IMG/VR virus record: IMGVR_UViG_3300043446_003177
Location: 64,001 to 128,000 of that record
DNA: 64,000 bases
Direction: 5' to 3' (one strand)
DNA from: a virus
Shown here: piece after piece, positions 1 through 64,000 of the stretch
How the letters are laid out: each line of letters opens with the position of its first letter
Numbering within the stretch: the first letter of the stretch is position 1
The notes under the pieces: generated by a model
Databases searched by the model: none
Told to the model about the DNA's origin: nothing
The model's input: only the letters and a program-made list of their open reading frames with translations
Made by a program: the position numbers and the translations under genes

Positions 1-25
1 TGCTTGTTCTCTTGCATTCAATGAT

Positions 26-382
26 ATGCGAAGTGAAGAGGATATGCGTAAGATTGCTGATGAGTTTGATCTTCTTCTTTCAGAAGACTATCATAAAAAA
101 CTTGTTGAATATGATACTCAACAGGATGAAGATTTGAAGAAAATGGAAGCAGAAATTCGTGACCTGAAAGCTAAGATCTCTCGTCTTGAGAATCCTGAGA
201 ATCCTCAATATACTGATGAGGAAATGGATGCAATGACCTATCAAGAATGGGGGCATTTGATTCCTGGTAGTTATGCTGCTGTTCAAAATGGATGTAAGTG
301 CCCTGTAATGGATAATCAAGAAATGCCTGAGGATCGTAAATGGGTAAATGGTGATTGTCCTCTTCACGGTAAACTGAAATGA
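26..382 (+). CDS. hypothetical protein (coiled coil plus Cys/His-rich C-terminus)
   Basis: ORF overlaps the next start (ATGA); CKCP...CPLH motif. Confidence 0.7.
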   Translation: MRSEEDMRKIADEFDLLLSEDYHKKLVEYDTQQDEDLKKMEAEIRDLKAKISRLENPENPQYTDEEMDAMTYQEWGHLIPGSYAAVQNGCKCPVMDNQEMPEDRKWVNGDCPLHGKLK

Positions 383-840
383 AAGAGTTTGATTACTCTC
401 TTAATTACAAAACTTTAGATTTCTCCAATTCTGATACAAAAAAACTATATAGAATTGGACGCGGAGAGCAGGGAGTCCTCCTTGTGCGCCCATATACCGA
501 AGATATCTGCAAGTATTGGAGGTTCAAGGATGAGACTACTGCTCGCAAATCTGCTGCTAAAATATACGAAATGTTCTGTTCGTACAGCAGGGACAACGAT
601 TTCATTGGTATGGACATGGCCCGCAAATTCCTTGAGATGGGATTTACACGGGCTCGCAGGTATGCGAATCACTCTGACGGAAAAAAATACTCTGAAACTG
701 GTGAGGTACTACCCCAAAGTGCAGATGCACTTACAGGCACAAAAGCAAAAGCAGCAAGAATCTTCAAGGAATATAGAGATTTAGCCGCCTATGATAAGTC
801 CTATGTTAGAATGAGAAAGCAGTGGAGGGCACAAGAATGA
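379..840 (+). CDS. DUF4385-family protein
   Basis: YRIGRGEQGVLLVRPY and DMARKFLEMGFTRARRYANH motifs. Confidence 0.8.
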   Translation: MKEFDYSLNYKTLDFSNSDTKKLYRIGRGEQGVLLVRPYTEDICKYWRFKDETTARKSAAKIYEMFCSYSRDNDFIGMDMARKFLEMGFTRARRYANHSDGKKYSETGEVLPQSADALTGTKAKAARIFKEYRDLAAYDKSYVRMRKQWRAQE

Positions 841-1052
841 TGAAAAAGGGACATCGTGTGTGCTTCATTGGATGTAGCACACATCAGATTAATTGGGGAA
901 ATAATGATGATCCTAATCCAATTTTAACTGAAGGTGAAGTTTATGTGATAGAATCTGTGGATGTACATTCTCAGCATACAAAGATTAAACTTGTAGGCTA
1001 TCCTGGGTGGTTCAATTCAGTATGTTTTCATAGGAGTGAAAATGAAACCTAA
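837..1052 (+). CDS. hypothetical phage protein
   Basis: ATGA coupling with upstream stop; WFNSVCF C-terminus. Confidence 0.65.
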   Translation: MMKKGHRVCFIGCSTHQINWGNNDDPNPILTEGEVYVIESVDVHSQHTKIKLVGYPGWFNSVCFHRSENET

Positions 1053-1224
1053 AACTCGTGTTATTCTTGAAATGGCGATTGAACAAGGCGTTCAACGTGG
1101 TTGGCGTCTTGCTCACAAACATGTAGAGAATCCAGAAGAGCATGTAATCATTGAACGTATCAATGATACTGTGATGTCTGAAATCTATGAATACTTTACT
1201 TTTAGTGAGGAGGAATTTCAATGA
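1042..1224 (+). CDS. hypothetical protein
   Basis: GGAG RBS; coupled to next ORF. Confidence 0.7.
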   Translation: MKPKTRVILEMAIEQGVQRGWRLAHKHVENPEEHVIIERINDTVMSEIYEYFTFSEEEFQ

Positions 1225-1502
1225 GTTTTTCTAAAACAGTTTCTGTTGTTGCTGCACTTGCAAGTATCTTCAGCGTTGGTCTTGCAAGTTGGAAGATTTC
1301 CGAAGACATTAAAAAAGAACAAACTACACCGCTGGAGCAGAAAATTCAAGACCTTGAGAAAAAACTAGAAGAAACTAAGGAACCAATCCAACAACCAATC
1401 ACATCGATTCCTGCTCCCACTAATCTTCCTACTACCACACAAACTCAAGCACCTCAACTTCCTCCGGCATCTCCTCCCCCTCCAGTGGAATCTCAACAAT
1501 GA
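1221..1502 (+). CDS. membrane-anchored protein with coiled coil and Pro-rich tail
   Basis: N-terminal hydrophobic helix; GAGGAGG RBS. Confidence 0.7.
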   Translation: MSFSKTVSVVAALASIFSVGLASWKISEDIKKEQTTPLEQKIQDLEKKLEETKEPIQQPITSIPAPTNLPTTTQTQAPQLPPASPPPPVESQQ

Positions 1503-1765
1503 CTCTTGAAGAAATCATTGAAGAATATGGACAGGAAGTATTAGACACATACTACGAACTTTTTCCAGATAAAGATATTACAAAGTTTGGTGATAGGTTC
1601 TGTGGCCCTGTTGGATCACTTGAAAACTTTGTAGAAGACTGCTATTATTCTACTGGAAGTAATGAGTTGGAAAGTCTAGCAGATTTTGCTTCAGGTGTAT
1701 TTTCTGAATATTATTACTACGACGAAGAAACCTCAACTGGATTTGTATTTTACAATGAGCGATGA
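1499..1765 (+). CDS. acidic hypothetical protein
   Basis: coupled ORF. Confidence 0.65.
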   Translation: MTLEEIIEEYGQEVLDTYYELFPDKDITKFGDRFCGPVGSLENFVEDCYYSTGSNELESLADFASGVFSEYYYYDEETSTGFVFYNER

Positions 1766-2144
1766 TGCGCCCTGGTTAGATTGTATGGATGGATTTATGA
1801 CTCACGAAGAAATGCTTGAAGAAGCAGCACGACGAGAAGCAATCGTAGCAAAAGTATCTGAAGAAGATTACCAGAAAGTCCTGGATGAGGCAGCAAGACA
1901 AAAAGAAGAAAAAGTCCTAGACATCGCAAAAAACATTATGGAGGAAAACAAAGAAGCATTCCAACATCTTGCTGCGATCGAAAGAAAGGAATTTGCAGAG
2001 AAAGATTTTGAAGATCTTACCAGAGATCAAAAGATCCAACTTGCTTTGGAAGAAATTGATTGGATTGTGATTGGTGGGCAAGATGGTCAAGAGTTTTATG
2101 GTTCTATTCAGTTTCTCCGAAAAGTATTGAGGAGTTTGCGATGA
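1755..2144 (+). CDS. hypothetical helical protein
   Basis: in-frame ATG at 1755; coupled to next ORF. Confidence 0.65.
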   Translation: MSDDAPWLDCMDGFMTHEEMLEEAARREAIVAKVSEEDYQKVLDEAARQKEEKVLDIAKNIMEENKEAFQHLAAIERKEFAEKDFEDLTRDQKIQLALEEIDWIVIGGQDGQEFYGSIQFLRKVLRSLR

Positions 2145-2416
2145 CTGATGAAGACCTGAATGCTATAATGATTCATCCAGAGGTTGCAAAATCTATGAGA
2201 GATGAGTATTATGGTATGAGTAAGTGGGAATGGTTTGTTGAAGGTTTCCGTAACATTCATTATATCCTTGATTGTTATGAGACCGTAGAGCATTTCCCTG
2301 ATGACTTCTGGGAAGGATTATCGTGGGGTTGGTGTTGCGAATACATTTATCCTTATGATGACCCTTACAATCCTTGTATTTCACCTGAACGTAAACTGAG
2401 ATTAGGTCGATGGTAA
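2141..2416 (+). CDS. Trp/Tyr-rich hypothetical protein
   Basis: GGAGGAG RBS; ATGA overlap. Confidence 0.65.
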   Translation: MTDEDLNAIMIHPEVAKSMRDEYYGMSKWEWFVEGFRNIHYILDCYETVEHFPDDFWEGLSWGWCCEYIYPYDDPYNPCISPERKLRLGRW

Positions 2417-2739
2417 TCCTCCATAAACTCATACTTAACAATAGATATCTCCGCTACACACCTTTTTGGTGGTGGTGGAGATTGATGTTGCATCATGGTT
2501 TTCGCTTTGATGATTATCACGTTTGGGGATCATTCTGGCATTCTCTCAGTCACGGGTGGGAGCATATGGAATATGTCTATAAGTTTGAAGAGTATTGGGG
2601 TAAGGGTTCTTATCCTCCAGAAAAAATTATTTTATCGAAAGAAGGATTTGATGCACTGGTGGATAAACTCAATGAACCACCACAATATAACGAAAAGATT
2701 GCTAGGGTATTGCAACGTAAAGCGCCATGGGACGAATGA
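2410..2739 (+). CDS. Trp-rich hypothetical protein
   Basis: coupled ORF; C-terminal LNEPPQYNEKIARVLQRKAPW. Confidence 0.65.
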   Translation: MVILHKLILNNRYLRYTPFWWWWRLMLHHGFRFDDYHVWGSFWHSLSHGWEHMEYVYKFEEYWGKGSYPPEKIILSKEGFDALVDKLNEPPQYNEKIARVLQRKAPWDE

Positions 2740-3813
2740 AGCCACTACCTGATAAACTACAACTTGATATTATGTGGGCAGTGGCGACCAGTACCAGTAT
2801 TGAAACTGGTACAAGACCCCACTATGGGTTCGCCAAGATGCTGTATGATGAACTTATGGACATCAAACCTCCTGTGAATCTTGGAGAACTAAAGTGAACT
2901 ACCTTTGCCTTGTTGATGGTGTAGTAGAATATGGGAGCACAAGTCCTTCTGACTTTGCACACTATCAGATGATGTATGCCGAAGACCACCGTGATGCTAA
3001 TGTTCAGTATCTTACTCTGACTGATGAAGAGTATGATGAAATGTTCCCTTATGAGGAAGAAGAATGACTTACACCATCACCAAACACATTCAAATCGAAC
3101 ACGAAGAAGATGGTTGGAGTTTTGATTTCACTGCTGATGAACTTGGGACTGTGAGTATAGAGGATGGTAATGGGCCAGGATATCAAACTATTCACATTCC
3201 CAAAGATTGTATTCAACACTTTATTGATGTTCTGGAGCAATACAAATGACTTACGATGAACTCTACGATCATGTGGTAAAATATGTTGCTATGCCACATA
3301 CTACTATCACAGTTCACGATCAACGCCGTGCCTGTTTAATTCTTGGTGCTTTTATGGAGTTTATTCTTGATTGTCAGGATGCTGGTATTGATTTGAACAC
3401 GATTGATACTACTGGTATTGTGAATATGAAACTTGATGAACTGGAGGGTAAGTAATGCCGTTCTTTCCCGACTGCTATGACGAGTGGGGACTCTACAAGA
3501 TTACCTATGATGGAGACCATAAGATGTATGAAATGTTGTATGAGGGAACTGAAGAAGAGTGTCGTCAATATGCTTATGATAACTACACCGATAAAGAACA
3601 GGGTGAAATGTGCCTGATGGATTGGGAAGCTAGGGAGTGGGATGTATGAATAAACCACAAAAGTTTAAACATATCTCTCGTGCTATTGATAAGCATGGAG
3701 TTCATCACCTTGATGCTATTGACGATGAAGGTCGTCACTGGTATGCTACCATGAGGCAAAAGGAAGAACTCTGGCTCACCTATGTTCAACACTGGACTTT
3801 GAAGACTCACTGA
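2736..3813 (+). other. six coupled small hypothetical ORFs (2736-2897, 2894-3067, 3064-3249, 3246-3455, 3455-3649, 3646-3813)
   Basis: consecutive ATGA/GTGA/TAATG start-stop overlaps; hand translation. Confidence 0.65.
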
Positions 3814-4109
3814 TGACTAAAGAAATTGACATCTCAAAAGTCCTCATAGAAGGAGACACCGCAACCATTATGGGTGTGAAGTATAAGAGAGTGGATGAAC
3901 CACCAAAAACACTCACAGACATTATTGTTCGTTGGTGGGGAGACTCGGAAACACAAGACAAAGATCCTATTATTACTGACCTTGTAGATGATATTGAGAA
4001 GTGGTTGCCGAAAGAACAATCTGCTGCTGGTTCTCAAAATGTTTATGTGGAATGCACCGTAGAAGGTTTCAACGACGCAATCAACAAAATTAAGAGGAAA
4101 CTGCGATGA
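3813..4109 (+). CDS. hypothetical protein
   Basis: TGATG coupling. Confidence 0.65.
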   Translation: MTKEIDISKVLIEGDTATIMGVKYKRVDEPPKTLTDIIVRWWGDSETQDKDPIITDLVDDIEKWLPKEQSAAGSQNVYVECTVEGFNDAINKIKRKLR

Positions 4110-5256
4110 GTAGATTTACAGAAAACCCAGACGAAATCGTACTTCAAGACATTCAAATGTTTCATCTGGAAAGTATGAATGAACGCACACTTTGGATTGG
4201 TGTATATACTGAAGATGATAAAATCTATCACTTGAATATTTCTGCGGATGGTGATAAACTGAAGTACTATTGGAGTAATGAGACCTGTGACTGACGAACA
4301 AAAACTTACATTTTTACTCAATGAACTTAAACTTCTAGCAAGAAAAACACATTGTTATGATGGAAGAGGTGGAGACAATCTCTATTATTACACAGATGAC
4401 CACGATGCAACATTTGATGATGGGAGTCAATATGGTTTGGTTTCATTTGCTCGCAGCATCCTAGAAAGTATGGGTGAGACTTATGACCACTAGAGCCCTA
4501 CAAATCCTAGAATCAACGATGGAGTTGTCTATGAGACCCAAAAGTGGCGATAGACAGAAGTTGATTGCTCGTGTGATTCGTGAGGTTGCTGATCGTTTAT
4601 GCACTGATTGTGGAGAACTTGAAGACCCCATTGAGATTTTGCGTGAAATTGCTGATGAGGTAGAAGCACTATGAGAGACCTTGATCGTGCTATGCTACTT
4701 GGTGTAGTGTTGGGTATGATATTCCTTTCACTGTTTTATATAATGAAACCAGATACTAAAAACCAACCAGAAACTCCAAAGTCTAACTTCACGGTAGTTG
4801 ATAAATATGAGAACTGTGATGTAGTTCAATGGTCTTATGGTGGTCTTGCTGACTACAAATACTTTTTGTATTGCCCTAAATGAATCTTACTGAAAAAGAA
4901 AAAATATATCATAATATATGGTGTTGTGCATATCAACGTAGATATAATGCAAAATGTAAAGGTGATTGGGAATTGTATGATCGTGAACATCAAACTTTAC
5001 TAATGTGTCTTAGAATAGCAAAGTGGACTAAATTTGATAGCGAAGAACCACATTATCTAAAATGACTCAAATCTTTAAACAAACTTCTGATGAACCTTAT
5101 ATTCGTCATCACTATAAATTGGTGTTTGAAGATGGTAAATCCATAATTTTTGATAACTATGAAGATGTTCAAGTAACTTGGTTTAAAACTGCAGGTCAGT
5201 TTTTAAGTCACATTGAGGTTCTAGATATTAAAGAAAAAAAGAGAGGATTTATTTAA
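4106..5256 (+). other. six coupled small hypothetical ORFs (4106-4294, 4278-4493, 4483-4674, 4671-4883 with TM helix, 4880-5065, 5062-5256)
   Basis: overlapping start/stop codons; ORF track. Confidence 0.65.
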
Positions 5257-5520
5257 ATGAATTTGTTCAACTTTAAACATCGTGAAGACTTTGGGCACGA
5301 ATGGTATGTTCAGGTTTTGAATGTAAAGAATTGGAGTTTGCTTCAAGCATCCGTAAGTTGGAATGATTATCCTGGATGGCCTTATATTCAAATCAAATCG
5401 GGTACAGGATCTACTTTGAGTATTCTATTCTGGGCTTATAAGTTTGGTTTTGATATTGGAATAATTGAACGCACTTGGAAATGGGATTATAGAAATGAGC
5501 AAGAAACTGAACTGGTTTGA
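5257..5520 (+). CDS. hypothetical beta-rich protein
   Basis: abuts upstream stop; GAGG RBS. Confidence 0.65.
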   Translation: MNLFNFKHREDFGHEWYVQVLNVKNWSLLQASVSWNDYPGWPYIQIKSGTGSTLSILFWAYKFGFDIGIIERTWKWDYRNEQETELV

Positions 5521-5836
5521 GTATTACTTTGGTCACTGCTTCCAAACTGGCTGGAGAGAGATCTGGAATAACTTTAAGATGTGGAGAGATCTCATCAGTG
5601 GAAACTATGAGAACTATGCCCTACTAAAAGATGACGATCCTTATGAAGAATGCTATAATTGGTTCTGGACAAGTATCAATCTTGATGAAACATATCCCAA
5701 AGAGTTTCTTGAGTATCTGATGGAAATGTGTGATAGAATTGATCGTGGTGAAGAAAAATTGATTCCAATGGATCTTGAAAAACTTCATGAAATTAGTGAA
5801 CTTTTGGATGATGAATTAGATGATGACGATCTTTGA
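5495..5836 (+). CDS. Trp-rich acidic hypothetical protein
   Basis: ATG at 5495; resembles 2141-2416 and 2410-2739. Confidence 0.65.
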   Translation: MSKKLNWFEYYFGHCFQTGWREIWNNFKMWRDLISGNYENYALLKDDDPYEECYNWFWTSINLDETYPKEFLEYLMEMCDRIDRGEEKLIPMDLEKLHEISELLDDELDDDDL

Positions 5837-6014
5837 TATGATGCATGATGAACAACATTATGGTTGGGTTGTAGATAAACGCTACGACTGGATCAATATG
5901 TTGAATAAGATGCAAAAAAATAATCCAAGACGATTTAAAGAGTTTCAGTATTCGCAAGAGACAATTTACCATCACCTAGATAGATTGCAACAGGAACAAA
6001 ATCTTTACGACTAA
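5823..6014 (+). CDS. hypothetical protein
   Basis: TAATG coupling to next gene. Confidence 0.6.
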   Translation: MTIFDMMHDEQHYGWVVDKRYDWINMLNKMQKNNPRRFKEFQYSQETIYHHLDRLQQEQNLYD

Positions 6015-6490
6015 TGAGCGAAGTAACTTTTAAGAAGCACAGAGTATTCCGTGAGACACAATCAGTTATCTTTTATGATATTTCTGTGGAAGGATCTAAT
6101 GCATCAGACCTCGTGGTTCACGAAGGTCCTGCTATTAGTCCTCCTGATGATATTGTAGGGGCAAAACAGTTTTATATTCATTATCATCAGGTAGACCATA
6201 ATCGTGTTCTGCAGGGTATCCGTACATTTGAACTGGTCAATCCTGAGTGGAGGTATCCTTATCACATTGTTCATCTTAATCGTAGTTCTGGTGCTCTGGT
6301 CATTCCTCAAAGAACATATCATCGCTCCTGGTCAGGTGAAGAAGGATCTATTGTAATTAATCAAGCAATTAGAGATGATAAATTTGATGATAAGACTGAG
6401 TTTATCCCTGTCTCAGCAGCACAGAATGAAGACCTGTATCGCATCCTAGCACACGAAAAACCAGTCATTCATACACTTGGGGAAATGTGA
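6014..6490 (+). CDS. RmlC-like cupin (sugar-nucleotide epimerase-like)
   Basis: HYHQVD...G.RTFEL and LVIP..TYHR cupin motifs. Confidence 0.65.
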   Translation: MSEVTFKKHRVFRETQSVIFYDISVEGSNASDLVVHEGPAISPPDDIVGAKQFYIHYHQVDHNRVLQGIRTFELVNPEWRYPYHIVHLNRSSGALVIPQRTYHRSWSGEEGSIVINQAIRDDKFDDKTEFIPVSAAQNEDLYRILAHEKPVIHTLGEM

Positions 6491-6660
6491 TGGAAGGATT
6501 TAATGATTGGTTTTATGAGATGGAAGGTTATGGTTTTCGTGCAGAACGTTTTTGGAGCGATTATGATGCTAAAGATCAAATTGCTATGATGGAATGGTTG
6601 AGAACTGCCTATCGAATGGGATATGAAGAAGGACAACGACTTTATGGGGGAACAGAATGA
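6490..6660 (+). CDS. hypothetical protein
   Basis: hand-translated ORF MEGFNDWFYEMEG, coupled on both sides. Confidence 0.6.
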   Translation: MEGFNDWFYEMEGYGFRAERFWSDYDAKDQIAMMEWLRTAYRMGYEEGQRLYGGTE

Positions 6661-6992
6661 CTATAGTTGAAAGACCTTGGGGCACATTTGAAACTTTATA
6701 TGAGTCAGATTCGTATAAAGTAAAGAAAATTTGTCTAAATTCTGAGCAATCATTTTCATTACAATATCATAAGAATCGTCATGAGGACTGGATTATTGTT
6801 GAAGGTGATGGTATAATTAATGATGGTTGGAAAGTTAGAAACTGTATCGTGGGGGATAGATTTCATATTCCTCCAAAAAACATTCATCGAGCTACAGCAG
6901 GACCAGATGGATTAGTTTTCATTGAGGTGCAGCGTGGAGTCTGTGATGAATCTGATATTGTTCGTATAGAAGATGATTATGGACGATCTTAA
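6657..6992 (+). CDS. mannose-6-phosphate isomerase type II C-terminal cupin domain
   Basis: ERPWG, SLQYH..R.E.W, IEVQRG, DIVRIEDDYGR. Confidence 0.85.
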   Translation: MTIVERPWGTFETLYESDSYKVKKICLNSEQSFSLQYHKNRHEDWIIVEGDGIINDGWKVRNCIVGDRFHIPPKNIHRATAGPDGLVFIEVQRGVCDESDIVRIEDDYGRS

Positions 6993-7173
6993 AAAAACAG
7001 AGTCTACTGAGTTTCCTTATGAAAAATTTAATATAAAATTATTTCATACAGATGGGAAAGAAAAGAGAGTTTGTTATTTTGAGTGTGACGCTCATTTAAA
7101 AAAATACATAAGTCGTTACAATTTGAAGAAAAAAGACATTAAAATCTTGATTAAAGAGGATAAAAATGACTAA
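6979..7173 (+). CDS. hypothetical cyanophage protein
   Basis: VCYFECDAHLKKYISRY motif. Confidence 0.65.
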   Translation: MDDLKKTESTEFPYEKFNIKLFHTDGKEKRVCYFECDAHLKKYISRYNLKKKDIKILIKEDKND

Positions 7174-7265
7174 AAGAACTTATACTCAAAAAGATGGGAC
7201 TATTTGGGAATGGGAAGAAACACCAGAACTAATTAAAATTTTAGAACAACTTCATAAAGAAAAAA

Positions 7266-8078
7266 ATGATTGAGAATGTTGGAATAATTGGTAATGGTTT
7301 TGTAGGGAACGCTCTCTACGAAAACTTTAGATATCGAACTCCAACAAGAGTTTATGATATTGATTCAAACAAATCTAAACATACCTATGAGCAGGTTTTG
7401 GCTGCAGATGTAGTTTTTGTTTGCTTACCAACGCCAATGATGGAAAATGGAGAATGTAATGTAAAGTACATATGGAAGTTCTTTGAAGAAGTTCCTCTTC
7501 ATACTCCTTGTTTATTTGTAATCAAATCAACTGTTCCTATTGGGACAACTGATCAGATTATTAACTTCAGAACAGATTTAAACATTCTTCATAACCCAGA
7601 GTTTCTAACTGCAGAAAATGCACAAAGAGATTTCTTCAATTGTGATAGGAATGTGATTGGTGGAGATTCTTATTATTCCAACTCTTTAAAGGAATTTTTA
7701 TATAAAGTATTTCCCGAGTGGGAAGAAAAAAATGTTCCATGCTATCTGGTACAAGCAAAAGAATCTGAAATGATTAAATACTTCTCAAATTCTTTCTTAG
7801 CCGTCAAGATTGCATATTTTAATCATGTCTACCAAACATGCAAGTTCTTTAATGGGGATTATGATGTAGTTAGGACTGCAATTGGTGAAGATAAAAGAAT
7901 TGGAACATCTCACACTAAAGTTCCTGGTCCAGATGGGCAACTTGGGTTTGGTGGATTTTGCTTTCCAAAAGATATTAACGCTCTAATTCATACGTTAAAA
8001 CAATGTAACATTGACGCCTCTTTACTTGAGGCGTCTTGGGAGTATAATACCAGAGTACGAGAAGAATTCAATTCATGA
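7266..8078 (+). CDS. ugd: UDP-glucose/GDP-mannose dehydrogenase (lacks C-terminal domain)
   Basis: GNGFVG Rossmann motif, CLPTP, KSTVP, NPEFL, GFGGFCFPKD catalytic motif. Confidence 0.85.
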   Translation: MIENVGIIGNGFVGNALYENFRYRTPTRVYDIDSNKSKHTYEQVLAADVVFVCLPTPMMENGECNVKYIWKFFEEVPLHTPCLFVIKSTVPIGTTDQIINFRTDLNILHNPEFLTAENAQRDFFNCDRNVIGGDSYYSNSLKEFLYKVFPEWEEKNVPCYLVQAKESEMIKYFSNSFLAVKIAYFNHVYQTCKFFNGDYDVVRTAIGEDKRIGTSHTKVPGPDGQLGFGGFCFPKDINALIHTLKQCNIDASLLEASWEYNTRVREEFNS

Positions 8079-8587
8079 ACATCTTTGTAACGTCACCGTG
8101 GCCTGCTGAAAGTGCTGTATGCCTTCCCGATAAACACATCGTCAAGATGCCTTTGGAATGCTGCCAAATGCTTTCTATTGTCGGATCTGAAAAGTGGGGT
8201 CATAACTACGGCACTCTCCCTAAGACTGATGGTACTCCCTACAGAACTGAAAAGGGTGCGTTTCGTAATCATCCCTGTACCAAATGGGCAATGGATAGTA
8301 TCAACAATGCCTATTGGTTGATTAAATGGGGAATGAATTTGTGTGATGAATATGCGCTAAGATACAATAAAATACACTCTTGCTATTCAACTTTGGTTCA
8401 TGCGTATTATATCTTCCCAAAAGGAAAAATTAATAAAGTAACTCCATTTGCCCGTGCGATGCCAGATGAATATAAATTTGACACAAGCATTGACACTTTT
8501 ACTGCTTACAAAATGTATATCGCATCCAAACCTTGGGTTGCATCTAATTATCTTCGTATGCCAGAGAGGAAACCAGAATGGATCTAA
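8075..8587 (+). CDS. pyrimidine-dimer DNA glycosylase / endonuclease V-like protein
   Basis: MNIF...DKHIVKMPLECCQML and NHPCTKW motifs. Confidence 0.75.
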   Translation: MNIFVTSPWPAESAVCLPDKHIVKMPLECCQMLSIVGSEKWGHNYGTLPKTDGTPYRTEKGAFRNHPCTKWAMDSINNAYWLIKWGMNLCDEYALRYNKIHSCYSTLVHAYYIFPKGKINKVTPFARAMPDEYKFDTSIDTFTAYKMYIASKPWVASNYLRMPERKPEWI

Positions 8588-8723
8588 GATATCACGTTCT
8601 TGACCCAACAACTCCTTGGTATGAGTTCTTATCATATCAAGAGTGTTGTTGGTCTTTGGGAGTTCCTGTTCGTTTGGGATCTTTCATGCGATATAATGCT
8701 TATCTAAAATCTGTAGGTGTATC

Positions 8724-8951
8724 ATGACTGATCCACATTGGTTTAAAAAGAAGTGGGGACTTGAGGATCCCGTATTAATTGATAAAGTATATGAAAGACT
8801 TGTTGATCTTGAGGAAAGAGTTAAATCTTTGGAAAAAGAAAACATAGAAACTACAAATGCATTGTATGAGATTGAAAACAGATTACAAGCAAAGATTGAC
8901 AATATACACCCCGTAACCTATAATTTACAAAACTATTCATTGGACAAATGA
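8724..8951 (+). CDS. coiled-coil hypothetical protein
   Basis: ORF coupled to petF. Confidence 0.65.
8896..8924 (+). promoter_or_regulatory. consensus sigma70 promoter for petF
   Basis: TTGACA-17-TATAAT exact. Confidence 0.85.
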
Positions 8952-9238
8952 CTTTTAATGTAACTCTCCGTACTCCTGACGGTTCCGAAACCACTATTCA
9001 GTGCCCTGCAGATACTTACATTCTTGATGCTGCAGAGGAAGCTGGAGTCGATCTTCCCTATTCTTGTCGTGCAGGAGCATGTAGTTCTTGCGCTGGTAAA
9101 GTAATCGAAGGAACAGTAGACAATGAAGATCAAACATTCCTTGATGATGACCAAGTTGCAGATGGTTTCATTCTAACTTGCACTGCCTATCCTACTAGCG
9201 ATTGTGTGATTCTGACTGAGCAAGAGGAAAACCTGTGA
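8948..9238 (+). CDS. petF: plant-type [2Fe-2S] ferredoxin
   Basis: [16 protein letters not shown]...LTC. Confidence 0.97.
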
Positions 9239-9501
9239 CTGCTGGAATGTTGGGGCAGTTTGCTCTTGCCCTTGAAAAACTTGGATGGGACGCCAATGAT
9301 GAACTCTCTGTTGAGATTGGTGGCGTAGCAGTAACAGGAACTGCTAGTCATCCAGATGCAAATGCAAAGTGGGCGAAACCATTTGGAACCGTAACATATC
9401 AGAACGACGCTTTTATTGTTATCAAGAACAAAACCAGAAGTCCTATGGTATTCTCCCAACCAAATCCCGAACTCAAACAACAACATCCTTATCAAAAGTA
9501 A
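9235..9501 (+). CDS. conserved cyanophage hypothetical protein
   Basis: GTG start coupled to petF; GAGG RBS. Confidence 0.7.
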
Positions 9502-9686
9502 TGTACGATCTAGACTGTTTTGAAAAAGCACTGGCACACTTCGGAACCCGTGTAGATATTATTATCGCCCTTGAAATGGGCGATAAAATTGATTCTGATA
9601 GTGCCTATAAAATGATCAAAGAAGAGTTGAAACAACTCAAAAAGATTCGTAAAAAATATAAGGATGATGGGTGTGATGAGTGCTGA
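9501..9686 (+). CDS. hypothetical protein
   Basis: TAATG coupling. Confidence 0.65.
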   Translation: MYDLDCFEKALAHFGTRVDIIIALEMGDKIDSDSAYKMIKEELKQLKKIRKKYKDDGCDEC

Positions 9687-9846
9687 TAGTTTTAAAGTAA
9701 CACAAAATACCGATGGTACATTTACTATCGAATGGGATGAGAAAGATCCTAAGTACGAGTTTCTGAATCACTTGACGGAAGATCAAATTAAGGATATTAT
9801 AATGAAAAATGTTGAATTTTATCTAAATCAAAATAAAGGAGAATAG
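9676..9846 (+). CDS. hypothetical protein
   Basis: NTDGTFTIEWD motif. Confidence 0.6.
   Translation: MSADSFKVTQNTDGTFTIEWDEKDPKYEFLNHLTEDQIKDIIMKNVEFYLNQNKGE
9772..9800 (+). promoter_or_regulatory. sigma70-like promoter for the FkbM gene
   Basis: TTGACG-17-TATTAT. Confidence 0.6.
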
Positions 9847-9848
9847 AA

Positions 9849-10478
9849 ATGTTATTGGATTATGCCTCTGTAGTCAACCAGTTTAAAGTGAACGTGACTG
9901 GAATTATCCATGTCGGTGGCCACATTGGTGAAGAACTAAAGACATACAAAAAGCATAATGTCCCTAATTTGATCGTCTTTGAACCACAAAAACCTTGTTT
10001 TGACTTACTCAAAAAAGAAGCAGATTCTCTTGAGTTTGAAAACATTCAATTAGTTAATAAAGCACTTGGTAGTGACTTTGGGACTGTTGTGATGTACTGT
10101 AATATTCCAGATGGTTTGTGTAGTTCTGTACTAAAACCAAAAGAAGTTTATAAATTAGATCCAAATTTTGATTTCTCAATCAGAGAAGAAGTTGAAATGG
10201 TAACCCTAGATTCAGTCATCGAAGAGGATCATAACTATAACTTCTTAAACATGGACACTCAAGGATATGAGTTGGAAGTTTTGAAGGGAGCTACAAAAAC
10301 ACTGGAAAAAATTGACTATGTGTATACAGAAATCAATAGTGTTGAGTTGTATGAGGGTTGTCCGATGGTAGAAGATCTTGATACATACCTAGAGAGTTAT
10401 AATTTTGTTAGAGTTAAAACTGGATGGGGTCACCCAACCTGGGGTGATGCTTTCTACGTTAAAGATCATTTAATTTAA
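9849..10478 (+). CDS. FkbM-family methyltransferase
   Basis: IHVGGHIG, FEP, MDTQGYELEVLKGA, WGDAFY. Confidence 0.9.
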   Translation: MLLDYASVVNQFKVNVTGIIHVGGHIGEELKTYKKHNVPNLIVFEPQKPCFDLLKKEADSLEFENIQLVNKALGSDFGTVVMYCNIPDGLCSSVLKPKEVYKLDPNFDFSIREEVEMVTLDSVIEEDHNYNFLNMDTQGYELEVLKGATKTLEKIDYVYTEINSVELYEGCPMVEDLDTYLESYNFVRVKTGWGHPTWGDAFYVKDHLI

Positions 10479-10490
10479 GATAAAGAAAAA

Positions 10491-11138
10491 ATGGATTACA
10501 AAAAGTATTCTCTTGAAAATCTAGAAAACTGGTTGCATGATGCGATGTCTTGTGCAGAAGCATCTCCTCAAGAAATCTATGATGTGATTAAAGGTGTTGT
10601 TGAGGATAACTATCGTACTTATCAACAACAAGCATCCAGAGCACATGAACTTCTTTCTTTATTGAATAATAATGGGCAGTCATATGATGATGTTCTGAAA
10701 GAAAGAGAATACTATGAACCATCTATACCTGAAGAAGAACTTTCTCAGTATAAAGTATCGCTGAGTTGTGATAAAGATGATCCATCACCCGAATGTAAAG
10801 GTGCCTGGAATGATTTTTGGGAAGATGCTGATGAATATGCACTTAGAGAAGCAGAATACTACAATGCATCTTCTCCAGAAGAAACATCCGAAGAGAGAGT
10901 TAAGAGAATCAATGAATCTTTAGAAGGACAAGCAGAATATGGTGAATCATTCCAAAAAACTTGGAGTGTTTCTATAGAAGAAGATGGTGTTACTGGAGAT
11001 GTGTTTATAACTTTCCCACCAGAGGCCTTAAGAGCAGCAAATATATCGGAAGGCGATGAAGTTGAGTGGATAGATAACAAAGATGGTACATTTACTGCTA
11101 AAAAAGTAGAAAAACTGGTTTCAATGGATGAGTGCTGA
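10491..11138 (+). CDS. acidic protein with C-terminal AbrB/SpoVT-like domain
   Basis: ITFPPEALRAANISEGDEVEW. Confidence 0.6.
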   Translation: MDYKKYSLENLENWLHDAMSCAEASPQEIYDVIKGVVEDNYRTYQQQASRAHELLSLLNNNGQSYDDVLKEREYYEPSIPEEELSQYKVSLSCDKDDPSPECKGAWNDFWEDADEYALREAEYYNASSPEETSEERVKRINESLEGQAEYGESFQKTWSVSIEEDGVTGDVFITFPPEALRAANISEGDEVEWIDNKDGTFTAKKVEKLVSMDEC

Positions 11139-11383
11139 TGTACACTCTTTTTCTGTTAAAAGGACTTGCACCATTTGTTGCTGGTCTATGTTTTGAAAAT
11201 TTTATGACTAAACAAGGAGAACTTTGCAATGTTAGAGATTCTTCAGAACGTGTGGTAAAATATGACCCACAAGATCCAGAAAATGCTTGTTATCGTGATG
11301 GTATTTTCTACCCTCGGTGCAAAGATCTAGAAAATCCAGAAGTTCTTCACTATCACAATCTATTACTAAAGGAAAGACAATAA
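11138..11383 (+). CDS. hypothetical Cys-containing protein
   Basis: TGATG coupling. Confidence 0.6.
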   Translation: MYTLFLLKGLAPFVAGLCFENFMTKQGELCNVRDSSERVVKYDPQDPENACYRDGIFYPRCKDLENPEVLHYHNLLLKERQ

Positions 11384-11385
11384 TT

Positions 11386-11619
11386 ATGGCTTTATCACAA
11401 TCTGTCGAAGAATCCCTGAAAGAAGCAGAACAATCTCTGCGAAATGCACTAGCATACGCTGCTCGTCAAGAACGTCCTATGGTATGTTCAGTTATTGCAG
11501 ATCTTATCAGTCGTATTGAATCACTACAAAATACAGATGCTATTTTGGATAAACTGGAGCAACGAATGAATGGGGATGAGGATAGTAAGCGAGGTCGTTG
11601 GGGTCCATTTGGATCTTAA
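11386..11619 (+). CDS. conserved cyanophage hypothetical protein
   Basis: MALSQSVEESL...RNALAYAARQERP. Confidence 0.7.
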   Translation: MALSQSVEESLKEAEQSLRNALAYAARQERPMVCSVIADLISRIESLQNTDAILDKLEQRMNGDEDSKRGRWGPFGS

Positions 11620-11707
11620 CAAACTGTAACACGATCCCGAAGAGAATATTAAGATACCATAGATATGGTATAGATCATGTTAAACTGAGTTCAGTCGCAA
11701 CGCATAA

Positions 11708-11875
11708 ATGACCATTGACCGAGACCTTACGCAAGAAGAATGGGACGAAATGAATGTACTTCGCAAAGCAATTAATTATAATCCAAGTCAAGTGCATCCA
11801 GACAAAATGCAGCGATTTAGTGAACTTCTAGTTAAATCTATGGGTGGTAACGGCGAACCCACGCGGACAGTTTAG
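11708..11875 (+). CDS. hypothetical 55-aa protein
   Basis: hand translation MTIDRDLTQEEWDEM...RTV; stop lies inside the palindrome at 11865. Confidence 0.6.
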   Translation: MTIDRDLTQEEWDEMNVLRKAINYNPSQVHPDKMQRFSELLVKSMGGNGEPTRTV

Positions 11876-11942
11876 AAAGCGGCACACAGGCGATCCTGGA
11901 GGGGTCTGGTGCCCTTATAATACTCTCATACGCAACGAACCG
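11865..11942 (+). promoter_or_regulatory. palindrome-associated early promoter (copy 1)
   Basis: GGACAGTT-TAGA-AAGCGGCAC, TATAAT at 11916, leader ACTCTCA...CAACGAACCG. Confidence 0.75.
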
Positions 11943-12404
11943 ATGACCACCACCTTCGCTGAGTATTCCGCCCAAGCAGAGGCACGGAAGAACATCGCAG
12001 AGGCAGTCCTGGGGCACACTTATGCTCTATGTGAGGCACTGCGCCAGAACTTCATTGAATACAGCATCAAATCCCATCAGAAGTTTGTTGATGATGCTGA
12101 TACTCATGAGTATCATCAAAAGCAGATTGATAAACTGAGGCAAGGTATTTGTGATTATGAGTTCTACCCTGAAACGGGTCGTAAGTATCATAAGATTATT
12201 ATGATAATTCATAATACTGCTAGTCCTACTGGCACTAGTCGCTCTGTCCATGCTTTTGTAGACAAGAAGACTGGTCAGGTTTACAAGTCTGCATCCTGGA
12301 AGTCTCCTGCTAAGGGTGTTCGCTACGATCTTCGCATTATTGAGCAGCGTGAATGGTTGCTTGAGAATGCTGATTGGGCAGGTTCCTATCTGTACGCTCG
12401 CTGA
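11943..12404 (+). CDS. conserved phage early protein
   Basis: GRKYHKI...SVHAFVDKKTG.VYKSASWKSPAKGVRY. Confidence 0.8.
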   Translation: MTTTFAEYSAQAEARKNIAEAVLGHTYALCEALRQNFIEYSIKSHQKFVDDADTHEYHQKQIDKLRQGICDYEFYPETGRKYHKIIMIIHNTASPTGTSRSVHAFVDKKTGQVYKSASWKSPAKGVRYDLRIIEQREWLLENADWAGSYLYAR

Positions 12405-12412
12405 GGTTAATT

Positions 12413-12721
12413 ATGGCTACTTGGAGAGCGGATGTATTTGTAAATTCTAGAGTTGGTAGAATTACAACTGAAGTTGAAGCAGCAACTTTTGCGGGAGCGA
12501 GAGAGCAAATCTATGCAAAGCATGGAGATGTTCAGCAGATTACAAATCTACATGAAGTGAGAAGTAGTGGCGGTGGTTTATCGTCGTCTGGTGATTATGG
12601 TGGAACTATATGGTTGGTCGCAATTCTATTTGTTATTTGGTTGATTGTTGAATACTGGTACTTTATCGTCCCAGGTGCTATTATACTAGGAATCTTGTAT
12701 TGGTATGGTCGTAATGCCTAG
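12413..12721 (+). CDS. membrane protein
   Basis: GAGG RBS; C-terminal hydrophobic segments. Confidence 0.7.
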   Translation: MATWRADVFVNSRVGRITTEVEAATFAGAREQIYAKHGDVQQITNLHEVRSSGGGLSSSGDYGGTIWLVAILFVIWLIVEYWYFIVPGAIILGILYWYGRNA

Positions 12722-13679
12722 AATTGAAATTTTAGAACAACCTGTAGAGAAACTGGATTCTGTGGAGCAGACATTTGATCTGGTCTATATGGATCCTCCG
12801 TTTGGATTGCAGCGAGACTTTACAATGCAGGAGGAAGATGGTCAAGAAAAGGGATTTAGTGATAATTGGAATTCATTTGATGAGTATATTGATTGGTATG
12901 CTGGTGTTATTAATAATTGCTTCTCAAAGTTGAATAAAGATGGTTGGTTGTATGCACACAATAACTTCATTGGTAATGCTTTAGTATTGTCTAAAGTTGA
13001 TCCTAAAGTTCGTGATGCATTCTATACTAATATTTCATGGAAACGTAGTGGCCCGAAGAATAATTTAAAGAATGGGTGGGGGAATATTGTAGACAGTATT
13101 ATTGTACTCAGAAAAGGTAAACCTTACTTTGAAGTTGAGTATGGATCTCTGGATCCAGTATATGCAGCAAATAGTTTCAAGAACAAGGATGGGGTTGGAT
13201 ATTACGCTCTTGCAAAGGTGACTGGAGAAAAGAGTCGTCCTTCTGCTCGATTTGAGTATAAAGGATATAATCCTCAGTATGGTTTCCGTATAACAAGGGA
13301 AAAACTGGAAGCATTGGACGCTCAGGGTCTGTTGCACTACGGCGCAAATAATATCTACAAAAAAATCTATTCTCATGAGTCCAAAGGTGTTCCCGTACAA
13401 AATTTGTGGGATGACGTGTATTTTATCAGTAGAAGTGAGCAGAATAAGCGTAAGTACCCAACACAAAAGCCTTTGAAGTTGTTGGAGCGTATTATCAAAT
13501 CATCTTGTCCTGTTGATGGATGGGTGTTGGATCCTTTCTGTGGATCTGGAACTACTGCGATTGCTGCGTTTGGTTTGGATAGAAATTGTGTTACGATGGA
13601 TGTGAATCCAGATGCTGTTCGCATTGCTCAAGAGGCGATATCTGAACTAAATAATCCACTTGTTTCGCAATTCCAATGA
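12714..13679 (+). CDS. N6-adenine/N4-cytosine DNA methyltransferase (beta class)
   Basis: DPPF motif IV N-terminal; YPTQKP and DPFCGSGTT motif I C-terminal. Confidence 0.92.
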   Translation: MPRIEILEQPVEKLDSVEQTFDLVYMDPPFGLQRDFTMQEEDGQEKGFSDNWNSFDEYIDWYAGVINNCFSKLNKDGWLYAHNNFIGNALVLSKVDPKVRDAFYTNISWKRSGPKNNLKNGWGNIVDSIIVLRKGKPYFEVEYGSLDPVYAANSFKNKDGVGYYALAKVTGEKSRPSARFEYKGYNPQYGFRITREKLEALDAQGLLHYGANNIYKKIYSHESKGVPVQNLWDDVYFISRSEQNKRKYPTQKPLKLLERIIKSSCPVDGWVLDPFCGSGTTAIAAFGLDRNCVTMDVNPDAVRIAQEAISELNNPLVSQFQ

Positions 13680-14044
13680 TTAAAAACATTTTAATCGCCT
13701 GTCTATTCATTCCTCTACCTGCTGTTGCTCAACAGGTGAATGAATATGATGTTTGTACGAGGTATAGAGAAACCTATGTACCTGGATATTATGATTCATA
13801 TGGTAATTACATTTCAGGCCGAGTAGAATCCGAATCATACAAAGTTCCTTGCGGAACTGGTTATCGAAACAATCCAGAACCTCAACCAAGATATAGGAGA
13901 CAGGTCTATTGTGATCCCACTCGTTCAATTTTAGGTGCAGGACTTGGTGGTGGTCTTGGTGCGATCTTTAACAATTCCAATACTCGTCGCTATACAGTTC
14001 CGATTGGTGCTGCTCTAGGTGGAATTGCCTTTGGATGCAACTGA
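13676..14044 (+). CDS. secreted glycine-zipper protein
   Basis: signal peptide ending AVA; GAGLGGGLG...IGAALGG. Confidence 0.7.
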   Translation: MIKNILIACLFIPLPAVAQQVNEYDVCTRYRETYVPGYYDSYGNYISGRVESESYKVPCGTGYRNNPEPQPRYRRQVYCDPTRSILGAGLGGGLGAIFNNSNTRRYTVPIGAALGGIAFGCN

Positions 14045-14048
14045 GTCT

Positions 14049-14131
14049 GTACCAGTGTGGGAACTGTCCACTCTGCCCCTGACTCTGCCCCACTCTGCCC
14101 TATAATTACAAGGTAATCAACGAAACGCCTC
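14049..14131 (+). promoter_or_regulatory. palindrome-associated early promoter (copy 2)
   Basis: GTACCAGTG-TGGG-AACTGTCCAC, three ACTCTGCCC repeats, TATAAT at 14101. Confidence 0.75.
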
Positions 14132-14542
14132 ATGGGAACCCGCGCTCGCATCGGTCTTGAACTTAAAGATGGTTCTATCCTCTCTGTGTATCATCACTGG
14201 GATGGTTATCCTGAGTGGTTGGGTCGTATTCTGAAGACACACTACAATTCACGCTCTCTTGTTGCTGAACTGATTGATGGTGGCGATATGTCTTCCTGCT
14301 GGACTGATGAGCGTTGGGATGATAGTGGTGTGAAAGGTGTTTATGGTCCTGAATACTACTCTCAGCGTGGCGAAAATTGCCCTCCTCGTCACGATAAAGA
14401 CCTGATGGAGTATCTTCAAAACGGTGAAGAGTATGCCTATGTTTATACTCAATCCGAAGGTTGGTTGTGCTATGATACTTGTAATTGGCGCAATTCCTAT
14501 TTGGAAGGTGTCGAAATTCCCTCTGCTGCCCTTGCTGTTTGA
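14132..14542 (+). CDS. conserved phage early protein
   Basis: MGTRARIG...SVYHHWDGYPEWLG...EEYAYVY. Confidence 0.8.
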   Translation: MGTRARIGLELKDGSILSVYHHWDGYPEWLGRILKTHYNSRSLVAELIDGGDMSSCWTDERWDDSGVKGVYGPEYYSQRGENCPPRHDKDLMEYLQNGEEYAYVYTQSEGWLCYDTCNWRNSYLEGVEIPSAALAV

Positions 14543-14545
14543 CCC

Positions 14546-14734
14546 ATGAAAACTTCTACTGCCCTTGGCGTTGTATTTGGCGCTGTTGTTATTGTTACCG
14601 CTAGTCTCTTACTTGAGGCCTGGTTGCTTGGATTGATTCTGTCTTGGTTCGGTGTATCGCTGACTTTCTGGCAGAATTTTGCTATAATCTTTCTTGCAAA
14701 CCTCATTTTTAAGAACACCAGTGGATCGAAATGA
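14546..14734 (+). CDS. small two-TM membrane protein
   Basis: hydrophobic throughout. Confidence 0.65.
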   Translation: MKTSTALGVVFGAVVIVTASLLLEAWLLGLILSWFGVSLTFWQNFAIIFLANLIFKNTSGSK

Positions 14735-14735
14735 A

Positions 14736-14876
14736 ATGACTGCACTTGAAGAACTTCGATTTGAGAACTTCATTGAGGAGTATGAGCGTCTTGCTTCTGA
14801 ACTGGATGTAAATACGCTCTACTACACTGAAGAGTTTGTTAATTTGACTAAAACCCAATTCACGAGTACAATTTAG
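14736..14876 (+). CDS. small acidic protein
   Basis: A.EL...YY..EFV motif shared with 19169-19303. Confidence 0.6.
   Translation: MTALEELRFENFIEEYERLASELDVNTLYYTEEFVNLTKTQFTSTI
14844..14872 (+). promoter_or_regulatory. sigma70-like promoter
   Basis: TTGACT-17-TACAAT. Confidence 0.7.
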
Positions 14877-14895
14877 GAGTAGTTTCAAACAAACA

Positions 14896-15138
14896 ATGAA
14901 GTATTTTTATCTGGTTGATTATTGGGTTCCGTTTCCATCTTCTGAGTATGGTGGTGTCGTCAGTGTTATTGCGGAGAACGATAATGAATGTCATGATGTT
15001 CTGTTAGAATGGCGTGATGAGTATGAAAACACTCATGATAGTCGCATTATGGAGAATGTAAGTAAGGCTCTTCGTTTCCGTCTTGATTCTGTGCATGACG
15101 ATGAAGAATCGAGAGTTGTTGATTCATTCACGACTTAA
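14896..15138 (+). CDS. conserved cyanophage hypothetical protein
   Basis: YLVDYWVPFPSSEYGG motif. Confidence 0.75.
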   Translation: MKYFYLVDYWVPFPSSEYGGVVSVIAENDNECHDVLLEWRDEYENTHDSRIMENVSKALRFRLDSVHDDEESRVVDSFTT

Positions 15139-15142
15139 TCTC

Positions 15143-16341
15143 ATGTCTGAATACAATCCAAACAGCATGGCGCGGCAACTGAAACAACAATACCGAGAAC
15201 GTATTGAGTATCTTCAGGAGCAAATCATCAATCAACAAAAAGAGATCATCGAATTGCAAAACATTATTAAACAATTGACGGAGGGTAAAGAGTATGATTG
15301 CTGATATGATTGTCGATTATTCTCAACATCTTGAGTCAGGTAGAGTTTGGAAGGTTGAGGTTGAGATTCCAATCGAACTTGCAGAGGAAGATGAGCATCT
15401 AGCATCTGAGATTCCAAGTTCATTGTATATTGACTGTTACGTTATCGCACCTGATCGTGATCTTGCCGATTATATTGCGAAACGAATTTATCCTGATTAT
15501 TTGTCTGTTTGTATTGGTGATGATCCCGAACTTCCCGCATAAAGCACCGAAGCATTATGAATACTCTTTTGAAAAGTTTAACGCTCGTTACGTCGCTGTT
15601 TATTTGCACGATCATCGGACGTATGACTATAACCTGGGTAAACCAATTCGGTGCATCTGGGGATTCTATCATTCCAAAACAGGAAACTACCACGCCCCAA
15701 TCAATGCAACGTCAGTGGGTGATGTAGTGAACATTTCGACTACAACTCCATATAGTGCGATGCAACTTAAAACTACACCTTTAGAGAGAGCATTTATCTA
15801 ATCATGCAATTTGCAGAAGGAACACTCGTCAAATACAAACAACACATTGGTACAATTGCTTTTGTGGATGATGGTTGTTTAACGATCTGCATTGCTAGAA
15901 ATGAACACAAGTCTACTGAGGTAAGAATTGTTGTTTATCGCTCTGAATTCAAAGACATTGAACTGTTCAAACAATCACAAAAATGAATCTTTCACCTAAG
16001 TATGTTATTGCGATTGTAAGTGGATTTGCATTGATTCTCATTTGGAATGCATTTCTAATTGTACGTGATACAAAGTTATTAAAAGCGTATGATGCCTGCA
16101 CACAATTTACTCATCATCCCGATTGTCCTTATTCAAAATGACTGAAGATTTTGTAAAACTGAATGTCCATGAACTTGGTATTCTTTTAGCTGCTCTACAA
16201 CTTGTTGATTTGCGAGAGGAGCATTTAATTGCGAAACAGTATGGAAGTGTTCCTGCACTGTATAACAAACTTTATACTCTCTTTGAGCGAATGGACACTT
16301 CACAGACTGTCCTACGCAACGATGTGGTGCCGTCCTTCTGA
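15143..16341 (+). other. six coupled small hypothetical ORFs (15143-15304, 15294-15542, 15520-15801, 15804-15986, 15983-16141, 16138-16341)
   Basis: ORF track plus hand translation; overlapping starts and stops. Confidence 0.65.
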
Positions 16342-16372
16342 CCTATAATACAGAGGTAATCAAGGGAACACG
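16292..16372 (+). promoter_or_regulatory. palindrome-associated early promoter (copy 3)
   Basis: TGGACACTT-CACA-GACTGTCC, TATAAT at 16344. Confidence 0.7.
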
Positions 16373-18050
16373 ATGAAACACCCTATCACCCTCACCTCTG
16401 GTGAATTGTTAGATGTTATTGCTGCTCTTGAGGTGAATGAAGATGAGGCATATTGTATCAAAGATGATCCTCAACTTGCCGCATATTATATGAACCTTGC
16501 AGTGAAGTTTCAAAAGATATATGATCTACTTCAAGGTATTCCTGGTGAAGATCGTATTGCTGAACTTGTGGTCTCTTCTACTGAACTGAAATGATTACCG
16601 ACACTATCCAAGACAAACAGATTCGCCGTTCGATTGTGAAAGCAGTTGAATCGATGGATCTGCGCCTGCTACAGCGTATTGCCTATGAGGTACGTTGTGA
16701 AGAAATGGGTCTTTATCCTGATGGTTGGAAACTTTATCCTGAAAACTGATGGCTCTTTCAAGTTCCACAATTCAACGTCTTGCTGATGCACTTGCTGATG
16801 ATGTTGCATCTTATATTACCGAGGACGAGCGATTTTTTGAGTTAATGATTGAGTTGATTCCTGATGCACTTTCTGCTAAATTAGGTGATCTGGATCACAA
16901 TGTTGCTGCTGAGTTATCCTGTTGTATTTCTGAACGTTTACGTCTTTTAGCCTCATGATTTCGATACTAACTTCATTGTTTCTCACGACACCTCCTGTTG
17001 CACCTAAACCAGTGGTGTATCGACCTTTCATTTATGAGACCCCTTGTTTATTAGAGTATGGTCTTCAAACCTATCCTGATACTTGTAAGGTTGTAGAAAC
17101 CCGAGAACCAGGCGGCGCTCTTCGCACAAGGAACATTTACTCTAATAAACATCGTCTCACAATCAAAGGTCGATTTGATAAAACTCAAGGATATATGACT
17201 TGGGATAGTCATAATAAGTATGAGTATAAGTGGGAGTATAAAGTTGGTGGTAATCAAGAGTCTGGTTCATGGACTTATGTGATGCCTGGATTCCTATTGC
17301 AAAATGTAAGTTGGGACTGATGCAAGTTACTGAACATAATCTTCATGAGACTGATCTAAGTCTTAAAGACATTAATGAACTTATTCGTTTAGTTAAACAA
17401 GAGAGTCATAATCATAAAGGTGATTCTGCTCGTTTATTGTATTATGGAGTTCTGATTGGTAAGTTAGTTTGTATTCGACACGATCTATTATGAAATTTGA
17501 AATTAGTTATCTCAAACCAAAGAAGAAAGGATACGCTAAACAAAGTGCAGTCTTTTATCAAATTGAAGATGCAATGATGTGGGAAGAGTATGTAAAACAA
17601 AGAGGTTGTAAAGAAGTTCAATTAATGGTAAAATGAAAGATAAGTCATTATGGAGATGGTGGGCTAAAGCATTAGGTGAGAAAGCAAGTAAGTGTGATAA
17701 AGAGTCAGATAAGATTGCATTGATTCGCACTACAATTTTTTTCACTTATTTGATTACTAACTGTTTCATTGTTGCAGGTGTAATTCGACATTGGAACGAT
17801 TCAACAAATATTGAAATCTTTATTGAGAATCCTTATGAAACAAGACAACAAATACAACCAATTAAAAGCATATCTATCCCTCAAGTATGATTACTATGCT
17901 TCACTTGGAAAGTATGAACTTGGTGAGAGAGAAGACTCCGAATCAGAACATAAGTGGAGACTGATCTCTGATATTATGGAATTCATTGATGGTATGGAAA
18001 TCAGGGAAGAAATCAATCAAAATAAGGTTAATACATTAAAAATCATTTAA
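16373..18050 (+). other. eight coupled small hypothetical ORFs (16373-16594, 16591-16749, 16749-16958, 16955-17320, 17320-17493, 17490-17636, 17633-17890, 17835-18050)
   Basis: mostly ATGA/TGATG overlaps; 17633-17890 has WAKALGEKA...SDKIALIRT plus a TM helix. Confidence 0.65.
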
Positions 18051-18151
18051 AAATGTATTAAAAAATATATGTGTGTTTATTATATGGTTCTCAATAAGCA
18101 TGAAATAGTTGAGAATCAATAAGGTTACGTTGTTGAGAATGTCTTCTAATA

Positions 18152-18192
18152 CCTTATAAAACCCTCCAGTATTCCTTATAAAACCCTCCAGT
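18152..18192. repeat. tandem 19-bp direct repeat CCTTATAAAACCCTCCAGT x2
   Basis: exact copies at 18152-18170 and 18174-18192. Confidence 0.9.
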
Positions 18193-18275
18193 CCTTGTGA
18201 TCTTAGCGTGCTTTCTATCACAAGAACCGAAAAAAGTCAAGCCCCCGCGAAAAAAGTTCCCAGACCCACACAAAA

Positions 18276-18645
18276 TCTCGACGAGACTTGACGCCAGAAT
18301 CTAGTCGAGATATAATACACACAAGGCATCATAAATCTAGTCGAGATATCCTGCAATAATCTCGTCGAGACCTCATGCATCATTATATCAAGCATTCATA
18401 AATCTCGACGAGATATGCAACAAATCTCGACGAGACTACACAACATTCGTCATCATAATACATCACAAATCTCGACGAGATACACTGCAAATCTCGTACA
18501 TCTCGTGCATATTATACACATAATCTCGACGAGAATGTGCATGAATCTCGTGTGCATTTCGTGACGAATCTCGATGCATATGCATATATACTTTCATATG
18601 CACGTCTCGATACATATGTACGGTTGACACGTGATCTCGTGCATG
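18276..18645. repeat. array of TCT(C/A)G-W-CGAGA palindromes (8 full sites plus 6 half sites) in non-coding DNA
   Basis: full sites at 18276, 18300, 18336, 18360, 18403, 18425, 18470, 18524; half sites at 18492, 18501, 18546, 18569, 18605, 18635. Confidence 0.92.
18288..18316 (+). promoter_or_regulatory. sigma70 promoter firing into the repeat array
   Basis: TTGACG-17-TATAAT. Confidence 0.8.
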
Positions 18646-18652
18646 TTATTAT
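18624..18652 (+). promoter_or_regulatory. sigma70 promoter with extended -10
   Basis: TTGACA-17-TATTAT with TGn. Confidence 0.8.
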
Positions 18653-18685
18653 ATGTACAGTTCAAACACAGGTACACAGGTTCTT

Positions 18686-18847
18686 ATGGCTTACATGCAA
18701 AAGCAGAAGTACAGGATTACACTGGAAATGGATGTACTAGAAGACTTTAATCCTCATCAGATTGATTGGACAGAATTATTTGATCTTGGTGGAGATGAGA
18801 ATGTTACCGCTTATATTGAAGACCTGAGTAGAGATCGAGTCTGGTAA
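18686..18847 (+). CDS. conserved small cyanophage protein
   Basis: QKYRITLEMDVLEDFNPHQIDW. Confidence 0.7.
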   Translation: MAYMQKQKYRITLEMDVLEDFNPHQIDWTELFDLGGDENVTAYIEDLSRDRVW

Positions 18848-18894
18848 TTATACCACAAATTCACCAGATCTGAGGAGATTTATAAAATCTTAAT

Positions 18895-18924
18895 ATTCTC
18901 AATAAGACCTTCGTTATTGAGAAT
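18895..18924. repeat. perfect inverted repeat ATTCTCAATAA-N8-TTATTGAGAAT
   Basis: 11-bp arms read directly. Confidence 0.8.
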
Positions 18925-18926
18925 GA

Positions 18927-18984
18927 GGACAGTTGGGGAACTGGCACAGTACTAGTTGCGAGCCCCCTGGTGATGGGTTATTAT
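18927..18984 (+). promoter_or_regulatory. palindrome-associated early promoter (copy 4)
   Basis: GGACAGTT-GGGG-AACTGGCAC; TTGCGA-17-TATTAT. Confidence 0.75.
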
Positions 18985-19007
18985 ACATTTGTCGTCGGGA
19001 ATTCACC

Positions 19008-19166
19008 TTGAAAGACATTCGCATTCGTGTTGAAACCTACGATGGTTTGTGTACAATTTGGTATGAGCGTTCAAAGTTAAAGAATGCTTGCGATGTGATC
19101 AGCAAGCGTGTATACAACCAACTCTGTGGTTTAAACATCAAAGAAGTCAACGTTTCGGTAATTTGA
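19008..19166 (+). CDS. small hypothetical protein
   Basis: TTG start downstream of promoter copy 4. Confidence 0.55.
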   Translation: MKDIRIRVETYDGLCTIWYERSKLKNACDVISKRVYNQLCGLNIKEVNVSVI

Positions 19167-19168
19167 TT

Positions 19169-19303
19169 ATGTGTGGTCCTGCTTTTGAGTATACTCGGGA
19201 AGATTTCCTGAATGATGCATCCCAAGAAGAATGGGATGAATGGGAACAGAAAGCGGCAGAACTTGAGCTGCCGTTGGATTACTACCTCGCTGAGTTTGTA
19301 TAA
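19169..19303 (+). CDS. small acidic protein
   Basis: EEWDEWEQKAAELELPLDYYLAEFV. Confidence 0.65.
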   Translation: MCGPAFEYTREDFLNDASQEEWDEWEQKAAELELPLDYYLAEFV

Positions 19304-19311
19304 TATTCCAT

Positions 19312-19665
19312 TGTGACGATCTGAGAACTGGTCCACACCCCCTTGCGGGATCCCCGAATTCGTTCTACATTGCATTCGTTCCTGAGAAACAAGCAAATGC
19401 GTCCTGTTGCTGTTCATCCCGAGAAAAGCATTCGTTTCACCAAACACGCTGCATTTTGGTGTGAGATGATTAATCTGTACAAGAGGAACTATCCGACTCA
19501 TTCGTTTCGTCAAATCGCTGAACATTTTGAATTGAGTGAGACGAATGCCCGTCGTTATTACTACGGCATTCATCACCACAATGCAGGGTATTTTGGTTGT
19601 GGGTATACTCAATTCCGTGAGGGGGCATGTGTGACGATCTGAGAACTGGTACATACCCCCTTGCG
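19312..19665 (+). repeat. 36-bp direct repeats (promoter copies 5 and 6) bracketing one gene
   Basis: TGTGACGATCTGAGAACTGGT(C/A)CA(C/T)ACCCCCTTGCG at 19312-19347 and 19630-19665, 34/36 identical. Confidence 0.9.
19397..19642 (+). CDS. helix-turn-helix DNA-binding protein
   Basis: SFRQIAEHFELSETNARRYY HTH pattern. Confidence 0.7.
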   Translation: MRPVAVHPEKSIRFTKHAAFWCEMINLYKRNYPTHSFRQIAEHFELSETNARRYYYGIHHHNAGYFGCGYTQFREGACVTI

Positions 19666-19746
19666 TTCCACGACCTGGGGGTGTTAAGTTGGTTTCGTGG
19701 TTGAGAAACGCATTCTCCCACACTGTTCTTTGCTCTCTACACTAAC

Positions 19747-20073
19747 ATGGAACTGACCAAATCTTTCCCCCCTGCTGATGATCTTGTGACTAAACTTTCT
19801 GCAATTGATTATCAAAAGCATTTTCATAAGTACATGGATATCGTTGAAACTGTTGTCGTTTATGTAGCTGCTATTGCTACTGTTCTCTGGGATAAGTTTC
19901 AAACCGTGAAGATCACCACTCCTGATATCATCTCTGAATATTTCTACTTCAACTTCAACATGCGTCGTGAATTTGGTGATGAATTCATTGGCGTGAGTGT
20001 TGGTAACCGTTACTTCGGGATTTATGATAACTCCGCTCAGTGGGGCATCCTGGACGAGAATGGTGCGCTCTGA
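19747..20073 (+). CDS. hypothetical protein with a hydrophobic segment
   Basis: downstream of promoter copy 6; stop lies in the next repeat. Confidence 0.7.
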   Translation: MELTKSFPPADDLVTKLSAIDYQKHFHKYMDIVETVVVYVAAIATVLWDKFQTVKITTPDIISEYFYFNFNMRREFGDEFIGVSVGNRYFGIYDNSAQWGILDENGAL

Positions 20074-20144
20074 GAACTGGCACATGGGGGGTTGATCTGC
20101 CCCCCGATCCCTGATACATTACATTCGTACCTGAGAGGCACACC

Positions 20145-20279
20145 ATGTTTGATGAACTCTGGAGTGAGATTCAAGACGCCCCTGGTGAAATCTTTGATCT
20201 CCCCGAATTGCGTGAGTTTGATGATCAGTTCGATGATAAAAGTTTCGGTGATTTCCTGAACTCCAACAATGACTTCTGA
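20145..20279 (+). CDS. 44-aa highly acidic protein
   Basis: hand translation MFDELWSEIQDAPGEIFD...; 14 D/E versus 2 K/R; GAGG RBS. Confidence 0.65.
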   Translation: MFDELWSEIQDAPGEIFDLPELREFDDQFDDKSFGDFLNSNNDF

Positions 20280-20280
20280 A

Positions 20281-20433
20281 ATGCAATCGATCAAAGAGTT
20301 CTTTAGTGATTCTGAGTGGGATCTGATTTATGATCTTTTAGAAAGCAATCGTCAGTTTGATACTGATGAGTCGTATGCTGAAGATTACGACACTGCTCTG
20401 AAGAAAATCCGCGATCTCTTTGAGGAAAAGTGA
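20281..20433 (+). CDS. 50-aa acidic protein
   Basis: hand translation MQSIKEFFSDSEWDLIY... Confidence 0.65.
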   Translation: MQSIKEFFSDSEWDLIYDLLESNRQFDTDESYAEDYDTALKKIRDLFEEK

Positions 20434-20678
20434 TGAACAACAACGCTAAGACTTGGACCGATGATTTCTCTACTCTGGTGGAGAAGTATGCCGAGTTCGT
20501 GATGGACGGCATGGATTGGAAGACTATGGAACAGTTCGTATTTGATACATTGGTTTCCTCTTACAATGAGTATTCTGAGGAAGAACTGATTAGTGAGATT
20601 CGTGAGTGTTATGATGATGAAGTCCTGGAAAGTTTCGGCGTAAAGATAACAGATGGTCCTGAGGATGTGACGGCCTGA
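20433..20678 (+). CDS. acidic conserved cyanophage protein
   Basis: YAEFVMDGMDWKTMEQF...EELISEIRECYDDEVL. Confidence 0.7.
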   Translation: MNNNAKTWTDDFSTLVEKYAEFVMDGMDWKTMEQFVFDTLVSSYNEYSEEELISEIRECYDDEVLESFGVKITDGPEDVTA

Positions 20679-20732
20679 GAACTGGCACATGGGGGGTTGC
20701 GGTCCCCCCCTTTTTCGTGCAATACTAACAGT

Positions 20733-21620
20733 ATGAAAAACACACACATCGAACACCCCGAAGATTCCATCCTGAACGGTGATCTGACCGTGCTGGATTG
20801 GTTCGTGAATGAGGGTAACCTCAGCGTCAAGATTGATGGTGCTCCCGCCATTGTGTGGGGTAAGAATCCTGCGAACGGTGAGTTCTTTGTGGGCACCAAA
20901 TCTGTGTTCAACAAAGTTAAAATCAAGATCAATCATTCTCATGAAGAAATTGATGCGAACCACCAAGGGAAGGTTGCAGAAATTCTTCATGCTTGTTTTG
21001 ATTGGTTGCCTCGTACAGAGTTTATCTTTCAAGGTGATTTTATTGGGTTTGGTGGTAGCGATGAGTATACTCCTAACACGATCACTTATAAGTTCCCTGA
21101 GGTAGTTGATCAGGAGATCATTGTTGCTCCTCATACATTCTACACTGCAGAGAATGACCTTCGTGATGCTGTAGCGCATCCGATGAACTTTATCATCACG
21201 GATACTCATTATGTGAAATTTGTGAAACCCCGTGCATACATTCTGCACGGTCAAACGTCGTTCGCTGATGTAGAAGAGGTGTGCAACTTCGCCCGTCAAA
21301 TGTCTACTACTGTGGACTTCGTTGAGGGTAAGCAACTTTCCGAACTGAAGAAGCAACTCAACGCCTGCATTCGTGAGGGTCGTGAGATTCAAGATGATGC
21401 ATTTGATTGTGATGCTAACCTGATTCGTTTGTGGAAGTTGGTTAAGAGCATCAAGGAAGATTGCCTGTTCCTGTGTCGCAATGATGGTCCTGCAGCGTAC
21501 ATCGTACAGGATCGAATTGATGCCGAAGGTTATGTGATGACCAATGAGTTTGGTATGTTCAAACTGGTGAATCGTGAGGTATTTTCTCACGCCAACTTTA
21601 CCCTGGAAAAGGCATGGTGA
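20733..21620 (+). CDS. DUF6267-like protein with ATP-dependent ligase/nucleotidyltransferase motifs
   Basis: NTHIEHPED, KIDG (motif I), FQGDF, EGYV, FKLV. Confidence 0.7.
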   Translation: MKNTHIEHPEDSILNGDLTVLDWFVNEGNLSVKIDGAPAIVWGKNPANGEFFVGTKSVFNKVKIKINHSHEEIDANHQGKVAEILHACFDWLPRTEFIFQGDFIGFGGSDEYTPNTITYKFPEVVDQEIIVAPHTFYTAENDLRDAVAHPMNFIITDTHYVKFVKPRAYILHGQTSFADVEEVCNFARQMSTTVDFVEGKQLSELKKQLNACIREGREIQDDAFDCDANLIRLWKLVKSIKEDCLFLCRNDGPAAYIVQDRIDAEGYVMTNEFGMFKLVNREVFSHANFTLEKAW

Positions 21621-21652
21621 AGATAAATACCAAAAGTATACTCAATTAGAAA

Positions 21653-21814
21653 ATGGAATATAGAAAAGAGTTAGAAGTAAATGCAGCTGCACATGAAGCC
21701 TCCAAGTTCCTCCTTGATTCATTCAATCAGGCAGTGGTTGGTGATATTAAAGTGCTCTCCAATCCCGACCAGTTGAGAAGTGTGCCAGTTGAGGAAGCGT
21801 CCACTGAGGATTGA
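21653..21814 (+). CDS. small hypothetical protein
   Basis: hand translation; C-terminus VPVEEAST is encoded by the palindrome. Confidence 0.45.
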   Translation: MEYRKELEVNAAAHEASKFLLDSFNQAVVGDIKVLSNPDQLRSVPVEEASTED

Positions 21815-21839
21815 CTTTCCCCCTGATCTGCGCCATACT
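21782..21839 (+). promoter_or_regulatory. palindrome-associated early promoter (copy 9)
   Basis: GTGCCAGTT-GAGG-AAGCGTCCAC; TTGACT-17-CATACT. Confidence 0.75.
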
Positions 21840-21880
21840 ACGTTTGTTCAATTCAATCCGTGTCGAGCACGGCAAACACA

Positions 21881-22633
21881 ATGGGTTTCAAGACTGACGG
21901 TTCTGTTCACCACGGCGGTGTGAAGAATGAGGATCTCACCGTTCGTATTCTGAATGAGATGAAGATCTACGCTCACACTGTAGAAAAGCGTGGCGGTACT
22001 AAGTGTAAAGAAGACGCTGTTGCTGGTGATCAACTGATCAGCATCAAACGCAAGGAAGGCATCAAGAATGGTTCCTTCGATTGGTTCAACACCAGCGCCT
22101 ACAATGATGTGCTGGGTGATACTTTCTCCTCCTTTCTTTCCAATGTGAAAGAGTTGCGCTCGCTGCCTGAAGTGATCCGCAACGATGATGAATTGGTCCT
22201 GAAGATCCGCGACAATTTCAATCAACTTTGTGAGTTGGCGCTGGATAGTCTCAGCAAGGATCAGATTGTTAACATCCTCAAGCGTGGTCTGATTGATAAC
22301 AACTCTGGTTTTGATGTTGTCGTTAACGACACGAAGTCTCAGGAGGTCTACATCTTCTCCGCTGACGATCATCCCGCAGTTTCCTACATCGAACGTGGTT
22401 ACACTCCCGTTCTCAAAGGCAACGGTAAATCTTCCCGCTCTGTCTACTTTGTAGATGCCGAAGGGAATGTGTATGATTGTGGTCTGCGTTTGCGGGTGAC
22501 CAGTAACAACGGGATCAATGCTTTCCTGGGCAACAGTAAAGCAAACTCTAACTCTCAAGTTGTCATCAAACTGCAGCAGGATAAGGTAGCGAATCTCCTG
22601 CAGCAGGTCGATGCCCGTGTGACGGTCTACTGA
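21881..22633 (+). CDS. putative PD-(D/E)xK type II restriction-endonuclease-like nuclease
   Basis: GVKNE...KED...ISIK spacing resembles MspI/HinP1I-type active sites. Confidence 0.55.
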   Translation: MGFKTDGSVHHGGVKNEDLTVRILNEMKIYAHTVEKRGGTKCKEDAVAGDQLISIKRKEGIKNGSFDWFNTSAYNDVLGDTFSSFLSNVKELRSLPEVIRNDDELVLKIRDNFNQLCELALDSLSKDQIVNILKRGLIDNNSGFDVVVNDTKSQEVYIFSADDHPAVSYIERGYTPVLKGNGKSSRSVYFVDAEGNVYDCGLRLRVTSNNGINAFLGNSKANSNSQVVIKLQQDKVANLLQQVDARVTVY

Positions 22634-22699
22634 GTGTCCACTGGGGGGCGCTGCTGCCCCCCTGACCCCCTACAATACTGACAGATCAAACGACCCCCC

Positions 22700-22939
22700 A
22701 TGAAAGTCCAACCCATCGGCAGCAACCAAACCGAGGTGTCCCTGGCAAACGGGACTGAGGTTCTGTTCTCCTATCAGACCCCTGTCGCCGCGCTGGTCCC
22801 TGGTCTGGGGTGGATCCGCACTGACAAGAAGTGGAGCGCCACCACCACCAAGCACATTAACGCCTGGCTGCGGAAGAACTGCGGCGGCGATGTCCAGAGT
22901 GTGCCGCAATGGGAACTGGACCAGTTGGTCGCCTTCTGA
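22700..22939 (+). CDS. conserved small phage protein
   Basis: FSYQTPVAA...WSATTTKHINAWL. Confidence 0.8.
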   Translation: MKVQPIGSNQTEVSLANGTEVLFSYQTPVAALVPGLGWIRTDKKWSATTTKHINAWLRKNCGGDVQSVPQWELDQLVAF

Positions 22940-22980
22940 CCCCCAGACCCCCTACAATATTCTCAGATCAAACGACCCCC

Positions 22981-23121
22981 ATGATCCGCTACGAAGTCCG
23001 CTACCAGACCCCCTACAATCAGTGTGAGTGGCGGTCGCAATGGTTCCGCACTCTGGAGGAAGCGGAGCGCATGGTAGAGTTCTACCGCTCCTGCGGTTCC
23101 CCTGCCCACATCGCTCCCTGA
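22981..23121 (+). CDS. small hypothetical protein
   Basis: own promoter; EAERMVEFYRSCGSPA. Confidence 0.7.
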   Translation: MIRYEVRYQTPYNQCEWRSQWFRTLEEAERMVEFYRSCGSPAHIAP

Positions 23122-23153
23122 TCTGCTACAATACTCTCAACCGCAAACGACCC

Positions 23154-23339
23154 ATGAAAGTTTACGCTGTGATCGGTGGCATTGATTATGAGGGTGAGGA
23201 TTTCGATTCCCTCCGCCTGTTCGATTGCCTCTCCACTGCCGCGGCCTATGCCCGCCAGCTGAAGGATGAGAAGGGGTTCGATTATACCATCCTGGAGACC
23301 CGCGAGGTCTGCCTGGAATCCGCCCTCTGTGCCGCCTGA
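23154..23339 (+). CDS. small hypothetical protein
   Basis: own promoter; MKVYAVIGGIDYEGEDFDSLRLFDC. Confidence 0.75.
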   Translation: MKVYAVIGGIDYEGEDFDSLRLFDCLSTAAAYARQLKDEKGFDYTILETREVCLESALCAA

Positions 23340-23413
23340 GGTACTGTCCACTCGGTCCTGGGAACGACCCTAAACTGCCCTACACTGATCAAGTCAACCA
23401 AGGGAACCAACCC

Positions 23414-23578
23414 ATGCGCTACAACCCCGCCACCGACCGTGCCGTTTCCATCGATGAGATTGCCGCCCAGTGCCGTAACGCTATCCTGAAGGCAGACGCC
23501 TGCCGCGCCATCGACGCCGCCTATGAAGAGATCCTGGAGTTTGCCCGCTGGGAGAATGATGTCCTGATCCCTGCCTGA
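23414..23578 (+). CDS. 54-aa hypothetical protein
   Basis: hand translation MRYNPATDRAVSIDEIAAQC...; own promoter. Confidence 0.7.
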   Translation: MRYNPATDRAVSIDEIAAQCRNAILKADACRAIDAAYEEILEFARWENDVLIPA

Positions 23579-23639
23579 TACAATGGGAGCGGGTGCGCCC
23601 TGAAAGACGCCCAGCACAAACCCTAACCCCTTTGATCGA

Positions 23640-23768
23640 ATGACCCGCGAACTCGCTCTGTCCCTGCTCCGTCAAGGCACCAATGGTGGCCAGATCCTGG
23701 AGATCCTGGACTCTATCGCTGCTGATGATGCCGCGGCCGGTCCGACCGCTGAAGAGATCCAATTCTGA
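23640..23768 (+). CDS. 42-aa hypothetical protein
   Basis: hand translation MTRELALSLLRQGTNGGQILEILD... Confidence 0.65.
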   Translation: MTRELALSLLRQGTNGGQILEILDSIAADDAAAGPTAEEIQF

Positions 23769-23837
23769 ATCTGACCACTGCCCCCCACGGTTCGCCGCTG
23801 GGGGGTTTACACTATGGGAACCAAAGCAAACGAACCA

Positions 23838-23999
23838 ATGCAACGCCTTGACGTGATCTGCCCCTCCGCTCCCTGGGAGAACACTACCACCGATGAGGAC
23901 CGCGCCTGGGATCTGTGCCTGTCGCTCTCTGAAGAGTATGGGTACGCTCAGGTCCGCCAGAATGGGGTGATCATCGGAGACTACACTGAGGGGCGCTGA
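23838..23999 (+). CDS. small acidic hypothetical protein
   Basis: own promoter; CAAACGAACCA leader. Confidence 0.7.
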   Translation: MQRLDVICPSAPWENTTTDEDRAWDLCLSLSEEYGYAQVRQNGVIIGDYTEGR

Positions 24000-24039
24000 C
24001 CCCCGACCTGCTACAATACTCTCAACTGCAACCGACCCC

Positions 24040-24267
24040 ATGGGCATCCCCGTCAACTGCAACGATTCCGCCAGCGTCTGGACTCTGAGCGCCAATCCGA
24101 TCACCGGTACCGTCCGGGTCCGCTGGTTCAATGCCCCCACCATCTGCTACCGTCACGAGGGCATCTCCCGCCGCGCCATCCTGTCGCTGCTCTGGGATTC
24201 CAACCGCTCGCTGGGACAGTGGGTAAACCGTCACTGCCTGCAGTCCCATGTGACCCTGACCGCCTAG
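24040..24267 (+). CDS. KTSC-like domain protein
   Basis: S..V....V.V.W....YR...I....I..LL....S.G.W.N pattern. Confidence 0.5.
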   Translation: MGIPVNCNDSASVWTLSANPITGTVRVRWFNAPTICYRHEGISRRAILSLLWDSNRSLGQWVNRHCLQSHVTLTA

Positions 24268-24293
24268 GATACTCTCAACAGCAAACGACACAG

Positions 24294-24488
24294 ATGACCG
24301 AAGACCGCCTGCTCTCCCTCTACGATCAACTGCTCGCCCTGGCCGAGCAGATCGCTGAAGAGTCCTACGGATGCGACCTGGACCGCCTGGACCCTGAGCA
24401 TCTGGAATTTTACGGTGCCCGCCTGACGGAGGATAACCTGGAGGATCTGGCTGCTGATCTGGCCGCGGCCGCCTGGTTTGAGAACTGA
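24294..24488 (+). CDS. highly acidic helical small protein
   Basis: own promoter; D/E-rich. Confidence 0.7.
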   Translation: MTEDRLLSLYDQLLALAEQIAEESYGCDLDRLDPEHLEFYGARLTEDNLEDLAADLAAAAWFEN

Positions 24489-24529
24489 CCTGCGACCTGC
24501 TACAATACCAAAGCAACCGACACCGACCC

Positions 24530-24727
24530 ATGGCCCTCTACAACATCGCCACCGATCTCCAGACCCGCCAGACCGTATGGGTCAGCACCAACGTCGCCAA
24601 GGGTCGCCCCCAGCTGAACTCCCACCGGGATGATGGTGCTGGCCGTTCGCTTGCTTCCCATGGCGTTGACGGTCTGAGCGCCGCCGAACTGGCAGGTCTG
24701 CACACTGACTACGTTGGGCGGGGTTGA
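24530..24727 (+). CDS. small hypothetical protein
   Basis: own promoter; RQTVWV motif. Confidence 0.7.
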   Translation: MALYNIATDLQTRQTVWVSTNVAKGRPQLNSHRDDGAGRSLASHGVDGLSAAELAGLHTDYVGRG

Positions 24728-24775
24728 CCCCCCCCTCCCCGTGCTACAATACTCTCAAGTCAACCGACCCGACCG

Positions 24776-24952
24776 ATGATCCTCTCCCAAGCATCCCGCC
24801 TCACCGATCGCCAGACCGTGTGGGTTGCCCGCAGGAATGACGACACCCCCTTCTACAAACTGACCACCGACTATGGGGTGCCCGCCACCGTATGGGCAGC
24901 GCAGTTCGCTGAGGTGTGCGCCGCCGACGTGCAACCGATTCAATGGGGGTGA
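24776..24952 (+). CDS. 58-aa protein paralogous to the upstream ORF
   Basis: hand translation MILSQASRLTDRQTVWVARR...QWG. Confidence 0.7.
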   Translation: MILSQASRLTDRQTVWVARRNDDTPFYKLTTDYGVPATVWAAQFAEVCAADVQPIQWG

Positions 24953-25011
24953 CCCCCCACCTGCTACAATACTCTCAACCCAATCGCCCCGTGTCGATCA
25001 CGGGTCACCCT

Positions 25012-25230
25012 ATGTCCCCCGTCCGCATCAAAGACGCCCGCCGTACCCTTGACCGCTTGGGTATGGTCTGCCGTGAGGGTGCTAAGCATCGCATCTACAC
25101 TCACCCAACCCGCCCCGATCTTCGGATGACTCTGCCCCATCGCGGTTCGGGTGGGCGTCCTACGCTGTCCGTTGGTCTGTCGTCCTCATTTCATAAGTTC
25201 GTGGCGGCAGTGGAAGCGGTTCGTTCGTGA
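25012..25230 (+). CDS. hicA: HicA-family mRNA interferase-like protein
   Basis: L.RLG...REGAKHRIYTHP...RMTLPH dsRBD-fold pattern. Confidence 0.7.
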   Translation: MSPVRIKDARRTLDRLGMVCREGAKHRIYTHPTRPDLRMTLPHRGSGGRPTLSVGLSSSFHKFVAAVEAVRS

Positions 25231-25471
25231 AGGGCAGCGGGCAGTGTATGGTATAACGTTATCGTTATGCCCGCCCGCCGCGCCCCCTTATATAAAAATC
25301 GATAACTACCCTAACCTACAACGGACCAAAAGAGCGAGAGAGATATAAAGAGACTGAAAAAATTTTTGGGTAGAAAAAACCGAAAAAGGGGTTTTATAAA
25401 CCTGCATATATAATGGGAAATAACTGAGGTTGTCTCAAAAATTTTTTCGGCGCATAATTCCAGATAATCTT

Positions 25472-25633
25472 ATGAAGACTGTATATTGCATCTACGCGAA
25501 AGGCAGACGCATTTTTGAAAATTTATCAGAGGATGATTTTCAGCAAATCTGGACAGGGCTAAATCAACTAGTCTCGATATATACGGATGTCGAACGAGAG
25601 GATCTGAGTTTTACGCAAATAGAAATTGAGTAA
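25472..25633 (+). CDS. conserved small cyanophage protein
   Basis: YCIYAKGRRIFENLSEDDF; resembles 26458-26646. Confidence 0.65.
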   Translation: MKTVYCIYAKGRRIFENLSEDDFQQIWTGLNQLVSIYTDVEREDLSFTQIEIE

Positions 25634-25662
25634 TTGACTTATTCAAGACAATAGACTAAAAT
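25634..25662 (+). promoter_or_regulatory. sigma70-like promoter
   Basis: TTGACT-17-TAAAAT. Confidence 0.7.
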
Positions 25663-25684
25663 TGATCTGAGGTTACTAAAACTT

Positions 25685-26458
25685 ATGGCAAAAGGATTTA
25701 CTGTTAAAACTGTTGCGCCTAAACCCAAAGCCACTGGCGAAGATTGGGATTATGACGCAATTAAAAAAAGAATGCAAGGTAAGAACATTGTATTCTGTCT
25801 ACCTGGGAGGGGATGCTCATTTCTCTTCCTGAAAAATTTCGTGCAACTTTGTTTTGATCTCGTCCAGAATGGAATGAGTATTCAAATTTCTCAAGATTAC
25901 TCGTCGATGGTAAACTTTGCACGTTGTAAGTGTCTCGGAGCAAATGTTCTGAGGGGTCCGAAGCAGATTCCCTGGGACGGTAAGCTTCCTTACGATTATC
26001 AACTGTGGATTGATAGTGATATCGTATTCACCACTGAAAAGTTCTGGCAACTCTGTGATCTGGCTTTCCCAGAAGAAGGGGAAGAGCGTGAAATCGCTGC
26101 TGGTTGGTATTGCACAGAAGATGGTTCAACCACTTCCGTTGCTCACTGGTTGGAAGAAGATGATTTCCGTAAGAACGGTGGCGTCATGAATCATGAAACA
26201 CTTGATACCATGAGCAAGCGTCGCAAACCATTTACTGTCGATTACACAGGATTTGGTTGGGTTCTGATTAAGAACGGTGTCTTTGAAAATCTGGAATATC
26301 CTTGGTTTGCACCTAAGATGCAAGTCTTTGAGTCCGGTAATGTACAAGACATGTGTGGCGAGGATGTCTCATTCTGTCTAGATGCTAAGGATGCAGGCTT
26401 TGAAATCTGGTGCGACCCTCGTGTTCGCGTCGGTCACGAAAAGACTCGTATCATCTGA
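25685..26458 (+). CDS. GT-A glycosyltransferase-like core cyanomyophage protein
   Basis: WIDSD (DxD), TGFGWVLIK, GEDVSFC, VGHEK. Confidence 0.8.
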   Translation: MAKGFTVKTVAPKPKATGEDWDYDAIKKRMQGKNIVFCLPGRGCSFLFLKNFVQLCFDLVQNGMSIQISQDYSSMVNFARCKCLGANVLRGPKQIPWDGKLPYDYQLWIDSDIVFTTEKFWQLCDLAFPEEGEEREIAAGWYCTEDGSTTSVAHWLEEDDFRKNGGVMNHETLDTMSKRRKPFTVDYTGFGWVLIKNGVFENLEYPWFAPKMQVFESGNVQDMCGEDVSFCLDAKDAGFEIWCDPRVRVGHEKTRII

Positions 26459-26646
26459 TGAAATACAATATTCTTTATAACGGTCGGAAAATATATCAAA
26501 GCCTCTCACAAGAAGAGTGCTTAGAGATACTGCAAGACTTTTCTGAAGAATATTATGAAAAAGATTCTGATATTGATGTAAACTTAATTGAATTGGAGGA
26601 AATCTATGGCGAAGAGACCAGCACTGGGAAACAAGATTGTAATTGA
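26458..26646 (+). CDS. small hypothetical protein
   Basis: TGATG coupling. Confidence 0.6.
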   Translation: MKYNILYNGRKIYQSLSQEECLEILQDFSEEYYEKDSDIDVNLIELEEIYGEETSTGKQDCN

Positions 26647-26749
26647 GTCAAAACCGAAGAAAAGTCGTCAAGGACAAGGTAAACATACTAAATATTCAGC
26701 AAGCAGCCGTAATGGCGCTGGAAAACGTTACCGAGGTCAAGGTAAATGA
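26606..26749 (+). CDS. 47-aa very basic conserved cyanophage peptide
   Basis: GGAGG RBS; KKSRQGQGKHTKYSASSRN...RYRGQGK. Confidence 0.75.
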   Translation: MAKRPALGNKIVIESKPKKSRQGQGKHTKYSASSRNGAGKRYRGQGK

Positions 26750-26895
26750 GCGAACCTACAGAATATAAGTGGGAATGCGGAAAAGTTAATGGGGGTAATC
26801 CTATTGTGACTTCATATTATGATAGTCCCGATATGCCCACACCAGTAGAAAACAGAGAAACTACAGAAACTCCTGTAGAGTCTTCTCCAGAATAA
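26746..26895 (+). CDS. small hypothetical protein
   Basis: ATGA coupling; ends just before the terminator. Confidence 0.5.
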   Translation: MSEPTEYKWECGKVNGGNPIVTSYYDSPDMPTPVENRETTETPVESSPE

Positions 26896-26902
26896 GAATC
26901 TT

Positions 26903-26926
26903 AAGGGCGCTTCGGCGTCCTTTTTT
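26903..26926 (+). terminator. rho-independent terminator with cUUCGg loop
   Basis: AAGGGCGC-TTCG-GCGTCCTT followed by a T run. Confidence 0.85.
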
Positions 26927-26944
26927 ATTAGCCGGATTCTCTCT

Positions 26945-27544
26945 ATGTATTACCTAGATTCCAAAGATGAATGGGAGTCTATACATTCAAAAGATTTGTG
27001 GGTTTATAATAAATTGTTTCTGAGTCATCGTCTTGGATATCTTTGTGGACCTCCAGGAGTCCCAGTACCAACACCAGGACATTATATTGTGCGTCCATCT
27101 TTCAATTTATTGGGTATGAGTCGGTTTGCTCGTATAGAATGGATAGAATCCTCTACAGAGCACCTTCATCCGGCTGAATTTTGGTGTGAAATCTTTGAAG
27201 GAGAACATATTAGTGTTGATTTTCAAAATCGCTTACCAGTTCTTGTTGTACTTGGTGAAAGAGATCCGGAAAATCCTCTATATAAATGGAAAAAATGGTC
27301 CAAAATTAACCAAAAAATCGAATTTCCTCCAATTTTATCGGAATTGGAAGGAAACTATGAGTGGATTAACTGTGAATTTATCGGAAATCGACTCATAGAA
27401 GTTCATTTTAGACAAAATCCAGATTTCAGATATAATAATAGTGTTGCTATTCCAGTCTGGGACGACCAAAATGGGCAAAATTTTGAAAAATATACGTTTG
27501 TAGAGGATAAAGATTACTTAAGAAAAGGATTTTTTGTTGATTAA
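26945..27544 (+). CDS. hypothetical protein (possible ATP-grasp-like fold)
   Basis: YIVRP, FWCEIFEGEHISVD, INCEFIG..LIEVHFR.NPD. Confidence 0.65.
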   Translation: MYYLDSKDEWESIHSKDLWVYNKLFLSHRLGYLCGPPGVPVPTPGHYIVRPSFNLLGMSRFARIEWIESSTEHLHPAEFWCEIFEGEHISVDFQNRLPVLVVLGERDPENPLYKWKKWSKINQKIEFPPILSELEGNYEWINCEFIGNRLIEVHFRQNPDFRYNNSVAIPVWDDQNGQNFEKYTFVEDKDYLRKGFFVD

Positions 27545-27589
27545 CGGGATAGAACCCCGTAAAAAGTTCTGATTTATCAAAATCAGGAG
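27544..27589 (+). promoter_or_regulatory. putative RNA pseudoknot plus SD-sequestering hairpin
   Basis: ACGGG/CCCGT stem; loop TAGAAC pairs with GTTCTG; CTGATTT/AAATCAG hairpin reaches into AGGAG. Confidence 0.5.
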
Positions 27590-27595
27590 AAAAAA

Positions 27596-27778
27596 ATGAA
27601 TCAATCCGAAAAAAGTCAAATGTTGCGCGAAATTTCGCACGACGACTTAACCCCCAAAAAGCACAATTTTGAGGTTCAGAACGAAATTCACGAAAAAATT
27701 AGAAATGATGATGATTATGATGATTGGGAGTATGGAACTGAACCCATTTACGCATCAAAAATCATCAAAGAATCGTAA
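27596..27778 (+). CDS. conserved small cyanophage protein
   Basis: MLREISHDDLTPKK...DDYDDWEYGTEP. Confidence 0.7.
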   Translation: MNQSEKSQMLREISHDDLTPKKHNFEVQNEIHEKIRNDDDYDDWEYGTEPIYASKIIKES

Positions 27779-27784
27779 TAAATA
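27776..27784 (+). promoter_or_regulatory. T4-type late promoter
   Basis: TAATAAATA about 20 nt before gp25. Confidence 0.7.
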
Positions 27785-27804
27785 AGATAGAATTGTACTA
27801 TTAA

Positions 27805-28206
27805 ATGCCAGTAGAGAGAGTCAGTAAGGCTTTTAAAGATACTAGTTTATCTTTTCAGGTTAATCCCCTGAATAAAGATCTTATTGCTCTCAAAAATGAA
27901 ACTGCAATTTCTAGATCCGTTAAAAATTTAGTATTGACCAATAGAGGTGAAAGATTTTTTGATCCTTTTTACGGATCTAGAATTAAAAAATTGTTATTTG
28001 AAAATATGGATGAAATTACGGCAAAATATTTGGAAGATGAAATTAAGTTTGTAATAAACAATTATGAACCTAGAGTATCTTTAAACTTTGTCGAAGTAAC
28101 TCCAAACTATGATATTAATCAATTTGATGTGTTGATCGATTATAGAATTGTTGGTATTGATGCAACATCTCAAGAATTATCATTTGCTTTACTACCTACA
28201 AGATAA
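27805..28206 (+). CDS. gp25: baseplate wedge subunit
   Basis: AISRSVKNLVLT..GERFF.P..GS...YEPRV. Confidence 0.92.
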   Translation: MPVERVSKAFKDTSLSFQVNPLNKDLIALKNETAISRSVKNLVLTNRGERFFDPFYGSRIKKLLFENMDEITAKYLEDEIKFVINNYEPRVSLNFVEVTPNYDINQFDVLIDYRIVGIDATSQELSFALLPTR

Positions 28207-30132
28207 ATGCCACTAGTAAACTTTACAAATTTAGATTTCGATCAAATCAAAGTTACGCTCAGAGAGTATCTAAGAGCGAACTCAAACTTTACTGACTATG
28301 ATTTCGATGGATCTAATTTGTCGGCAATTTTAGAAGTATTAGCATATAACACTTATATCAATGCTTACAATGCTAATATGATTAGCAATGAAGTGTTTAT
28401 TGATAGTGCTACTCTTAGAGAGAATATTGTAGCACTTGCAAGGAATATTGGGTATATTCCAAGGTCAAGAAAGTCAGCAAAAGCAACAGTAACCTTCAGC
28501 GTTAACACCAGTAACATCGGTCTTACAGAAGATCCAGTTACTTTGACTTTAAAAAAAGGAATAGTTTTTACATCTGAGAATGTATTTGGAGAAAATTATG
28601 TCTTTTCCATTCCACACGACATTACAGTTCCCGTAGTCTCAAATATTGCAAACTTTGATCAGATTGAAATTTATGAAGGAACGTATATAAATGCAAACTT
28701 TACATATCAATCAAATAATCCAAATCAAAGATTTATATTAAATAACCCAAATATTGATACATCTTTAATTAATATCTTAGTAAGAGATAACGAACAAAGC
28801 ACCGTATCTAGAAATTATAATATTGTCGATAACTTATTTGGAGTCACCTCAACATCAAGAGTTTGCTTTATACAAGAAGTAGAAGATCAAAGGTATGAAC
28901 TAATTTTTGGTGATGGTAAATTTGGAGCAGCACTTGAAAATAACAATTATATTAATGTATCATATGTTGTTACTAATGGACCTTCTGGAAATAACATCTC
29001 AGCGTTCAACTATAATGGAAGAATTTTAGATAACAATGATAATATTATAACTTCAGGAATATCTGCTATTCAAACAAATACACCTGCTCAAGGTGGTGCT
29101 GAAATTGAATCCGTATCTTCTATCAGAAAATATGCTCCAAGGATATATTCGGCACAAAATAGAGCAGTGACTGCTGCAGATTATGAAGCGATTATTCCAA
29201 GAATTTATAAAGATACTGAGTCAGTATCTACTTTTGGTGGAGAAGAATTGGATCCACCACAATACGGAAGAGTTTATTTGGTGATTAAACCAAAGTCAGG
29301 AAGTTATCTACCTAATAGTATAAAAGAAAATTTAAAAAGAGATTTAAAGAAATACAGTGTAGCTGGAATTATTCCAGAAATTATTGATCTTAAATATCTT
29401 TATGTTGAGGTCAATTCAACGATTAATTATGATTCAAATTCTGCTCCAAGTGCGAATTATGTTTCCTCATTAGTTCAAAAAAATGTTAATAGTTATGCAC
29501 AGTCATCTGAATTAAACAAGTATGGGGCAAAATTCAAGTACAGTAAATTTTTAAAAATAATTGACGAAAGTCATGAATCTATTACATCTAACATAACTAG
29601 AGTTCAGATGAGAAGGGATTTGAGACCTATTCTAAATTCATTTGGTGAATATGAAATTTGTTATGGAAATGAATTTTATGTTAAAGACTCTTGTAAAGGG
29701 TTTAATATAAAAACATCTGGATTTAAAGTGTCTGGAATATCCGGAACAGTTTATATGACTGACCTACCAAGAGCAGGTGGAAAAACGGGAACTATTTTCT
29801 TGTTCAAGAAAACTTCCAATAACAATTATGTTGTTTTAAGGAAATCCATAGGAAGCGTCAATTATGTAAAAGGAGAAATAAAACTAAAACCTATTAATTT
29901 TATTTCAACGAGTAAATTTAAAGGAGCTCCTATTATAGAAATTTCAGTTTCTCCTAAATCAAATGATATTATCGGAAAACAGGATCTTTATCTTCAACTA
30001 GATATTAATAGTAGTAAATTCAATTTAATTCCAGATGATATTTCATCCGGATCAGATCCTGCAGGATCTAACTTTTATAAAAAAAATTCTAACCTACTTT
30101 CAAGTTATTCAACTGGGGAATTAACGAGATAA
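28207..30132 (+). CDS. gp6: baseplate wedge subunit
   Basis: LDFDQIK, FTDYDFDGS, FGDG, QNRAVTAADY. Confidence 0.95.
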   Translation: MPLVNFTNLDFDQIKVTLREYLRANSNFTDYDFDGSNLSAILEVLAYNTYINAYNANMISNEVFIDSATLRENIVALARNIGYIPRSRKSAKATVTFSVNTSNIGLTEDPVTLTLKKGIVFTSENVFGENYVFSIPHDITVPVVSNIANFDQIEIYEGTYINANFTYQSNNPNQRFILNNPNIDTSLINILVRDNEQSTVSRNYNIVDNLFGVTSTSRVCFIQEVEDQRYELIFGDGKFGAALENNNYINVSYVVTNGPSGNNISAFNYNGRILDNNDNIITSGISAIQTNTPAQGGAEIESVSSIRKYAPRIYSAQNRAVTAADYEAIIPRIYKDTESVSTFGGEELDPPQYGRVYLVIKPKSGSYLPNSIKENLKRDLKKYSVAGIIPEIIDLKYLYVEVNSTINYDSNSAPSANYVSSLVQKNVNSYAQSSELNKYGAKFKYSKFLKIIDESHESITSNITRVQMRRDLRPILNSFGEYEICYGNEFYVKDSCKGFNIKTSGFKVSGISGTVYMTDLPRAGGKTGTIFLFKKTSNNNYVVLRKSIGSVNYVKGEIKLKPINFISTSKFKGAPIIEISVSPKSNDIIGKQDLYLQLDINSSKFNLIPDDISSGSDPAGSNFYKKNSNLLSSYSTGELTR

Positions 30133-30136
30133 TAAT

Positions 30137-33100
30137 ATGGTCAAATCAAGAGTAAAAGTTGCGACTGTTTTAGAAAGTCAACTTCCAGAATTTATCAAGG
30201 AAGAGTATCCACTTGCTTCCGAATTTTTATCGCAATATTATAATGCTATAGAGCATCAAGGTGCCCCTCTTGATTTGTTGAATAATATTGACCAGTATGT
30301 AAAATTAGATAATGTTACTGGGTTAGCCAAAACAACTCATCTAACTTCATCTATTGAATTTTATGATAAGACAATAAAAGTAAATTCAACAGAAGGATTT
30401 TCAAACAAATATGGATTACTTCAGATTGGAGATGAAGTAATTACATACACAGGTATAACAACAAATAGTTTTACCGGATGTATTAGGGGATTTGTAGGAA
30501 TAACCTCTTTTAAAAATTCTTTAAAACCTGAAGAATTAGTTTTTTCGGAAACAAATGCTGCTAGCCACGAAAGCAGCTCTGTAGTTAAAAATTTAAATAC
30601 TTTATTTTTAGAAGAATTTTTACTTAAATTAAAAAGACAGTTTGCTCCAGGATTTGATGGTAGAACTTTAGTACCAAATTTAAATGAAAATTTATTCATA
30701 AAGCAAGCAAAAGATTTTTATTCATCCAAGGGAACTGATGAATCATTTAAAATTCTTTTTAAGGCTCTTTATGGAGAAGAGATTGAGGTAGTTAAACCAA
30801 GAGATTATTTATTCCAAGCATCAGATGCTAGATTTAAAAGCACAAAAGATTTAGTAGTTGAGGCAATTGTTGGTGATCCAAGAGACTTAGTTAATAAAAC
30901 TCTAATTCAAGATGAGACTGATTATTCAACTAAGGCATATGGATCTGTAGTAGATGTTGAAAGATTAGTTAAAAATAATAAAGAATATTATAAGATAAGA
31001 TTAGATTATGAATACGATAAAGACATTGCTTTGTCTGGATCAGTTTTTGGAAACTTCACCATTCACCCCAAAACAAAAATAGTCAATACTGAAGATATTG
31101 ATGAAGGATCATCAACAATATCAGTTGACTCTACTGTAGGATTTCCAAATTCTGGAACACTACTGCTAAAAATATCTTTATATGATGATAATGAACTTGC
31201 AAGTATTATAGAAATTCCTTTTACTTATACTGGAAAAACTATTAATCAGTTTTTGGGATGTCAGGGTCTTCCCGAAATTCTAACAAAAAATGAATATGAA
31301 GTCAGAATAAACGATTATGCATATGGACTAACCGATAGTGGAGATCAAGTCAGAGTAAGAGTATCTGGTGTTTTATCTGATCTTGATATCAAAACAAATA
31401 CATACTTGTGCGAATCTGGAGATGATATTAATATTATCTCTCTTGGTAAAGAAGGGTCATCTTCACGCGAAAATAGTTGGGTATATAACATCCCAGTAAC
31501 TTATGCAATTAGATCTATTACAGTTACTTCTTCAGATCCAACTTACAGAATAAGAACTTTTGACCCCCATATAATTTCTAGATTTGATTCGGTAATTTTA
31601 GAATCTGCTGATGGCGTCAAAAAAATTGCAAAGGTTTTAAGAGTAAGTAGTGATGATAGTTTTATCATTGGAGATCAAGGGACTTTAAATTTAAATACAT
31701 CTTATACTGTAACCAGAAGAATTGCTAAAGTAAATACTTTAAATTCTCCAGAATCTAACGTATATAATGCAAATATTCAAAATGTTTATTTTGGAGAAGA
31801 TGATGAATTATATGTAGCTTCAACTTCACTACCAAATTACCAAGAAAGTGTAGATGTTAGAGATTTATCAAAAACTTTTAATGGATCATTCGCCAATACA
31901 GAAATTATAGATATTGGCCCTAATAGTTTTTATACAGGCGATTCAGTTGTTTATAGACCAGGGCCAGAAGGAAATAGGTTAGATCTTGCTGAAGGTGTAT
32001 ATTTTATCAAAAAAATTGATGAAAGAAATATTAAATTATCCAGAAGTAGATCAAATATAAACACAGAGTCTTTTGTAAAGGTTACAGGAAACTTATCTGA
32101 AAATGCAAATAAATTTGAATATTTTGATTTTTCTTATCAAAAACTAGAATCTCAAAATATTATTAGAAAAGTTTGTAATATAACAAACGATTCTAAAACA
32201 TATAAAACAACATCAGGATCTATTGGTATTTTAAAAAATGGAGTTGAGGTTCTCAACTACAAGTCAAAAGATTCTATTTTTTATGGACCAATTGAATCAA
32301 TAGAGGTTTTATCTGAAGGATCTGGATATGACGTTATAAATCCACCGATTTTACAAATTACAGATCCAACTGGAACTGGATGTACTGGATATTGTGCAGT
32401 AACAGGAAAATTAGAAAGAGTTGACATATTAGATAGAGGATTTGACTATCTAGAAAATCCAACTATTACCATATCCGGAGGAGACGGATCTGGAGCTAGA
32501 ATAACTGCAAATTTAATATCAGTAGACCATGAAGTAACTTTTAACTCAACCGAAAAGGGTGGGTTAATTGATGTAGCAAATAGTATAATTGGATTTTCAA
32601 CTGATCATAAGTTCAGACATGGAGAAAGAGTATTTTATTATACAAACAATCAAAGAGCTATCGCAGGATTAACAACTGATGCTTCATATTTTGTATCTGT
32701 TCTTGATTATAAAAGGGTTAGACTATATAAGGAAAAAAATGATGCAATTTCTAGAAGCGACAATTATGTAGGAATTGGAACAACATTTGGTGTTGGAAAT
32801 CATGCATTAAAGTCTGCAAAAAAGAAAAAAATAATAGGATCTGTTAATATCATTTCACCAGGAAGTGGGTATAAAAATAATAAAACTGCAGTAGATACGA
32901 ATGATACTCGCAAGTTTAATGATATCATTATCCCCTTAGATACGATTAAGATCAAAAATCATGGGTATTCTAGCGGAGATATAGTTGTATATGATCCACC
33001 AGCACAACCAATAGGTGGTCTAGCTGCTACATCTTATTATCTAACAAAAGTAGACGCCGACAATTTCAAACTATCCCAACTAGGATCACCTGGACAGGAA

Positions 33101-36100
33101 AATTTTTATTACAGGACTAAACAATATGTTAATCTAACTTCAAAGGGAGTTGGAATACATACTTTTAATCACTTACCAATTACTATAAAAGTATCTGGTA
33201 GATTGGGAATTGGTACAACTGGAAATGATAAATATCAAGCAGTTTTAAATCCAATTTTTAGAGGATCAATTACTTCAGTAAATGTTGTTAATGTTGGATC
33301 TGGATATGGTTCTCCTGATATTATTAACTTTAATAAGCAACCAATATTTGATCTAATTAGAGGATCTTCCGCACAATTAATTCCGATTGTTGCTGATGGT
33401 CGAATTAGAGATGTATTAATCAATTATTCTGGAACAAATTATAACTCCACTCCTAATATTATTATTGAAGGAAGTGGTAGTGGGGCTGTTCTTGTACCAA
33501 TAATTCAGGATGGAATATTAGTTGATATTAAAGTACTTAACGGTGGATTTGGATACTTACAAAAAGACACTAAAGTTACAATAATTGAAGCCGGATTTGA
33601 AGCTTCTTTTTCAGCCAAGATTAAGCAATGGACAATTAATATTTTTGAAAGACTTTCAAGGACTAACGAATTAACATTGGATGATGGAATAATTGCAAAT
33701 GGTTTAAATCCAAATTATGGTTTACAGTATTCGCATGTATACGCACCAAGACCACTAAGAAGGATTCTAAACGCGGTTACTGTTAACGATAGTGGAAGTA
33801 ACAATTACAGACCAGATATTGAATCTGATACAGACCCCGTTTTAAGATACCACTCTCCAATTATAGGATGGGCCTATGACGGAAATCCAATTTATGGACC
33901 ATATGGATATTCTTCCGTATCGGGTGGTACTGTAGTTAGAATGAAATCTGGATATATTTTGGATTTAGATCCAGATAGACCATCCACATTTCCTGCAGGA
34001 TTTTTTGTTGAAGATTATGTTTATAACGCTACTAATGGAAATAATGAAGAATATTTGGATGAGCATAACGGAAGATATTGTGCTACCCCAGATTTTCCAA
34101 ATGGAACATATGCATATTTTGCTACTATTTCCAATGAAACAGTTGAAACAGATGGACCCTTCAGAAATCAAAGAAAACCAGTATTCCCATACTTAATTGG
34201 AGATACTTATAAGTCAAAACCAGATTTATTTAACTTTAAAAAAGAATCAAATCAAAATGATTTAGATCTCAATAGTACCAATTGGACAAGAAATACATAT
34301 CCTTATAATTTTGCAAGATCAAGAACTTTTTATAATTTCTTAGAAAATCCATTAAGCGATGGTAATTTTATAAACGCTGAAGTTAAGAGTATTGGTAGAG
34401 GATTTGTATCTGGTATAGAAATTGTAAATCCTGGAAAAAATTATCAACCAAGAGATCAAATAGTATTTAATAACGAGAATACCTTCGGATCAAATGCCTT
34501 TGCGAAGGTTGAATCTGTTTTTGGTGTAGGAATTTCTACAGTTAGTACAGCATCTTCTACTATTAGTAATATTGAATTTGTACCATATGGTAAAAAAGGT
34601 AATTTTATTGCAATTAGTTCCATTCCACATGGTTATATAAATGGAGAGTATGTAACTATAAGTGGATTAAGCACAGATGGTACAGAATTAAAAGGATTTT
34701 ATACTGCAAATGTAGATACTACATATTATTCATTAAAGGTAGGTATTGAAACTGGAACAACAACCGGAATTGTTACTTATATTAGCATTGCAGGTCCATT
34801 AGATTATCCATATATTGAAGAAAATGATATTCTCGAAATAGAAAATGAACTTGTTAAGGTTTTAAACATTGAACCTGGAAGTTCACGAATTAGAATTTTA
34901 AGACAATACAATGGCACAGTTGCGACCGCACACTCAGCTTCATTAAATTTTTCAGACAGACCAAGAAGATTTGTAATTAATTCTGGATTTACTACAACAT
35001 TTGAATATGTAAGAAATAGAGAATATTATTTCAATCCAAAAGAGTCTGTTGGATTGGGAACAACATCTGGAGTTGGTATATCGTCAGCACTATTCTTTGG
35101 ATTAGATAATTTGAATGTTCCTGTAGGAATAGCTACAAGTTCAGCAACTGTTTTGTATTTTAAAAATGACTTTGATATCTATAAGTTTAATACTGGTGGA
35201 TATATTGAAATAACCAATACTACAACTGCAACTGGAATTGCAAGCACTGCTTTCCACAAACAGCATGTAAAAATAATTTCTGTAGGGTCAACTGCAATAA
35301 CTGTTAATTTCAATTCATCATCTTTACAAGGTGTCGGAGTAACAGCTTTTATTGGAAAAGAAAAATCAGAAGAAATACCAACAAAATCCATTTATATTCC
35401 AAATCATAATTTAATAACAGGAACTAGATTAGAATATAGTCCAAATCAAGGGTCTTCTTTGCTAGTTTCCTTGAATGGAATAACTACATCTTTAACTCAG
35501 TTTTCTTCACTTTATGCGATCAAGATTGATAAAGATACGATAGGAATTTCTACAGTAAGAGTTGGGTATGGTTCCACTGGAATTATATCTGGAATAGGAT
35601 CTACTACAACTACCAATCCACAATTAGCATTTGTTGGATTTGGTACGGGAGTATACCATAGTTTCAAAACAAAGTATGATAATGTTGTTGTTGGAGATTC
35701 CACTATCAACAGAGTAACAGTCTCTACTGGGGAAACTCATGGTCTTGTAGTAGGCAATTCTATTAATATGAATCTAGTGTCCACATCTACTACTACAATT
35801 GTTGTTCAATATAATGATGAAAATAGAAGAATTGTATTAAATCCAAAATCTTTTGTATCTGCTAATGTAAATACACAAGAAAGTTCGATTCAAATTAATG
35901 ATCATGGATTCTATGATGGTCAAAAAATCATATATGTAGCATCCAATCCATTAACCCCTATTGGAGGTCTGACTAGCAATGGAATATATTATGTAATCGC
36001 AATTAACAATAATAGTTTTAAACTTGCTGCAAGTAAGAGTGATGCTACTAGAAAAATTCCTTTATATATTAACTTAACCTCTGCATCTGATGGAACTATA

Positions 36101-39100
36101 TATCAGATAAATCCAAGGATACGAGTATACAAAAATCAAAAAATAGAGTTTGATTTATCAAGTTCCACACTCTCATATAACTTCAAATCTGCATTTAATT
36201 TCTCATTATATAGAGATAAGAACTTTAAACATATTTTCAAATCTGATGAAAAAGATACAGTATTTGAATTATCATATTCTGGACCTATTGGTATTTCACC
36301 CGTAGCTAAAGCAATATTAACAATAACTGACAATTTCCCAAGAAAATTATACTATAAGTTGAATCCAATAGATATTGCAACTTTATCTGACGTTAAAAAA
36401 GATATTATCATTGATAATGAAGTTGAAGATAGAAACGCTATTGAAATCATAACTAGCAAATATAATGGAGAATATCCAGTACTTGGTATTACAACTAATA
36501 AATTTGTTTATCCAATTCCAGAAAAACCAGAGAAAATGGTTTATACGAATTTGATAGATTGTAATGCAAAATATTCTACAAAAGCGTTAAATGCTTATGG
36601 TTCCATTGCTACGATTAATATCAATAGTAAGGGACAGGGTTATAAGTACGCTCCAGGAATATCTTCTATAATTTCAGATTATGGATCTCAAGCTGTTTTA
36701 AGAGTAAGGACAAATAATATTGGAAGAATAAAAACTGTTAAAATTAATAATATTGGATTTGATTATCCATCAGATAAAACTTTAGGTCCTACTGCAAAAC
36801 TACCACAAATACTAAAAGTAGATGTTCTTTCTATAGTAGATAGAATAGGAATTAGTTCTGGTGGAAAAAATTATATAAAAAATCCAAAATTAATTCTTTT
36901 AGATGGTTTAACTTTAAAACCAGTAAAAGATATTGATTTAAGTTATAAAGTTGGAAATCCAACTGTAAAAATTCTTAAGAATACTGACGGTATTAATAAT
37001 GTAACTCCTATTATAATCCCAACAAAAAATCCAAATGGAGTTAAAATTAACTACATTACATTTGATTCTGGATCAGGAATTGCGACTGCTGGAATTGCAG
37101 TAAGTTATAGCGATGCTAAAGATTTTCCTTTCAACGTTGGTGATAAAATTTTAGTCGAAAACACTCAGATTATCCCCAAATCTGGTAAAGGATTTAACTC
37201 CAAGGATTATGATTATCGTTTGTTTAATATAGTAAGCACAGATCCAAACATTGGGGGAGAAAATGGATCAATAACTTACGACATGAGTTCTATTTTGCAA
37301 GATGGTTATCTTCCAGGAACATATGATACGATTAACTCAATAGGATCAATAGTACCCGAAAAATATTTCCCCAAATTTAAAATTACTCTAAAACAAAGAG
37401 ATTTTAGAACTGGAGAAACTATTAGATCTGGAACTAAATCGGCAAAAGTTGAAAAATGGGATGATCAAAATAACTACTTAAAAATTTCTGGAAATCAAAG
37501 TTTCTTAGAAGGGGATTTAATTTTTGGAAGATCTAGTAGAACAAAAGCAACAATTTCGGAAGTAGTTTCTTTTGATTCACAATATAACATTGATTCTTAC
37601 AGCATTTCTCCAGCTGGATTCTTCAGAGAAACTGGGTTCCTAAACAATAATCTACAAAGATTGCATGATAATGAATATTACCAATATTTTTCATATGCAA
37701 TAAGTTCAAAAATCCCAATGGATGTTTGGGATGAACCAGTATCAACTCTAAACCATACTTCTGGATTTAGAAAATTTAGTGATCTTAAGGTTGAATCTTT
37801 TGATTCTGCTTATGCTGGGATAACTACATCTCAAGATGAAGGATCTTTCTTTGGAATAAATGATATTACAAGAACTGTAAATATTAACTGTGTTAATGAT
37901 TTTGATCTTGCAACAGAAAATTCAATTTTAATAGACGATGAATTGACTTCCAATCAAATTATCTTTGCAACTAGAATTATACAAGATTATTCTGAAGCGG
38001 TAACTAATAAAGTCTTAATCATTGATGATATTAGTAGTCAATTTACTTCCGAAAATGAAGATATAACTTATTCTGTAGCAGACAGGGTTTCTGATATTTT
38101 TGATTTTACAAGCAAAGTAACTCAAAAGTTACTAACATTTGTGAAGGATAAGAGATTTGTCGAGAAAAGACAACTTTCAAACGTTACCTTAATTCAAGAT
38201 AACTCAAGTGGATATATCAATGAATATGGTAAAGTTTACACTGACGAAGATTTAGGATCTTTTGATGTTATTACTTATTATGATACTTCTGATATTGTTT
38301 TTGTACCAAATCAATCTAAAGAAAACTCTTATTCTGTAGATATTCTTTCGTTTAATCCAAGTTATACTGAGTCTGTTTCTGGAATATCTTCCTTAAACAT
38401 CGGAAGCAAAGTTAACATAAAATCGAATAAAATTACATATAGTGGAACAGGATCTAAGACAATCGTTGGTATTGCATCAACATATAGATCTGCAAAAATA
38501 CTAGTTGAAGTTGTTAATGCTCAAAACAAAATAGAATTTAATGAATTATCTTTAGTTCATGACGGATCTTCAGTATCACTTCTAGAATATGGAAAATTAA
38601 ATAATAACAAATCATATGGAACAGGTATTGGAACTTATGGTGCCGATCTTTCCTCTAATAATATATTTGTTAAATTCTATCCAAATGAAAGTGGAATTGG
38701 AACTGTAAAAGTTCTATCAGTTTCTATCGCAAATACATCTACTACTGGACTATCAACATATAAGTTGAGCAATTCTATTTTGAATAGCAATACGATTGGA
38801 ATTGCATCAACATCTTCTCCAGGAATAACTACAATAGCATCTTACACTCACTTATCTTATGGTGAAAATTATGGTGGCGCATATTATATTGTAAGTGTTT
38901 CTGATAAATTAAATAATAGACACCAAATCTCAGAAGTTGTCGTAGTCGATGACGGTAATGATGCGGTTTATGTTGAATATGGAAACAATTCAACATCTAT
39001 AGGACTTGGTACAGTTGGCGCAGGAGTTACTAATTCAACGACTAATTTATATTATACTCCAATATCTAATACTGCGGTTGAAGTAACTGTTTTCCAATCG

Positions 39101-42100
39101 TCAATTGGAGTTAAAAATGAAGTTGTTACTACGCAGAAAATTGATTTTTCACAAGGATCTTTAAAAGTATTATCCAGTTCATATACTGGAACAGATATTT
39201 TAGATTATAAGTATGATTTGTACCACAAAAATCTTCCTATTTTTGAAAGAGAATTTGATGCTAGTGACTCTTCGATTGTTTCTATTAGTAATAATTCAAT
39301 AAAATTATTAAATCACTATTTTGTTAGTGGTGAGGAAATAACATATAGCATTGCCGATCCAACCATTGAGTCCCCAATAGGAATTGGAACTACTTCAATA
39401 GTTGGTATTGGTACAACAGATAAATTACCATCAACTCTTTATGTTATAAAAGTTAGCAACTCTGAAATAAAATTTGCATCTTCCGCACAAAATGCACTGT
39501 CTGATCCTCCAGAATACTTAACAATAACTTCATTGGGATCAGGAAAGAGACATAAACTTACTGCTAAAGATCAAATAAGCAAGTCTCTTATCACAATCGA
39601 CGGTATTATTCAATCTCCACTTGCAAATTCTTATATAAAAACTTCTTTGAGTACGTCAATTACTACTTACAGTAATGTAATAAAGGTTGCAGGTATTGGA
39701 AGTTTGGCTTCTGGTGACTTAATACGAGTCGATAATGAGATAATGAAGATTAAGAATATTGGTGCAGCAAATACAATATCTGTTTATAGAAGTAGATTGG
39801 GCACCGAATTAACTTCACATTCAATTGGAACTAGCGTTACCAAACTTTATGGTAATTATGATATTATTGATAACTCAATTTATTTTGTTGATCGTCCATA
39901 CGGAACAACACCGGTTGGTGTTCCCACTAGTAAACCAGATCAAAGAGATTATAGTGGGATTACTACACAATCTTATTTTAGTGGAAGAGTATTTACAAGA
40001 TCGGGAGTTCCAGAATCAAGTCAAAAAGCTTATTCTGATAACTTCGTGTATGACGACATTTCAAATCAATTTAATGGATTTACAACTTCGTTTACTTTAA
40101 AATCTAACGGAAACAACCCTACAGGGATTCAAACTTATAATCCAATCGTTCTTATAAAAGGAATATTCCAAAATAATGAGAGATCTGGAACAGCGGTAAA
40201 CGTAACCGGCAACTTCAAACTCGATGATTCATCGGGAATTTCTACTATAACATTCTTTGGATATTCCGGCATACAAACATCCGATATCAATGTCTCAAGC
40301 ATTCCAATCGGTGGAGTTATTGTTGCAGCGGGATCTTCGCAGGGATTTGGTTACCAACCTCTAGTTTCTGCAGGAGCAACAGTGAGAGTATCCTCAGCTG
40401 GAACAATCACTACAATTAGTATTGGTAGCAGTGGTTCTGGTTACAGAAGTGGAATACAAACATCTGTTACAATCTATGCTAGAAATTCCGGAAATATTAG
40501 TTACGGATCTACGATTATTGGATTTGGAACAATTTATCAAGGAAATGTTGTAAATCCAGTATTAACAAATCCAGGAATTGGATTTACAAATTATACAATT
40601 ACGAGATCAGCATTAGTAACGGCTTCAGTTTCTGCAGGAAGTACAATTGTATACGCCTCAAACCTATCCTTTATTTCCGTAGATGATTATGCATCTGTTG
40701 GATCTGCATTAACTAATGTAAGAATTGTCGGATTGAATACTGGATTCTTTACTATTGGTTCGGCAAGTACTTCTGTAGTTGGTATTAATACTAATGATAT
40801 TATTATATTTAAAAAGTATTCTCCTCCTACAATTACTATAGATAATCCAATTGGATATACTAATATTCCATTAAAGTATGCCGCAGGAAAAACTGGATTA
40901 GGAACTGGAGCTGCAGTTGATATTGTAGTTGGGCAAGGATCAAGTGTTATAGACTTTACGTTAAAAAATTATGGATTTGGATACAAACCTGGAGATATTT
41001 TAACTGTAGATACATCCTCCGTTGGGGTTCAAACAAACAGATCTGCAGGATCTCAATTTAAACAATTCTTTATTTTTGTTGAGAATGTCTACTTCAGCGA
41101 CTTTAGTGCTTGGTCATTTGGTGAACTACAAATTATTGACGACATATCTCCAAACTTTAATGGAAGACGTAAGATATTTAACATAAGCATTGATGGTAAA
41201 ATTACGTCAATTACAACTAAAAAAGGATCGAATATCGATATTCAAGCAAACTTGATTATTTTTGTAAATGATATATTACAAAATCCAGGAGAATCTTATT
41301 TCTTCGATGGTGGTAGTACAATCGAGTTTTCTGAAGCTCCTAAAGGAGCAGATGCGTTAGGTCAAGGTGGAGACACTTGCAAAATATTCTACTATAGGGG
41401 AACTAGAGATGTAGACGTAATTGATGCCGATATTTTAGAATCTGTAAAAGTTGGAGATGATCTAACTCTTACAAGTGATATTGAAAAGTATCAACAAGAA
41501 GAAAGAGCAGTTATTTTAGTCGATTCCACAAGTAGTGTAATCACAAATGCTTATAGTGAAAATGGAGTTTCTGAAGATCCTAAGTTAAGGAGACCTGTTA
41601 TATGGTGCAAGCAAACTGAAGATAGAATTATTGATGGAAAAGAAGTGGGTAAAGATAGAGTTTTATACGAAGCTCTAATTAATCCAGTGGCTACTGTAAT
41701 AAGAAACGTTGGAATTAACACAAATCAAATATTTGTTGATAGTATAAAGCCATTCTTTAATGATAAAAAAGAAAATATTGGAAGCAAATTCTCATCTAAG
41801 ATTGAAATTTATGAAAATAATGATAATTTCGTATCTGCATCTGCAACATGTATAGTTTCTATTGCCGGAACAGTTCAATCTGTAGTTCTTGCTAATGGTG
41901 GAAATGGATATACAAATCCACCTACAGTCACTTTCACCGAACCATATGGTGTAGGAAATACGGGTAGAGCATCTGCAACTGCATCAATAACATCTGGAGT
42001 TGTAACTTCAATTGTAATTGATAATCCAGGAATTGGATATTCTTTAGGCAGACTTCAAAATGTTAGCATTAGTTCTACATTCTTTGGTTCTGGATTCCCT

Positions 42101-42928
42101 CTACCATCTGCATCTTATTCTAACTTGAGAGTATCATCTTTAACTGGAGAAGGTAGAGATGCTACTATAGACCTTGTTGTTCTAAACGATAGAGTAAATC
42201 AAATCAGTGTAAATGAAAAGGGAACTGGGTATAAAGTTGGCGATCTATTGGTAATAAGGTCAATAGATGCTGAAACTGAGGTAAAAAATCTAGATTTAGA
42301 AATTATGATGAATGTAATTTCTATTGAGAGTCCAACTGTTTTCATAGATCCACCAAACATAGAAAATGTAGAAAAAATTGATAATGTAACCTATGAGGGA
42401 GATTTTGGAATTATTACTGGAATTAAAACCACTTCAATTGGAACCGATAAAGGATTAATATTTGATCTCTTTATCCCATATAATTCTACTATTAGAAATG
42501 CAAATGTAAATGTTGGATTGGGTACAACTGGATTTAGTGGGATTCAGACTGGATATTTCTTTGTTGCCTATAACACTAATGTCGGCAATGGAATTACATC
42601 ATATGATCTAAATGGAGCTTCAGTTGGCGTTGGAACTACATTTATAGACAATGTATATCAGGCAGTATCAGTTTCTTATGGATCGACGAGTGCTATTGGA
42701 GTGGGGATGACTAATTTAGTATCAGTAACCGTTAAGGTTTCTAATAATTCCATTTCTGGTCTTGGATACAGTTCTTATTATGGAAACTATAGTTGGGGAA
42801 AAATTACAACCACAGGCAAAAATACCAAATCATTTACTGCACAGTCAAATAATGGAATTACTGGATTATCAACCTGTCCAGTCGTTAGAAGGAGATATCC
42901 TTTAAAATATGAGTTGTATGCACTATAA
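30137..42928 (+). CDS. gp7: giant baseplate wedge initiator / structural protein (4263 aa)
   Basis: position between gp6 and gp8; FYSSKGTDESFKILF; HSPIIGWAYDGNPIYGPYG (YHYH-like); many GSGY and GIGT repeats. Confidence 0.8.
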   Translation: MVKSRVKVATVLESQLPEFIKEEYPLASEFLSQYYNAIEHQGAPLDLLNNIDQYVKLDNVTGLAKTTHLTSSIEFYDKTIKVNSTEGFSNKYGLLQIGDEVITYTGITTNSFTGCIRGFVGITSFKNSLKPEELVFSETNAASHESSSVVKNLNTLFLEEFLLKLKRQFAPGFDGRTLVPNLNENLFIKQAKDFYSSKGTDESFKILFKALYGEEIEVVKPRDYLFQASDARFKSTKDLVVEAIVGDPRDLVNKTLIQDETDYSTKAYGSVVDVERLVKNNKEYYKIRLDYEYDKDIALSGSVFGNFTIHPKTKIVNTEDIDEGSSTISVDSTVGFPNSGTLLLKISLYDDNELASIIEIPFTYTGKTINQFLGCQGLPEILTKNEYEVRINDYAYGLTDSGDQVRVRVSGVLSDLDIKTNTYLCESGDDINIISLGKEGSSSRENSWVYNIPVTYAIRSITVTSSDPTYRIRTFDPHIISRFDSVILESADGVKKIAKVLRVSSDDSFIIGDQGTLNLNTSYTVTRRIAKVNTLNSPESNVYNANIQNVYFGEDDELYVASTSLPNYQESVDVRDLSKTFNGSFANTEIIDIGPNSFYTGDSVVYRPGPEGNRLDLAEGVYFIKKIDERNIKLSRSRSNINTESFVKVTGNLSENANKFEYFDFSYQKLESQNIIRKVCNITNDSKTYKTTSGSIGILKNGVEVLNYKSKDSIFYGPIESIEVLSEGSGYDVINPPILQITDPTGTGCTGYCAVTGKLERVDILDRGFDYLENPTITISGGDGSGARITANLISVDHEVTFNSTEKGGLIDVANSIIGFSTDHKFRHGERVFYYTNNQRAIAGLTTDASYFVSVLDYKRVRLYKEKNDAISRSDNYVGIGTTFGVGNHALKSAKKKKIIGSVNIISPGSGYKNNKTAVDTNDTRKFNDIIIPLDTIKIKNHGYSSGDIVVYDPPAQPIGGLAATSYYLTKVDADNFKLSQLGSPGQENFYYRTKQYVNLTSKGVGIHTFNHLPITIKVSGRLGIGTTGNDKYQAVLNPIFRGSITSVNVVNVGSGYGSPDIINFNKQPIFDLIRGSSAQLIPIVADGRIRDVLINYSGTNYNSTPNIIIEGSGSGAVLVPIIQDGILVDIKVLNGGFGYLQKDTKVTIIEAGFEASFSAKIKQWTINIFERLSRTNELTLDDGIIANGLNPNYGLQYSHVYAPRPLRRILNAVTVNDSGSNNYRPDIESDTDPVLRYHSPIIGWAYDGNPIYGPYGYSSVSGGTVVRMKSGYILDLDPDRPSTFPAGFFVEDYVYNATNGNNEEYLDEHNGRYCATPDFPNGTYAYFATISNETVETDGPFRNQRKPVFPYLIGDTYKSKPDLFNFKKESNQNDLDLNSTNWTRNTYPYNFARSRTFYNFLENPLSDGNFINAEVKSIGRGFVSGIEIVNPGKNYQPRDQIVFNNENTFGSNAFAKVESVFGVGISTVSTASSTISNIEFVPYGKKGNFIAISSIPHGYINGEYVTISGLSTDGTELKGFYTANVDTTYYSLKVGIETGTTTGIVTYISIAGPLDYPYIEENDILEIENELVKVLNIEPGSSRIRILRQYNGTVATAHSASLNFSDRPRRFVINSGFTTTFEYVRNREYYFNPKESVGLGTTSGVGISSALFFGLDNLNVPVGIATSSATVLYFKNDFDIYKFNTGGYIEITNTTTATGIASTAFHKQHVKIISVGSTAITVNFNSSSLQGVGVTAFIGKEKSEEIPTKSIYIPNHNLITGTRLEYSPNQGSSLLVSLNGITTSLTQFSSLYAIKIDKDTIGISTVRVGYGSTGIISGIGSTTTTNPQLAFVGFGTGVYHSFKTKYDNVVVGDSTINRVTVSTGETHGLVVGNSINMNLVSTSTTTIVVQYNDENRRIVLNPKSFVSANVNTQESSIQINDHGFYDGQKIIYVASNPLTPIGGLTSNGIYYVIAINNNSFKLAASKSDATRKIPLYINLTSASDGTIYQINPRIRVYKNQKIEFDLSSSTLSYNFKSAFNFSLYRDKNFKHIFKSDEKDTVFELSYSGPIGISPVAKAILTITDNFPRKLYYKLNPIDIATLSDVKKDIIIDNEVEDRNAIEIITSKYNGEYPVLGITTNKFVYPIPEKPEKMVYTNLIDCNAKYSTKALNAYGSIATININSKGQGYKYAPGISSIISDYGSQAVLRVRTNNIGRIKTVKINNIGFDYPSDKTLGPTAKLPQILKVDVLSIVDRIGISSGGKNYIKNPKLILLDGLTLKPVKDIDLSYKVGNPTVKILKNTDGINNVTPIIIPTKNPNGVKINYITFDSGSGIATAGIAVSYSDAKDFPFNVGDKILVENTQIIPKSGKGFNSKDYDYRLFNIVSTDPNIGGENGSITYDMSSILQDGYLPGTYDTINSIGSIVPEKYFPKFKITLKQRDFRTGETIRSGTKSAKVEKWDDQNNYLKISGNQSFLEGDLIFGRSSRTKATISEVVSFDSQYNIDSYSISPAGFFRETGFLNNNLQRLHDNEYYQYFSYAISSKIPMDVWDEPVSTLNHTSGFRKFSDLKVESFDSAYAGITTSQDEGSFFGINDITRTVNINCVNDFDLATENSILIDDELTSNQIIFATRIIQDYSEAVTNKVLIIDDISSQFTSENEDITYSVADRVSDIFDFTSKVTQKLLTFVKDKRFVEKRQLSNVTLIQDNSSGYINEYGKVYTDEDLGSFDVITYYDTSDIVFVPNQSKENSYSVDILSFNPSYTESVSGISSLNIGSKVNIKSNKITYSGTGSKTIVGIASTYRSAKILVEVVNAQNKIEFNELSLVHDGSSVSLLEYGKLNNNKSYGTGIGTYGADLSSNNIFVKFYPNESGIGTVKVLSVSIANTSTTGLSTYKLSNSILNSNTIGIASTSSPGITTIASYTHLSYGENYGGAYYIVSVSDKLNNRHQISEVVVVDDGNDAVYVEYGNNSTSIGLGTVGAGVTNSTTNLYYTPISNTAVEVTVFQSSIGVKNEVVTTQKIDFSQGSLKVLSSSYTGTDILDYKYDLYHKNLPIFEREFDASDSSIVSISNNSIKLLNHYFVSGEEITYSIADPTIESPIGIGTTSIVGIGTTDKLPSTLYVIKVSNSEIKFASSAQNALSDPPEYLTITSLGSGKRHKLTAKDQISKSLITIDGIIQSPLANSYIKTSLSTSITTYSNVIKVAGIGSLASGDLIRVDNEIMKIKNIGAANTISVYRSRLGTELTSHSIGTSVTKLYGNYDIIDNSIYFVDRPYGTTPVGVPTSKPDQRDYSGITTQSYFSGRVFTRSGVPESSQKAYSDNFVYDDISNQFNGFTTSFTLKSNGNNPTGIQTYNPIVLIKGIFQNNERSGTAVNVTGNFKLDDSSGISTITFFGYSGIQTSDINVSSIPIGGVIVAAGSSQGFGYQPLVSAGATVRVSSAGTITTISIGSSGSGYRSGIQTSVTIYARNSGNISYGSTIIGFGTIYQGNVVNPVLTNPGIGFTNYTITRSALVTASVSAGSTIVYASNLSFISVDDYASVGSALTNVRIVGLNTGFFTIGSASTSVVGINTNDIIIFKKYSPPTITIDNPIGYTNIPLKYAAGKTGLGTGAAVDIVVGQGSSVIDFTLKNYGFGYKPGDILTVDTSSVGVQTNRSAGSQFKQFFIFVENVYFSDFSAWSFGELQIIDDISPNFNGRRKIFNISIDGKITSITTKKGSNIDIQANLIIFVNDILQNPGESYFFDGGSTIEFSEAPKGADALGQGGDTCKIFYYRGTRDVDVIDADILESVKVGDDLTLTSDIEKYQQEERAVILVDSTSSVITNAYSENGVSEDPKLRRPVIWCKQTEDRIIDGKEVGKDRVLYEALINPVATVIRNVGINTNQIFVDSIKPFFNDKKENIGSKFSSKIEIYENNDNFVSASATCIVSIAGTVQSVVLANGGNGYTNPPTVTFTEPYGVGNTGRASATASITSGVVTSIVIDNPGIGYSLGRLQNVSISSTFFGSGFPLPSASYSNLRVSSLTGEGRDATIDLVVLNDRVNQISVNEKGTGYKVGDLLVIRSIDAETEVKNLDLEIMMNVISIESPTVFIDPPNIENVEKIDNVTYEGDFGIITGIKTTSIGTDKGLIFDLFIPYNSTIRNANVNVGLGTTGFSGIQTGYFFVAYNTNVGNGITSYDLNGASVGVGTTFIDNVYQAVSVSYGSTSAIGVGMTNLVSVTVKVSNNSISGLGYSSYYGNYSWGKITTTGKNTKSFTAQSNNGITGLSTCPVVRRRYPLKYELYAL

Positions 42929-42931
42929 ATA
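42924..42931 (+). promoter_or_regulatory. T4-type late promoter
   Basis: TATAAATA before gp8. Confidence 0.75.
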
Positions 42932-42948
42932 GGTAAAAAAGCCAAAAA

Positions 42949-44511
42949 ATGTCTGCAATTATAACTGATCAACTTAGAATTTTGAATGCTAAGAATTTTG
43001 TTTCGGATGTATCATCCGGATCAAATTCTTATTACGCTTTTATTGGACTTCCAAACGCTACTGAGTTATCTGCTACTTGGGATACTATTCCACCGGCTCC
43101 AAAAGATAATTTTGATGAAGAAAATAATTATTGGGATACAGTAATAGCTTTGAAAAAGGTTGCTCCTGATAATGTTAGACAGGTTATTAGAAAAATAACC
43201 TGGACATCTGGATCTGTTTACGATATGTATCGTCATGATATTAGTAGAACCAGAACTGCAAAACCATCTGGATCTACTAGTCTATATTCTTCAAATTTTT
43301 ACGTTGTAAATAGTGACTATAGAGTTTATATTTGTCTTCAAAATGGAACTGATCCAGAAAATCCAGAAGGTAGACCATCATTAGACGAACCAACCTTTAC
43401 AGATTTGGAACCCAAATCTGCAGGAACTAGTGGAGATGGTTATATTTGGAAATATCTATATACAATCAAACCAGGCGATTTGATTAAGTTTGATTCAACC
43501 AATTTTATGCCCGTACCAAAAAATTGGTCTTCAAGCGCAGATGATGCTGCAGTTAGAGTTAACGCATCAACTAGTGGACAGTTAAAAATTGCAACTATTA
43601 CTGATAGAGGTAGTGGAGTTGGTCCAGCAAACTCGATTTATACTAGAGTTCCTATTAGAGGTGATGGAACTGGTGCTGAAGCAACAGTAGTTATAAATAA
43701 CGACTCTAAGGTAGAATCTATTACTATTTCAAAAGGAGGATCTGGTTATACTTACGGTATTGTTGATCTTGCTGAAGGTAATGTTCCAGAAGCAACTATA
43801 ACTCCAAAATTCAATGTTATCATTCCGCCAAAAGGTGGACATGGATTTGATATTTATAGAGAACTTGGAGCTCATAACGTTTTAATATATACAAGAATCG
43901 AAAACGACGATCAAAATCCCGACTTTATTACTGGAAACAAAATTGCTAGAGTCGGAATAGTAAGAAATCCACAATCATATTCTTCAACTTCACTATTATC
44001 TTTTGATAAGGCAAGTGTAGTTGGTGCGATGATTTTAAGAGGCACTGATGATTTCTTTGACTATCAGAATGCATCTTTTGCATATAATTCCACTATTACC
44101 CAATCAGTAGGATCTGGAATAACCGCTACTGGAAGAGTAGTATCATATGATCCAAATACTGGAGTTTTAAAATACTGGCAGGATAGAACAATAGTTGGAT
44201 TCAATACAGATGGATCAGTAAATGATCAAGTAGCATATGGATCCGAGTTCAATTTGAATGAATTTACAATTACAGGAGGATCTTTAACTATTGTTGGAGA
44301 GACTTCTACATTAGCAATCAACACAGCATTTTCTGGTGTAACAACGACTATAAATAGTAAAAAATATTATCTTGGACAGACCTTTGAAATGGGACTATCA
44401 AATCCTGAAGTTAAAAAATATTCTGGTGATATTATTTACGTGGATAATAGACCATCCATTACTAGGTCATTAAATCAAAAAGAAGATATTAAGGTTATTT
44501 TGCAATTCTAA
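42949..44511 (+). CDS. gp8: baseplate wedge subunit
   Basis: MSAIITDQLRI, VYICL.NG, DGYIWKYLY, QKEDIKVILQF. Confidence 0.92.
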   Translation: MSAIITDQLRILNAKNFVSDVSSGSNSYYAFIGLPNATELSATWDTIPPAPKDNFDEENNYWDTVIALKKVAPDNVRQVIRKITWTSGSVYDMYRHDISRTRTAKPSGSTSLYSSNFYVVNSDYRVYICLQNGTDPENPEGRPSLDEPTFTDLEPKSAGTSGDGYIWKYLYTIKPGDLIKFDSTNFMPVPKNWSSSADDAAVRVNASTSGQLKIATITDRGSGVGPANSIYTRVPIRGDGTGAEATVVINNDSKVESITISKGGSGYTYGIVDLAEGNVPEATITPKFNVIIPPKGGHGFDIYRELGAHNVLIYTRIENDDQNPDFITGNKIARVGIVRNPQSYSSTSLLSFDKASVVGAMILRGTDDFFDYQNASFAYNSTITQSVGSGITATGRVVSYDPNTGVLKYWQDRTIVGFNTDGSVNDQVAYGSEFNLNEFTITGGSLTIVGETSTLAINTAFSGVTTTINSKKYYLGQTFEMGLSNPEVKKYSGDIIYVDNRPSITRSLNQKEDIKVILQF

Positions 44512-44517
44512 AGAATT

Positions 44518-47500
44518 ATGCCTCAGGAAACTAATCTCAACGTTACTCCATATTTTGACGATTACTTAGCACGTAATGGAGGTAAACAAAATAACTACTA
44601 TAAAGTTCTTTTTAAGCCTGGATACCCTGTTCAAGCTAGAGAGTTAACAACTTTACAGTCAATTCTACAAAACCAAATTGAACAATTTGGAAATCATATT
44701 TTCAAAGAAGGTAGTGTAGTAATACCTGGACAAGTAAACTATCTTCCAAAATTTCCAGCAGTGGAAGTTGAAGCAGAATTTCTTGGTATACCACTAAGAA
44801 CTTATGCTCAGAGTTTAATTGGTAAAGAAATTGTTGGCGATGACTCTGACGTAAGAGCAAAAGTTATAGCAGTTAGGGATGTTGAGAATTCCCCTAGAAG
44901 ATATTTTACATTATATGTAACATATACAAGAACAGGCGTTAATGGAGCTTCTGTTTTTGCTAATAACGAAACTCTACTTTTACCAAGTGGATTGGTAAAA
45001 GGCGCTTTAGTGATACAACCAAATCAAGGATTTGCTATTACTGCTTCCCAAAGAGCAACTTCAGTCGGAACCGCTGTAGCTGTTTCTGAAGGTGTTTATT
45101 TTGTTAGAGGAACTTTTGTTGATGTAGATAATCAACTTATTCTTTTAGATCCATATTCCAATAAACCAAATTATAAAGTTGGATTTGATGTTATTGAAGA
45201 GATAATCACAGTAGATGATGACCCAAAACTTGCAGACAATGCAAGAGGATTTAATAATTATGCAGCCCCAGGAGCAGATAGATTTAAAATAAGTTTAATC
45301 CTCACTAAAAAAGATTTGGATGAAGAAAAAAATGAAAGCTTTGTTCAACTTTTAGAAATTAGAGACGGTAAAATATACGGAGTAACTAAGAGAACAAATT
45401 ATAGTTTAATTAGGGATGAATTAGCTAGAAGAACTTTTGACGAATCTGGAGATTATTATGTTAAACCATTTGATGTAGTTACAAGAGAGTCTCTAGACGA
45501 TCTAAAGGGAAATAATGGAATATTTAAAGAAGGCAGGCTTACATACGAAGATAACAAACCAAGTGATGATCTAGGTGTTTATCAAATATCTCCAGGAAAA
45601 GCTTATGTAAAAGGTTATGAAATTGAGACCATTAGTCCAACATTTTTAGATTTTCCAAAACCAAGAAAAACCAGAACTTTACGAGATCAGAGCATAAATT
45701 ATTTAACTGGTCCGGCACTAAGACTGAATAATGTAAATTCTGCACCAGATATTGGAATTGCAACCTCATATACGCTTTCATTGAGAAACACTAGAGTTGG
45801 AGTAAACTCTGAAGTTGGTGCGGGAAAGGAAATTGGATTATCAAGAGTGTATGACTTTGCATTAGAATCCGGTTCATATGATACTTCATTACCAGATACT
45901 AATCAATGGGATATTTCTTTATTTGATACAAAATTATACACAGAGCTTAGATTAAATACTGAAGTAACTCTTTCTTCACCACTTCATATTCTAGGTAAAG
46001 CTAGTGGAGCAAATGGATTTTTGCGTTTTGATGTATCAAATTCTGGAATCATTACTGCATACGATACTAAAGGGACATTTATTGCGGGCGAAGAACTAAT
46101 TTTTAATGGTATTGAATCAAATGGAATCACAACATCTGTTTTACAATACAAGCTTTCAGATGTAAAATCTTTATATGGTGTTTCTGGAATCAATACATTT
46201 ACTGCCGATGCAAAGCAAGAAGTAACTAGAAATTTTGGACAGGTCACTATAAGTGCTGCTACTGGTGGAATTAGTACTGTGACTTCATCAAAAGTTACTT
46301 TCCCAACAAAAATTGAAATTGATGATTTGGTATCTTATACCAATCCAGGATTTTCTGTACCAAGTTATGCTAAAGTAACAAATGTATATAAATCGGCATT
46401 AACTATCGAGGCAATTACTTCCGTTTCTGGAGTATGCACTGGAGGACTTCCAACATCACAGATTACTCCCTCCGATTTTAGTTTAATAAACACTAAACTT
46501 CTTTCTTCTCCAGATAATACACTTTTCACAAAGTTACCAAAAAATTTCGTTTCGTCTGTAAACTTAAGTGAATCTAACTTAACAATAAGAAAGCAATTTA
46601 CAGTTTCTATTTCTGCAAACAAAACCGCACCTATCATTGCGGGAGAGAACGAAACTTTCTTACCATTTGATGAAGAAAGATATGTTTTAGTAAGATCTAA
46701 TGGAAATGTTGAGGCTCTTTCTGCAGATAAATTAGTTTTTGCAAATGGTAGCAAACAATTAGAAATTTTAGGGTTAGCAAGTGGTACGGACACTGGTGCT
46801 AAATTAATTGCTACTCTTAGAAAAATAAATGTTAAGAGCAAACTCAAATTAAGAAGAAAGGTAACTTCAGTAGTAATTGATAAGTCTTCTTTACCACAAT
46901 CCGGTATTGGACAATCAACTCTCAATGATGGACTGACTTATGGAACTTTCCCATATGGAACCAGAGTTCAGGATAAAGAGATTTGTTTGCAATATCCAGA
47001 TATTGTTCAATTACATGGTGTTTATGAATCAACGAGTACAACATCTCCAGTATTAACTAGAATTAGATTTTCTGCCTTCGATGGACCATCGGCAAAATCA
47101 TCCGATTTAATTGTCGGTGAAGAGTGGGTAGGCGCAAGAAGTTCTTCTATAGGATTAAATGTTGGTAGAATTGATGATGAGACAATTGAAGTTATAAGGA
47201 CAAACAGAAGAACTCCTCTAGTAGGAGAAAGAATTAAATTTAAAGAATCAGGTGTAACAGCAATTGTAGAAGAAGTAAATATTGGGGATCCAAATATTAC
47301 TTCACATTATGTCCTTGATAATGGACAAGAAGATACAATTTATGATTATGGTAAAATTGTTAGAAGGTCTCAGTTTGCTGCACCAACTAGAAAAATAAGA
47401 ATAGTATTTGAATCTGCATATTATTCAGATTCCGATGATGGAGATATTACAACTGCAGCATCATATTCAAGATACGAATATGACGAAATTCCATTTAGTG

Positions 47501-50500
47501 ATAGAAGAATAAAATGTTCCGATCTTCTCGACATTCGCCCTAGAGTACAAGTATATACACCAACTGCAGGATCTAGATCTCCGTTTGAATTTTTAGGAAG
47601 ATCTTTTGTAAGTGGATCGAATAATTCTTCCAAAAATATTTTAGTTTCTGATGAATCTATCTTACTAACATATTCACATTATCTGTCTAGAATTGATAGA
47701 ATTTATCTAAGTAAAGATGGTGAATTTACAATTGTAAGAGGAACTCCAGCAGAATTTCCAAAAGAACCTTTACCTTTAAATGATGCTTTAGAAGTTGCAA
47801 AGGTCACACTTCCTCCGTATCTATCAAATGCTAACGATGCTCAGATCAAACTAGTATCTCATAAGAGATATAGAATGACTGATATTGCAAAATTGGATGA
47901 TAGAATTTCAAACCTAGAATATTATACAACATTATCTCTTTTAGAATCTCAAACTCAGAATCTATTCGTCCCAGATAGTAATGGACTTAATAGGTTTAAA
48001 TCTGGATTCTTTGTAGATAATTTCTCTACAGCAAATCCACAAGCTAAAACAGCAATTCCAAGAAATGCAATTGATGTTAAAAAATCAGAGCTTAGACCAG
48101 CAACATATACAACTCAATTGGATCTTATACTTGGTTCAAAGTCTCTAGTAGGAATTGGAAGTTCAGCTGACCCAACTGTAGACTCTAGATTTGTATCAGA
48201 CATTATCGGAAGTAATATTAGAAAAACTGGTCAACTTATAACTTTAAACTATAGTGATGCAAGGTATTTAAGACAACCATATGCAACTCGTGCAATTAAT
48301 GTAACTCCATATGCAGTAACAACATATGAAGGAACTATAGAACTTGAACCGTCTTCGGATATTTGGATTGATACAACCAGAATAGAAGCCAACACCATAA
48401 CAATTGATACTTTTACTCCTGCACTAGGAATTCTAAAAGAAGTTATTCCGGGATTTGACCCACAAACTGGATTTGGCCCAACAACCTGGAATGCATGGAA
48501 CACTGTTTGGACAGGATCCACAACAACTAGAAATGGTTGGATACAAACAACAGTTGATACCGGAACAAGTACTAGAACAGGAACTAGACTTGAAGTTACA
48601 CCTGTTACGACAACACAATCACTTGGAGATAAACTAGTTGATAGTGATGTAATCACTAATATGAGATCCAGAAATATAGAAGTTACTGGAAATAGATTTA
48701 AGCCATTTACTCAACTGTATGCCTTCTTTGATGGGACTGATGTTAATGCATTTGTGTTTCCAAAACTCATTGAAATTAAAATGATTAAAGGAACCTTCCG
48801 AGTTGGAGAAACTGTAACGGGTGATGATAAAACAAGAACAAATGGTGCAGAAATTCCAAAAATTAAATTTAGAGTAGCGAACGCAAATCACAAATATGGT
48901 GCATATAATAAACCAGAAGACATTTATGATGTAAACCCATACACTAGAGCAAATAGCCTTCCAGCAAATTATTCATCAACATCAACAATCCTTAATGTAG
49001 ACACATACCATTTAACTGAGGGTGTTAAAGATGGATTTGATGGATATATTGCAAAGGGTATGCGTTTGAAAGGAGGTACTAGTGGTGCTGTTGCTGAAGT
49101 AACTAATGTTAGACTGGTAACTGACGATGTTGGTACTATCATTGCATCTTTCTTCATTCCAGATCCAAATATTAGAACTAATCCAAAATTCAAAACTGGA
49201 ATTAGAACCTTTAGATTTACAAATAGTTCAACAAATTCTACTGTTTCTGGAATTTTAGTTACTTCTGGCGAAGAGCAATACTTTGCTCAAGGTACTTTAA
49301 ATACGGTACAAGAAACCATCCAATCAACAAGAAGTCCAAGATTCCAAACAAAAACACTAACAGAACAAAAAGCTGCTACAAGAACAACTGTTGTTGATTT
49401 AACTCCTCCACCTCCCCCACGCCGCCACGACCCACTAGCACAGTCATTCTACGTTGATGAACCAAGTGGAATTTTTGTAACTAAGATTGATTTATATTTC
49501 CAATCAAAAGATCCTACAGGAAAACTTCCACTAATATTCCAACTTCGTACAATGTCGTTGGGAGTTCCAACAGAAGAAGTTTATCCATTTAGTGAATTAA
49601 TCGTACTACCAAAATATATTAAGACATCTCAAGATGGATCTGTAGCGACAACATTAACATTCCCATCACCAGTTTATCTGAAAGGTGAAAAAGAACATGC
49701 TATCGTTATGCTTTCTGATTCAAATGAATATCAAGTTTGGTGTTCTAGAATTGGCGAAATTGATATTACTACCCAATCTGGACCAGAATCTCGCCAGGTT
49801 GTAGTTACAAAACAACCAGATCTTGGATCACTATTTAAGTCTCAAAATGGATCTACTTGGGATCCAAGTCAATATGAAGATCTAAAGTATACTTTATATC
49901 GTGCAGAATTTGCAAATACTCAGACTGGTACAGTAAACTTCTTCAATCCAAATCTAACAACAAGAAACAAAAAAATTGCAAAGTTACCTACAAACCCAAT
50001 TCAATTCTTCTCTAAAAAGATAAGAGTTTCATTAGCTTCTTCTATCAATGATCCCAATCTACAAATTGGAAATACAATATTCCAAACTGCATCCAATGCT
50101 ACAGCAAATTATGTAGGATCTGCAGGTTCGGCTAGTGGAACCTTAGGAATAACAAATTCTGGAATAGGATATACTCCATCTGATGGGTCGAGTTTTACAT
50201 ACAATAATATTTCTCTAGTTACTGTTACTGGATCTGGAAAAAATGCAACAGCCAATATCACTATTGGGGCAAACGCAACAACTAATGGAATTGCAATTGC
50301 AGCAACAGTAGTTAATGGTGGAACTGGATATGTAACTGGTGACGTACTAACTGTTAATTCCCTAGGTGTAGATGGATTAGGTGAAAACTTACGTTTAACT
50401 GTTAGAAACACTTCTGGAGGAAATCAGCTAATTCTCGATAACGTTCAGGGTGATTTTATTACTGGAGCAGGATCAACAATTAGATTTGTAACATCTGCTG

Positions 50501-51945
50501 GTATTAATACAGATTTAAATTCTGCAGTTGGTGGTGGTGTTACGGTTTCTAGTGTAGACTTAGCAAGTGTATATCAGGATGGATTGCATTTCAAAGTCAA
50601 TCACAGAAATCATGGAATGCATTCAAAAACTAACGATGTAATTATTAGTGGAGTAGATCCAACAACAAAACCAGCAAAATTAAATGCCGATTTAGGGGAT
50701 ACTTCAGAAAACATTGTTTTAGTTGATGCAAGTGGATTCTCTACGTTTGAAAATGTTGGAATTGCAACTACAAATAGAGGATATTTATTAATTGAGGATG
50801 AAATTATTTCTTATAGTGGAGTATCTGGAAATACTTTAACAGGTGTTACTAGAGGAATTGATAATACAAAAGTGTTCACTTATGCAAAGGGAACTGATGT
50901 TTATAAGTATGAAACTCGCGGAATTTCTCTAAGGAGAATTAACAAAACACATACTTTACAGGATGCAACAGTACCAGAGGCAATTGGATTAGATTATTAT
51001 TGGTTAAGATTGAATATGGATGGAGTTGATATTGGCGAAACAGATGAAATCCCCGATAGAAATACTTCCGCAAGTTTCCCTAAACTTTACATTAATGAAA
51101 CTAAAACTTCTGGAGGGTCTGATGTATATGCAACCCAAAATATACAATTTGACATGTTACATCCTCAAGTTCAAACTTTAGTTCTACCAGGAACAAAGAT
51201 AGATTCTACTGCAAGAACAGTTAGTGGTACGAGTGTGAACAATAATGCAGAAATTTCATTCTTAGATAAGGGATTTGAATCTGTATCACTAAATGCGGAT
51301 AACTTCTTATCTTCACCAAGATTAATTTGTTCTCAAATTAATGAAAAGAATAAGTTATCTGCTCTACCTATTAACAAATCTTTTGAATTGTCTTTAGTTC
51401 TATCTTCAACTAAATCAACTGTATCCCCAGTTATAGACTTACATAGACTTGGAATTATTTTATCATCAAACAGAGTGAATAGAGTTATTACAAATTATAT
51501 TTCGGACAACAGAACATCAACTCTAGATGGGGATCCAACAGCGTTTACATATGCAACTGCACCAATAACTCTAGAACTTGCAGCAACTTCGATTAAATGC
51601 TTATTTACAGCGTATGTAAATAATGATGCAGAAATCAGAGCACTTTATTCTGTAGGGAAAAATGCTAAAGATTTACAAATTTATAATTTATTCCCTGGAT
51701 ATGATAACTTGGATGTGAATGGTGATATTATCAATCCAAACAGAAATAGTGGTCTTCCCAATAAGAAGGTTCAAAAATCAACAGAATTTTCTGGAGATAG
51801 TAACAAGTTAACATTTAGAGAATATGAATTTTCTATAGATAAACTTCCACCATTTAGATATTATAGCATTAAATTGTTAGGGACTTCTACAAATTCTGCC
51901 CATCCACCTATTATAAGAGACTTTAGAATAATCGCATTAGCTTAA
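44518..51945 (+). CDS. VrlC-like large virion structural protein (DUF4815-type)
   Basis: NVTPYFDD, PGYPVQARELTTLQSILQNQ, APGADR, DPLAQSF. Confidence 0.85.
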   Translation: MPQETNLNVTPYFDDYLARNGGKQNNYYKVLFKPGYPVQARELTTLQSILQNQIEQFGNHIFKEGSVVIPGQVNYLPKFPAVEVEAEFLGIPLRTYAQSLIGKEIVGDDSDVRAKVIAVRDVENSPRRYFTLYVTYTRTGVNGASVFANNETLLLPSGLVKGALVIQPNQGFAITASQRATSVGTAVAVSEGVYFVRGTFVDVDNQLILLDPYSNKPNYKVGFDVIEEIITVDDDPKLADNARGFNNYAAPGADRFKISLILTKKDLDEEKNESFVQLLEIRDGKIYGVTKRTNYSLIRDELARRTFDESGDYYVKPFDVVTRESLDDLKGNNGIFKEGRLTYEDNKPSDDLGVYQISPGKAYVKGYEIETISPTFLDFPKPRKTRTLRDQSINYLTGPALRLNNVNSAPDIGIATSYTLSLRNTRVGVNSEVGAGKEIGLSRVYDFALESGSYDTSLPDTNQWDISLFDTKLYTELRLNTEVTLSSPLHILGKASGANGFLRFDVSNSGIITAYDTKGTFIAGEELIFNGIESNGITTSVLQYKLSDVKSLYGVSGINTFTADAKQEVTRNFGQVTISAATGGISTVTSSKVTFPTKIEIDDLVSYTNPGFSVPSYAKVTNVYKSALTIEAITSVSGVCTGGLPTSQITPSDFSLINTKLLSSPDNTLFTKLPKNFVSSVNLSESNLTIRKQFTVSISANKTAPIIAGENETFLPFDEERYVLVRSNGNVEALSADKLVFANGSKQLEILGLASGTDTGAKLIATLRKINVKSKLKLRRKVTSVVIDKSSLPQSGIGQSTLNDGLTYGTFPYGTRVQDKEICLQYPDIVQLHGVYESTSTTSPVLTRIRFSAFDGPSAKSSDLIVGEEWVGARSSSIGLNVGRIDDETIEVIRTNRRTPLVGERIKFKESGVTAIVEEVNIGDPNITSHYVLDNGQEDTIYDYGKIVRRSQFAAPTRKIRIVFESAYYSDSDDGDITTAASYSRYEYDEIPFSDRRIKCSDLLDIRPRVQVYTPTAGSRSPFEFLGRSFVSGSNNSSKNILVSDESILLTYSHYLSRIDRIYLSKDGEFTIVRGTPAEFPKEPLPLNDALEVAKVTLPPYLSNANDAQIKLVSHKRYRMTDIAKLDDRISNLEYYTTLSLLESQTQNLFVPDSNGLNRFKSGFFVDNFSTANPQAKTAIPRNAIDVKKSELRPATYTTQLDLILGSKSLVGIGSSADPTVDSRFVSDIIGSNIRKTGQLITLNYSDARYLRQPYATRAINVTPYAVTTYEGTIELEPSSDIWIDTTRIEANTITIDTFTPALGILKEVIPGFDPQTGFGPTTWNAWNTVWTGSTTTRNGWIQTTVDTGTSTRTGTRLEVTPVTTTQSLGDKLVDSDVITNMRSRNIEVTGNRFKPFTQLYAFFDGTDVNAFVFPKLIEIKMIKGTFRVGETVTGDDKTRTNGAEIPKIKFRVANANHKYGAYNKPEDIYDVNPYTRANSLPANYSSTSTILNVDTYHLTEGVKDGFDGYIAKGMRLKGGTSGAVAEVTNVRLVTDDVGTIIASFFIPDPNIRTNPKFKTGIRTFRFTNSSTNSTVSGILVTSGEEQYFAQGTLNTVQETIQSTRSPRFQTKTLTEQKAATRTTVVDLTPPPPPRRHDPLAQSFYVDEPSGIFVTKIDLYFQSKDPTGKLPLIFQLRTMSLGVPTEEVYPFSELIVLPKYIKTSQDGSVATTLTFPSPVYLKGEKEHAIVMLSDSNEYQVWCSRIGEIDITTQSGPESRQVVVTKQPDLGSLFKSQNGSTWDPSQYEDLKYTLYRAEFANTQTGTVNFFNPNLTTRNKKIAKLPTNPIQFFSKKIRVSLASSINDPNLQIGNTIFQTASNATANYVGSAGSASGTLGITNSGIGYTPSDGSSFTYNNISLVTVTGSGKNATANITIGANATTNGIAIAATVVNGGTGYVTGDVLTVNSLGVDGLGENLRLTVRNTSGGNQLILDNVQGDFITGAGSTIRFVTSAGINTDLNSAVGGGVTVSSVDLASVYQDGLHFKVNHRNHGMHSKTNDVIISGVDPTTKPAKLNADLGDTSENIVLVDASGFSTFENVGIATTNRGYLLIEDEIISYSGVSGNTLTGVTRGIDNTKVFTYAKGTDVYKYETRGISLRRINKTHTLQDATVPEAIGLDYYWLRLNMDGVDIGETDEIPDRNTSASFPKLYINETKTSGGSDVYATQNIQFDMLHPQVQTLVLPGTKIDSTARTVSGTSVNNNAEISFLDKGFESVSLNADNFLSSPRLICSQINEKNKLSALPINKSFELSLVLSSTKSTVSPVIDLHRLGIILSSNRVNRVITNYISDNRTSTLDGDPTAFTYATAPITLELAATSIKCLFTAYVNNDAEIRALYSVGKNAKDLQIYNLFPGYDNLDVNGDIINPNRNSGLPNKKVQKSTEFSGDSNKLTFREYEFSIDKLPPFRYYSIKLLGTSTNSAHPPIIRDFRIIALA

Positions 51946-51946
51946 A

Positions 51947-52165
51947 ATGAAACATTACAAAGTAGAAGGGTATTCAAATTTACTAAGAGATACTGATGTT
52001 GGTGCTATAGTCAATACTAATGATATTGAATATGAACAATATCTCGCAACTAGATCATTAAAAGAAATTGAATCTGAAAAAATTAATTCACTAGAAAATG
52101 AAGTGAAAGATATTAAAAATGATCTTGGTGAAATTAAAAATTTACTTAGGAGTTTGATTAAATGA
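51947..52165 (+). CDS. small coiled-coil conserved protein
   Basis: KVEGYSNLLRD...GAIVN. Confidence 0.75.
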   Translation: MKHYKVEGYSNLLRDTDVGAIVNTNDIEYEQYLATRSLKEIESEKINSLENEVKDIKNDLGEIKNLLRSLIK

Positions 52166-52329
52166 ACCCATCAGATATTGAACTAGAAAATTTTAGCAAG
52201 TCTTTTGAATATGAAAAATTATCTAGAGACATAGATAGTATTGAAGATATTGCGATTCTTAGAAATTTAGCAAAATCTTACATTAAATTATACTTTAAAC
52301 AACAAGAAGTAGTAGCAAGTTTCCGATAA
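52162..52329 (+). CDS. 55-aa helical protein, possibly NblA-like
   Basis: hand translation MNPSDIELENFSKSFEYEKLSRDID...KLYFKQQEVV; AGGAG RBS; coupled on both sides. Confidence 0.6.
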   Translation: MNPSDIELENFSKSFEYEKLSRDIDSIEDIAILRNLAKSYIKLYFKQQEVVASFR

Positions 52330-53171
52330 TGTCCCAACCATCTACTAGACAACAACTTATTGATTATTGCAAAAGAAAACTGGGAGCTCCAGTTTTAGAA
52401 ATCAATGTCGCTGACGAGCAAATTGATGATTTAGTAGATGATGCTATACAGTTTTTCCAAGAAAGACACTTTGATGGTGTTGGTCAAGTATTTTTAAAAT
52501 ATCAAATTACTCAGAATGATATCGATAGAGGTAGAGCACCGAGAAATGGAAATGTTGGTGTAGCAACAACATCTGCTTCGGCGGTTATAGGTGGATCTAC
52601 AACCAACTTTAATTTCTCCGAAAACGGTAATTTTTTACAGATACCTCCTGATATTATTGGAATTAATAAAGTAATGCAATTTGATGGTACTAATAGAGTA
52701 TCTTCTGGGATGTTTAGTATTAAATATCAATTATTTTTGAACGATATTTACTATTGGGGATCTACAGAGATTTTAACATATTCCATGGTAAAAAGATACC
52801 TTGAAGATTTAGATTGGTTATTGACTAACCAAAAGCAAATTAGATTTAATAAAAGAATGGACCGACTCTATATGGATATAGATTGGTCAGCAGTTAATGT
52901 TGGCGACTATGTAATCATCGACTGTTATAGAGTATTAAATCCTAATGAATATCCTAGAGTCTGGAATGATTCATTCCTAAAACCATATTTGACTGCATTA
53001 ATTAAAAAGCAATGGGGGCAAAACTTAATCAAATTCCAAGGAGTTAAACTTCCTGGGGGTGTTGAGTTAAACGGAAGACAAATATATGATGATGCTACAA
53101 GAGAATTAGAGGAAATAATGAATAAGATGTCCAATACATACGAATTACCACCTTTCGATATGATAGGTTAA
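52329..53171 (+). CDS. gp13: neck protein
   Basis: LGAPVLEINV, KQWGQNL.KF.G..LPGGV..NG. Confidence 0.93.
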   Translation: MSQPSTRQQLIDYCKRKLGAPVLEINVADEQIDDLVDDAIQFFQERHFDGVGQVFLKYQITQNDIDRGRAPRNGNVGVATTSASAVIGGSTTNFNFSENGNFLQIPPDIIGINKVMQFDGTNRVSSGMFSIKYQLFLNDIYYWGSTEILTYSMVKRYLEDLDWLLTNQKQIRFNKRMDRLYMDIDWSAVNVGDYVIIDCYRVLNPNEYPRVWNDSFLKPYLTALIKKQWGQNLIKFQGVKLPGGVELNGRQIYDDATRELEEIMNKMSNTYELPPFDMIG

Positions 53172-53175
53172 TCAT

Positions 53176-54573
53176 ATGCTTAATCCATTTTTTCTCCAAG
53201 GATCAAAAGGTGAGCAAAATCTTATACAAGATTTGATTAATGAACAAATTCAAATGTATGGAATTGAAGTTCATTACCTACCAAGAAGATTTTTGACCAC
53301 AAAGACTGTTATAAGAGAAGTAATAGAATCTACTTTTAGAGATGCTTATCCAATTGAAGCATATATTGAAAATTATGAAGGGTATGGTGGACAAGGAACT
53401 ATCCTTTCAAAATTTGGAATACAAGATCTAGATGATCTTACATTAGTAATTTCTAAAGAAAGATATGACTCTTACATCTACCCTTTAATACAATATCAGA
53501 ACATACCAGATACTGAACTAATTTCAAGACCTAAAGAAGGAGATTTAATTTATTTTCCTTTGGGTGATAGATTGTTTGAAATTAAATTTGTAGAGCATGA
53601 ACAACCTTTTTATCAACTAGGAAAAAATTATGTTTATGTTCTAAAATGCGAACTATTCAGAGCTTCAAATGAAGAAGTTGATACCAACATCGATTACATT
53701 GATGATAATGTAAAAGAAGACGGTTATATTCAATCTTTGACTTTGGCTGGTTCTGGAGTAACAGCAACTGCATATACTGGATTGGTAAATGGTGCGGTTT
53801 ATGGAGTAACTATTCTGAATAGAGGATCGGGATATGAATCACAACCAACAATTGTTTTTGAAAAATCTCCAGTTTCTGGGGGAACTGCAACTGGAACTGC
53901 AAATATGATTTCTGGGTTAGTTGATTGTAACGGAACAACATCCAAAAAAATTCAATCTATTATTATTACAAATCCGGGATTTGGATATACAGTAGCGCCA
54001 AAAGTAATTGCTCTGGGCGGCGGACCTGATGCATCTGGATTTATAGCAACTTGTTCTATTGGTGATGGAGTAGTAGGAGTAGTAACAATCACCAATGGTG
54101 GAACAGGATATCTAGTATCTTCTCCACCTGCCGTTGCATTTAGCACTGCACCTTACGGTGGTATAACAGCAACAGGAATTACCTCAGTAAGTACTGCTTC
54201 TACTATTTCTAATATATCAATGGCGAATCGTGGGGTTGGTTACATAACTACTCCAACAGTAACTATTGGAAACCCAGTTCTCATTGGATCAGGATCTTAT
54301 ATATTCAATGAGTATGTAATTGGAGGGATTAGTAGTACAACTGCAAGAGTATCTTCTTGGAATGGGGTAACGAGAATACTACAAATTTCAAAACCAGATG
54401 GAGAATTTATAGACGGAGAAACTTTAACAGGACAAGAATCTGGAGCTGTTTATAAAATATCTTACAAATCGGAATTTGATATTACTGATAAATACGCAAC
54501 AAATGATGAGATTGAAGTTGAATCCGATAATATCGTTGATTTCACTGAACGAAATCCTTTTGGTATGCCCTAA
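53176..54573 (+). CDS. gp14: neck protein with internal repeat insertion
   Basis: RPKEGDLIYFP...FEIKFVEHEQPFYQLG; C-terminal DFTERNPFG. Confidence 0.92.
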   Translation: MLNPFFLQGSKGEQNLIQDLINEQIQMYGIEVHYLPRRFLTTKTVIREVIESTFRDAYPIEAYIENYEGYGGQGTILSKFGIQDLDDLTLVISKERYDSYIYPLIQYQNIPDTELISRPKEGDLIYFPLGDRLFEIKFVEHEQPFYQLGKNYVYVLKCELFRASNEEVDTNIDYIDDNVKEDGYIQSLTLAGSGVTATAYTGLVNGAVYGVTILNRGSGYESQPTIVFEKSPVSGGTATGTANMISGLVDCNGTTSKKIQSIIITNPGFGYTVAPKVIALGGGPDASGFIATCSIGDGVVGVVTITNGGTGYLVSSPPAVAFSTAPYGGITATGITSVSTASTISNISMANRGVGYITTPTVTIGNPVLIGSGSYIFNEYVIGGISSTTARVSSWNGVTRILQISKPDGEFIDGETLTGQESGAVYKISYKSEFDITDKYATNDEIEVESDNIVDFTERNPFGMP

Positions 54574-54575
54574 AG

Positions 54576-54583
54576 GATAAATA
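54576..54583 (+). promoter_or_regulatory. T4-type late promoter
   Basis: GATAAATA before gp15. Confidence 0.6.
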
Positions 54584-54610
54584 GTAAATAAGAAATATTG
54601 ATCTCCCATC

Positions 54611-55618
54611 ATGTTTGAGTATTTTTATCACGAAATTTTTAGGCGAACCATTATAGGGTTTGGAACTTTATTTAATAATATAACAATTAAAAAAACTGAT
54701 GATAATGGAAATGTGGTTTCTGAAACTAAAGTTCCTTTAGCTTATGGTCCCACCCAAAAGTTTCTGGCTAGATTAGAACAATCTCCCAATCTAAACAAAC
54801 CAGTTCAAATAACACTCCCAAGAATGTCTTTTGAATTTGTTGGGTTGAATTATGATACTACTAGAAAATTAACTCAAACACAAACTTTTTTAACTTCTTT
54901 AGCTTCAGATAATACTCAACCAAGAAAAGCATATCTACCAGTTCCATATAACATGGACTTTGAGTTGAGTATAATGACTACATTGAATGATGATATGCTC
55001 CAAATTGTAGAGCAAATTTTACCATACTTTCAACCATCATACAATTTAACAATTACTCTAGCTGGAGACATTGGAGAAAAAAGAGATATTCCGATTGTAT
55101 TCAATAATATAACGATGCAAGATGATTATGAAGGAAATTTTGATACTAGAAGGGCATTAATTTATACGCTAAGATTTACGGCAAAAACATATCTATTTGG
55201 CCCTATCGCATCTGCAGGAATTTCAAACGAAATTATCAAAAAAGTTTCTGTTGGATTTGTCGAGGGTGGAAAAACAACTTCACCAAGAAGAGACCTTACA
55301 TATACAGTTGAACCTCAAGCTACAAAAAATTATACTGGAAATGCAATTACCTTATTAACAGATAATGTTGAGCTAGAAACAAAGACATTCTCTGTTGCAG
55401 ATGCTTCCAGTCTAATTAAAAATACGGTTATTACAATAGATGATGAGACCATGAAGGTTTTATCAAAAACTGGAAATTCTATTACAGTAGAAAGAGGACT
55501 ATATGATACCAAAATCACTGAGCATGTATCTGGAACGAATCTTTATACAATAACAGAATCTGATAATGCACTAATTGAATTTGGGGATGATTTTGGATTT
55601 AATGGATTATTCACATGA
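54611..55618 (+). CDS. gp15: tail sheath stabiliser / tail completion protein
   Basis: FGTLFNNI, VPLAYGP, LPRMSF, QILPYFQP. Confidence 0.93.
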   Translation: MFEYFYHEIFRRTIIGFGTLFNNITIKKTDDNGNVVSETKVPLAYGPTQKFLARLEQSPNLNKPVQITLPRMSFEFVGLNYDTTRKLTQTQTFLTSLASDNTQPRKAYLPVPYNMDFELSIMTTLNDDMLQIVEQILPYFQPSYNLTITLAGDIGEKRDIPIVFNNITMQDDYEGNFDTRRALIYTLRFTAKTYLFGPIASAGISNEIIKKVSVGFVEGGKTTSPRRDLTYTVEPQATKNYTGNAITLLTDNVELETKTFSVADASSLIKNTVITIDDETMKVLSKTGNSITVERGLYDTKITEHVSGTNLYTITESDNALIEFGDDFGFNGLFT

Positions 55619-56052
55619 AACTAATGAGCAAAAATTTTGATGAACTAAATGAGACGTTTAACGTCGAGAGTTCTATTGTCGAAACAGAAAAAGATGACTC
55701 CGCAATAAAACCTATTGAAGAAAATAGTAAAGTTGATGATATTCAAAAGGATTATGAATATACTAGAGGAAATTTATATTCTTTAATTGAAAAAGGACAA
55801 GAAGCTATAAATGGAATTTTAGAACTTGCTCAAGAAAGTGAAATGCCCAGAGCTTATGAAGTTGCTGGGCAATTAATAAAAAGTGTTGCTGATGCAACAG
55901 ATAAATTAATGGACTTACAAAAGAAGTTAAAAGATATTGATGAAAGTAAATCCTCCAGAGGACCAACTACAGTAAATAATGCTCTTTTTGTAGGATCTAC
56001 TGCGGATTTAGCAAAATTTTTAAAACAACAATCGCAAAATGAAAACGTTTAA
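55615..56052 (+). CDS. gp16: terminase small subunit
   Basis: DYEYTRGNL, PRAYEVAGQL, NNALFVGST. Confidence 0.92.
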   Translation: MKLMSKNFDELNETFNVESSIVETEKDDSAIKPIEENSKVDDIQKDYEYTRGNLYSLIEKGQEAINGILELAQESEMPRAYEVAGQLIKSVADATDKLMDLQKKLKDIDESKSSRGPTTVNNALFVGSTADLAKFLKQQSQNENV

Positions 56053-56194
56053 AGAATTTCAAGAAGAGTGGAGCAATAAATATAAGAAGAGTATTAATTG
56101 CTCAAATCCTAAAGGATTTTCTCAACGCGCCCATTGTGCCGGTAGAAAGAAAAGAGCAAAAGGTGAACAGACTAAATCAAAACCAGTTGAATAA
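56039..56194 (+). CDS. 51-aa basic protein with T4 capsid-targeting-like N-terminus
   Basis: hand translation MKTFKEFQEEWSNKYKKSINCSNPKGFSQRAHCAGRKK; TAATG coupling. Confidence 0.75.
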   Translation: MKTFKEFQEEWSNKYKKSINCSNPKGFSQRAHCAGRKKRAKGEQTKSKPVE

Positions 56195-57930
56195 TGCCCA
56201 AGATAAAGTCCCATAAAACAGTTGAACAAATTGCAAAGAAGCATCGCCTTGATGTTTCTTTCATACAGAAGCAACTTGATATGGGAGAACCCATTGAACA
56301 TGAGCATACAAAAGATCATGAATTAGCGATGGATATTGCTCTTCAACATCTTGATGAAATTCCAGATTATTATACTCGATTAAAAAAAATGGAGGCATCC
56401 GCCAAAAAAGAACATAAAAAATTTAAAGATGTTACTGAAGAGGGTCTTCGTGATTGGTTTGGAAAATCAAAATCAAAAGATGGAAAAGCGGGTTGGGTAA
56501 ACGTTGTAACTGGCGGAACATGCGCTAGTGATGAACCTGGAGAAGGAGTTCCAAAATGTGTCTCTTCTTCAAAAAGAGCGAGTATGACTCCAGCAGAAAG
56601 ACGTTCTGCATCAAGAAGAAAAAAAGCGGCAGATTCTGGACAACAAGAAAAATCTGGTGCTGCAAAACCAACCTATGTTTCTACAGATTCACCTAAAAAG
56701 AAAATGAAAGAAGAAATGGAAGTACAAGAAGAAAAAGATAAACCAAGTAAAGGTAGTGGTAAAAAAGATGCTTGCTATCATAAGGTAAAGGCAAGATATG
56801 ATGTTTGGCCTAGTGCATATGCATCTGGTGCATTGGTCAAATGTCGCAAAAAAGGTGCTGCAAATTGGGGTACAAAATCCGAAGCGGTAGAAGAAGAAAG
56901 ATTTTGTCCATTATGCGATAAAAGGGAAAAAAGATCAGAATGTTCTTATGGGGAAGAAGCTTGGGATAAAGTATCAATTAAAGATCATGAATATTCTATG
57001 GCTAGATCAGAAATAAAGAACATTATTGATGCTGCTAAAAGACTTGAAAAGAAAGTAGCAAAAGGTGAAGGATCTCTGGAAGCTTGGGTACAATCAAAAA
57101 TTACTAAGGCTGCAGACTACATTGATACTGCTGCAGATTATGTTGCAAGTGGAGAAATGGAAGAAGCATGTTGGACTGGATATAAGCAAGTGGGGATGAA
57201 AAAGAAAGGAAAAAAAATTGTTCCTAATTGTGTTCCAGCATCCGAAGAAAAACTAGTAGATAAAATTGTAAACGAAATTATTTCTGAAAAGCAAAATTCA
57301 AGTACAATTGAAGATGCAAATGGAAACAGTTTTGTTGAAGTAGTTAACTTGATTGAACCGGAACCAATCAAAGGATTTAAATCACAAATTGAAGAGGCAA
57401 CACGTTTGCAGTCACAAACTGGAAATATAGTTGCAGTAACTATATCTTGGAGAGGAAAATATTATGCAATGCGTATGTTTTTCCCTCAGGCAAAAGTTCC
57501 ATCAAGAAAAGAAATTAATGATGAGATTAAAAAAGTATATCCAAATTCTATAGTTGTTGCTCACTCAGTTTCCGAGTTTACTCCAGGACAACCCTTAATC
57601 CAAACTGGAGTTCAGGGTGGAAGTTACGGAAATCCAGGTCCAAGCAAAAATTATGTAAAAACAATGGGTGAAGACTGGCAGTCAGTCAATCGCAAAGATA
57701 AAACTGATGGTCTCAGTCAAAAAGCTGTAAATGCTTATCGTCGTGAGAATCCAGGTTCAAAACTTCAAACTGCAGTAACAGAAAAGAACCCAACAGGTAA
57801 AAGAGCATCTCGTCGCAAATCATTCTGCTCAAGGATGAGTGGTATGAAAAAAAGATTAACTTCCGCAAAAACTGCAAACGATCCAGATTCCAGAATCAAC
57901 AAAGCCCTTCGTCGTTGGAACTGCAACTAA
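56194..57930 (+). CDS. modular basic protein (DUF5661-like N-terminus, DUF6321-like C-terminus); probable head-internal polyprotein
   Basis: short basic Cys-containing modules separated by acidic ...xEE linkers. Confidence 0.75.
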   Translation: MPKIKSHKTVEQIAKKHRLDVSFIQKQLDMGEPIEHEHTKDHELAMDIALQHLDEIPDYYTRLKKMEASAKKEHKKFKDVTEEGLRDWFGKSKSKDGKAGWVNVVTGGTCASDEPGEGVPKCVSSSKRASMTPAERRSASRRKKAADSGQQEKSGAAKPTYVSTDSPKKKMKEEMEVQEEKDKPSKGSGKKDACYHKVKARYDVWPSAYASGALVKCRKKGAANWGTKSEAVEEERFCPLCDKREKRSECSYGEEAWDKVSIKDHEYSMARSEIKNIIDAAKRLEKKVAKGEGSLEAWVQSKITKAADYIDTAADYVASGEMEEACWTGYKQVGMKKKGKKIVPNCVPASEEKLVDKIVNEIISEKQNSSTIEDANGNSFVEVVNLIEPEPIKGFKSQIEEATRLQSQTGNIVAVTISWRGKYYAMRMFFPQAKVPSRKEINDEIKKVYPNSIVVAHSVSEFTPGQPLIQTGVQGGSYGNPGPSKNYVKTMGEDWQSVNRKDKTDGLSQKAVNAYRRENPGSKLQTAVTEKNPTGKRASRRKSFCSRMSGMKKRLTSAKTANDPDSRINKALRRWNCN

Positions 57931-58247
57931 TGAAATCATTCAATCAATTTCTATCAGAAGCTGTAAACATTGCCGGAGATTTTAACGGCAATCTATACAT
58001 TAATAGTTCTGAAATGCAATCAGAACAGGTTAAAGAATCTTTTTTTGCTGATGTTGTATGGGAAGGGAGACTTTATCGCCTTGAAGTTGAAGGTAGCATG
58101 ATGAATAAAACAGAACTAGCTGAACAACTTCAAGATCAATATCCAGGGGTAATTGTTCACAATATTTACCCACAACAACCATCAAGTTCATTAAAAATTA
58201 AAAATACGCAAAGATACCAACCAGAAAGATTGACTTGGAGTGACTAA
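57930..58247 (+). CDS. protein with capsid-targeting-like N-terminus
   Basis: MKSFNQFLSEA; TAATG coupling. Confidence 0.75.
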   Translation: MKSFNQFLSEAVNIAGDFNGNLYINSSEMQSEQVKESFFADVVWEGRLYRLEVEGSMMNKTELAEQLQDQYPGVIVHNIYPQQPSSSLKIKNTQRYQPERLTWSD

Positions 58248-58249
58248 TT

Positions 58250-59581
58250 ATGGCTATTTGGAATAAAAATGATCAAGATTATCTAAATCAAGAACGATCT
58301 TTATTTGAAATTTTTGGTGTTGCAACTAGAGACGGAAAAATTGTAGATAAATTTAACAGATTTCCAGTTGATGTTCTTCCAGCAAATGCAGATGCCTTTG
58401 GAAGAACTAGGGTATCAAATCCTCTCACACTTTTTGACTCTTCGCACAGATATAGAGACAATAATCTGTGGACAAATTTGATTGTAGGCACTGGTTCTAC
58501 TGTTGGATTTGTGACTACACAGGGATTAATTAATATTGGTATTGGAACTACTGCTGGTTGTTCTGTGATTAGAGAAACTACAAAGGTGTTTTCTTATCAA
58601 CCAGGAAAGTCATTATTGATAATGAACACCTTTGTTCCTGAGACACCAAAAGCAAATCTAACACAAAGAGTTGGATATTTTGGTGCAGATAATGGTATCT
58701 ACTTTGAGATTGCTGGAATTGGAAGCACTTCAATCAGTTTTGTAGAAAGAAGTTTATCTATAGGAACAGAAACAAGAGTCCCACAAACAGAATGGAATAT
58801 TGATAAATTAGATGGAACTGGTGTTTCTGGAATTACTCTAGACCCATCTAAAGCACAAATTCTGTGGACTGATATTGAATGGTTAGGACTTGGAACCGTT
58901 AGAGTTGGATTTGTGATTGATGGTATATTCATTCACTGCCATTCTTTCCATCACGCAAATAAAATTCAGTCAACATATATGACTACTGCGTGTTTGCCTT
59001 TGAGGTATGAGATTGCAAATACTGGAATAACCACAAGTACAAGCACACTCAAACAAGTTTGTTCTACAGTGATTTCAGAAGGTGGTTATGAACTTCGTGG
59101 ATTGCAACAAGGTGTGGGAACTACTATCACATCTCCAGTAACTCTCGCAACAGCTGGAACCTATTATCCTATTATTTCATTAAGACTAAAAACATCCCCA
59201 AATAGATTAGATGCTATTGTAATTTTGACTGCTCTTTCCATTATGGGCATTACGAATAATGTTCATTATAACTGGAGAGTGCTTGCAAGTGCAGATACTA
59301 CTGGTGGTGGAACTTGGGTCAGTGCTGGGGTTGATAGTTCCGTTGAATATAAGATTGATGGTGGAAGTGTGACTGGAGGTAGAATATTAGCAGAGGGATA
59401 CAGTAGTGCATCTAATCAGGCAGTAACCGCAGTTGATATTCTCAAAGAAGCATTATTCAAATTCCAGTTAGAAAGAGATGGATTAACTGGAACTCCATAT
59501 GAATTAACAGTTGTTGCTTCTGCTAGTTTAGCAAATGCTAGTATTCACGCTTCAATGGATTGGGAAGAAGTTAGTAGGTAA
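58250..59581 (+). CDS. putative virion structural protein
   Basis: DAFGRTRVSNP, YQPGKS, EWLGLGTVRVGF; GIGT repeats. Confidence 0.7.
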   Translation: MAIWNKNDQDYLNQERSLFEIFGVATRDGKIVDKFNRFPVDVLPANADAFGRTRVSNPLTLFDSSHRYRDNNLWTNLIVGTGSTVGFVTTQGLINIGIGTTAGCSVIRETTKVFSYQPGKSLLIMNTFVPETPKANLTQRVGYFGADNGIYFEIAGIGSTSISFVERSLSIGTETRVPQTEWNIDKLDGTGVSGITLDPSKAQILWTDIEWLGLGTVRVGFVIDGIFIHCHSFHHANKIQSTYMTTACLPLRYEIANTGITTSTSTLKQVCSTVISEGGYELRGLQQGVGTTITSPVTLATAGTYYPIISLRLKTSPNRLDAIVILTALSIMGITNNVHYNWRVLASADTTGGGTWVSAGVDSSVEYKIDGGSVTGGRILAEGYSSASNQAVTAVDILKEALFKFQLERDGLTGTPYELTVVASASLANASIHASMDWEEVSR

Positions 59582-59587
59582 ATTATT

Positions 59588-61231
59588 ATGAGTGAAGTCT
59601 ATCTTGGTAATCCAAATCTTAAAAAAGCAAATACCCAAATTGAATTTACAGAAGATCAAATTATTGAATTCTTAAAATGTAAAGAAGATCCGGTTTACTT
59701 TGCAAAAAATTATGTAAAGATTGTAACTCTTGATTATGGTCTACAACCATTTAAACCATATCATTTCCAAGAGAAGTTAATTAATAATTTCCATAAGAAC
59801 AGATTTAATATCTGTAAGATGCCTCGACAGACAGGTAAATCCACTACAGTAGTGTCTTTCCTGCTCCACTATGCCGTCTTTAACGATAATGTTAACATAG
59901 GTATCCTAGCAAACAAAGCAGCGACCGCACGGGAGCTCCTGGATAGGTTACAGACTGCATATGAAAACCTACCCAAGTGGATGCAGCAAGGAATTATAGC
60001 TTGGAACAGAGGATCTCTTGAACTTGAAAATGGGTCAAAAATATTAGCGGCATCCACCTCTGCTTCCACAGTTCGTGGTATGTCTTTTAATATTATTTTC
60101 TTGGACGAATTTGCATTCGTCCCAAATCATATTGCCGACGATTTTTTTAGTTCGGTATATCCAACAATTTCTTCAGGTAAGTCCACAAAGGTTATAATCG
60201 TTTCAACTCCAAAGGGGATGAATCATTTTTACCGAATGTGGCATGATGCTGAAAGGGGTAAAAATGAATATGTATTTACCGACGTTCACTGGAGCGAAGT
60301 TCCAGGAAGAGATGAAAAGTGGAAAGAGCAGACAATTGCAAACACATCAGAACAGCAATTCAAAGTTGAGTTTGAATGTGAATTTTTAGGATCAGTAGAT
60401 ACTCTGATTGCGCCAAGCAAAATAAGAAATTTAGTATATGATCACCCAAGAAAAAGAAACGCAGGATTGGATGTTTATATAGATCCGCAAGAAAATCACG
60501 ATTATATTATTACAGTTGATGTTGCAAGAGGAGTTGGAAGTGATTACTCAGCTTTTGTAGTTGTGGATATAACACAGTTTCCACATAAGGTAGTTGCAAA
60601 ATACAGGAATAATGAAATCAAACCTATGCTATTTCCGAGTATCATTCACGAAGTAGCAAAGAGTTATAATAATGCTTATATTTTATGCGAAGTTAATGAT
60701 GTTGGAGATCAAGTTGCTAGTATTATCCAATATGATTTGGAATATAATAATTTACTCATGTGTTCTATGAGAGGAAGAGCCGGTCAAATTGTCGGACAAG
60801 GATTTTCTGGAAAGAAAACTCAACTCGGAGTTAAGATGTCCAAGACTGTTAAAAAGGTTGGATGCCTTAATTTAAAGACAATGATTGAGGAAGATAAGTT
60901 ACTCTTCAACGACTATGAAATTATAAGCGAACTAACAACATTCATTCAAAAACATAATTCCTTTGAAGCGGAAGAAGGATGTAATGATGATTTGGCGATG
61001 TGCCTGGTCATTTATGCTTGGTTAGTTGCTCAAGATTATTTTAAAGAATTAACTGATCAAGACGTTAGAAAAAGATTATACGAGGAGCAAAAAAATCAAA
61101 TAGAACAAGATATGTCTCCGTTTGGATTTATTATTGATGGTACAGAAGCCGATAGTTTTATAGATGCTGATGGAGACAGATGGTTTGCTGACGAATATGG
61201 AGATAGATCTTACATGTGGGAATATAGGTAA
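59588..61231 (+). CDS. gp17: terminase large subunit
   Basis: PRQTGKS Walker A, FLDEFAF Walker B, DVARG and DDLAM nuclease residues. Confidence 0.97.
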   Translation: MSEVYLGNPNLKKANTQIEFTEDQIIEFLKCKEDPVYFAKNYVKIVTLDYGLQPFKPYHFQEKLINNFHKNRFNICKMPRQTGKSTTVVSFLLHYAVFNDNVNIGILANKAATARELLDRLQTAYENLPKWMQQGIIAWNRGSLELENGSKILAASTSASTVRGMSFNIIFLDEFAFVPNHIADDFFSSVYPTISSGKSTKVIIVSTPKGMNHFYRMWHDAERGKNEYVFTDVHWSEVPGRDEKWKEQTIANTSEQQFKVEFECEFLGSVDTLIAPSKIRNLVYDHPRKRNAGLDVYIDPQENHDYIITVDVARGVGSDYSAFVVVDITQFPHKVVAKYRNNEIKPMLFPSIIHEVAKSYNNAYILCEVNDVGDQVASIIQYDLEYNNLLMCSMRGRAGQIVGQGFSGKKTQLGVKMSKTVKKVGCLNLKTMIEEDKLLFNDYEIISELTTFIQKHNSFEAEEGCNDDLAMCLVIYAWLVAQDYFKELTDQDVRKRLYEEQKNQIEQDMSPFGFIIDGTEADSFIDADGDRWFADEYGDRSYMWEYR

Positions 61232-61461
61232 TGGAAATTGATAAGCAATTAAAGTTAGGACATTTATTATTGGCGGATAGAACTTGCAGATGTTGTGGAG
61301 AAGTTAAGAATTTGATCGATGGATTTTATAGGACTCGTAAAAATAGAGGACCAGTAGCATCTTCGTATTCTTACGAATGTAAAGAATGTGCAATTAAAAG
61401 AATCATAAGAAGAAAATCTTTGCCAAAAAATACTTCTAAATGGGAATATCCTGACTGGTAG
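61231..61461 (+). CDS. small zinc-finger protein
   Basis: CRCC...FY...CKEC. Confidence 0.7.
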   Translation: MEIDKQLKLGHLLLADRTCRCCGEVKNLIDGFYRTRKNRGPVASSYSYECKECAIKRIIRRKSLPKNTSKWEYPDW

Positions 61462-61500
61462 TCAGTTCACGTCATGTTTCCCCCATGAAAAGTAACTTTT

Positions 61501-61509
61501 TAATAAATA
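61501..61509 (+). promoter_or_regulatory. T4-type late promoter
   Basis: TAATAAATA before gp18. Confidence 0.75.
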
Positions 61510-61543
61510 TTTTTTAGATAAACTGAGATTTACGGAGAAAAAC

Positions 61544-63817
61544 ATGGCGACTCCTCAATTATCTCCCGGTGTACTTATTAGGGAAGTTGACCTAACAGTA
61601 GGAAGGGCTGATAACGTATTTGAGAATACGGGTGGTATTTGTGCTCCTTTTTCAAAAGGACCAGTTAATGAGGTAATTGATGTTACCAGTGAGCAAGAGT
61701 TATTAAATGTTTATGGAAAACCACTTTCAACAGACAGACAATATGAGTGGTGGTTAAGTGCGTCTTCTTTCTTAACCTATGGTGGAAAATTAAAAACGGT
61801 AAGAATTGACGGAGATAACTTAAAAAATGCTATTGTAGGATCTTCATCATCAACTCCAGCAGTTAAGATTAGAAATTATGACGAATATAGCGAGAATTAT
61901 TCTGAGGCAGACGCAGTAAGTTTCTTATATGCTGCGAAGAATCCAGGAACCTGGGCAAATGGACTAAAAATTTGCACAATTGATGCTTTTGCTGATCAAA
62001 GGGTTGCAATTTCAACATCAGATCCAGTTGGTTCTGGAATAACTGTAGGCACAGAAATCTTTAAAAATTTAACAGCAGTATCAATTCCAGGTACTGGATC
62101 AACTACAACTTTCACAGGAAAACTTAGAGGAATTGTAGTTGGAATTAATTCCAGCACTACAGGAACTTCTACTGTAGACATTAAAATTTTATCTAGAGTA
62201 TCAACTGCAGGAACCACTTCAGGAACAGAAACTGCCATAGATTATGCTTCTGGAAGTTCTGTTGCAGCATTTAATCAGAATGATACTATTTCTTTCCAAA
62301 GACCTGGCGGAACAGTTTCATTAACTGGAATTGGAACTCAAGCAACAACAACTACAACATTAGGAGTAGTTCTTGACTGGTACAACGAGCAAACTTTAAA
62401 TTTAACAAATAATACAATTTATTGGAAATCACTTGCACCAAGACCAAAAACTACAAACTATTCTCTAGCAAGAGGTGGAAAAAATGATGAAATTCATTTA
62501 GTTGTTGTAGATGATACCGGAACTTTTACCGGAACAAAAGGAGCACTAGTTGAAAAGTTCGTAGGAATGTCGAAATCCTTAGATGCAATTTCTGAGGTTA
62601 ATTCTCCATCCAAGAATTGGTATAAATCCTATCTTGCTAACTTCTCATCGATACTTTACGCAGGAACTAATTTGTCCGGCGCTACTGGAGCGATAGCACC
62701 ACAATTTACAACAGTAAATTCTGGAATATCAACAACACCATCTACTCTCTCTGGAGGTGTATGGAATCAAGAAGCTCAAGGAATTTACTTCAACGTACTT
62801 GGTAACCAATCCTATACGTTGGGCGGAACAACAGTAGAAGGAACATCCTCATATTGGGGTGGAGTTGATTATGCAGCATCCACACAACCTGGACAATTTG
62901 CCGCTTCTCTTTCCGGATTAAACTCAGGTTATGCTCTGTTCGATAATGATGATGATAAGGTAGTTGATTTCCTCATTGGGGGTCCTGGATTACCTGATGA
63001 AACCGAATCACAAGCACACGCAATTAATCTGATCACAATTGCAGCAAATAGAAAAGATTGCCTTGCAGTAATTTCTCCACACAGATCAAATGTTTTAGGT
63101 GCCGCTGGTCCACTTGGGTCAGCAACACAAACTAATAATGTAAACAAATTCTTTAATGGAATTACGATTTCATCATCATATGGAGTCTTTGATAGTGGGT
63201 GGAAGTACACCTACGATAGATTTAACAATCAGTTTGTTTACATTCCATGCAATGCGGATACTGCAGGTTTGATGGTCAGAACATCACTCGACCAATATTC
63301 TTGGTATTCACCTGCTGGACAGCAAAGAGGTGTTCTAAACAATGCTATTAAACTAGCATACAACCCATCTAAAGCACAAAGAGACGCAATTTATCCAAAT
63401 AGAATTAATCCTATCATTTCTTCTCCTGGAACAGGAATTATTCTATTCGGTGATAAAACCGCCTTAACATATCAATCAGCATTTGATAGAATTAACGTTA
63501 GAAGACTTTTCATTACTCTAAAGAGAGCACTGAAGAGAGCTGCTGAGGCACAACTGTTTGAATTCAACGATTCAATCACAAGAGCAAACTTTGTAAATAT
63601 CGTTGAGCCATATCTACGTGATGTTCAGGCAAAGAGAGGTGTTTATGACTTCCTTGTTGTTTGCGATGAATCAAATAACACACCAGACATTATTGATAAC
63701 AATGAATTTAGAGCTGAAATTTATCTGAAGCCAGCGAAATCAATTAACTACGTTACACTCACGTTTGTTGCTACCCGCACTGGCGTTAGCTTTGACGAAG
63801 TAGTTGGAACAGTTTAA
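61544..63817 (+). CDS. gp18: tail sheath protein
   Basis: SPGVLIREVDLT, SPAG..RG, FDRINVRRLF, KPAKSINYV. Confidence 0.96.
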   Translation: MATPQLSPGVLIREVDLTVGRADNVFENTGGICAPFSKGPVNEVIDVTSEQELLNVYGKPLSTDRQYEWWLSASSFLTYGGKLKTVRIDGDNLKNAIVGSSSSTPAVKIRNYDEYSENYSEADAVSFLYAAKNPGTWANGLKICTIDAFADQRVAISTSDPVGSGITVGTEIFKNLTAVSIPGTGSTTTFTGKLRGIVVGINSSTTGTSTVDIKILSRVSTAGTTSGTETAIDYASGSSVAAFNQNDTISFQRPGGTVSLTGIGTQATTTTTLGVVLDWYNEQTLNLTNNTIYWKSLAPRPKTTNYSLARGGKNDEIHLVVVDDTGTFTGTKGALVEKFVGMSKSLDAISEVNSPSKNWYKSYLANFSSILYAGTNLSGATGAIAPQFTTVNSGISTTPSTLSGGVWNQEAQGIYFNVLGNQSYTLGGTTVEGTSSYWGGVDYAASTQPGQFAASLSGLNSGYALFDNDDDKVVDFLIGGPGLPDETESQAHAINLITIAANRKDCLAVISPHRSNVLGAAGPLGSATQTNNVNKFFNGITISSSYGVFDSGWKYTYDRFNNQFVYIPCNADTAGLMVRTSLDQYSWYSPAGQQRGVLNNAIKLAYNPSKAQRDAIYPNRINPIISSPGTGIILFGDKTALTYQSAFDRINVRRLFITLKRALKRAAEAQLFEFNDSITRANFVNIVEPYLRDVQAKRGVYDFLVVCDESNNTPDIIDNNEFRAEIYLKPAKSINYVTLTFVATRTGVSFDEVVGTV

Positions 63818-63858
63818 GTAAATTAATTGCTTAAGATTTAACAAAGGAGGAATTTAAA

Positions 63859-64000
63859 ATGTCTACTCTCAGAACAATTACAGGATTTAAAGAAAGACTT
63901 GCTGGTGGTGGTGCTAGGCCCAATCTATTTGAAGTTTCCATTCCATCATTTCCAAGAACTTTAGGTGTTACTTGGGACAATGAGTCTGTAAGAACTTTCA
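63859..64000 (+). CDS. gp19: tail tube protein (5-prime part, runs off the window)
   Basis: AGGAGG RBS; GGGARPNLFEV motif. Confidence 0.9.
   Translation, partial: MSTLRTITGFKERLAGGGARPNLFEVSIPSFPRTLGVTWDNESVRTF

Follow-up and report, generated by a model that had tools for sequence, protein, structure and literature searches.

Dyad promoter cassettes in the window

The window analysed here is a stretch of 64,000 nucleotides, positions 64,001 to 128,000 of IMG/VR record IMGVR_UViG_3300043446_003177, from the 172-kb genome of an uncultured T4-like cyanophage. It contains a series of + strand cassettes, each composed of a 24-bp dyad, a spacer and a -10 hexamer. An earlier note had described 13 such dyads, and all 13 were located where it had placed them. 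For scoring, a weight matrix was derived from IMG/VR relatives alone, with this genome left out; 12 of the 13 dyads reach 13.8-31.7 bits. Spacings below are counted from the start of the right arm to the -10 hexamer.

Cassette 1 (11863-11942; dyad 11863-11886, 23.6 bits; -10 TATAAT at 11916, spacing 39 nt) precedes the ATG at 11943 of a gene for a DUF7717 protein (Pfam match). Cassette 2 (14048-14131; dyad 14048-14071, 17.5 bits; TATAAT at 14101, 39 nt) lies before phrog_1987 (ATG at 14132), and its spacer holds three CTCTGCCC(C) repeats. A stretch of about 40 nt, which opens within the right arm, spans the spacer and reaches the beginning of the -10, recurs unchanged in the cobS promoters of S-CAM4, S-SZBM1 and S-CAM3, and orthologues on IMG/VR contigs have the same promoter architecture. 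Cassette 3 (16291-16372; dyad 16291-16314, 21.1 bits; TATAAT at 16344, 39 nt) leads to an ATG at 16373. The best dyad of the genome belongs to cassette 4 (18925-19007; dyad 18925-18948, 31.7 bits), with a -35-like TTGCGA, a -10 TATTAT at 18979 (40 nt) and a start codon that is either TTG at 19008 or ATG at 19042.

Cassette 5 (19312-19396; dyad 19312-19335, 20.8 bits; TTGCGG; -10 TACATT at 19366, 40 nt) precedes the ATG at 19397 of an 81-aa, helix-turn-helix-like ORF (19397-19642, +), which sits between two dyads. The opening 36 nt of this cassette recur almost unchanged at 19630, in cassette 6 (19630-19746; dyad 19630-19653, 19.8 bits; weak -10 TAAGTT at 19685, 41 nt; ATG at 19747). The 81-aa ORF ends with its TGA (19640-19642) inside the dyad of cassette 6, whose spacer forms a hairpin with a minimum free energy (MFE) of -15.1 kcal/mol. 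The upstream TGA also lies inside the dyad in cassette 7 (20061-20144; dyad 20061-20084, 20.6 bits; -10 TACATT at 20115, 40 nt; ATG at 20145), where the spacer forms a G6...C6 hairpin that has TTGATC in its loop (-16.0 kcal/mol). The same holds for cassette 8 (20666-20732; dyad 20666-20689, 25.2 bits; weak -10 AATACT at 20721, 41 nt), in which a G6...C7 hairpin followed by T5 is terminator-like (spacer MFE -13.2 kcal/mol). Its gene, for a DUF6267 protein (Pfam match), begins with the ATG at 20733; the leader would therefore be very short or absent.

Cassette 9 (21781-21880; dyad 21781-21804, 22.6 bits; -10 CATACT at 21834, 39 nt) precedes a 250-aa ORF with its ATG at 21881. In cassette 10 (22618-22699; dyad 22618-22641, 13.8 bits; TACAAT at 22671, 39 nt; ATG at 22700) the upstream stop is inside the dyad and the spacer, with an MFE of -17.2 kcal/mol, carries a G7...C7 hairpin. 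Cassette 11 (22900-22980; dyad 22900-22923, 17.6 bits; TACAAT at 22953, 39 nt; ATG at 22981) is followed by cassette 12 (23328-23413; dyad 23328-23351, 13.9 bits; TACACT at 23381, 39 nt; ATG at 23414), whose dyad contains the upstream TGA. Cassette 13 (23755-23837; dyad 23755-23778; TACACT at 23808, 39 nt; ATG at 23838) has a strong spacer hairpin (-20.7 kcal/mol). Its dyad, listed earlier as weak at 23756, indeed scores only 4.3 bits with the right arm at 23769, and it may tentatively be assigned to the set, mainly by its geometry and right arm.

The range first proposed, 11865-23813, holds its 13 sites, but the set is larger and includes window sites 2804 and 24226. The former belongs to a cassette at 2790-2849 (dyad 2790-2813, 19.6 bits; -10 TATGAT at 2844, 40 nt), outside that range and with an uncertain start codon downstream (GTG at 2894). 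The latter, past its end, belongs to a cassette at 24212-24293 (dyad 24212-24235, 18.3 bits; -10 TAGGAT at 24265, 39 nt; ATG at 24294). Six further dyad sites lie outside the window, at genome positions 58667, 60491, 61929, 63728, 141886 and 143350. The dyad sites precede + strand ORFs at a distance of 53-103 nt from the start codon, mostly 66-72 nt. Across the whole 172-kb genome, 43 dyad matches of at least 9 bits were found, whereas 30 Markov shuffles averaged 5.0; 20 of these dyads are followed by a -10 at 38-41 nt, while the shuffles averaged 0.27 such pairs and never exceeded 1. By analogy, the genes are probably early, and the region may serve host takeover, as had been suggested.

Form of the dyad, spacing and spacer content

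The dyad is a real palindrome, as first described, but the strict string given for it is overly narrow: even with one mismatch allowed, CAGTT-N4-AACTG recovers only 2 of the 13 sites. The actual consensus, taken from the IMG/VR relatives, is TGTGMCASTT-N4-AASTGKCACA, which appears in the logo as a symmetric 24-bp palindrome. The best-conserved positions are the C, A, T and G within the CA...TG blocks. At three variable symmetric positions in 228 sites, Watson-Crick pairs number 105, 103 and 124, against 100, 121 and 104 expected, so that the arms display no compensatory variation. This independence of the arms argues for a protein-dimer site instead of a hairpin and supports the view that the dyad would be read as two independent half-sites.

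The spacing is well defined. The claimed 39 nt holds for the right arms at 11877, 14062, 16305, 21795, 22632, 22914, 23342 and 23769, and the claimed 40-41 nt for those at 18939, 19326, 19644, 20075 and 20680. In 80 related IMG/VR loci (1.1 Mb), -10 hexamers peak at 38, 39 and 40 nt past the right arm (28, 124 and 70 sites), over a background of mostly 1-6 and at most 14 per position. The link between spacing and the -35 fared less well. Although the five 40-41-nt copies do have TTGCG or TTGAT 17 bp before the -10, they are near-identical, recent duplicates, and family-wide the link is weak: TTGACA is matched at four or more of its six positions in 33% of the 40-nt sites and 25% of the 39-nt sites, compared with 7.5% of shuffled spacers. 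The spacers of the IMG/VR set have no conserved sequence and contain less than 0.35 bit of information at the -35 position. Most dyad promoters have no -35, and their -10 consensus is TAYAAT.

The spacers are enriched in hairpins, with a mean MFE of -7.6 kcal/mol versus -4.5 kcal/mol after shuffling (228 sites); the value is -8 or lower in 100 of the 228, and a T-run is present in 18. The best explanation is that the spacer often houses a stem-loop terminating upstream transcripts and that, because of these stem-loops and the upstream stop codons within the dyad, the units also act as compact stop-start cassettes.

Occurrence in cyanophages and in host Yfr2 promoters

With the pattern GMCASTT-N4-AASTGKC and at most one mismatch, 8 matches were obtained in this genome and 5 in Syn9; P-SSM2 gave 11, P-TIM40 12 and S-PM2 11, against 0-1 in their reversed-pattern controls, and the pattern is absent from T4 and from Pelagibacter phage HTVC008M. 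In the genome pieces examined, dyads combined with a -10 number 22 in P-SSM2, 13 in P-TIM40 and 14 in S-PM2, and in the small-gene region of Syn9 they precede gp61, gp68, gp73, gp75, gp78 and gp90. The spacing is retained in the IMG/VR loci, and the element occurs in Syn9, P-TIM40, P-SSM2 and S-PM2. The view of the earlier note, a dimeric regulator site near -53 that co-regulates the small-gene region and is unlike the CRP and NtcA boxes, is supported by the independence of the arms, the spacing of 39 +/- 1 nt, the scarcity of -35 boxes and the conservation across cyanophage genera. The dyad promoter is very probably the early-gene promoter type common to T4-like phages of marine cyanobacteria.

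In the study of Syn9 and P-TIM40 by Doron et al. 2016, a new element reportedly drives the early genes and host-like promoters the middle genes, and regulatory elements are said to be abundant and conserved among T4-like cyanophages. To our knowledge, the binding protein is not named there. The dyad is very probably the "novel regulatory element" of that study, and the promoter class has apparently already been published for Syn9 and P-TIM40. As far as the literature citing that work was searched, no description of the motif was found.

The element also has a counterpart in host DNA. Members of the multi-copy Rfam family Cyano-1, regarded here as the Yfr2 family, were found in 34 picocyanobacterial genomes, and 44 upstream regions were scored. 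The best full-matrix match falls 44-51 nt before the start of the RNA model in 37 of these 44 regions, and the best match to the left arm alone falls 58-64 nt before it in 32, many left arms being perfect (TGTGACAGTT, TGTGCCAGTT or TAGGACAGTT). Because the left-arm anchoring uses the phage matrix, the identity of the left arm is partly by construction, and the positional clustering is the independent part. For the right arm, which was not used in anchoring, host and phage correlate at 0.57 in register and at no more than 0.31 when the register is shifted (16 shifts). The right arms of the phage are much stronger than those of the host, so that the two sites are not identical. The strict pattern yields 9 matches in 14.1 Mb of host genomes, none promoter-like, so that site density is about 70 times higher in the phage (8 per 172 kb).

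At yfr2, a palindromic motif termed CGRE1 starts 55-57 nt upstream of the transcription start sites and has GTTG or GTTA flanks (Lambrecht et al. 2018, PMC6191309). The protein PMM1637 was pulled down on CGRE1, its gel shift depends on the motif and on residue R50, and it raised the output of yfr2 and yfr4 promoters in E. coli, though modestly; its homologues are universal in cyanobacteria and exclusive to them (PMC6191309). CGRE1 was mapped onto the dyad by the text description in that paper and by our own alignments, not by the published logo. On this comparison, the phage dyad promoters are best explained as apparent copies of host Yfr2 sRNA promoters in half-site and register, with both arms strengthened. 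No published link between CGRE1/PlmA and the phage element was found in the literature searched.

Candidate binding proteins and comparison with known systems

It is considered somewhat more probable than not that the cassettes are early-type T4-like cyanophage promoters in which the dyad serves as the site of a dimeric regulator, most likely the host protein PlmA, acting as an activator. A palindrome with its centre some 53 bp ahead of the predicted start site, with TAYAAT and usually no -35, would be occupied on both half-sites, along one helix face, by a winged-helix dimer. From this fixed position the regulator would aid RNA polymerase in starting, as an upstream (class I-like) activator. 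The binder could not be named in the earlier note; the likeliest candidate is now PlmA, the only regulator of the GntR family in the host (PMM1637 in Prochlorococcus MED4). One GntR ORF of 334-343 aa is encoded in each of four of five host genomes. PlmA would bind and activate the phage sites early in infection, and in that case the first genes of the phage would be fired by a factor that every picocyanobacterial cell already contains, while the host regulon would be tiny or the host sites degenerate. PMM1637 induces yfr2 conditionally, under nitrogen starvation and high light (PMC6191309), which fits less easily with unconditional immediate-early expression.

A binder encoded by the phage is less probable. 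It could be an activator that is packaged in the virion or synthesised within the first minutes, or else a repressor closing the early genes at the onset of middle expression. On this view the resemblance to Yfr2 would be a secondary matter, unless the phage factor acts on the Yfr2 genes of the host as well. Many phages shut off early genes with repressors of their own, and the higher density of sites in phage DNA, the restriction of the element to cyanobacterial T4-like phages and the two strong arms, versus one in the host, all fit such a factor. However, no conserved candidate was found in the phages tested: none of five cyanophage genomes encodes a GntR domain, and no Ogr/Delta zinc-finger protein is encoded in the phages tested. 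The 81-aa ORF has no Pfam or PHROG match, and a homologue is absent from Syn9 and the 80 related loci. A centre at -53 is also unusual for a repressor, and host Yfr2 promoters share site and register in uninfected cells, where a host protein has been shown to bind (PMC6191309).

It is very improbable that the units are simply terminator-promoter composites whose inverted repeat works as an RNA or DNA stem-loop, mainly to punctuate transcripts and to shuffle small genes by recombination. Such composites would resemble the PeSLs, in which a stem-loop directly precedes an early promoter and which are described from hyperplastic regions of other T4-like phages (PMC4122927). Hairpin-rich spacers, stop codons within dyads, near-identical 36-bp module starts flanking the 81-aa ORF, and a promoter variant of about 40 nt found before cobS in three phages and before another gene here are all in keeping with such composites. 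Yet the arms do not covary and keep a specific sequence, not just complementarity; the dyad is not followed by a T-run; and the strict spacing over unrelated spacers would be needless for a terminator or recombination site. Shuffling may genuinely occur as a by-product, but it leaves the dyad unexplained. Least probable is direct reading of the dyad by RNA polymerase, e.g., by alpha C-terminal domains on an UP-like element without a separate factor: the position (-65 to -42), the often A/T-rich TT-N4-AA centre and the presence of the element in host Yfr2 promoters agree with it, but the conserved CA...TG blocks are not A/T tracts, palindromic symmetry is foreign to UP elements, the host hardly uses the element beyond Yfr2 genes, and PMM1637 binding at the corresponding place in yfr2 was shown experimentally (PMC6191309).

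Among known systems, PeSLs (Arbiol et al. 2010; Comeau et al. 2014, PMC4122927) likewise form compact intergenic units of stem-loop, early promoter, leader and start codon, and their cassettes in hyperplastic regions bound variable small ORFs. They differ in that they have -35 and -10 boxes of the sigma70 type and lack a sequence-specific dyad, whereas here most promoters have no -35, any stem-loop is placed in the spacer, and the dyad itself is not a selected hairpin. Ogr/Delta-dependent late promoters of the P2/P4 type also lack a -35 and carry a dyad, TGT-N12-ACA, near -55, from which the activator contacts the RNA polymerase alpha subunit. The -10-only architecture and the TGT...ACA dyad centred near -53 to -55 are shared, but the dyad here is TGT-N18-ACA, and temporal class and hosts differ. 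With the element of Doron et al. 2016, the present promoters would have in common the motif and spacing seen upstream of small genes in the Syn9 and P-TIM40 hyperplastic regions, the match to the published logo and start-site list being presumed, and the dyad promoter is likewise abundant in related metagenomic phage contigs. With CGRE1/PlmA at yfr2 they share the 9-10-bp half-site TGTGMCAGTT, the N4 gap, a recognisable second arm in register and 39-41 nt to a -10-like hexamer; PlmA acts positively from about -55, and its confinement to cyanobacteria matches the distribution of the phage element. The differences are that the right arm of the host site is weak while the phage sites are near-perfect palindromes, and that the host targets are stress-induced sRNA genes, whereas those of the phage are protein genes presumed to be immediate-early.

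The dyad promoters of the window

The 13 palindromic dyads that an earlier note had placed between 11865 and 23813 were all recovered, each at its own position, and the distances to the -10 hexamer claimed there (39 nt in eight copies, 40-41 nt in the other five) agree exactly. Alignment by the right arms gives the common sequence TGTGMC...TGAG-AACTGKCCAC, and an ORF start codon on the + strand lies 53-103 nt, mostly 66-72 nt, 3' of each of the 13 sites. Several of the local dyads hold, within their gap, the TGA that ends the upstream ORF. When scored with a matrix derived solely from other phages, 12 of the 13 sites reach 13.8-31.7 bits; the site named by its right-arm start at 23769 reaches only 4.3 bits. 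Across the whole genome, the other-phage matrix detects 20 dyads followed by a -10 at 38-41 nt, whereas shuffled sequences average 0.27 and never exceed 1. Besides the 13, the window has sites at 2804 and 24226, and six others are found elsewhere in the genome. Weight matrices were used in place of the literal string, which is too strict: CAGTT-N4-AACTG with at most one mismatch picks up 2 of the 13, and its 7 matches against 2.75 expected are not significant.

Half-sites of 9-10 bp are separated by an N4 gap, the outer GTG...CAC elements are 16 nt apart, and the dyad centre lies at about -53. This half-site length, gap, outer spacing and centre bear out the earlier statement that the dyad is neither a CRP nor an NtcA box, and the geometry rules out a site of the NtcA/CRP family (GTA-N8-TAC or TGTGA-N6-TCACA, centred at -41.5 or -61.5). 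A sigma54-like reading of TGGCAC...TTGC is rejected on direct reading, the gap being 8 nt and not 5; picocyanobacteria are not known to have sigma54.

The record is a single IMG/VR virus entry of 172,232 bp with an estimated completeness of 81%, of which the window covers bases 64001-128000. Its megablast matches are short only, every one to Synechococcus T4-like cyanophages, and neither psbA nor hli was found in this 81%-complete record. The site region is a series of small + strand ORFs located 5' of very large structural genes, as in phage Syn9. Identifiable products are few (DUF7717, an N6/N4 DNA methylase, phrog_1987 and DUF6267), and no known RNA family (Rfam, E <= 0.1) is present in window 1-30000. 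The DUF6267 gene has its best -10, AATACT (20721-20726), ending just 6 nt 5' of the ATG at 20733, and its transcript may be leaderless or nearly so, as opposed to the 20-25-nt leaders of other cassettes. Positions 20000-26000 form a GC-rich island (0.45-0.56 GC versus 0.30-0.40 in the rest of the window) in which cassettes and microgenes are densest and long spurious minus-strand ORFs occur. A separate cluster, at 18276-18534, contains the 11-bp palindrome TCTCG-W-CGAGA eight times within 260 bp, six times exactly and twice with a single mismatch, where 0.63 copies are expected by chance. It lies about 400 bp 5' of the strongest dyad promoter in a stretch with no convincing gene, and its motif is distinct from the promoter dyad.

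Anatomy and distribution of the promoter class

Promoter anatomy was analyzed in 80 IMG/VR loci (1.1 Mb) chosen because they hold an orthologue of gene 14132-14542. The upstream architecture is shared by about half of the orthologues; a different promoter precedes the others. The loci contain 477 non-redundant dyad matches, downstream of which TAnnnT hexamers are most frequent at 38, 39 and 40 nt (28, 124 and 70 sites) over a background of mostly 1-6 and at most 14 per position. From 228 oriented sites, the logo reads TGTGMCASTT-N4-AASTGKCACA, a symmetric 24-mer. At its three variable symmetric positions, Watson-Crick combinations were observed 105, 103 and 124 times, compared with 100, 121 and 104 under independence. 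Because compensatory changes, which a hairpin maintained by pairing would have, are lacking, the arms are, as judged from these alignments, two half-sites under separate constraint, as is typical of sites read by a protein dimer. The same lack of covariation led to the rejection of a hairpin or terminator function of the dyad.

The spacer between dyad and -10 is free in sequence. All of its columns, the -35 position included, carry less than 0.35 bit up to a weak TGC at -5 to -3, and 26% of sites agree with TTGACA in at least 4 of 6 positions versus 7.5% of shuffled sequences, so that most sites have no -35. By this measure the promoters are unlike the host-like sigma70 type, as they have no conserved -35. 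The absence of arm covariation, the fixed 39 +/- 1 nt and the general lack of a -35 support the dimeric operator proposed in the earlier note. Leaders are short and show partial conservation, (A/G)TAAtCAA..AA; the ATG comes 27-32 nt past the -10 start. A second promoter type without an upstream dyad, AAAGTGTCCCTATAGTGTAAGCA, has a right-arm-like AAGTGTCC directly abutting the -10. It was seen just 5' of the phrog_1987 orthologue in loci L023, L024, L026, L035, L037, L038, L046, L053, L054, L058, L059 and others, and stands in for the dyad promoter at this gene in about one third of the related contigs.

Spacers fold more stably than shuffled sequences (mean -7.6 versus -4.5 kcal/mol); 100 of the 228 lie at or below -8, 18 have a T-run, and 4 of the 13 local spacers contain G6-7...C6-7 stems. 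The free spacer would often house a stem-loop terminating upstream transcripts, and the units would consequently double as stop-start cassettes. The dyad cassettes bound small unrelated ORFs. One of these, an 81-aa HTH-like ORF (19397-19642), lies between two almost identical 36-bp module starts consisting of dyad and TTGCG (19312-19348, 19630-19666), and the unit looks like a cassette inserted through recombination between promoter units. In the promoter at 14062, the spacer (14072-14106) is a triple direct repeat, CTCTGCCCC-TGA-CTCTGCCCC-A-CTCTGCCC. Over about 40 nt, as far as the -10 start, the sequence is the same as in the cobS promoters of three phages from three genera (S-CAM4, S-SZBM1 and S-CAM3), and this stretch resembles the Syn9 gp61 promoter (Syn9 44788; compared loci L001, L002 and L003 near 3000-3066). 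This variant lies 5' of the phrog_1987 gene here and 5' of cobS in the three other phages. Given the repeated module starts on both sides of the 81-aa ORF and the promoter variant shared with the cobS promoters of three other genera, the cassettes are probably also recombination points.

Distribution was assessed by counting the core pattern GMCASTT-N4-AASTGKC with at most one mismatch. It matches 8 times in this genome, 5 in Syn9, 11 in P-SSM2, 12 in P-TIM40 and 11 in S-PM2, and is absent (0 matches each) from T4 and the Pelagibacter phage HTVC008M; the reversed-pattern control gives 0-1 per phage genome tested. Fetched 3-kb pieces around the matches contain 22 sites with dyad and -10 in P-SSM2, 13 in P-TIM40 and 14 in S-PM2. 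Syn9 has about 10 dyads followed by a -10 at 38-41 nt, which are located 5' of gp55, gp61, gp68, gp73, gp75, gp78 and gp90 in the small-gene region, with a few elsewhere. The dyad with its fixed -10 distance is conserved in other T4-like cyanophages, in line with the cross-genome check that the earlier note had suggested, and by comparison with T4 and HTVC008M as outgroups the element is a hallmark of cyanobacterial T4-like phages only. Covariation of the right arm with host lineage (first base T in Prochlorococcus) is not claimed, as it is found in P-TIM40 yet not in P-SSM2.

Host Yfr2 promoters and the candidate binder

If the start site is taken as 5-7 nt past the -10, the dyad would occupy about -65 to -42, with its centre near -53. 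A dimeric winged-helix protein bound there would lie on one helix face directly upstream of the polymerase, and an activator in this position would contact it. The constant 39 +/- 1 nt, together with the free spacer sequence, is what such a polymerase-contacting activator would require.

Host genomes were located via psbA, a Syn9 CpeT query having given no match. A strict dyad pattern has 9 matches versus 62 for the reversed control in five picocyanobacterial genomes (14.1 Mb), and none of the 9 is promoter-like or beside a known RNA. The deficit relative to the control could be a composition effect or strong-site avoidance. The absence of promoter-like matches in the 14.1 Mb initially pointed to a phage factor as the dyad binder. 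However, the strict pattern missed the Yfr2 promoters because the host right arms are weak, and the only local candidate, the 81-aa ORF, is not conserved: it has no Pfam or PHROG match and no homologue in Syn9 or the 80 related loci. A phage-encoded binder is the less likely alternative. The homologue of the Syn9 gp230 'transcriptional regulator' present in this genome has no recognisable DNA-binding motif, and an activator of the P2 Ogr/Delta type is rejected since PF04606 is absent at E <= 1 from this genome, Syn9, S-CAM4, S-SZBM1 and S-CAM3.

The Yfr2 promoters were reached through the multi-copy Rfam family Cyano-1, which we take to be the Yfr2 family, located in 5 + 29 picocyanobacterial genomes of 28-65% GC; RF01116 and RF01117 were discarded, being Yfr1 and a microRNA. 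The best phage-matrix match lies 44-51 nt 5' of the RNA model start in 37 of 44 Cyano-1 upstream regions, compared with about 3 by chance. With the left arm alone, the best match lies 58-64 nt 5' of the model start in 32 of 44, often as a perfect TGTGACAGTT, TGTGCCAGTT or TAGGACAGTT. The host right arm is weaker (wAGCGnCCC). With anchoring done without it, its columns correlate with the right-arm columns of the phage sites at 0.57 when in register, and at no more than 0.31 in 16 shifted registers. The host promoters have a -10-like hexamer at 39-41 nt. In six host loci (L220, L223, L224, L226, L238 and L257), a second, 'inside-out' palindrome, CAACTGGCAC-A-GTGCCAGTTG, lies 5' of Cyano-1/Yfr2; it falls at about -40 to -20, 3' of the upstream dyad and 5' of the -10. 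This palindrome consists of the dyad's two half-sites in reversed order and may be a second site for the regulator PlmA with a different, perhaps negative, role.

CGRE1 is a palindromic motif that begins 55-57 nt 5' of yfr2 start sites (Lambrecht et al. 2018, PMC6191309). The GntR-family regulator PlmA (PMM1637 in Prochlorococcus MED4) was recovered by pull-down on CGRE1, its gel shift requires the motif and residue R50, and it increases yfr2 and yfr4 promoter output in E. coli; binding and activation are established for MED4 yfr2 and yfr4 only, and homologues occur in all cyanobacteria and exclusively there (PMC6191309). In the phage promoters, with a predicted start 5-7 nt past the -10, the inner GTT of the left arm would fall at about -56 to -58 and the centre of the dyad near -53, compared with a CGRE1 that begins at -55 to -57. 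Exactly one GntR ORF, of 334-343 aa, is present in four of the five host genomes, and no GntR domain is encoded in the phages tested.

There is an even chance that T4-like cyanophages begin infection with a borrowed regulator, the host's sole GntR protein PlmA, and that their early promoters are strengthened, fully palindromic copies of Yfr2 promoters. No phage protein would then be required for early phage transcription, which would function in any Prochlorococcus or Synechococcus and would be linked to light and nitrogen status, sensed by PlmA via PII-PipX. Induction of Yfr2 by PMM1637 depends on nitrogen starvation and high light, and this conditionality is awkward to reconcile with unconditional early firing. 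No paper tying CGRE1 or PlmA to cyanophage promoters was found in the literature searched, and the link is a testable and apparently unpublished hypothesis.

Significance and relation to known systems

T4-like cyanophages are responsible for killing a large fraction of the main photosynthetic bacteria of the ocean. The launch of their first genes departs from the T4 textbook model: they are not known to have MotA or AsiA, and their early promoters are not sigma70-like. Half-site, gap and register are common to the dyads and the PlmA-bound Yfr2 promoters, which opens the binder question to simple bench tests. If PlmA is the factor, this would name the protein behind the early-gene element reported in 2016, account for early-gene transcription of broad-host-range cyanophages even in resistant hosts, couple the onset of infection to host light and nitrogen signalling, and provide a compact, portable and strong promoter module for marine cyanobacteria.

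The promoters as a class are very probably already known, and the sites of the present genome are additional members. Doron et al. 2016 (ISME J 10:1437) reportedly describe a novel regulatory element governing early-gene transcription in Syn9 and P-TIM40, with middle genes under host-like promoters, and these elements are reportedly abundant and conserved among T4-like cyanophages. The dyad promoter is very probably this element: the same sequence is found in its defining phages Syn9 and P-TIM40, there is no conserved -35, and it is abundant in T4-like cyanophages. In the papers citing or related to Doron et al. 2016 that were covered, the motif is not described. Sullivan et al. 2010 predicted promoters by BPROM only and did not report the dyad element.

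Other systems resemble the dyad promoters in part. The PeSL (promoter-early stem-loop) units of other T4-like phages follow the same cassette logic but have -35 boxes and no specific dyad, whereas here the -35 is not conserved and the dyad is specific. The Ogr-dependent late promoters of P2 are -35-less and similar in geometry; they differ in that no Ogr/Delta protein is encoded here. The CGRE1/yfr2-type promoters match the phage dyads in half-site sequence, register and motif position, and differ in having a weak right arm where that of the phages is strong.

Follow-up and report, generated by a model that had tools for sequence, protein, structure and literature searches.

Repeated modules with predicted promoters bound small-ORF cassettes in an uncultured T4-like cyanophage: a probable counterpart of promoter-early stem-loops

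Two repeated module families separate small + strand ORFs at 19.3–25.2 kb of the window, the 64,000-nt stretch of DNA that was analyzed. The window is part of a 172-kb record of an uncultured T4-like cyanomyovirus, estimated to be 81% complete. We consider it probable (about 0.75) that this is a hyperplastic early-gene region, in which self-contained cassettes are parted by composite regulatory modules, and that it is the cyanophage counterpart of the promoter-early stem-loop (PeSL). Non-allelic modules have 25–50 nt of near-identity in common, because of which UvsX/UvsY homologous recombination could bring them together, whether they lie in a single genome or in two that co-infect a cell, possibly through a circular intermediate. 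Pairing would lead to the deletion, insertion or replacement of complete promoter-plus-ORF units, and the neighbouring ORF and its stop would survive such exchanges intact. T4-like cyanophages count as some of the ocean's most abundant viruses, and their many small early ORFans are thought to control host take-over and host range. Modules that mark exact gain and loss junctions would offer a concrete, homology-guided route for the turnover of such genes. The features are listed in Table 1.

Table 1. Features of the array and its surroundings in the window
Feature	Position	Strand	Remarks
Long module 1 (predicted promoter)	19312..19396	+	dyad TGTGACG-N10-GGTCCACA, TTGCG (−35), TACATT (−10), leader
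81-aa ORF	19397..19642	+	final four codons and TGA inside module 2
Long module 2	19630..19746	+	34/36 nt identical to module 1; hairpin; TACACT −10
108-aa ORF	19747..20073	+	stop is a TGA in the dyad spacer of module 3
Long module 3	20056..20144	+	dyad, G6..C6 hairpin around TTGATC (−35), TACATT (−10), leader ACATTCGTACCTGAGA
Three small ORFs (44, 54 and 81 aa), overlapping or abutting	20145..20678	+	module 3 common to all; third ORF matches DUF7326 and terminates in module 4 dyad
Long module 4	20661..20732	+	dyad TGTGACG-N10-TGGCACA; G6..C7 hairpin and T run, terminator-like; TGcAATACT −10, 6 nt 5' of ATG
DUF6267 / phrog_455 gene	20733..21620	+	conserved in relatives, where it anchors the variable interval on the left
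53-aa and 250-aa ORFs	21653..22633	+	presence varies among relatives; terminus of 250-aa ORF (RVTVY*) falls in a degenerate dyad
GC-rich array, ten ORFs of 42–79 aa	22634..25011	+	59–62% GC, GC3 0.73; each ORF preceded by a 26–74 nt stop-to-ATG module; eight modules short (TGACC..TGCTACAAT..CAAACGACCC); dyad or hairpin modules at 22634, 23340 and 23769
Last cassette, 72-aa HicA-like ORF (weak match)	25012..25230	+	
Strong hairpin ending the array	25232..25285	+	−29.9 kcal/mol, z = −3.0; AT-rich DNA beyond
Outlying module of the same kind	11862..11946	+	RTV* stop, GC hairpin, CTTATAATACTCTCAT..CGAACCG-ATG

The repeats named in the preliminary description were all recovered. The 36-nt copies at 19312 and 19630 matched at 34 positions, and the 25-bp repeat CTGAGAACTGGCACATGGGGGGTTG was exact at 20070 and 20675. 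The pair noted at 22664 and 22946 was part of 48-nt copies at 22651 and 22933 with 88% identity. The fourfold repeat TGCTACAATACTCTCAA was exact at 23124, 24009, 24742 and 24962 and occurred nowhere else in the 172-kb genome. A search of the whole record indicated that both repeat families were confined to 19.3–25.0 kb of the window, apart from a single looser module at 11.9 kb. The 15-nt core, allowing ≤3 mismatches, had 12 matches versus 2.96 ± 1.73 in shuffles, indicating repetition beyond chance. A separate 15-mer scan picked up some chance matches in unrelated contexts, so promoter geometry served as a filter before any contexts were counted.

Every module starts at or just 5' of the preceding gene's stop codon and runs to the next ATG. 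Long modules contain, in fixed spacing, the dyad TGTGnCA-N10-TGGCACA, a polyG/polyC hairpin with the −35 in its loop, a −10 located 17 nt further and a leader. Among 108 unique contexts of the dyad core, TTG was at +20 in 55 and TAnnnT at +43 in 53, or in 69 when ±1 was allowed. When 127 long modules were chosen by their −10 and leader alone, without use of the dyad, the dyad was at the expected place in 86. Short modules have the form TGACC..TGcTACAATACTCTCAA..CAAACGACCC-ATG, in which TGA-CC is followed by a run rich in C, then by an extended −10 (TGcTACAAT; TGnTACAAT across the boxes) and the leader ACTCTCAAC..CAAACGACCC. A simple sigma-70 consensus scan gave 10 matches versus 6.6 ± 2.4, and this was no enrichment because a canonical −35 is absent from most modules.

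The modules also carry the stop codon of the gene before them. In long modules it lies in the left arm or the spacer of the dyad. In the window, the six gene ends named earlier do terminate inside modules (CVTI* at 19642, NGAL* at 20073, DVTA* at 20678, RVTVY* at 22633, ALCAA* at 23339 and RTV* at 11875), whereas the copy at 19312 supplies no stop, the gene upstream being already closed by a TAA at 19301–19303. In related contigs (>100), the upstream stop was at −44 or −52 in 87/119 long modules (73%), and it was ≤25 nt from the −10 in 74% of 279 short modules. Of 51 sites, 30 had their longest upstream frame closed by the dyad's TGA; the counts for the other two frames were 0 and 1.

That nearly every gene has its own promoter agreed with the presence of modules, which are predicted promoters by consensus, except that the three ORFs at 20145–20678 have only one. 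The further statement that there are no terminators between genes was partly wrong. G6/C6–7 hairpins, which are terminator candidates, were found at 20086–20106, 20691–20710 (followed by a T run), 22643–22662 and 23780–23805, in addition to the hairpin closing the array. In modules 20056 and 20661 the hairpin encloses the −35; the two others belong to the dyad/hairpin modules 22634 and 23769, and short modules have none. The 81-aa ORF at 19397 had been taken for an HTH protein, but it matched no Pfam or PHROG family.

Gene gain and loss were analyzed in related contigs, because the window had no close relative in the data compared. Isolate phages gave no megablast match to the window, its best IMG/VR relatives had ≤80% amino-acid identity in DUF6267, and its nearest relatives reached only about 80–90% nucleotide identity. 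Recent events were mapped in sister contigs related to each other (about 93–99% mutual identity), not in the window's genome. Those with 96–99% mutual identity differed by indels or replacements of ~1–2 small ORFs, whose junctions fell in the −10 or the leader. GC-rich DNA was involved in seven distinct indels (194–518 bp). Direct repeats consisting of module sequence were present at five of them (51, 46, 39, 26 and 17 bp), and of the remaining two, one overlapped by 9 bp and the other not at all. Beyond the GC-rich part, an indel of 324 bp had 31 bp of dyad plus hairpin, and a few indels had ≤2 bp homology. In one replacement, event E, unrelated ORFs stood between two retained flanking modules. 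Crossover positions varied by event and were scattered over dyad, hairpin, −10 and leader.

The ends of homology blocks followed the same pattern. For 204 ends, 64% were within −15 to +40 of a −10, versus 20% of random positions. Blocks started at a median of −8.5 and ended at +17, so that they overlapped inside the module. For the window's own HSPs (75–90% identity), 128/182 ends were in stop-to-ATG intervals, which make up 19.5% of the sequence. Gene order was mosaic, with 34 orders among 36 loci; ORF families had up to 15 different neighbours across contigs, and the DUF6267–phrog_1574 interval ranged from 1.7 to 7.8 kb among relatives. Breakpoints of relatives lay mostly inside module repeats at GC-rich indels and gene order was variable, as the preliminary description had anticipated. 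Its proposal that units are exchanged at boundary repeats was supported in the related contigs, rather than in the window's own cassettes, by these junctions, the roughly threefold block-end enrichment and the mosaic order.

The modules might instead be purely regulatory, that is, a bank of strong early promoters regulated together and equipped with an operator dyad, with turnover caused by illegitimate recombination plus selection and with the junction repeats being incidental. The fixed dyad/−35/−10 geometry and the conserved leader do indicate function, and promoter function alone can account for module conservation. The dyad arms are conserved without covariation, as might be expected for a protein-binding site, and the indels with ≤2 bp homology also fit. 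The block-end enrichment cannot separate modules that cause recombination from survival of module recombinants only, because selection alone confines surviving breakpoints to intergenic DNA, which here is almost all module. However, direct repeats of 17–51 bp flanked most GC-rich indels, and promoter-plus-ORF units were lost whole and in register. Event E retained both flanking modules around unrelated ORFs, and homology blocks overlapped within the module. In addition, the phage has its own recombination system, and UvsX-type recombination acts on short homologies (Singer et al. 1982, as cited in PMC2839356). We therefore regard a purely regulatory role as unlikely.

An integron-like, site-specific capture would require the dyad and hairpin to act as an attC-like site for a recombinase of their own, which would come from phage or host and belong to a family not yet recognised. 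The imperfect palindrome at the 3' end of every long-module cassette, conserved in S-PM2 and Sf-CH1b, would suit such a site. The array is integron-like in its one-orientation small, promoter-bearing ORFs with functions not assigned, in its repeated, partly palindromic boundaries and in its highly variable content at a fixed genomic position. But the array had been proposed to be integrase-free, and the search bore this out: the record (an estimated 81% complete) had no match to the tyrosine recombinase PF00589, for which controls were positive, or to the serine recombinase PF00239, whereas it encodes a UvsX-like RecA and UvsY. The window also lacks an IntI-type integrase and an attI site. Integrons rely on a single Pc, but each cassette here has its own predicted promoter. 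Crossovers were spread across the module rather than at a single point, most GC-rich cassettes use short modules without a dyad, and the fixed distance from the dyad to the −35 and −10 fits a promoter element. Site-specific capture is thus very improbable. Equally hard to accept is that a single ancestral cassette was duplicated in tandem and its ORFs then diverged, leaving the repeats as remnants: the neighbours at 24530 and 24776 are weakly similar at the N-terminus (E = 0.002), but other neighbouring ORFs are dissimilar while the modules between them are 85–100% identical, and the same ORF families meet many different neighbours in other contigs.

The PeSL counterpart remains the preferred reading, and the likeness drawn earlier to PeSLs was apt, since the architecture agrees with the published description. 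PeSLs are known from the T4-type phages RB49/phi1, T4/PST and KVP40/nt-1 (Arbiol et al. 2010, PMC2839356; Comeau et al. 2014, PMC4122927). A PeSL brings together the stop codon of the preceding gene, sigma-70 boxes and a polyG/polyC stem-loop that overlies the boxes or sits between them, and crossovers have been placed either in this loop or in the segment from the −10 to the ATG (PMC2839356). The stem-loop serves as terminator or attenuator, and circular excision products (mini-circles) during infection are a further mark of the class. Similarly, the window modules recur at high density in a hyperplastic stretch filled with small ORFans, and no integrase was found in the record; in related contigs, such modules carry upstream stops at the frequencies given above and bound the indels and replacements. 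There are also differences. The host is cyanobacterial, the module sequences are unrelated to coliphage PeSLs, and a stop-carrying conserved dyad takes the place of the AT-rich upstream region. The modules lack a Shine-Dalgarno sequence, and short ones, which have an extended −10 only and no hairpin, prevail in the GC-rich array. The array has 60% GC within a 37% GC genome, and mini-circles are hypothetical here. Lambdoid-phage morons resemble the cassettes as single genes with their own promoter and terminator placed among resident genes, but morons have no conserved flanks and their boundaries are not recombination guides, whereas the boundaries here are one repeated family.

We found no description of a PeSL-type system in cyanophages, although the dyad or the modules may have been described in Mann et al. 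2005 or Doron et al. 2016. The only paper found that raises PeSLs for a cyanophage considered them and judged them unlikely for the 5.8–15.3 kb 'ORFanage' of S-PM2, a dispensable small-ORFan block of a T4-like cyanophage (Puxty et al. 2015, PMC4503421). The window array is also a block of small ORFans in such a phage. The S-PM2 module array is located elsewhere than the ORFanage, at ~20.1–24.7 kb, with 55–63% GC and the same dyad and short modules. As cultured S-PM2 carries the same modules, a bench test of the module idea is possible. In metagenomes, early promoters and the boundaries of cassettes may be recognisable by the dyad, by TGcTACAAT and by the leader CAAACGACCC.

Other readings of the modules were rejected. 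A host origin of the short module was not supported, as its 17-mer had 50 scattered single matches in 596 Gb of cellular genomes versus ~70 expected (calculated), with none in Synechococcus. For known RNA families, Rfam yielded one sub-threshold miRNA match only. The dyad did not read as an RNA hairpin: besides lacking covariation, its left arm has C or A against a constant right-arm G, and free-energy z-scores of the modules were unremarkable. The A variant of the left arm generates a TGA. A sigma-54 promoter did not fit, as the TGGCAC..TTGC spacing read from the sequences is N8, not N5; sigma-54 is not known from cyanobacteria. The half-sites resemble TGTGA..TCACA, and their spacing is presumably unsuitable for a CRP/NtcA-type site.

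The GC-rich sub-array had a GC3 of 0.73 versus 0.20 in structural genes. An assembly chimera was ruled out for this GC jump, as many independent contigs, and the isolate S-PM2 as well, have the same GC-rich array. The GC-rich core was at the same position in 34/58 loci, sampled by DUF6267 similarity alone. Other cyanophage contigs had versions of the same ORF families with 31–45% GC, and GC was distributed bimodally. The 34/58 loci, S-PM2 and the bimodal GC are compatible with a sub-array that would be not just imported DNA but a standing recombination hotspot. Its GC might be kept by GC-biased gene conversion at the repeated modules or by selection for host-like codons in the genes that are translated first, and the stop-carrying dyad might bind a phage or host factor coupling early transcription control to cassette exchange; we offer this only tentatively and think it doubtful. 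Putative host-takeover or anti-defence roles of the cassettes have as their sole basis the weak HicA-like match and an 'anti-restriction protein' annotation in S-PM2, which stands in the region matching the array.

Small plus-strand ORFs at 19.3–25.2 kb of the window are separated by repeated modules that extend from the upstream ORF's stop codon as far as the next ATG. Recombination between these repeats had been proposed in a preliminary description to make an integrase-free gene-capture array. All the repeats it listed, including the pairs at 19312/19630, 20070/20675 and 22664/22946, were found at their positions, and the C-terminal tails and stop codons it named were correct. The 19312 copy does not serve as a gene end, as no ORF terminated there. 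The statement that nearly every gene has its own promoter needs an exception for three neighboring ORFs, which share one common module. The reported lack of terminators held only in part: G/C hairpins occur in several modules, in one case with a T run after the hairpin, and a strong hairpin lies at the array end. Both repeat families were confined to the array region and were absent from the rest of the 172-kb IMG/VR virus record, of which the window is bases 64001–128000.

The window encodes a gp6-like baseplate wedge, a T4 neck protein, a T4-type large terminase and a tail sheath. The nearest isolates (~68–73% nucleotide identity) were marine myoviruses of Synechococcus and Prochlorococcus, S-SM2 and Bellamy among them. 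On these grounds, the source is classified by sequence as an uncultured T4-like cyanomyovirus. Two giant ORFs were located within the structural module.

Features of the window and their positions
Feature	Position	Remark
Gene-free stretch	18260–18640	
Dyad TGTGnCA-N10-TGGCACA	19312–23813, plus 127 modules in related loci	fixed 43 nt from −10
Three ORFs with one common module	20145–20678	
Predicted −10 and ATG of the DUF6267 gene	20712–20735	
DUF6267 gene	20733–21620	phrog_455
GC-rich island	22634–25230	GC3 0.73 vs 0.20 in structural genes
Cassette ORF with broad phage matches	22700–22939	79 aa, phrog_5643
Cassette ORF with S-PM2 homologue	24040–24267	
HicA-like ORF	25012–25230	72 aa
Giant ORF	30137–42928	4263 aa
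Giant ORF	44518–51945	2475 aa

Boundary sequences were gathered from related contigs, and two classes of composite module resulted. Long modules contain the dyad, followed by −35 and −10 boxes, and a G5-6/C5-6 hairpin usually has the −35 in its loop. The −35 TTG was 20 nt from the dyad core in 55 of 108 unique contexts, and the −10 TAnnnT was 43 nt from it in 53 (69 of 108 when one base either way was allowed). When 127 long modules were chosen by −10 and leader only, a sample unconditioned on the dyad, 86 of them carried the dyad at the expected position. In 87 of 119 long modules, the upstream ORF stopped at −44, where the dyad spacer has a TGA, or at −52, where the left arm has one. These two TGA codons do not share a reading frame. 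At 30 of 51 sites, the longest upstream frame was closed by the spacer TGA, with 0 and 1 for the other two frames, and this frame choice forces the ORFs to end in V-[T/P/A]-x-stop.

The dyad could be read as an RNA hairpin or as a DNA element. There is no covariation between its arms: C or A stands in the left arm, the A variant creating TGA, against a constant G in the right arm. This, together with the fixed distance from the dyad to the promoter boxes, argues for a putative DNA-level promoter or operator element rather than an RNA hairpin. The DUF6267 gene, the left anchor of the variable interval, has a predicted −10 (TGcAATACT) 6 nt before its ATG, and relatives are alike. This short distance suggests that its mRNA may be leaderless or near-leaderless.

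Short modules were the prevailing class in the GC-rich array. They consist, in order, of TGA-CC, a C-rich stretch, the extended −10 TGcTACAAT, ACTCTCAAC, and a leader to CAAACGACCC-ATG. The upstream ORF stopped no more than 25 nt from the −10 in 74% of 279 unique short modules. Promoter function, terminator function and early timing are predicted for the modules on the basis of their sequence.

Promoter-early stem-loops (PeSLs) of the T4-type phages RB49 and phi1 consist of an upstream stop codon, an upstream region, sigma-70 boxes, a stem-loop and a downstream start codon; the stem-loop is often polyG and polyC and lies over or between the boxes (PMC2839356). Mapped PeSL crossovers lay either in the stretch from the −10 to the ATG or in the loop, and a parallel with integrons was drawn by the authors of that paper (PMC2839356). 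PeSLs were later extended to T4/PST and KVP40/nt-1 (PMC4122927). The cyanophage modules agree with the published description almost point by point, and by their organization they are assigned to this already known kind. The differences are that the cyanophage modules have a dyad carrying the stop codon and lack a Shine-Dalgarno sequence, and that the array is GC-rich and includes short modules without a hairpin.

PeSLs were judged unlikely for the ORFanage of S-PM2, at 5.8–15.3 kb (PMC4503421). The same dyad and short modules were found in S-PM2 at ~20.1–24.7 kb (55–63% GC), a place distinct from the ORFanage block. An unannotated S-PM2 ORF (record 23018–23206; 2501–2689 of L286, our handle for this region of NC_006820) had 52% amino acid identity to the window ORF listed in the table, and it is bordered by short modules whose leader, CAAACGAAACGACCC-ATG, is the same as in the window. 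S-PM2p068, the adjoining cassette gene, carries the annotation 'anti-restriction protein'. The dyad occurs at record positions 20116 and 20654 in S-PM2 and once in Sf-CH1b (record 58940). A search of S-SM2 for the dyad found none.

The mean GC of the record was 36.6%, and that of window 22.6–25.2 kb was 59–62%, the sole such island in the record. GC at the three codon positions was 0.62/0.47/0.73 in the array, 0.53/0.32/0.48 at 19.2–22.6 kb, and 0.43/0.40/0.20 in structural genes. Among 58 loci selected on DUF6267 similarity alone, 34 had, at the same position, a core whose GC reached 55% or more, and the isolate S-PM2 was likewise GC-rich there. The array ORF families also occurred as 31–45% GC versions in other cyanophage contigs, with a bimodal GC distribution. 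Judged from these low-GC versions, high GC is a property of the region and not of the gene families.

A 17-mer of the short module was present in >119 viral contigs. In the 119 contigs taken with it, ~100 had the flanking genes DUF6267 and/or phrog_1574, and ~5 were chance matches in low-GC DNA. The interval between the two anchors ranged from 1.7 to 7.8 kb across the 35 loci holding both. With the window added, 34 gene orders were seen in 36 loci, and an individual ORF family could have as many as 15 different neighbors. Gene order is therefore not invariant among relatives.

Recent events were mapped between sister contigs, as the contigs compared included no near-identical relative of the window genome. 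Seven contigs (L017, L022, L025, L051, L102, L103 and L117) were mutually 96–99% identical and differed by indels or replacements of ~1–2 small ORFs. Base-by-base comparison placed the junctions inside the module, directly after CTGCTACAATACTCTCACCC, in TACAATAyCAAAGCAACCGACA, or in the leader CCArAGCAAmCGAC. In one event, an ORF was swapped exactly between the leader and the following TGACCTGCTACAAT. Indels were also surveyed over all loci between blocks of at least 93% identity, giving 13 distinct entries, three of which were one 436-bp event. Five of the seven indels in GC-rich DNA (194–518 bp) had direct repeats of 51, 46, 39, 26 and 17 bp consisting of module sequence; one of the other two had a 9-bp repeat and one had no overlap. 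Outside the GC-rich part, a 324-bp indel was flanked by 31 bp of dyad and hairpin, and the remaining indels had homology of 2 bp or less.

Within the GC-rich island, 64% of 204 unique homology-block ends lay within −15 to +40 of the −10 hexamer, versus 20% for random positions. Blocks had a median start of −8.5 and a median end of +17 relative to the −10, so adjacent blocks overlap within the module. Matches of the window to relatives at 75–90% identity were mostly one cassette in length. Stop-to-ATG intervals, 19.5% of the region, contained 128 of the 182 distinct match ends in the window. These comparisons indicate modules as the places where exchanges are found, and they do not show that modules raise the exchange rate, because selection would in either case keep surviving breakpoints intergenic and the intergenic space here is the module.

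An integron-like site-specific system and general homologous recombination on short repeats were both considered. No tyrosine or serine recombinase was found in the record by searches that were positive in control genomes. The record encodes a UvsX-like RecA and UvsY. Crossover positions were scattered over the module, with no single point; this spread argues against an integron-like system and fits homologous recombination.

Most cassette ORFs matched PHROGs of unknown function or had no match, and the cassette described as an HTH unit found no support in Pfam or PHROG searches. The last ORF was weakly HicA-like: its Pfam match was sub-threshold (E = 0.0056), and it matched phrog_18430 'toxin' at E = 4e-8. 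No HicB partner adjoins it, making it an orphan. It is the final cassette ahead of the closing hairpin. Phages of Pectobacterium, Cronobacter, Enterobacter and Klebsiella have homologues of the phrog_5643 ORF at ~50% identity, and phages of Listeria, Ralstonia and Streptomyces gave more matches, an unusually broad range for a small phage gene. The gene-free stretch upstream of the array contains dense near-palindromes (AATCTCGwCGAGAT), many beside TATAAT-like boxes, and could be a replication origin or a multi-operator region.
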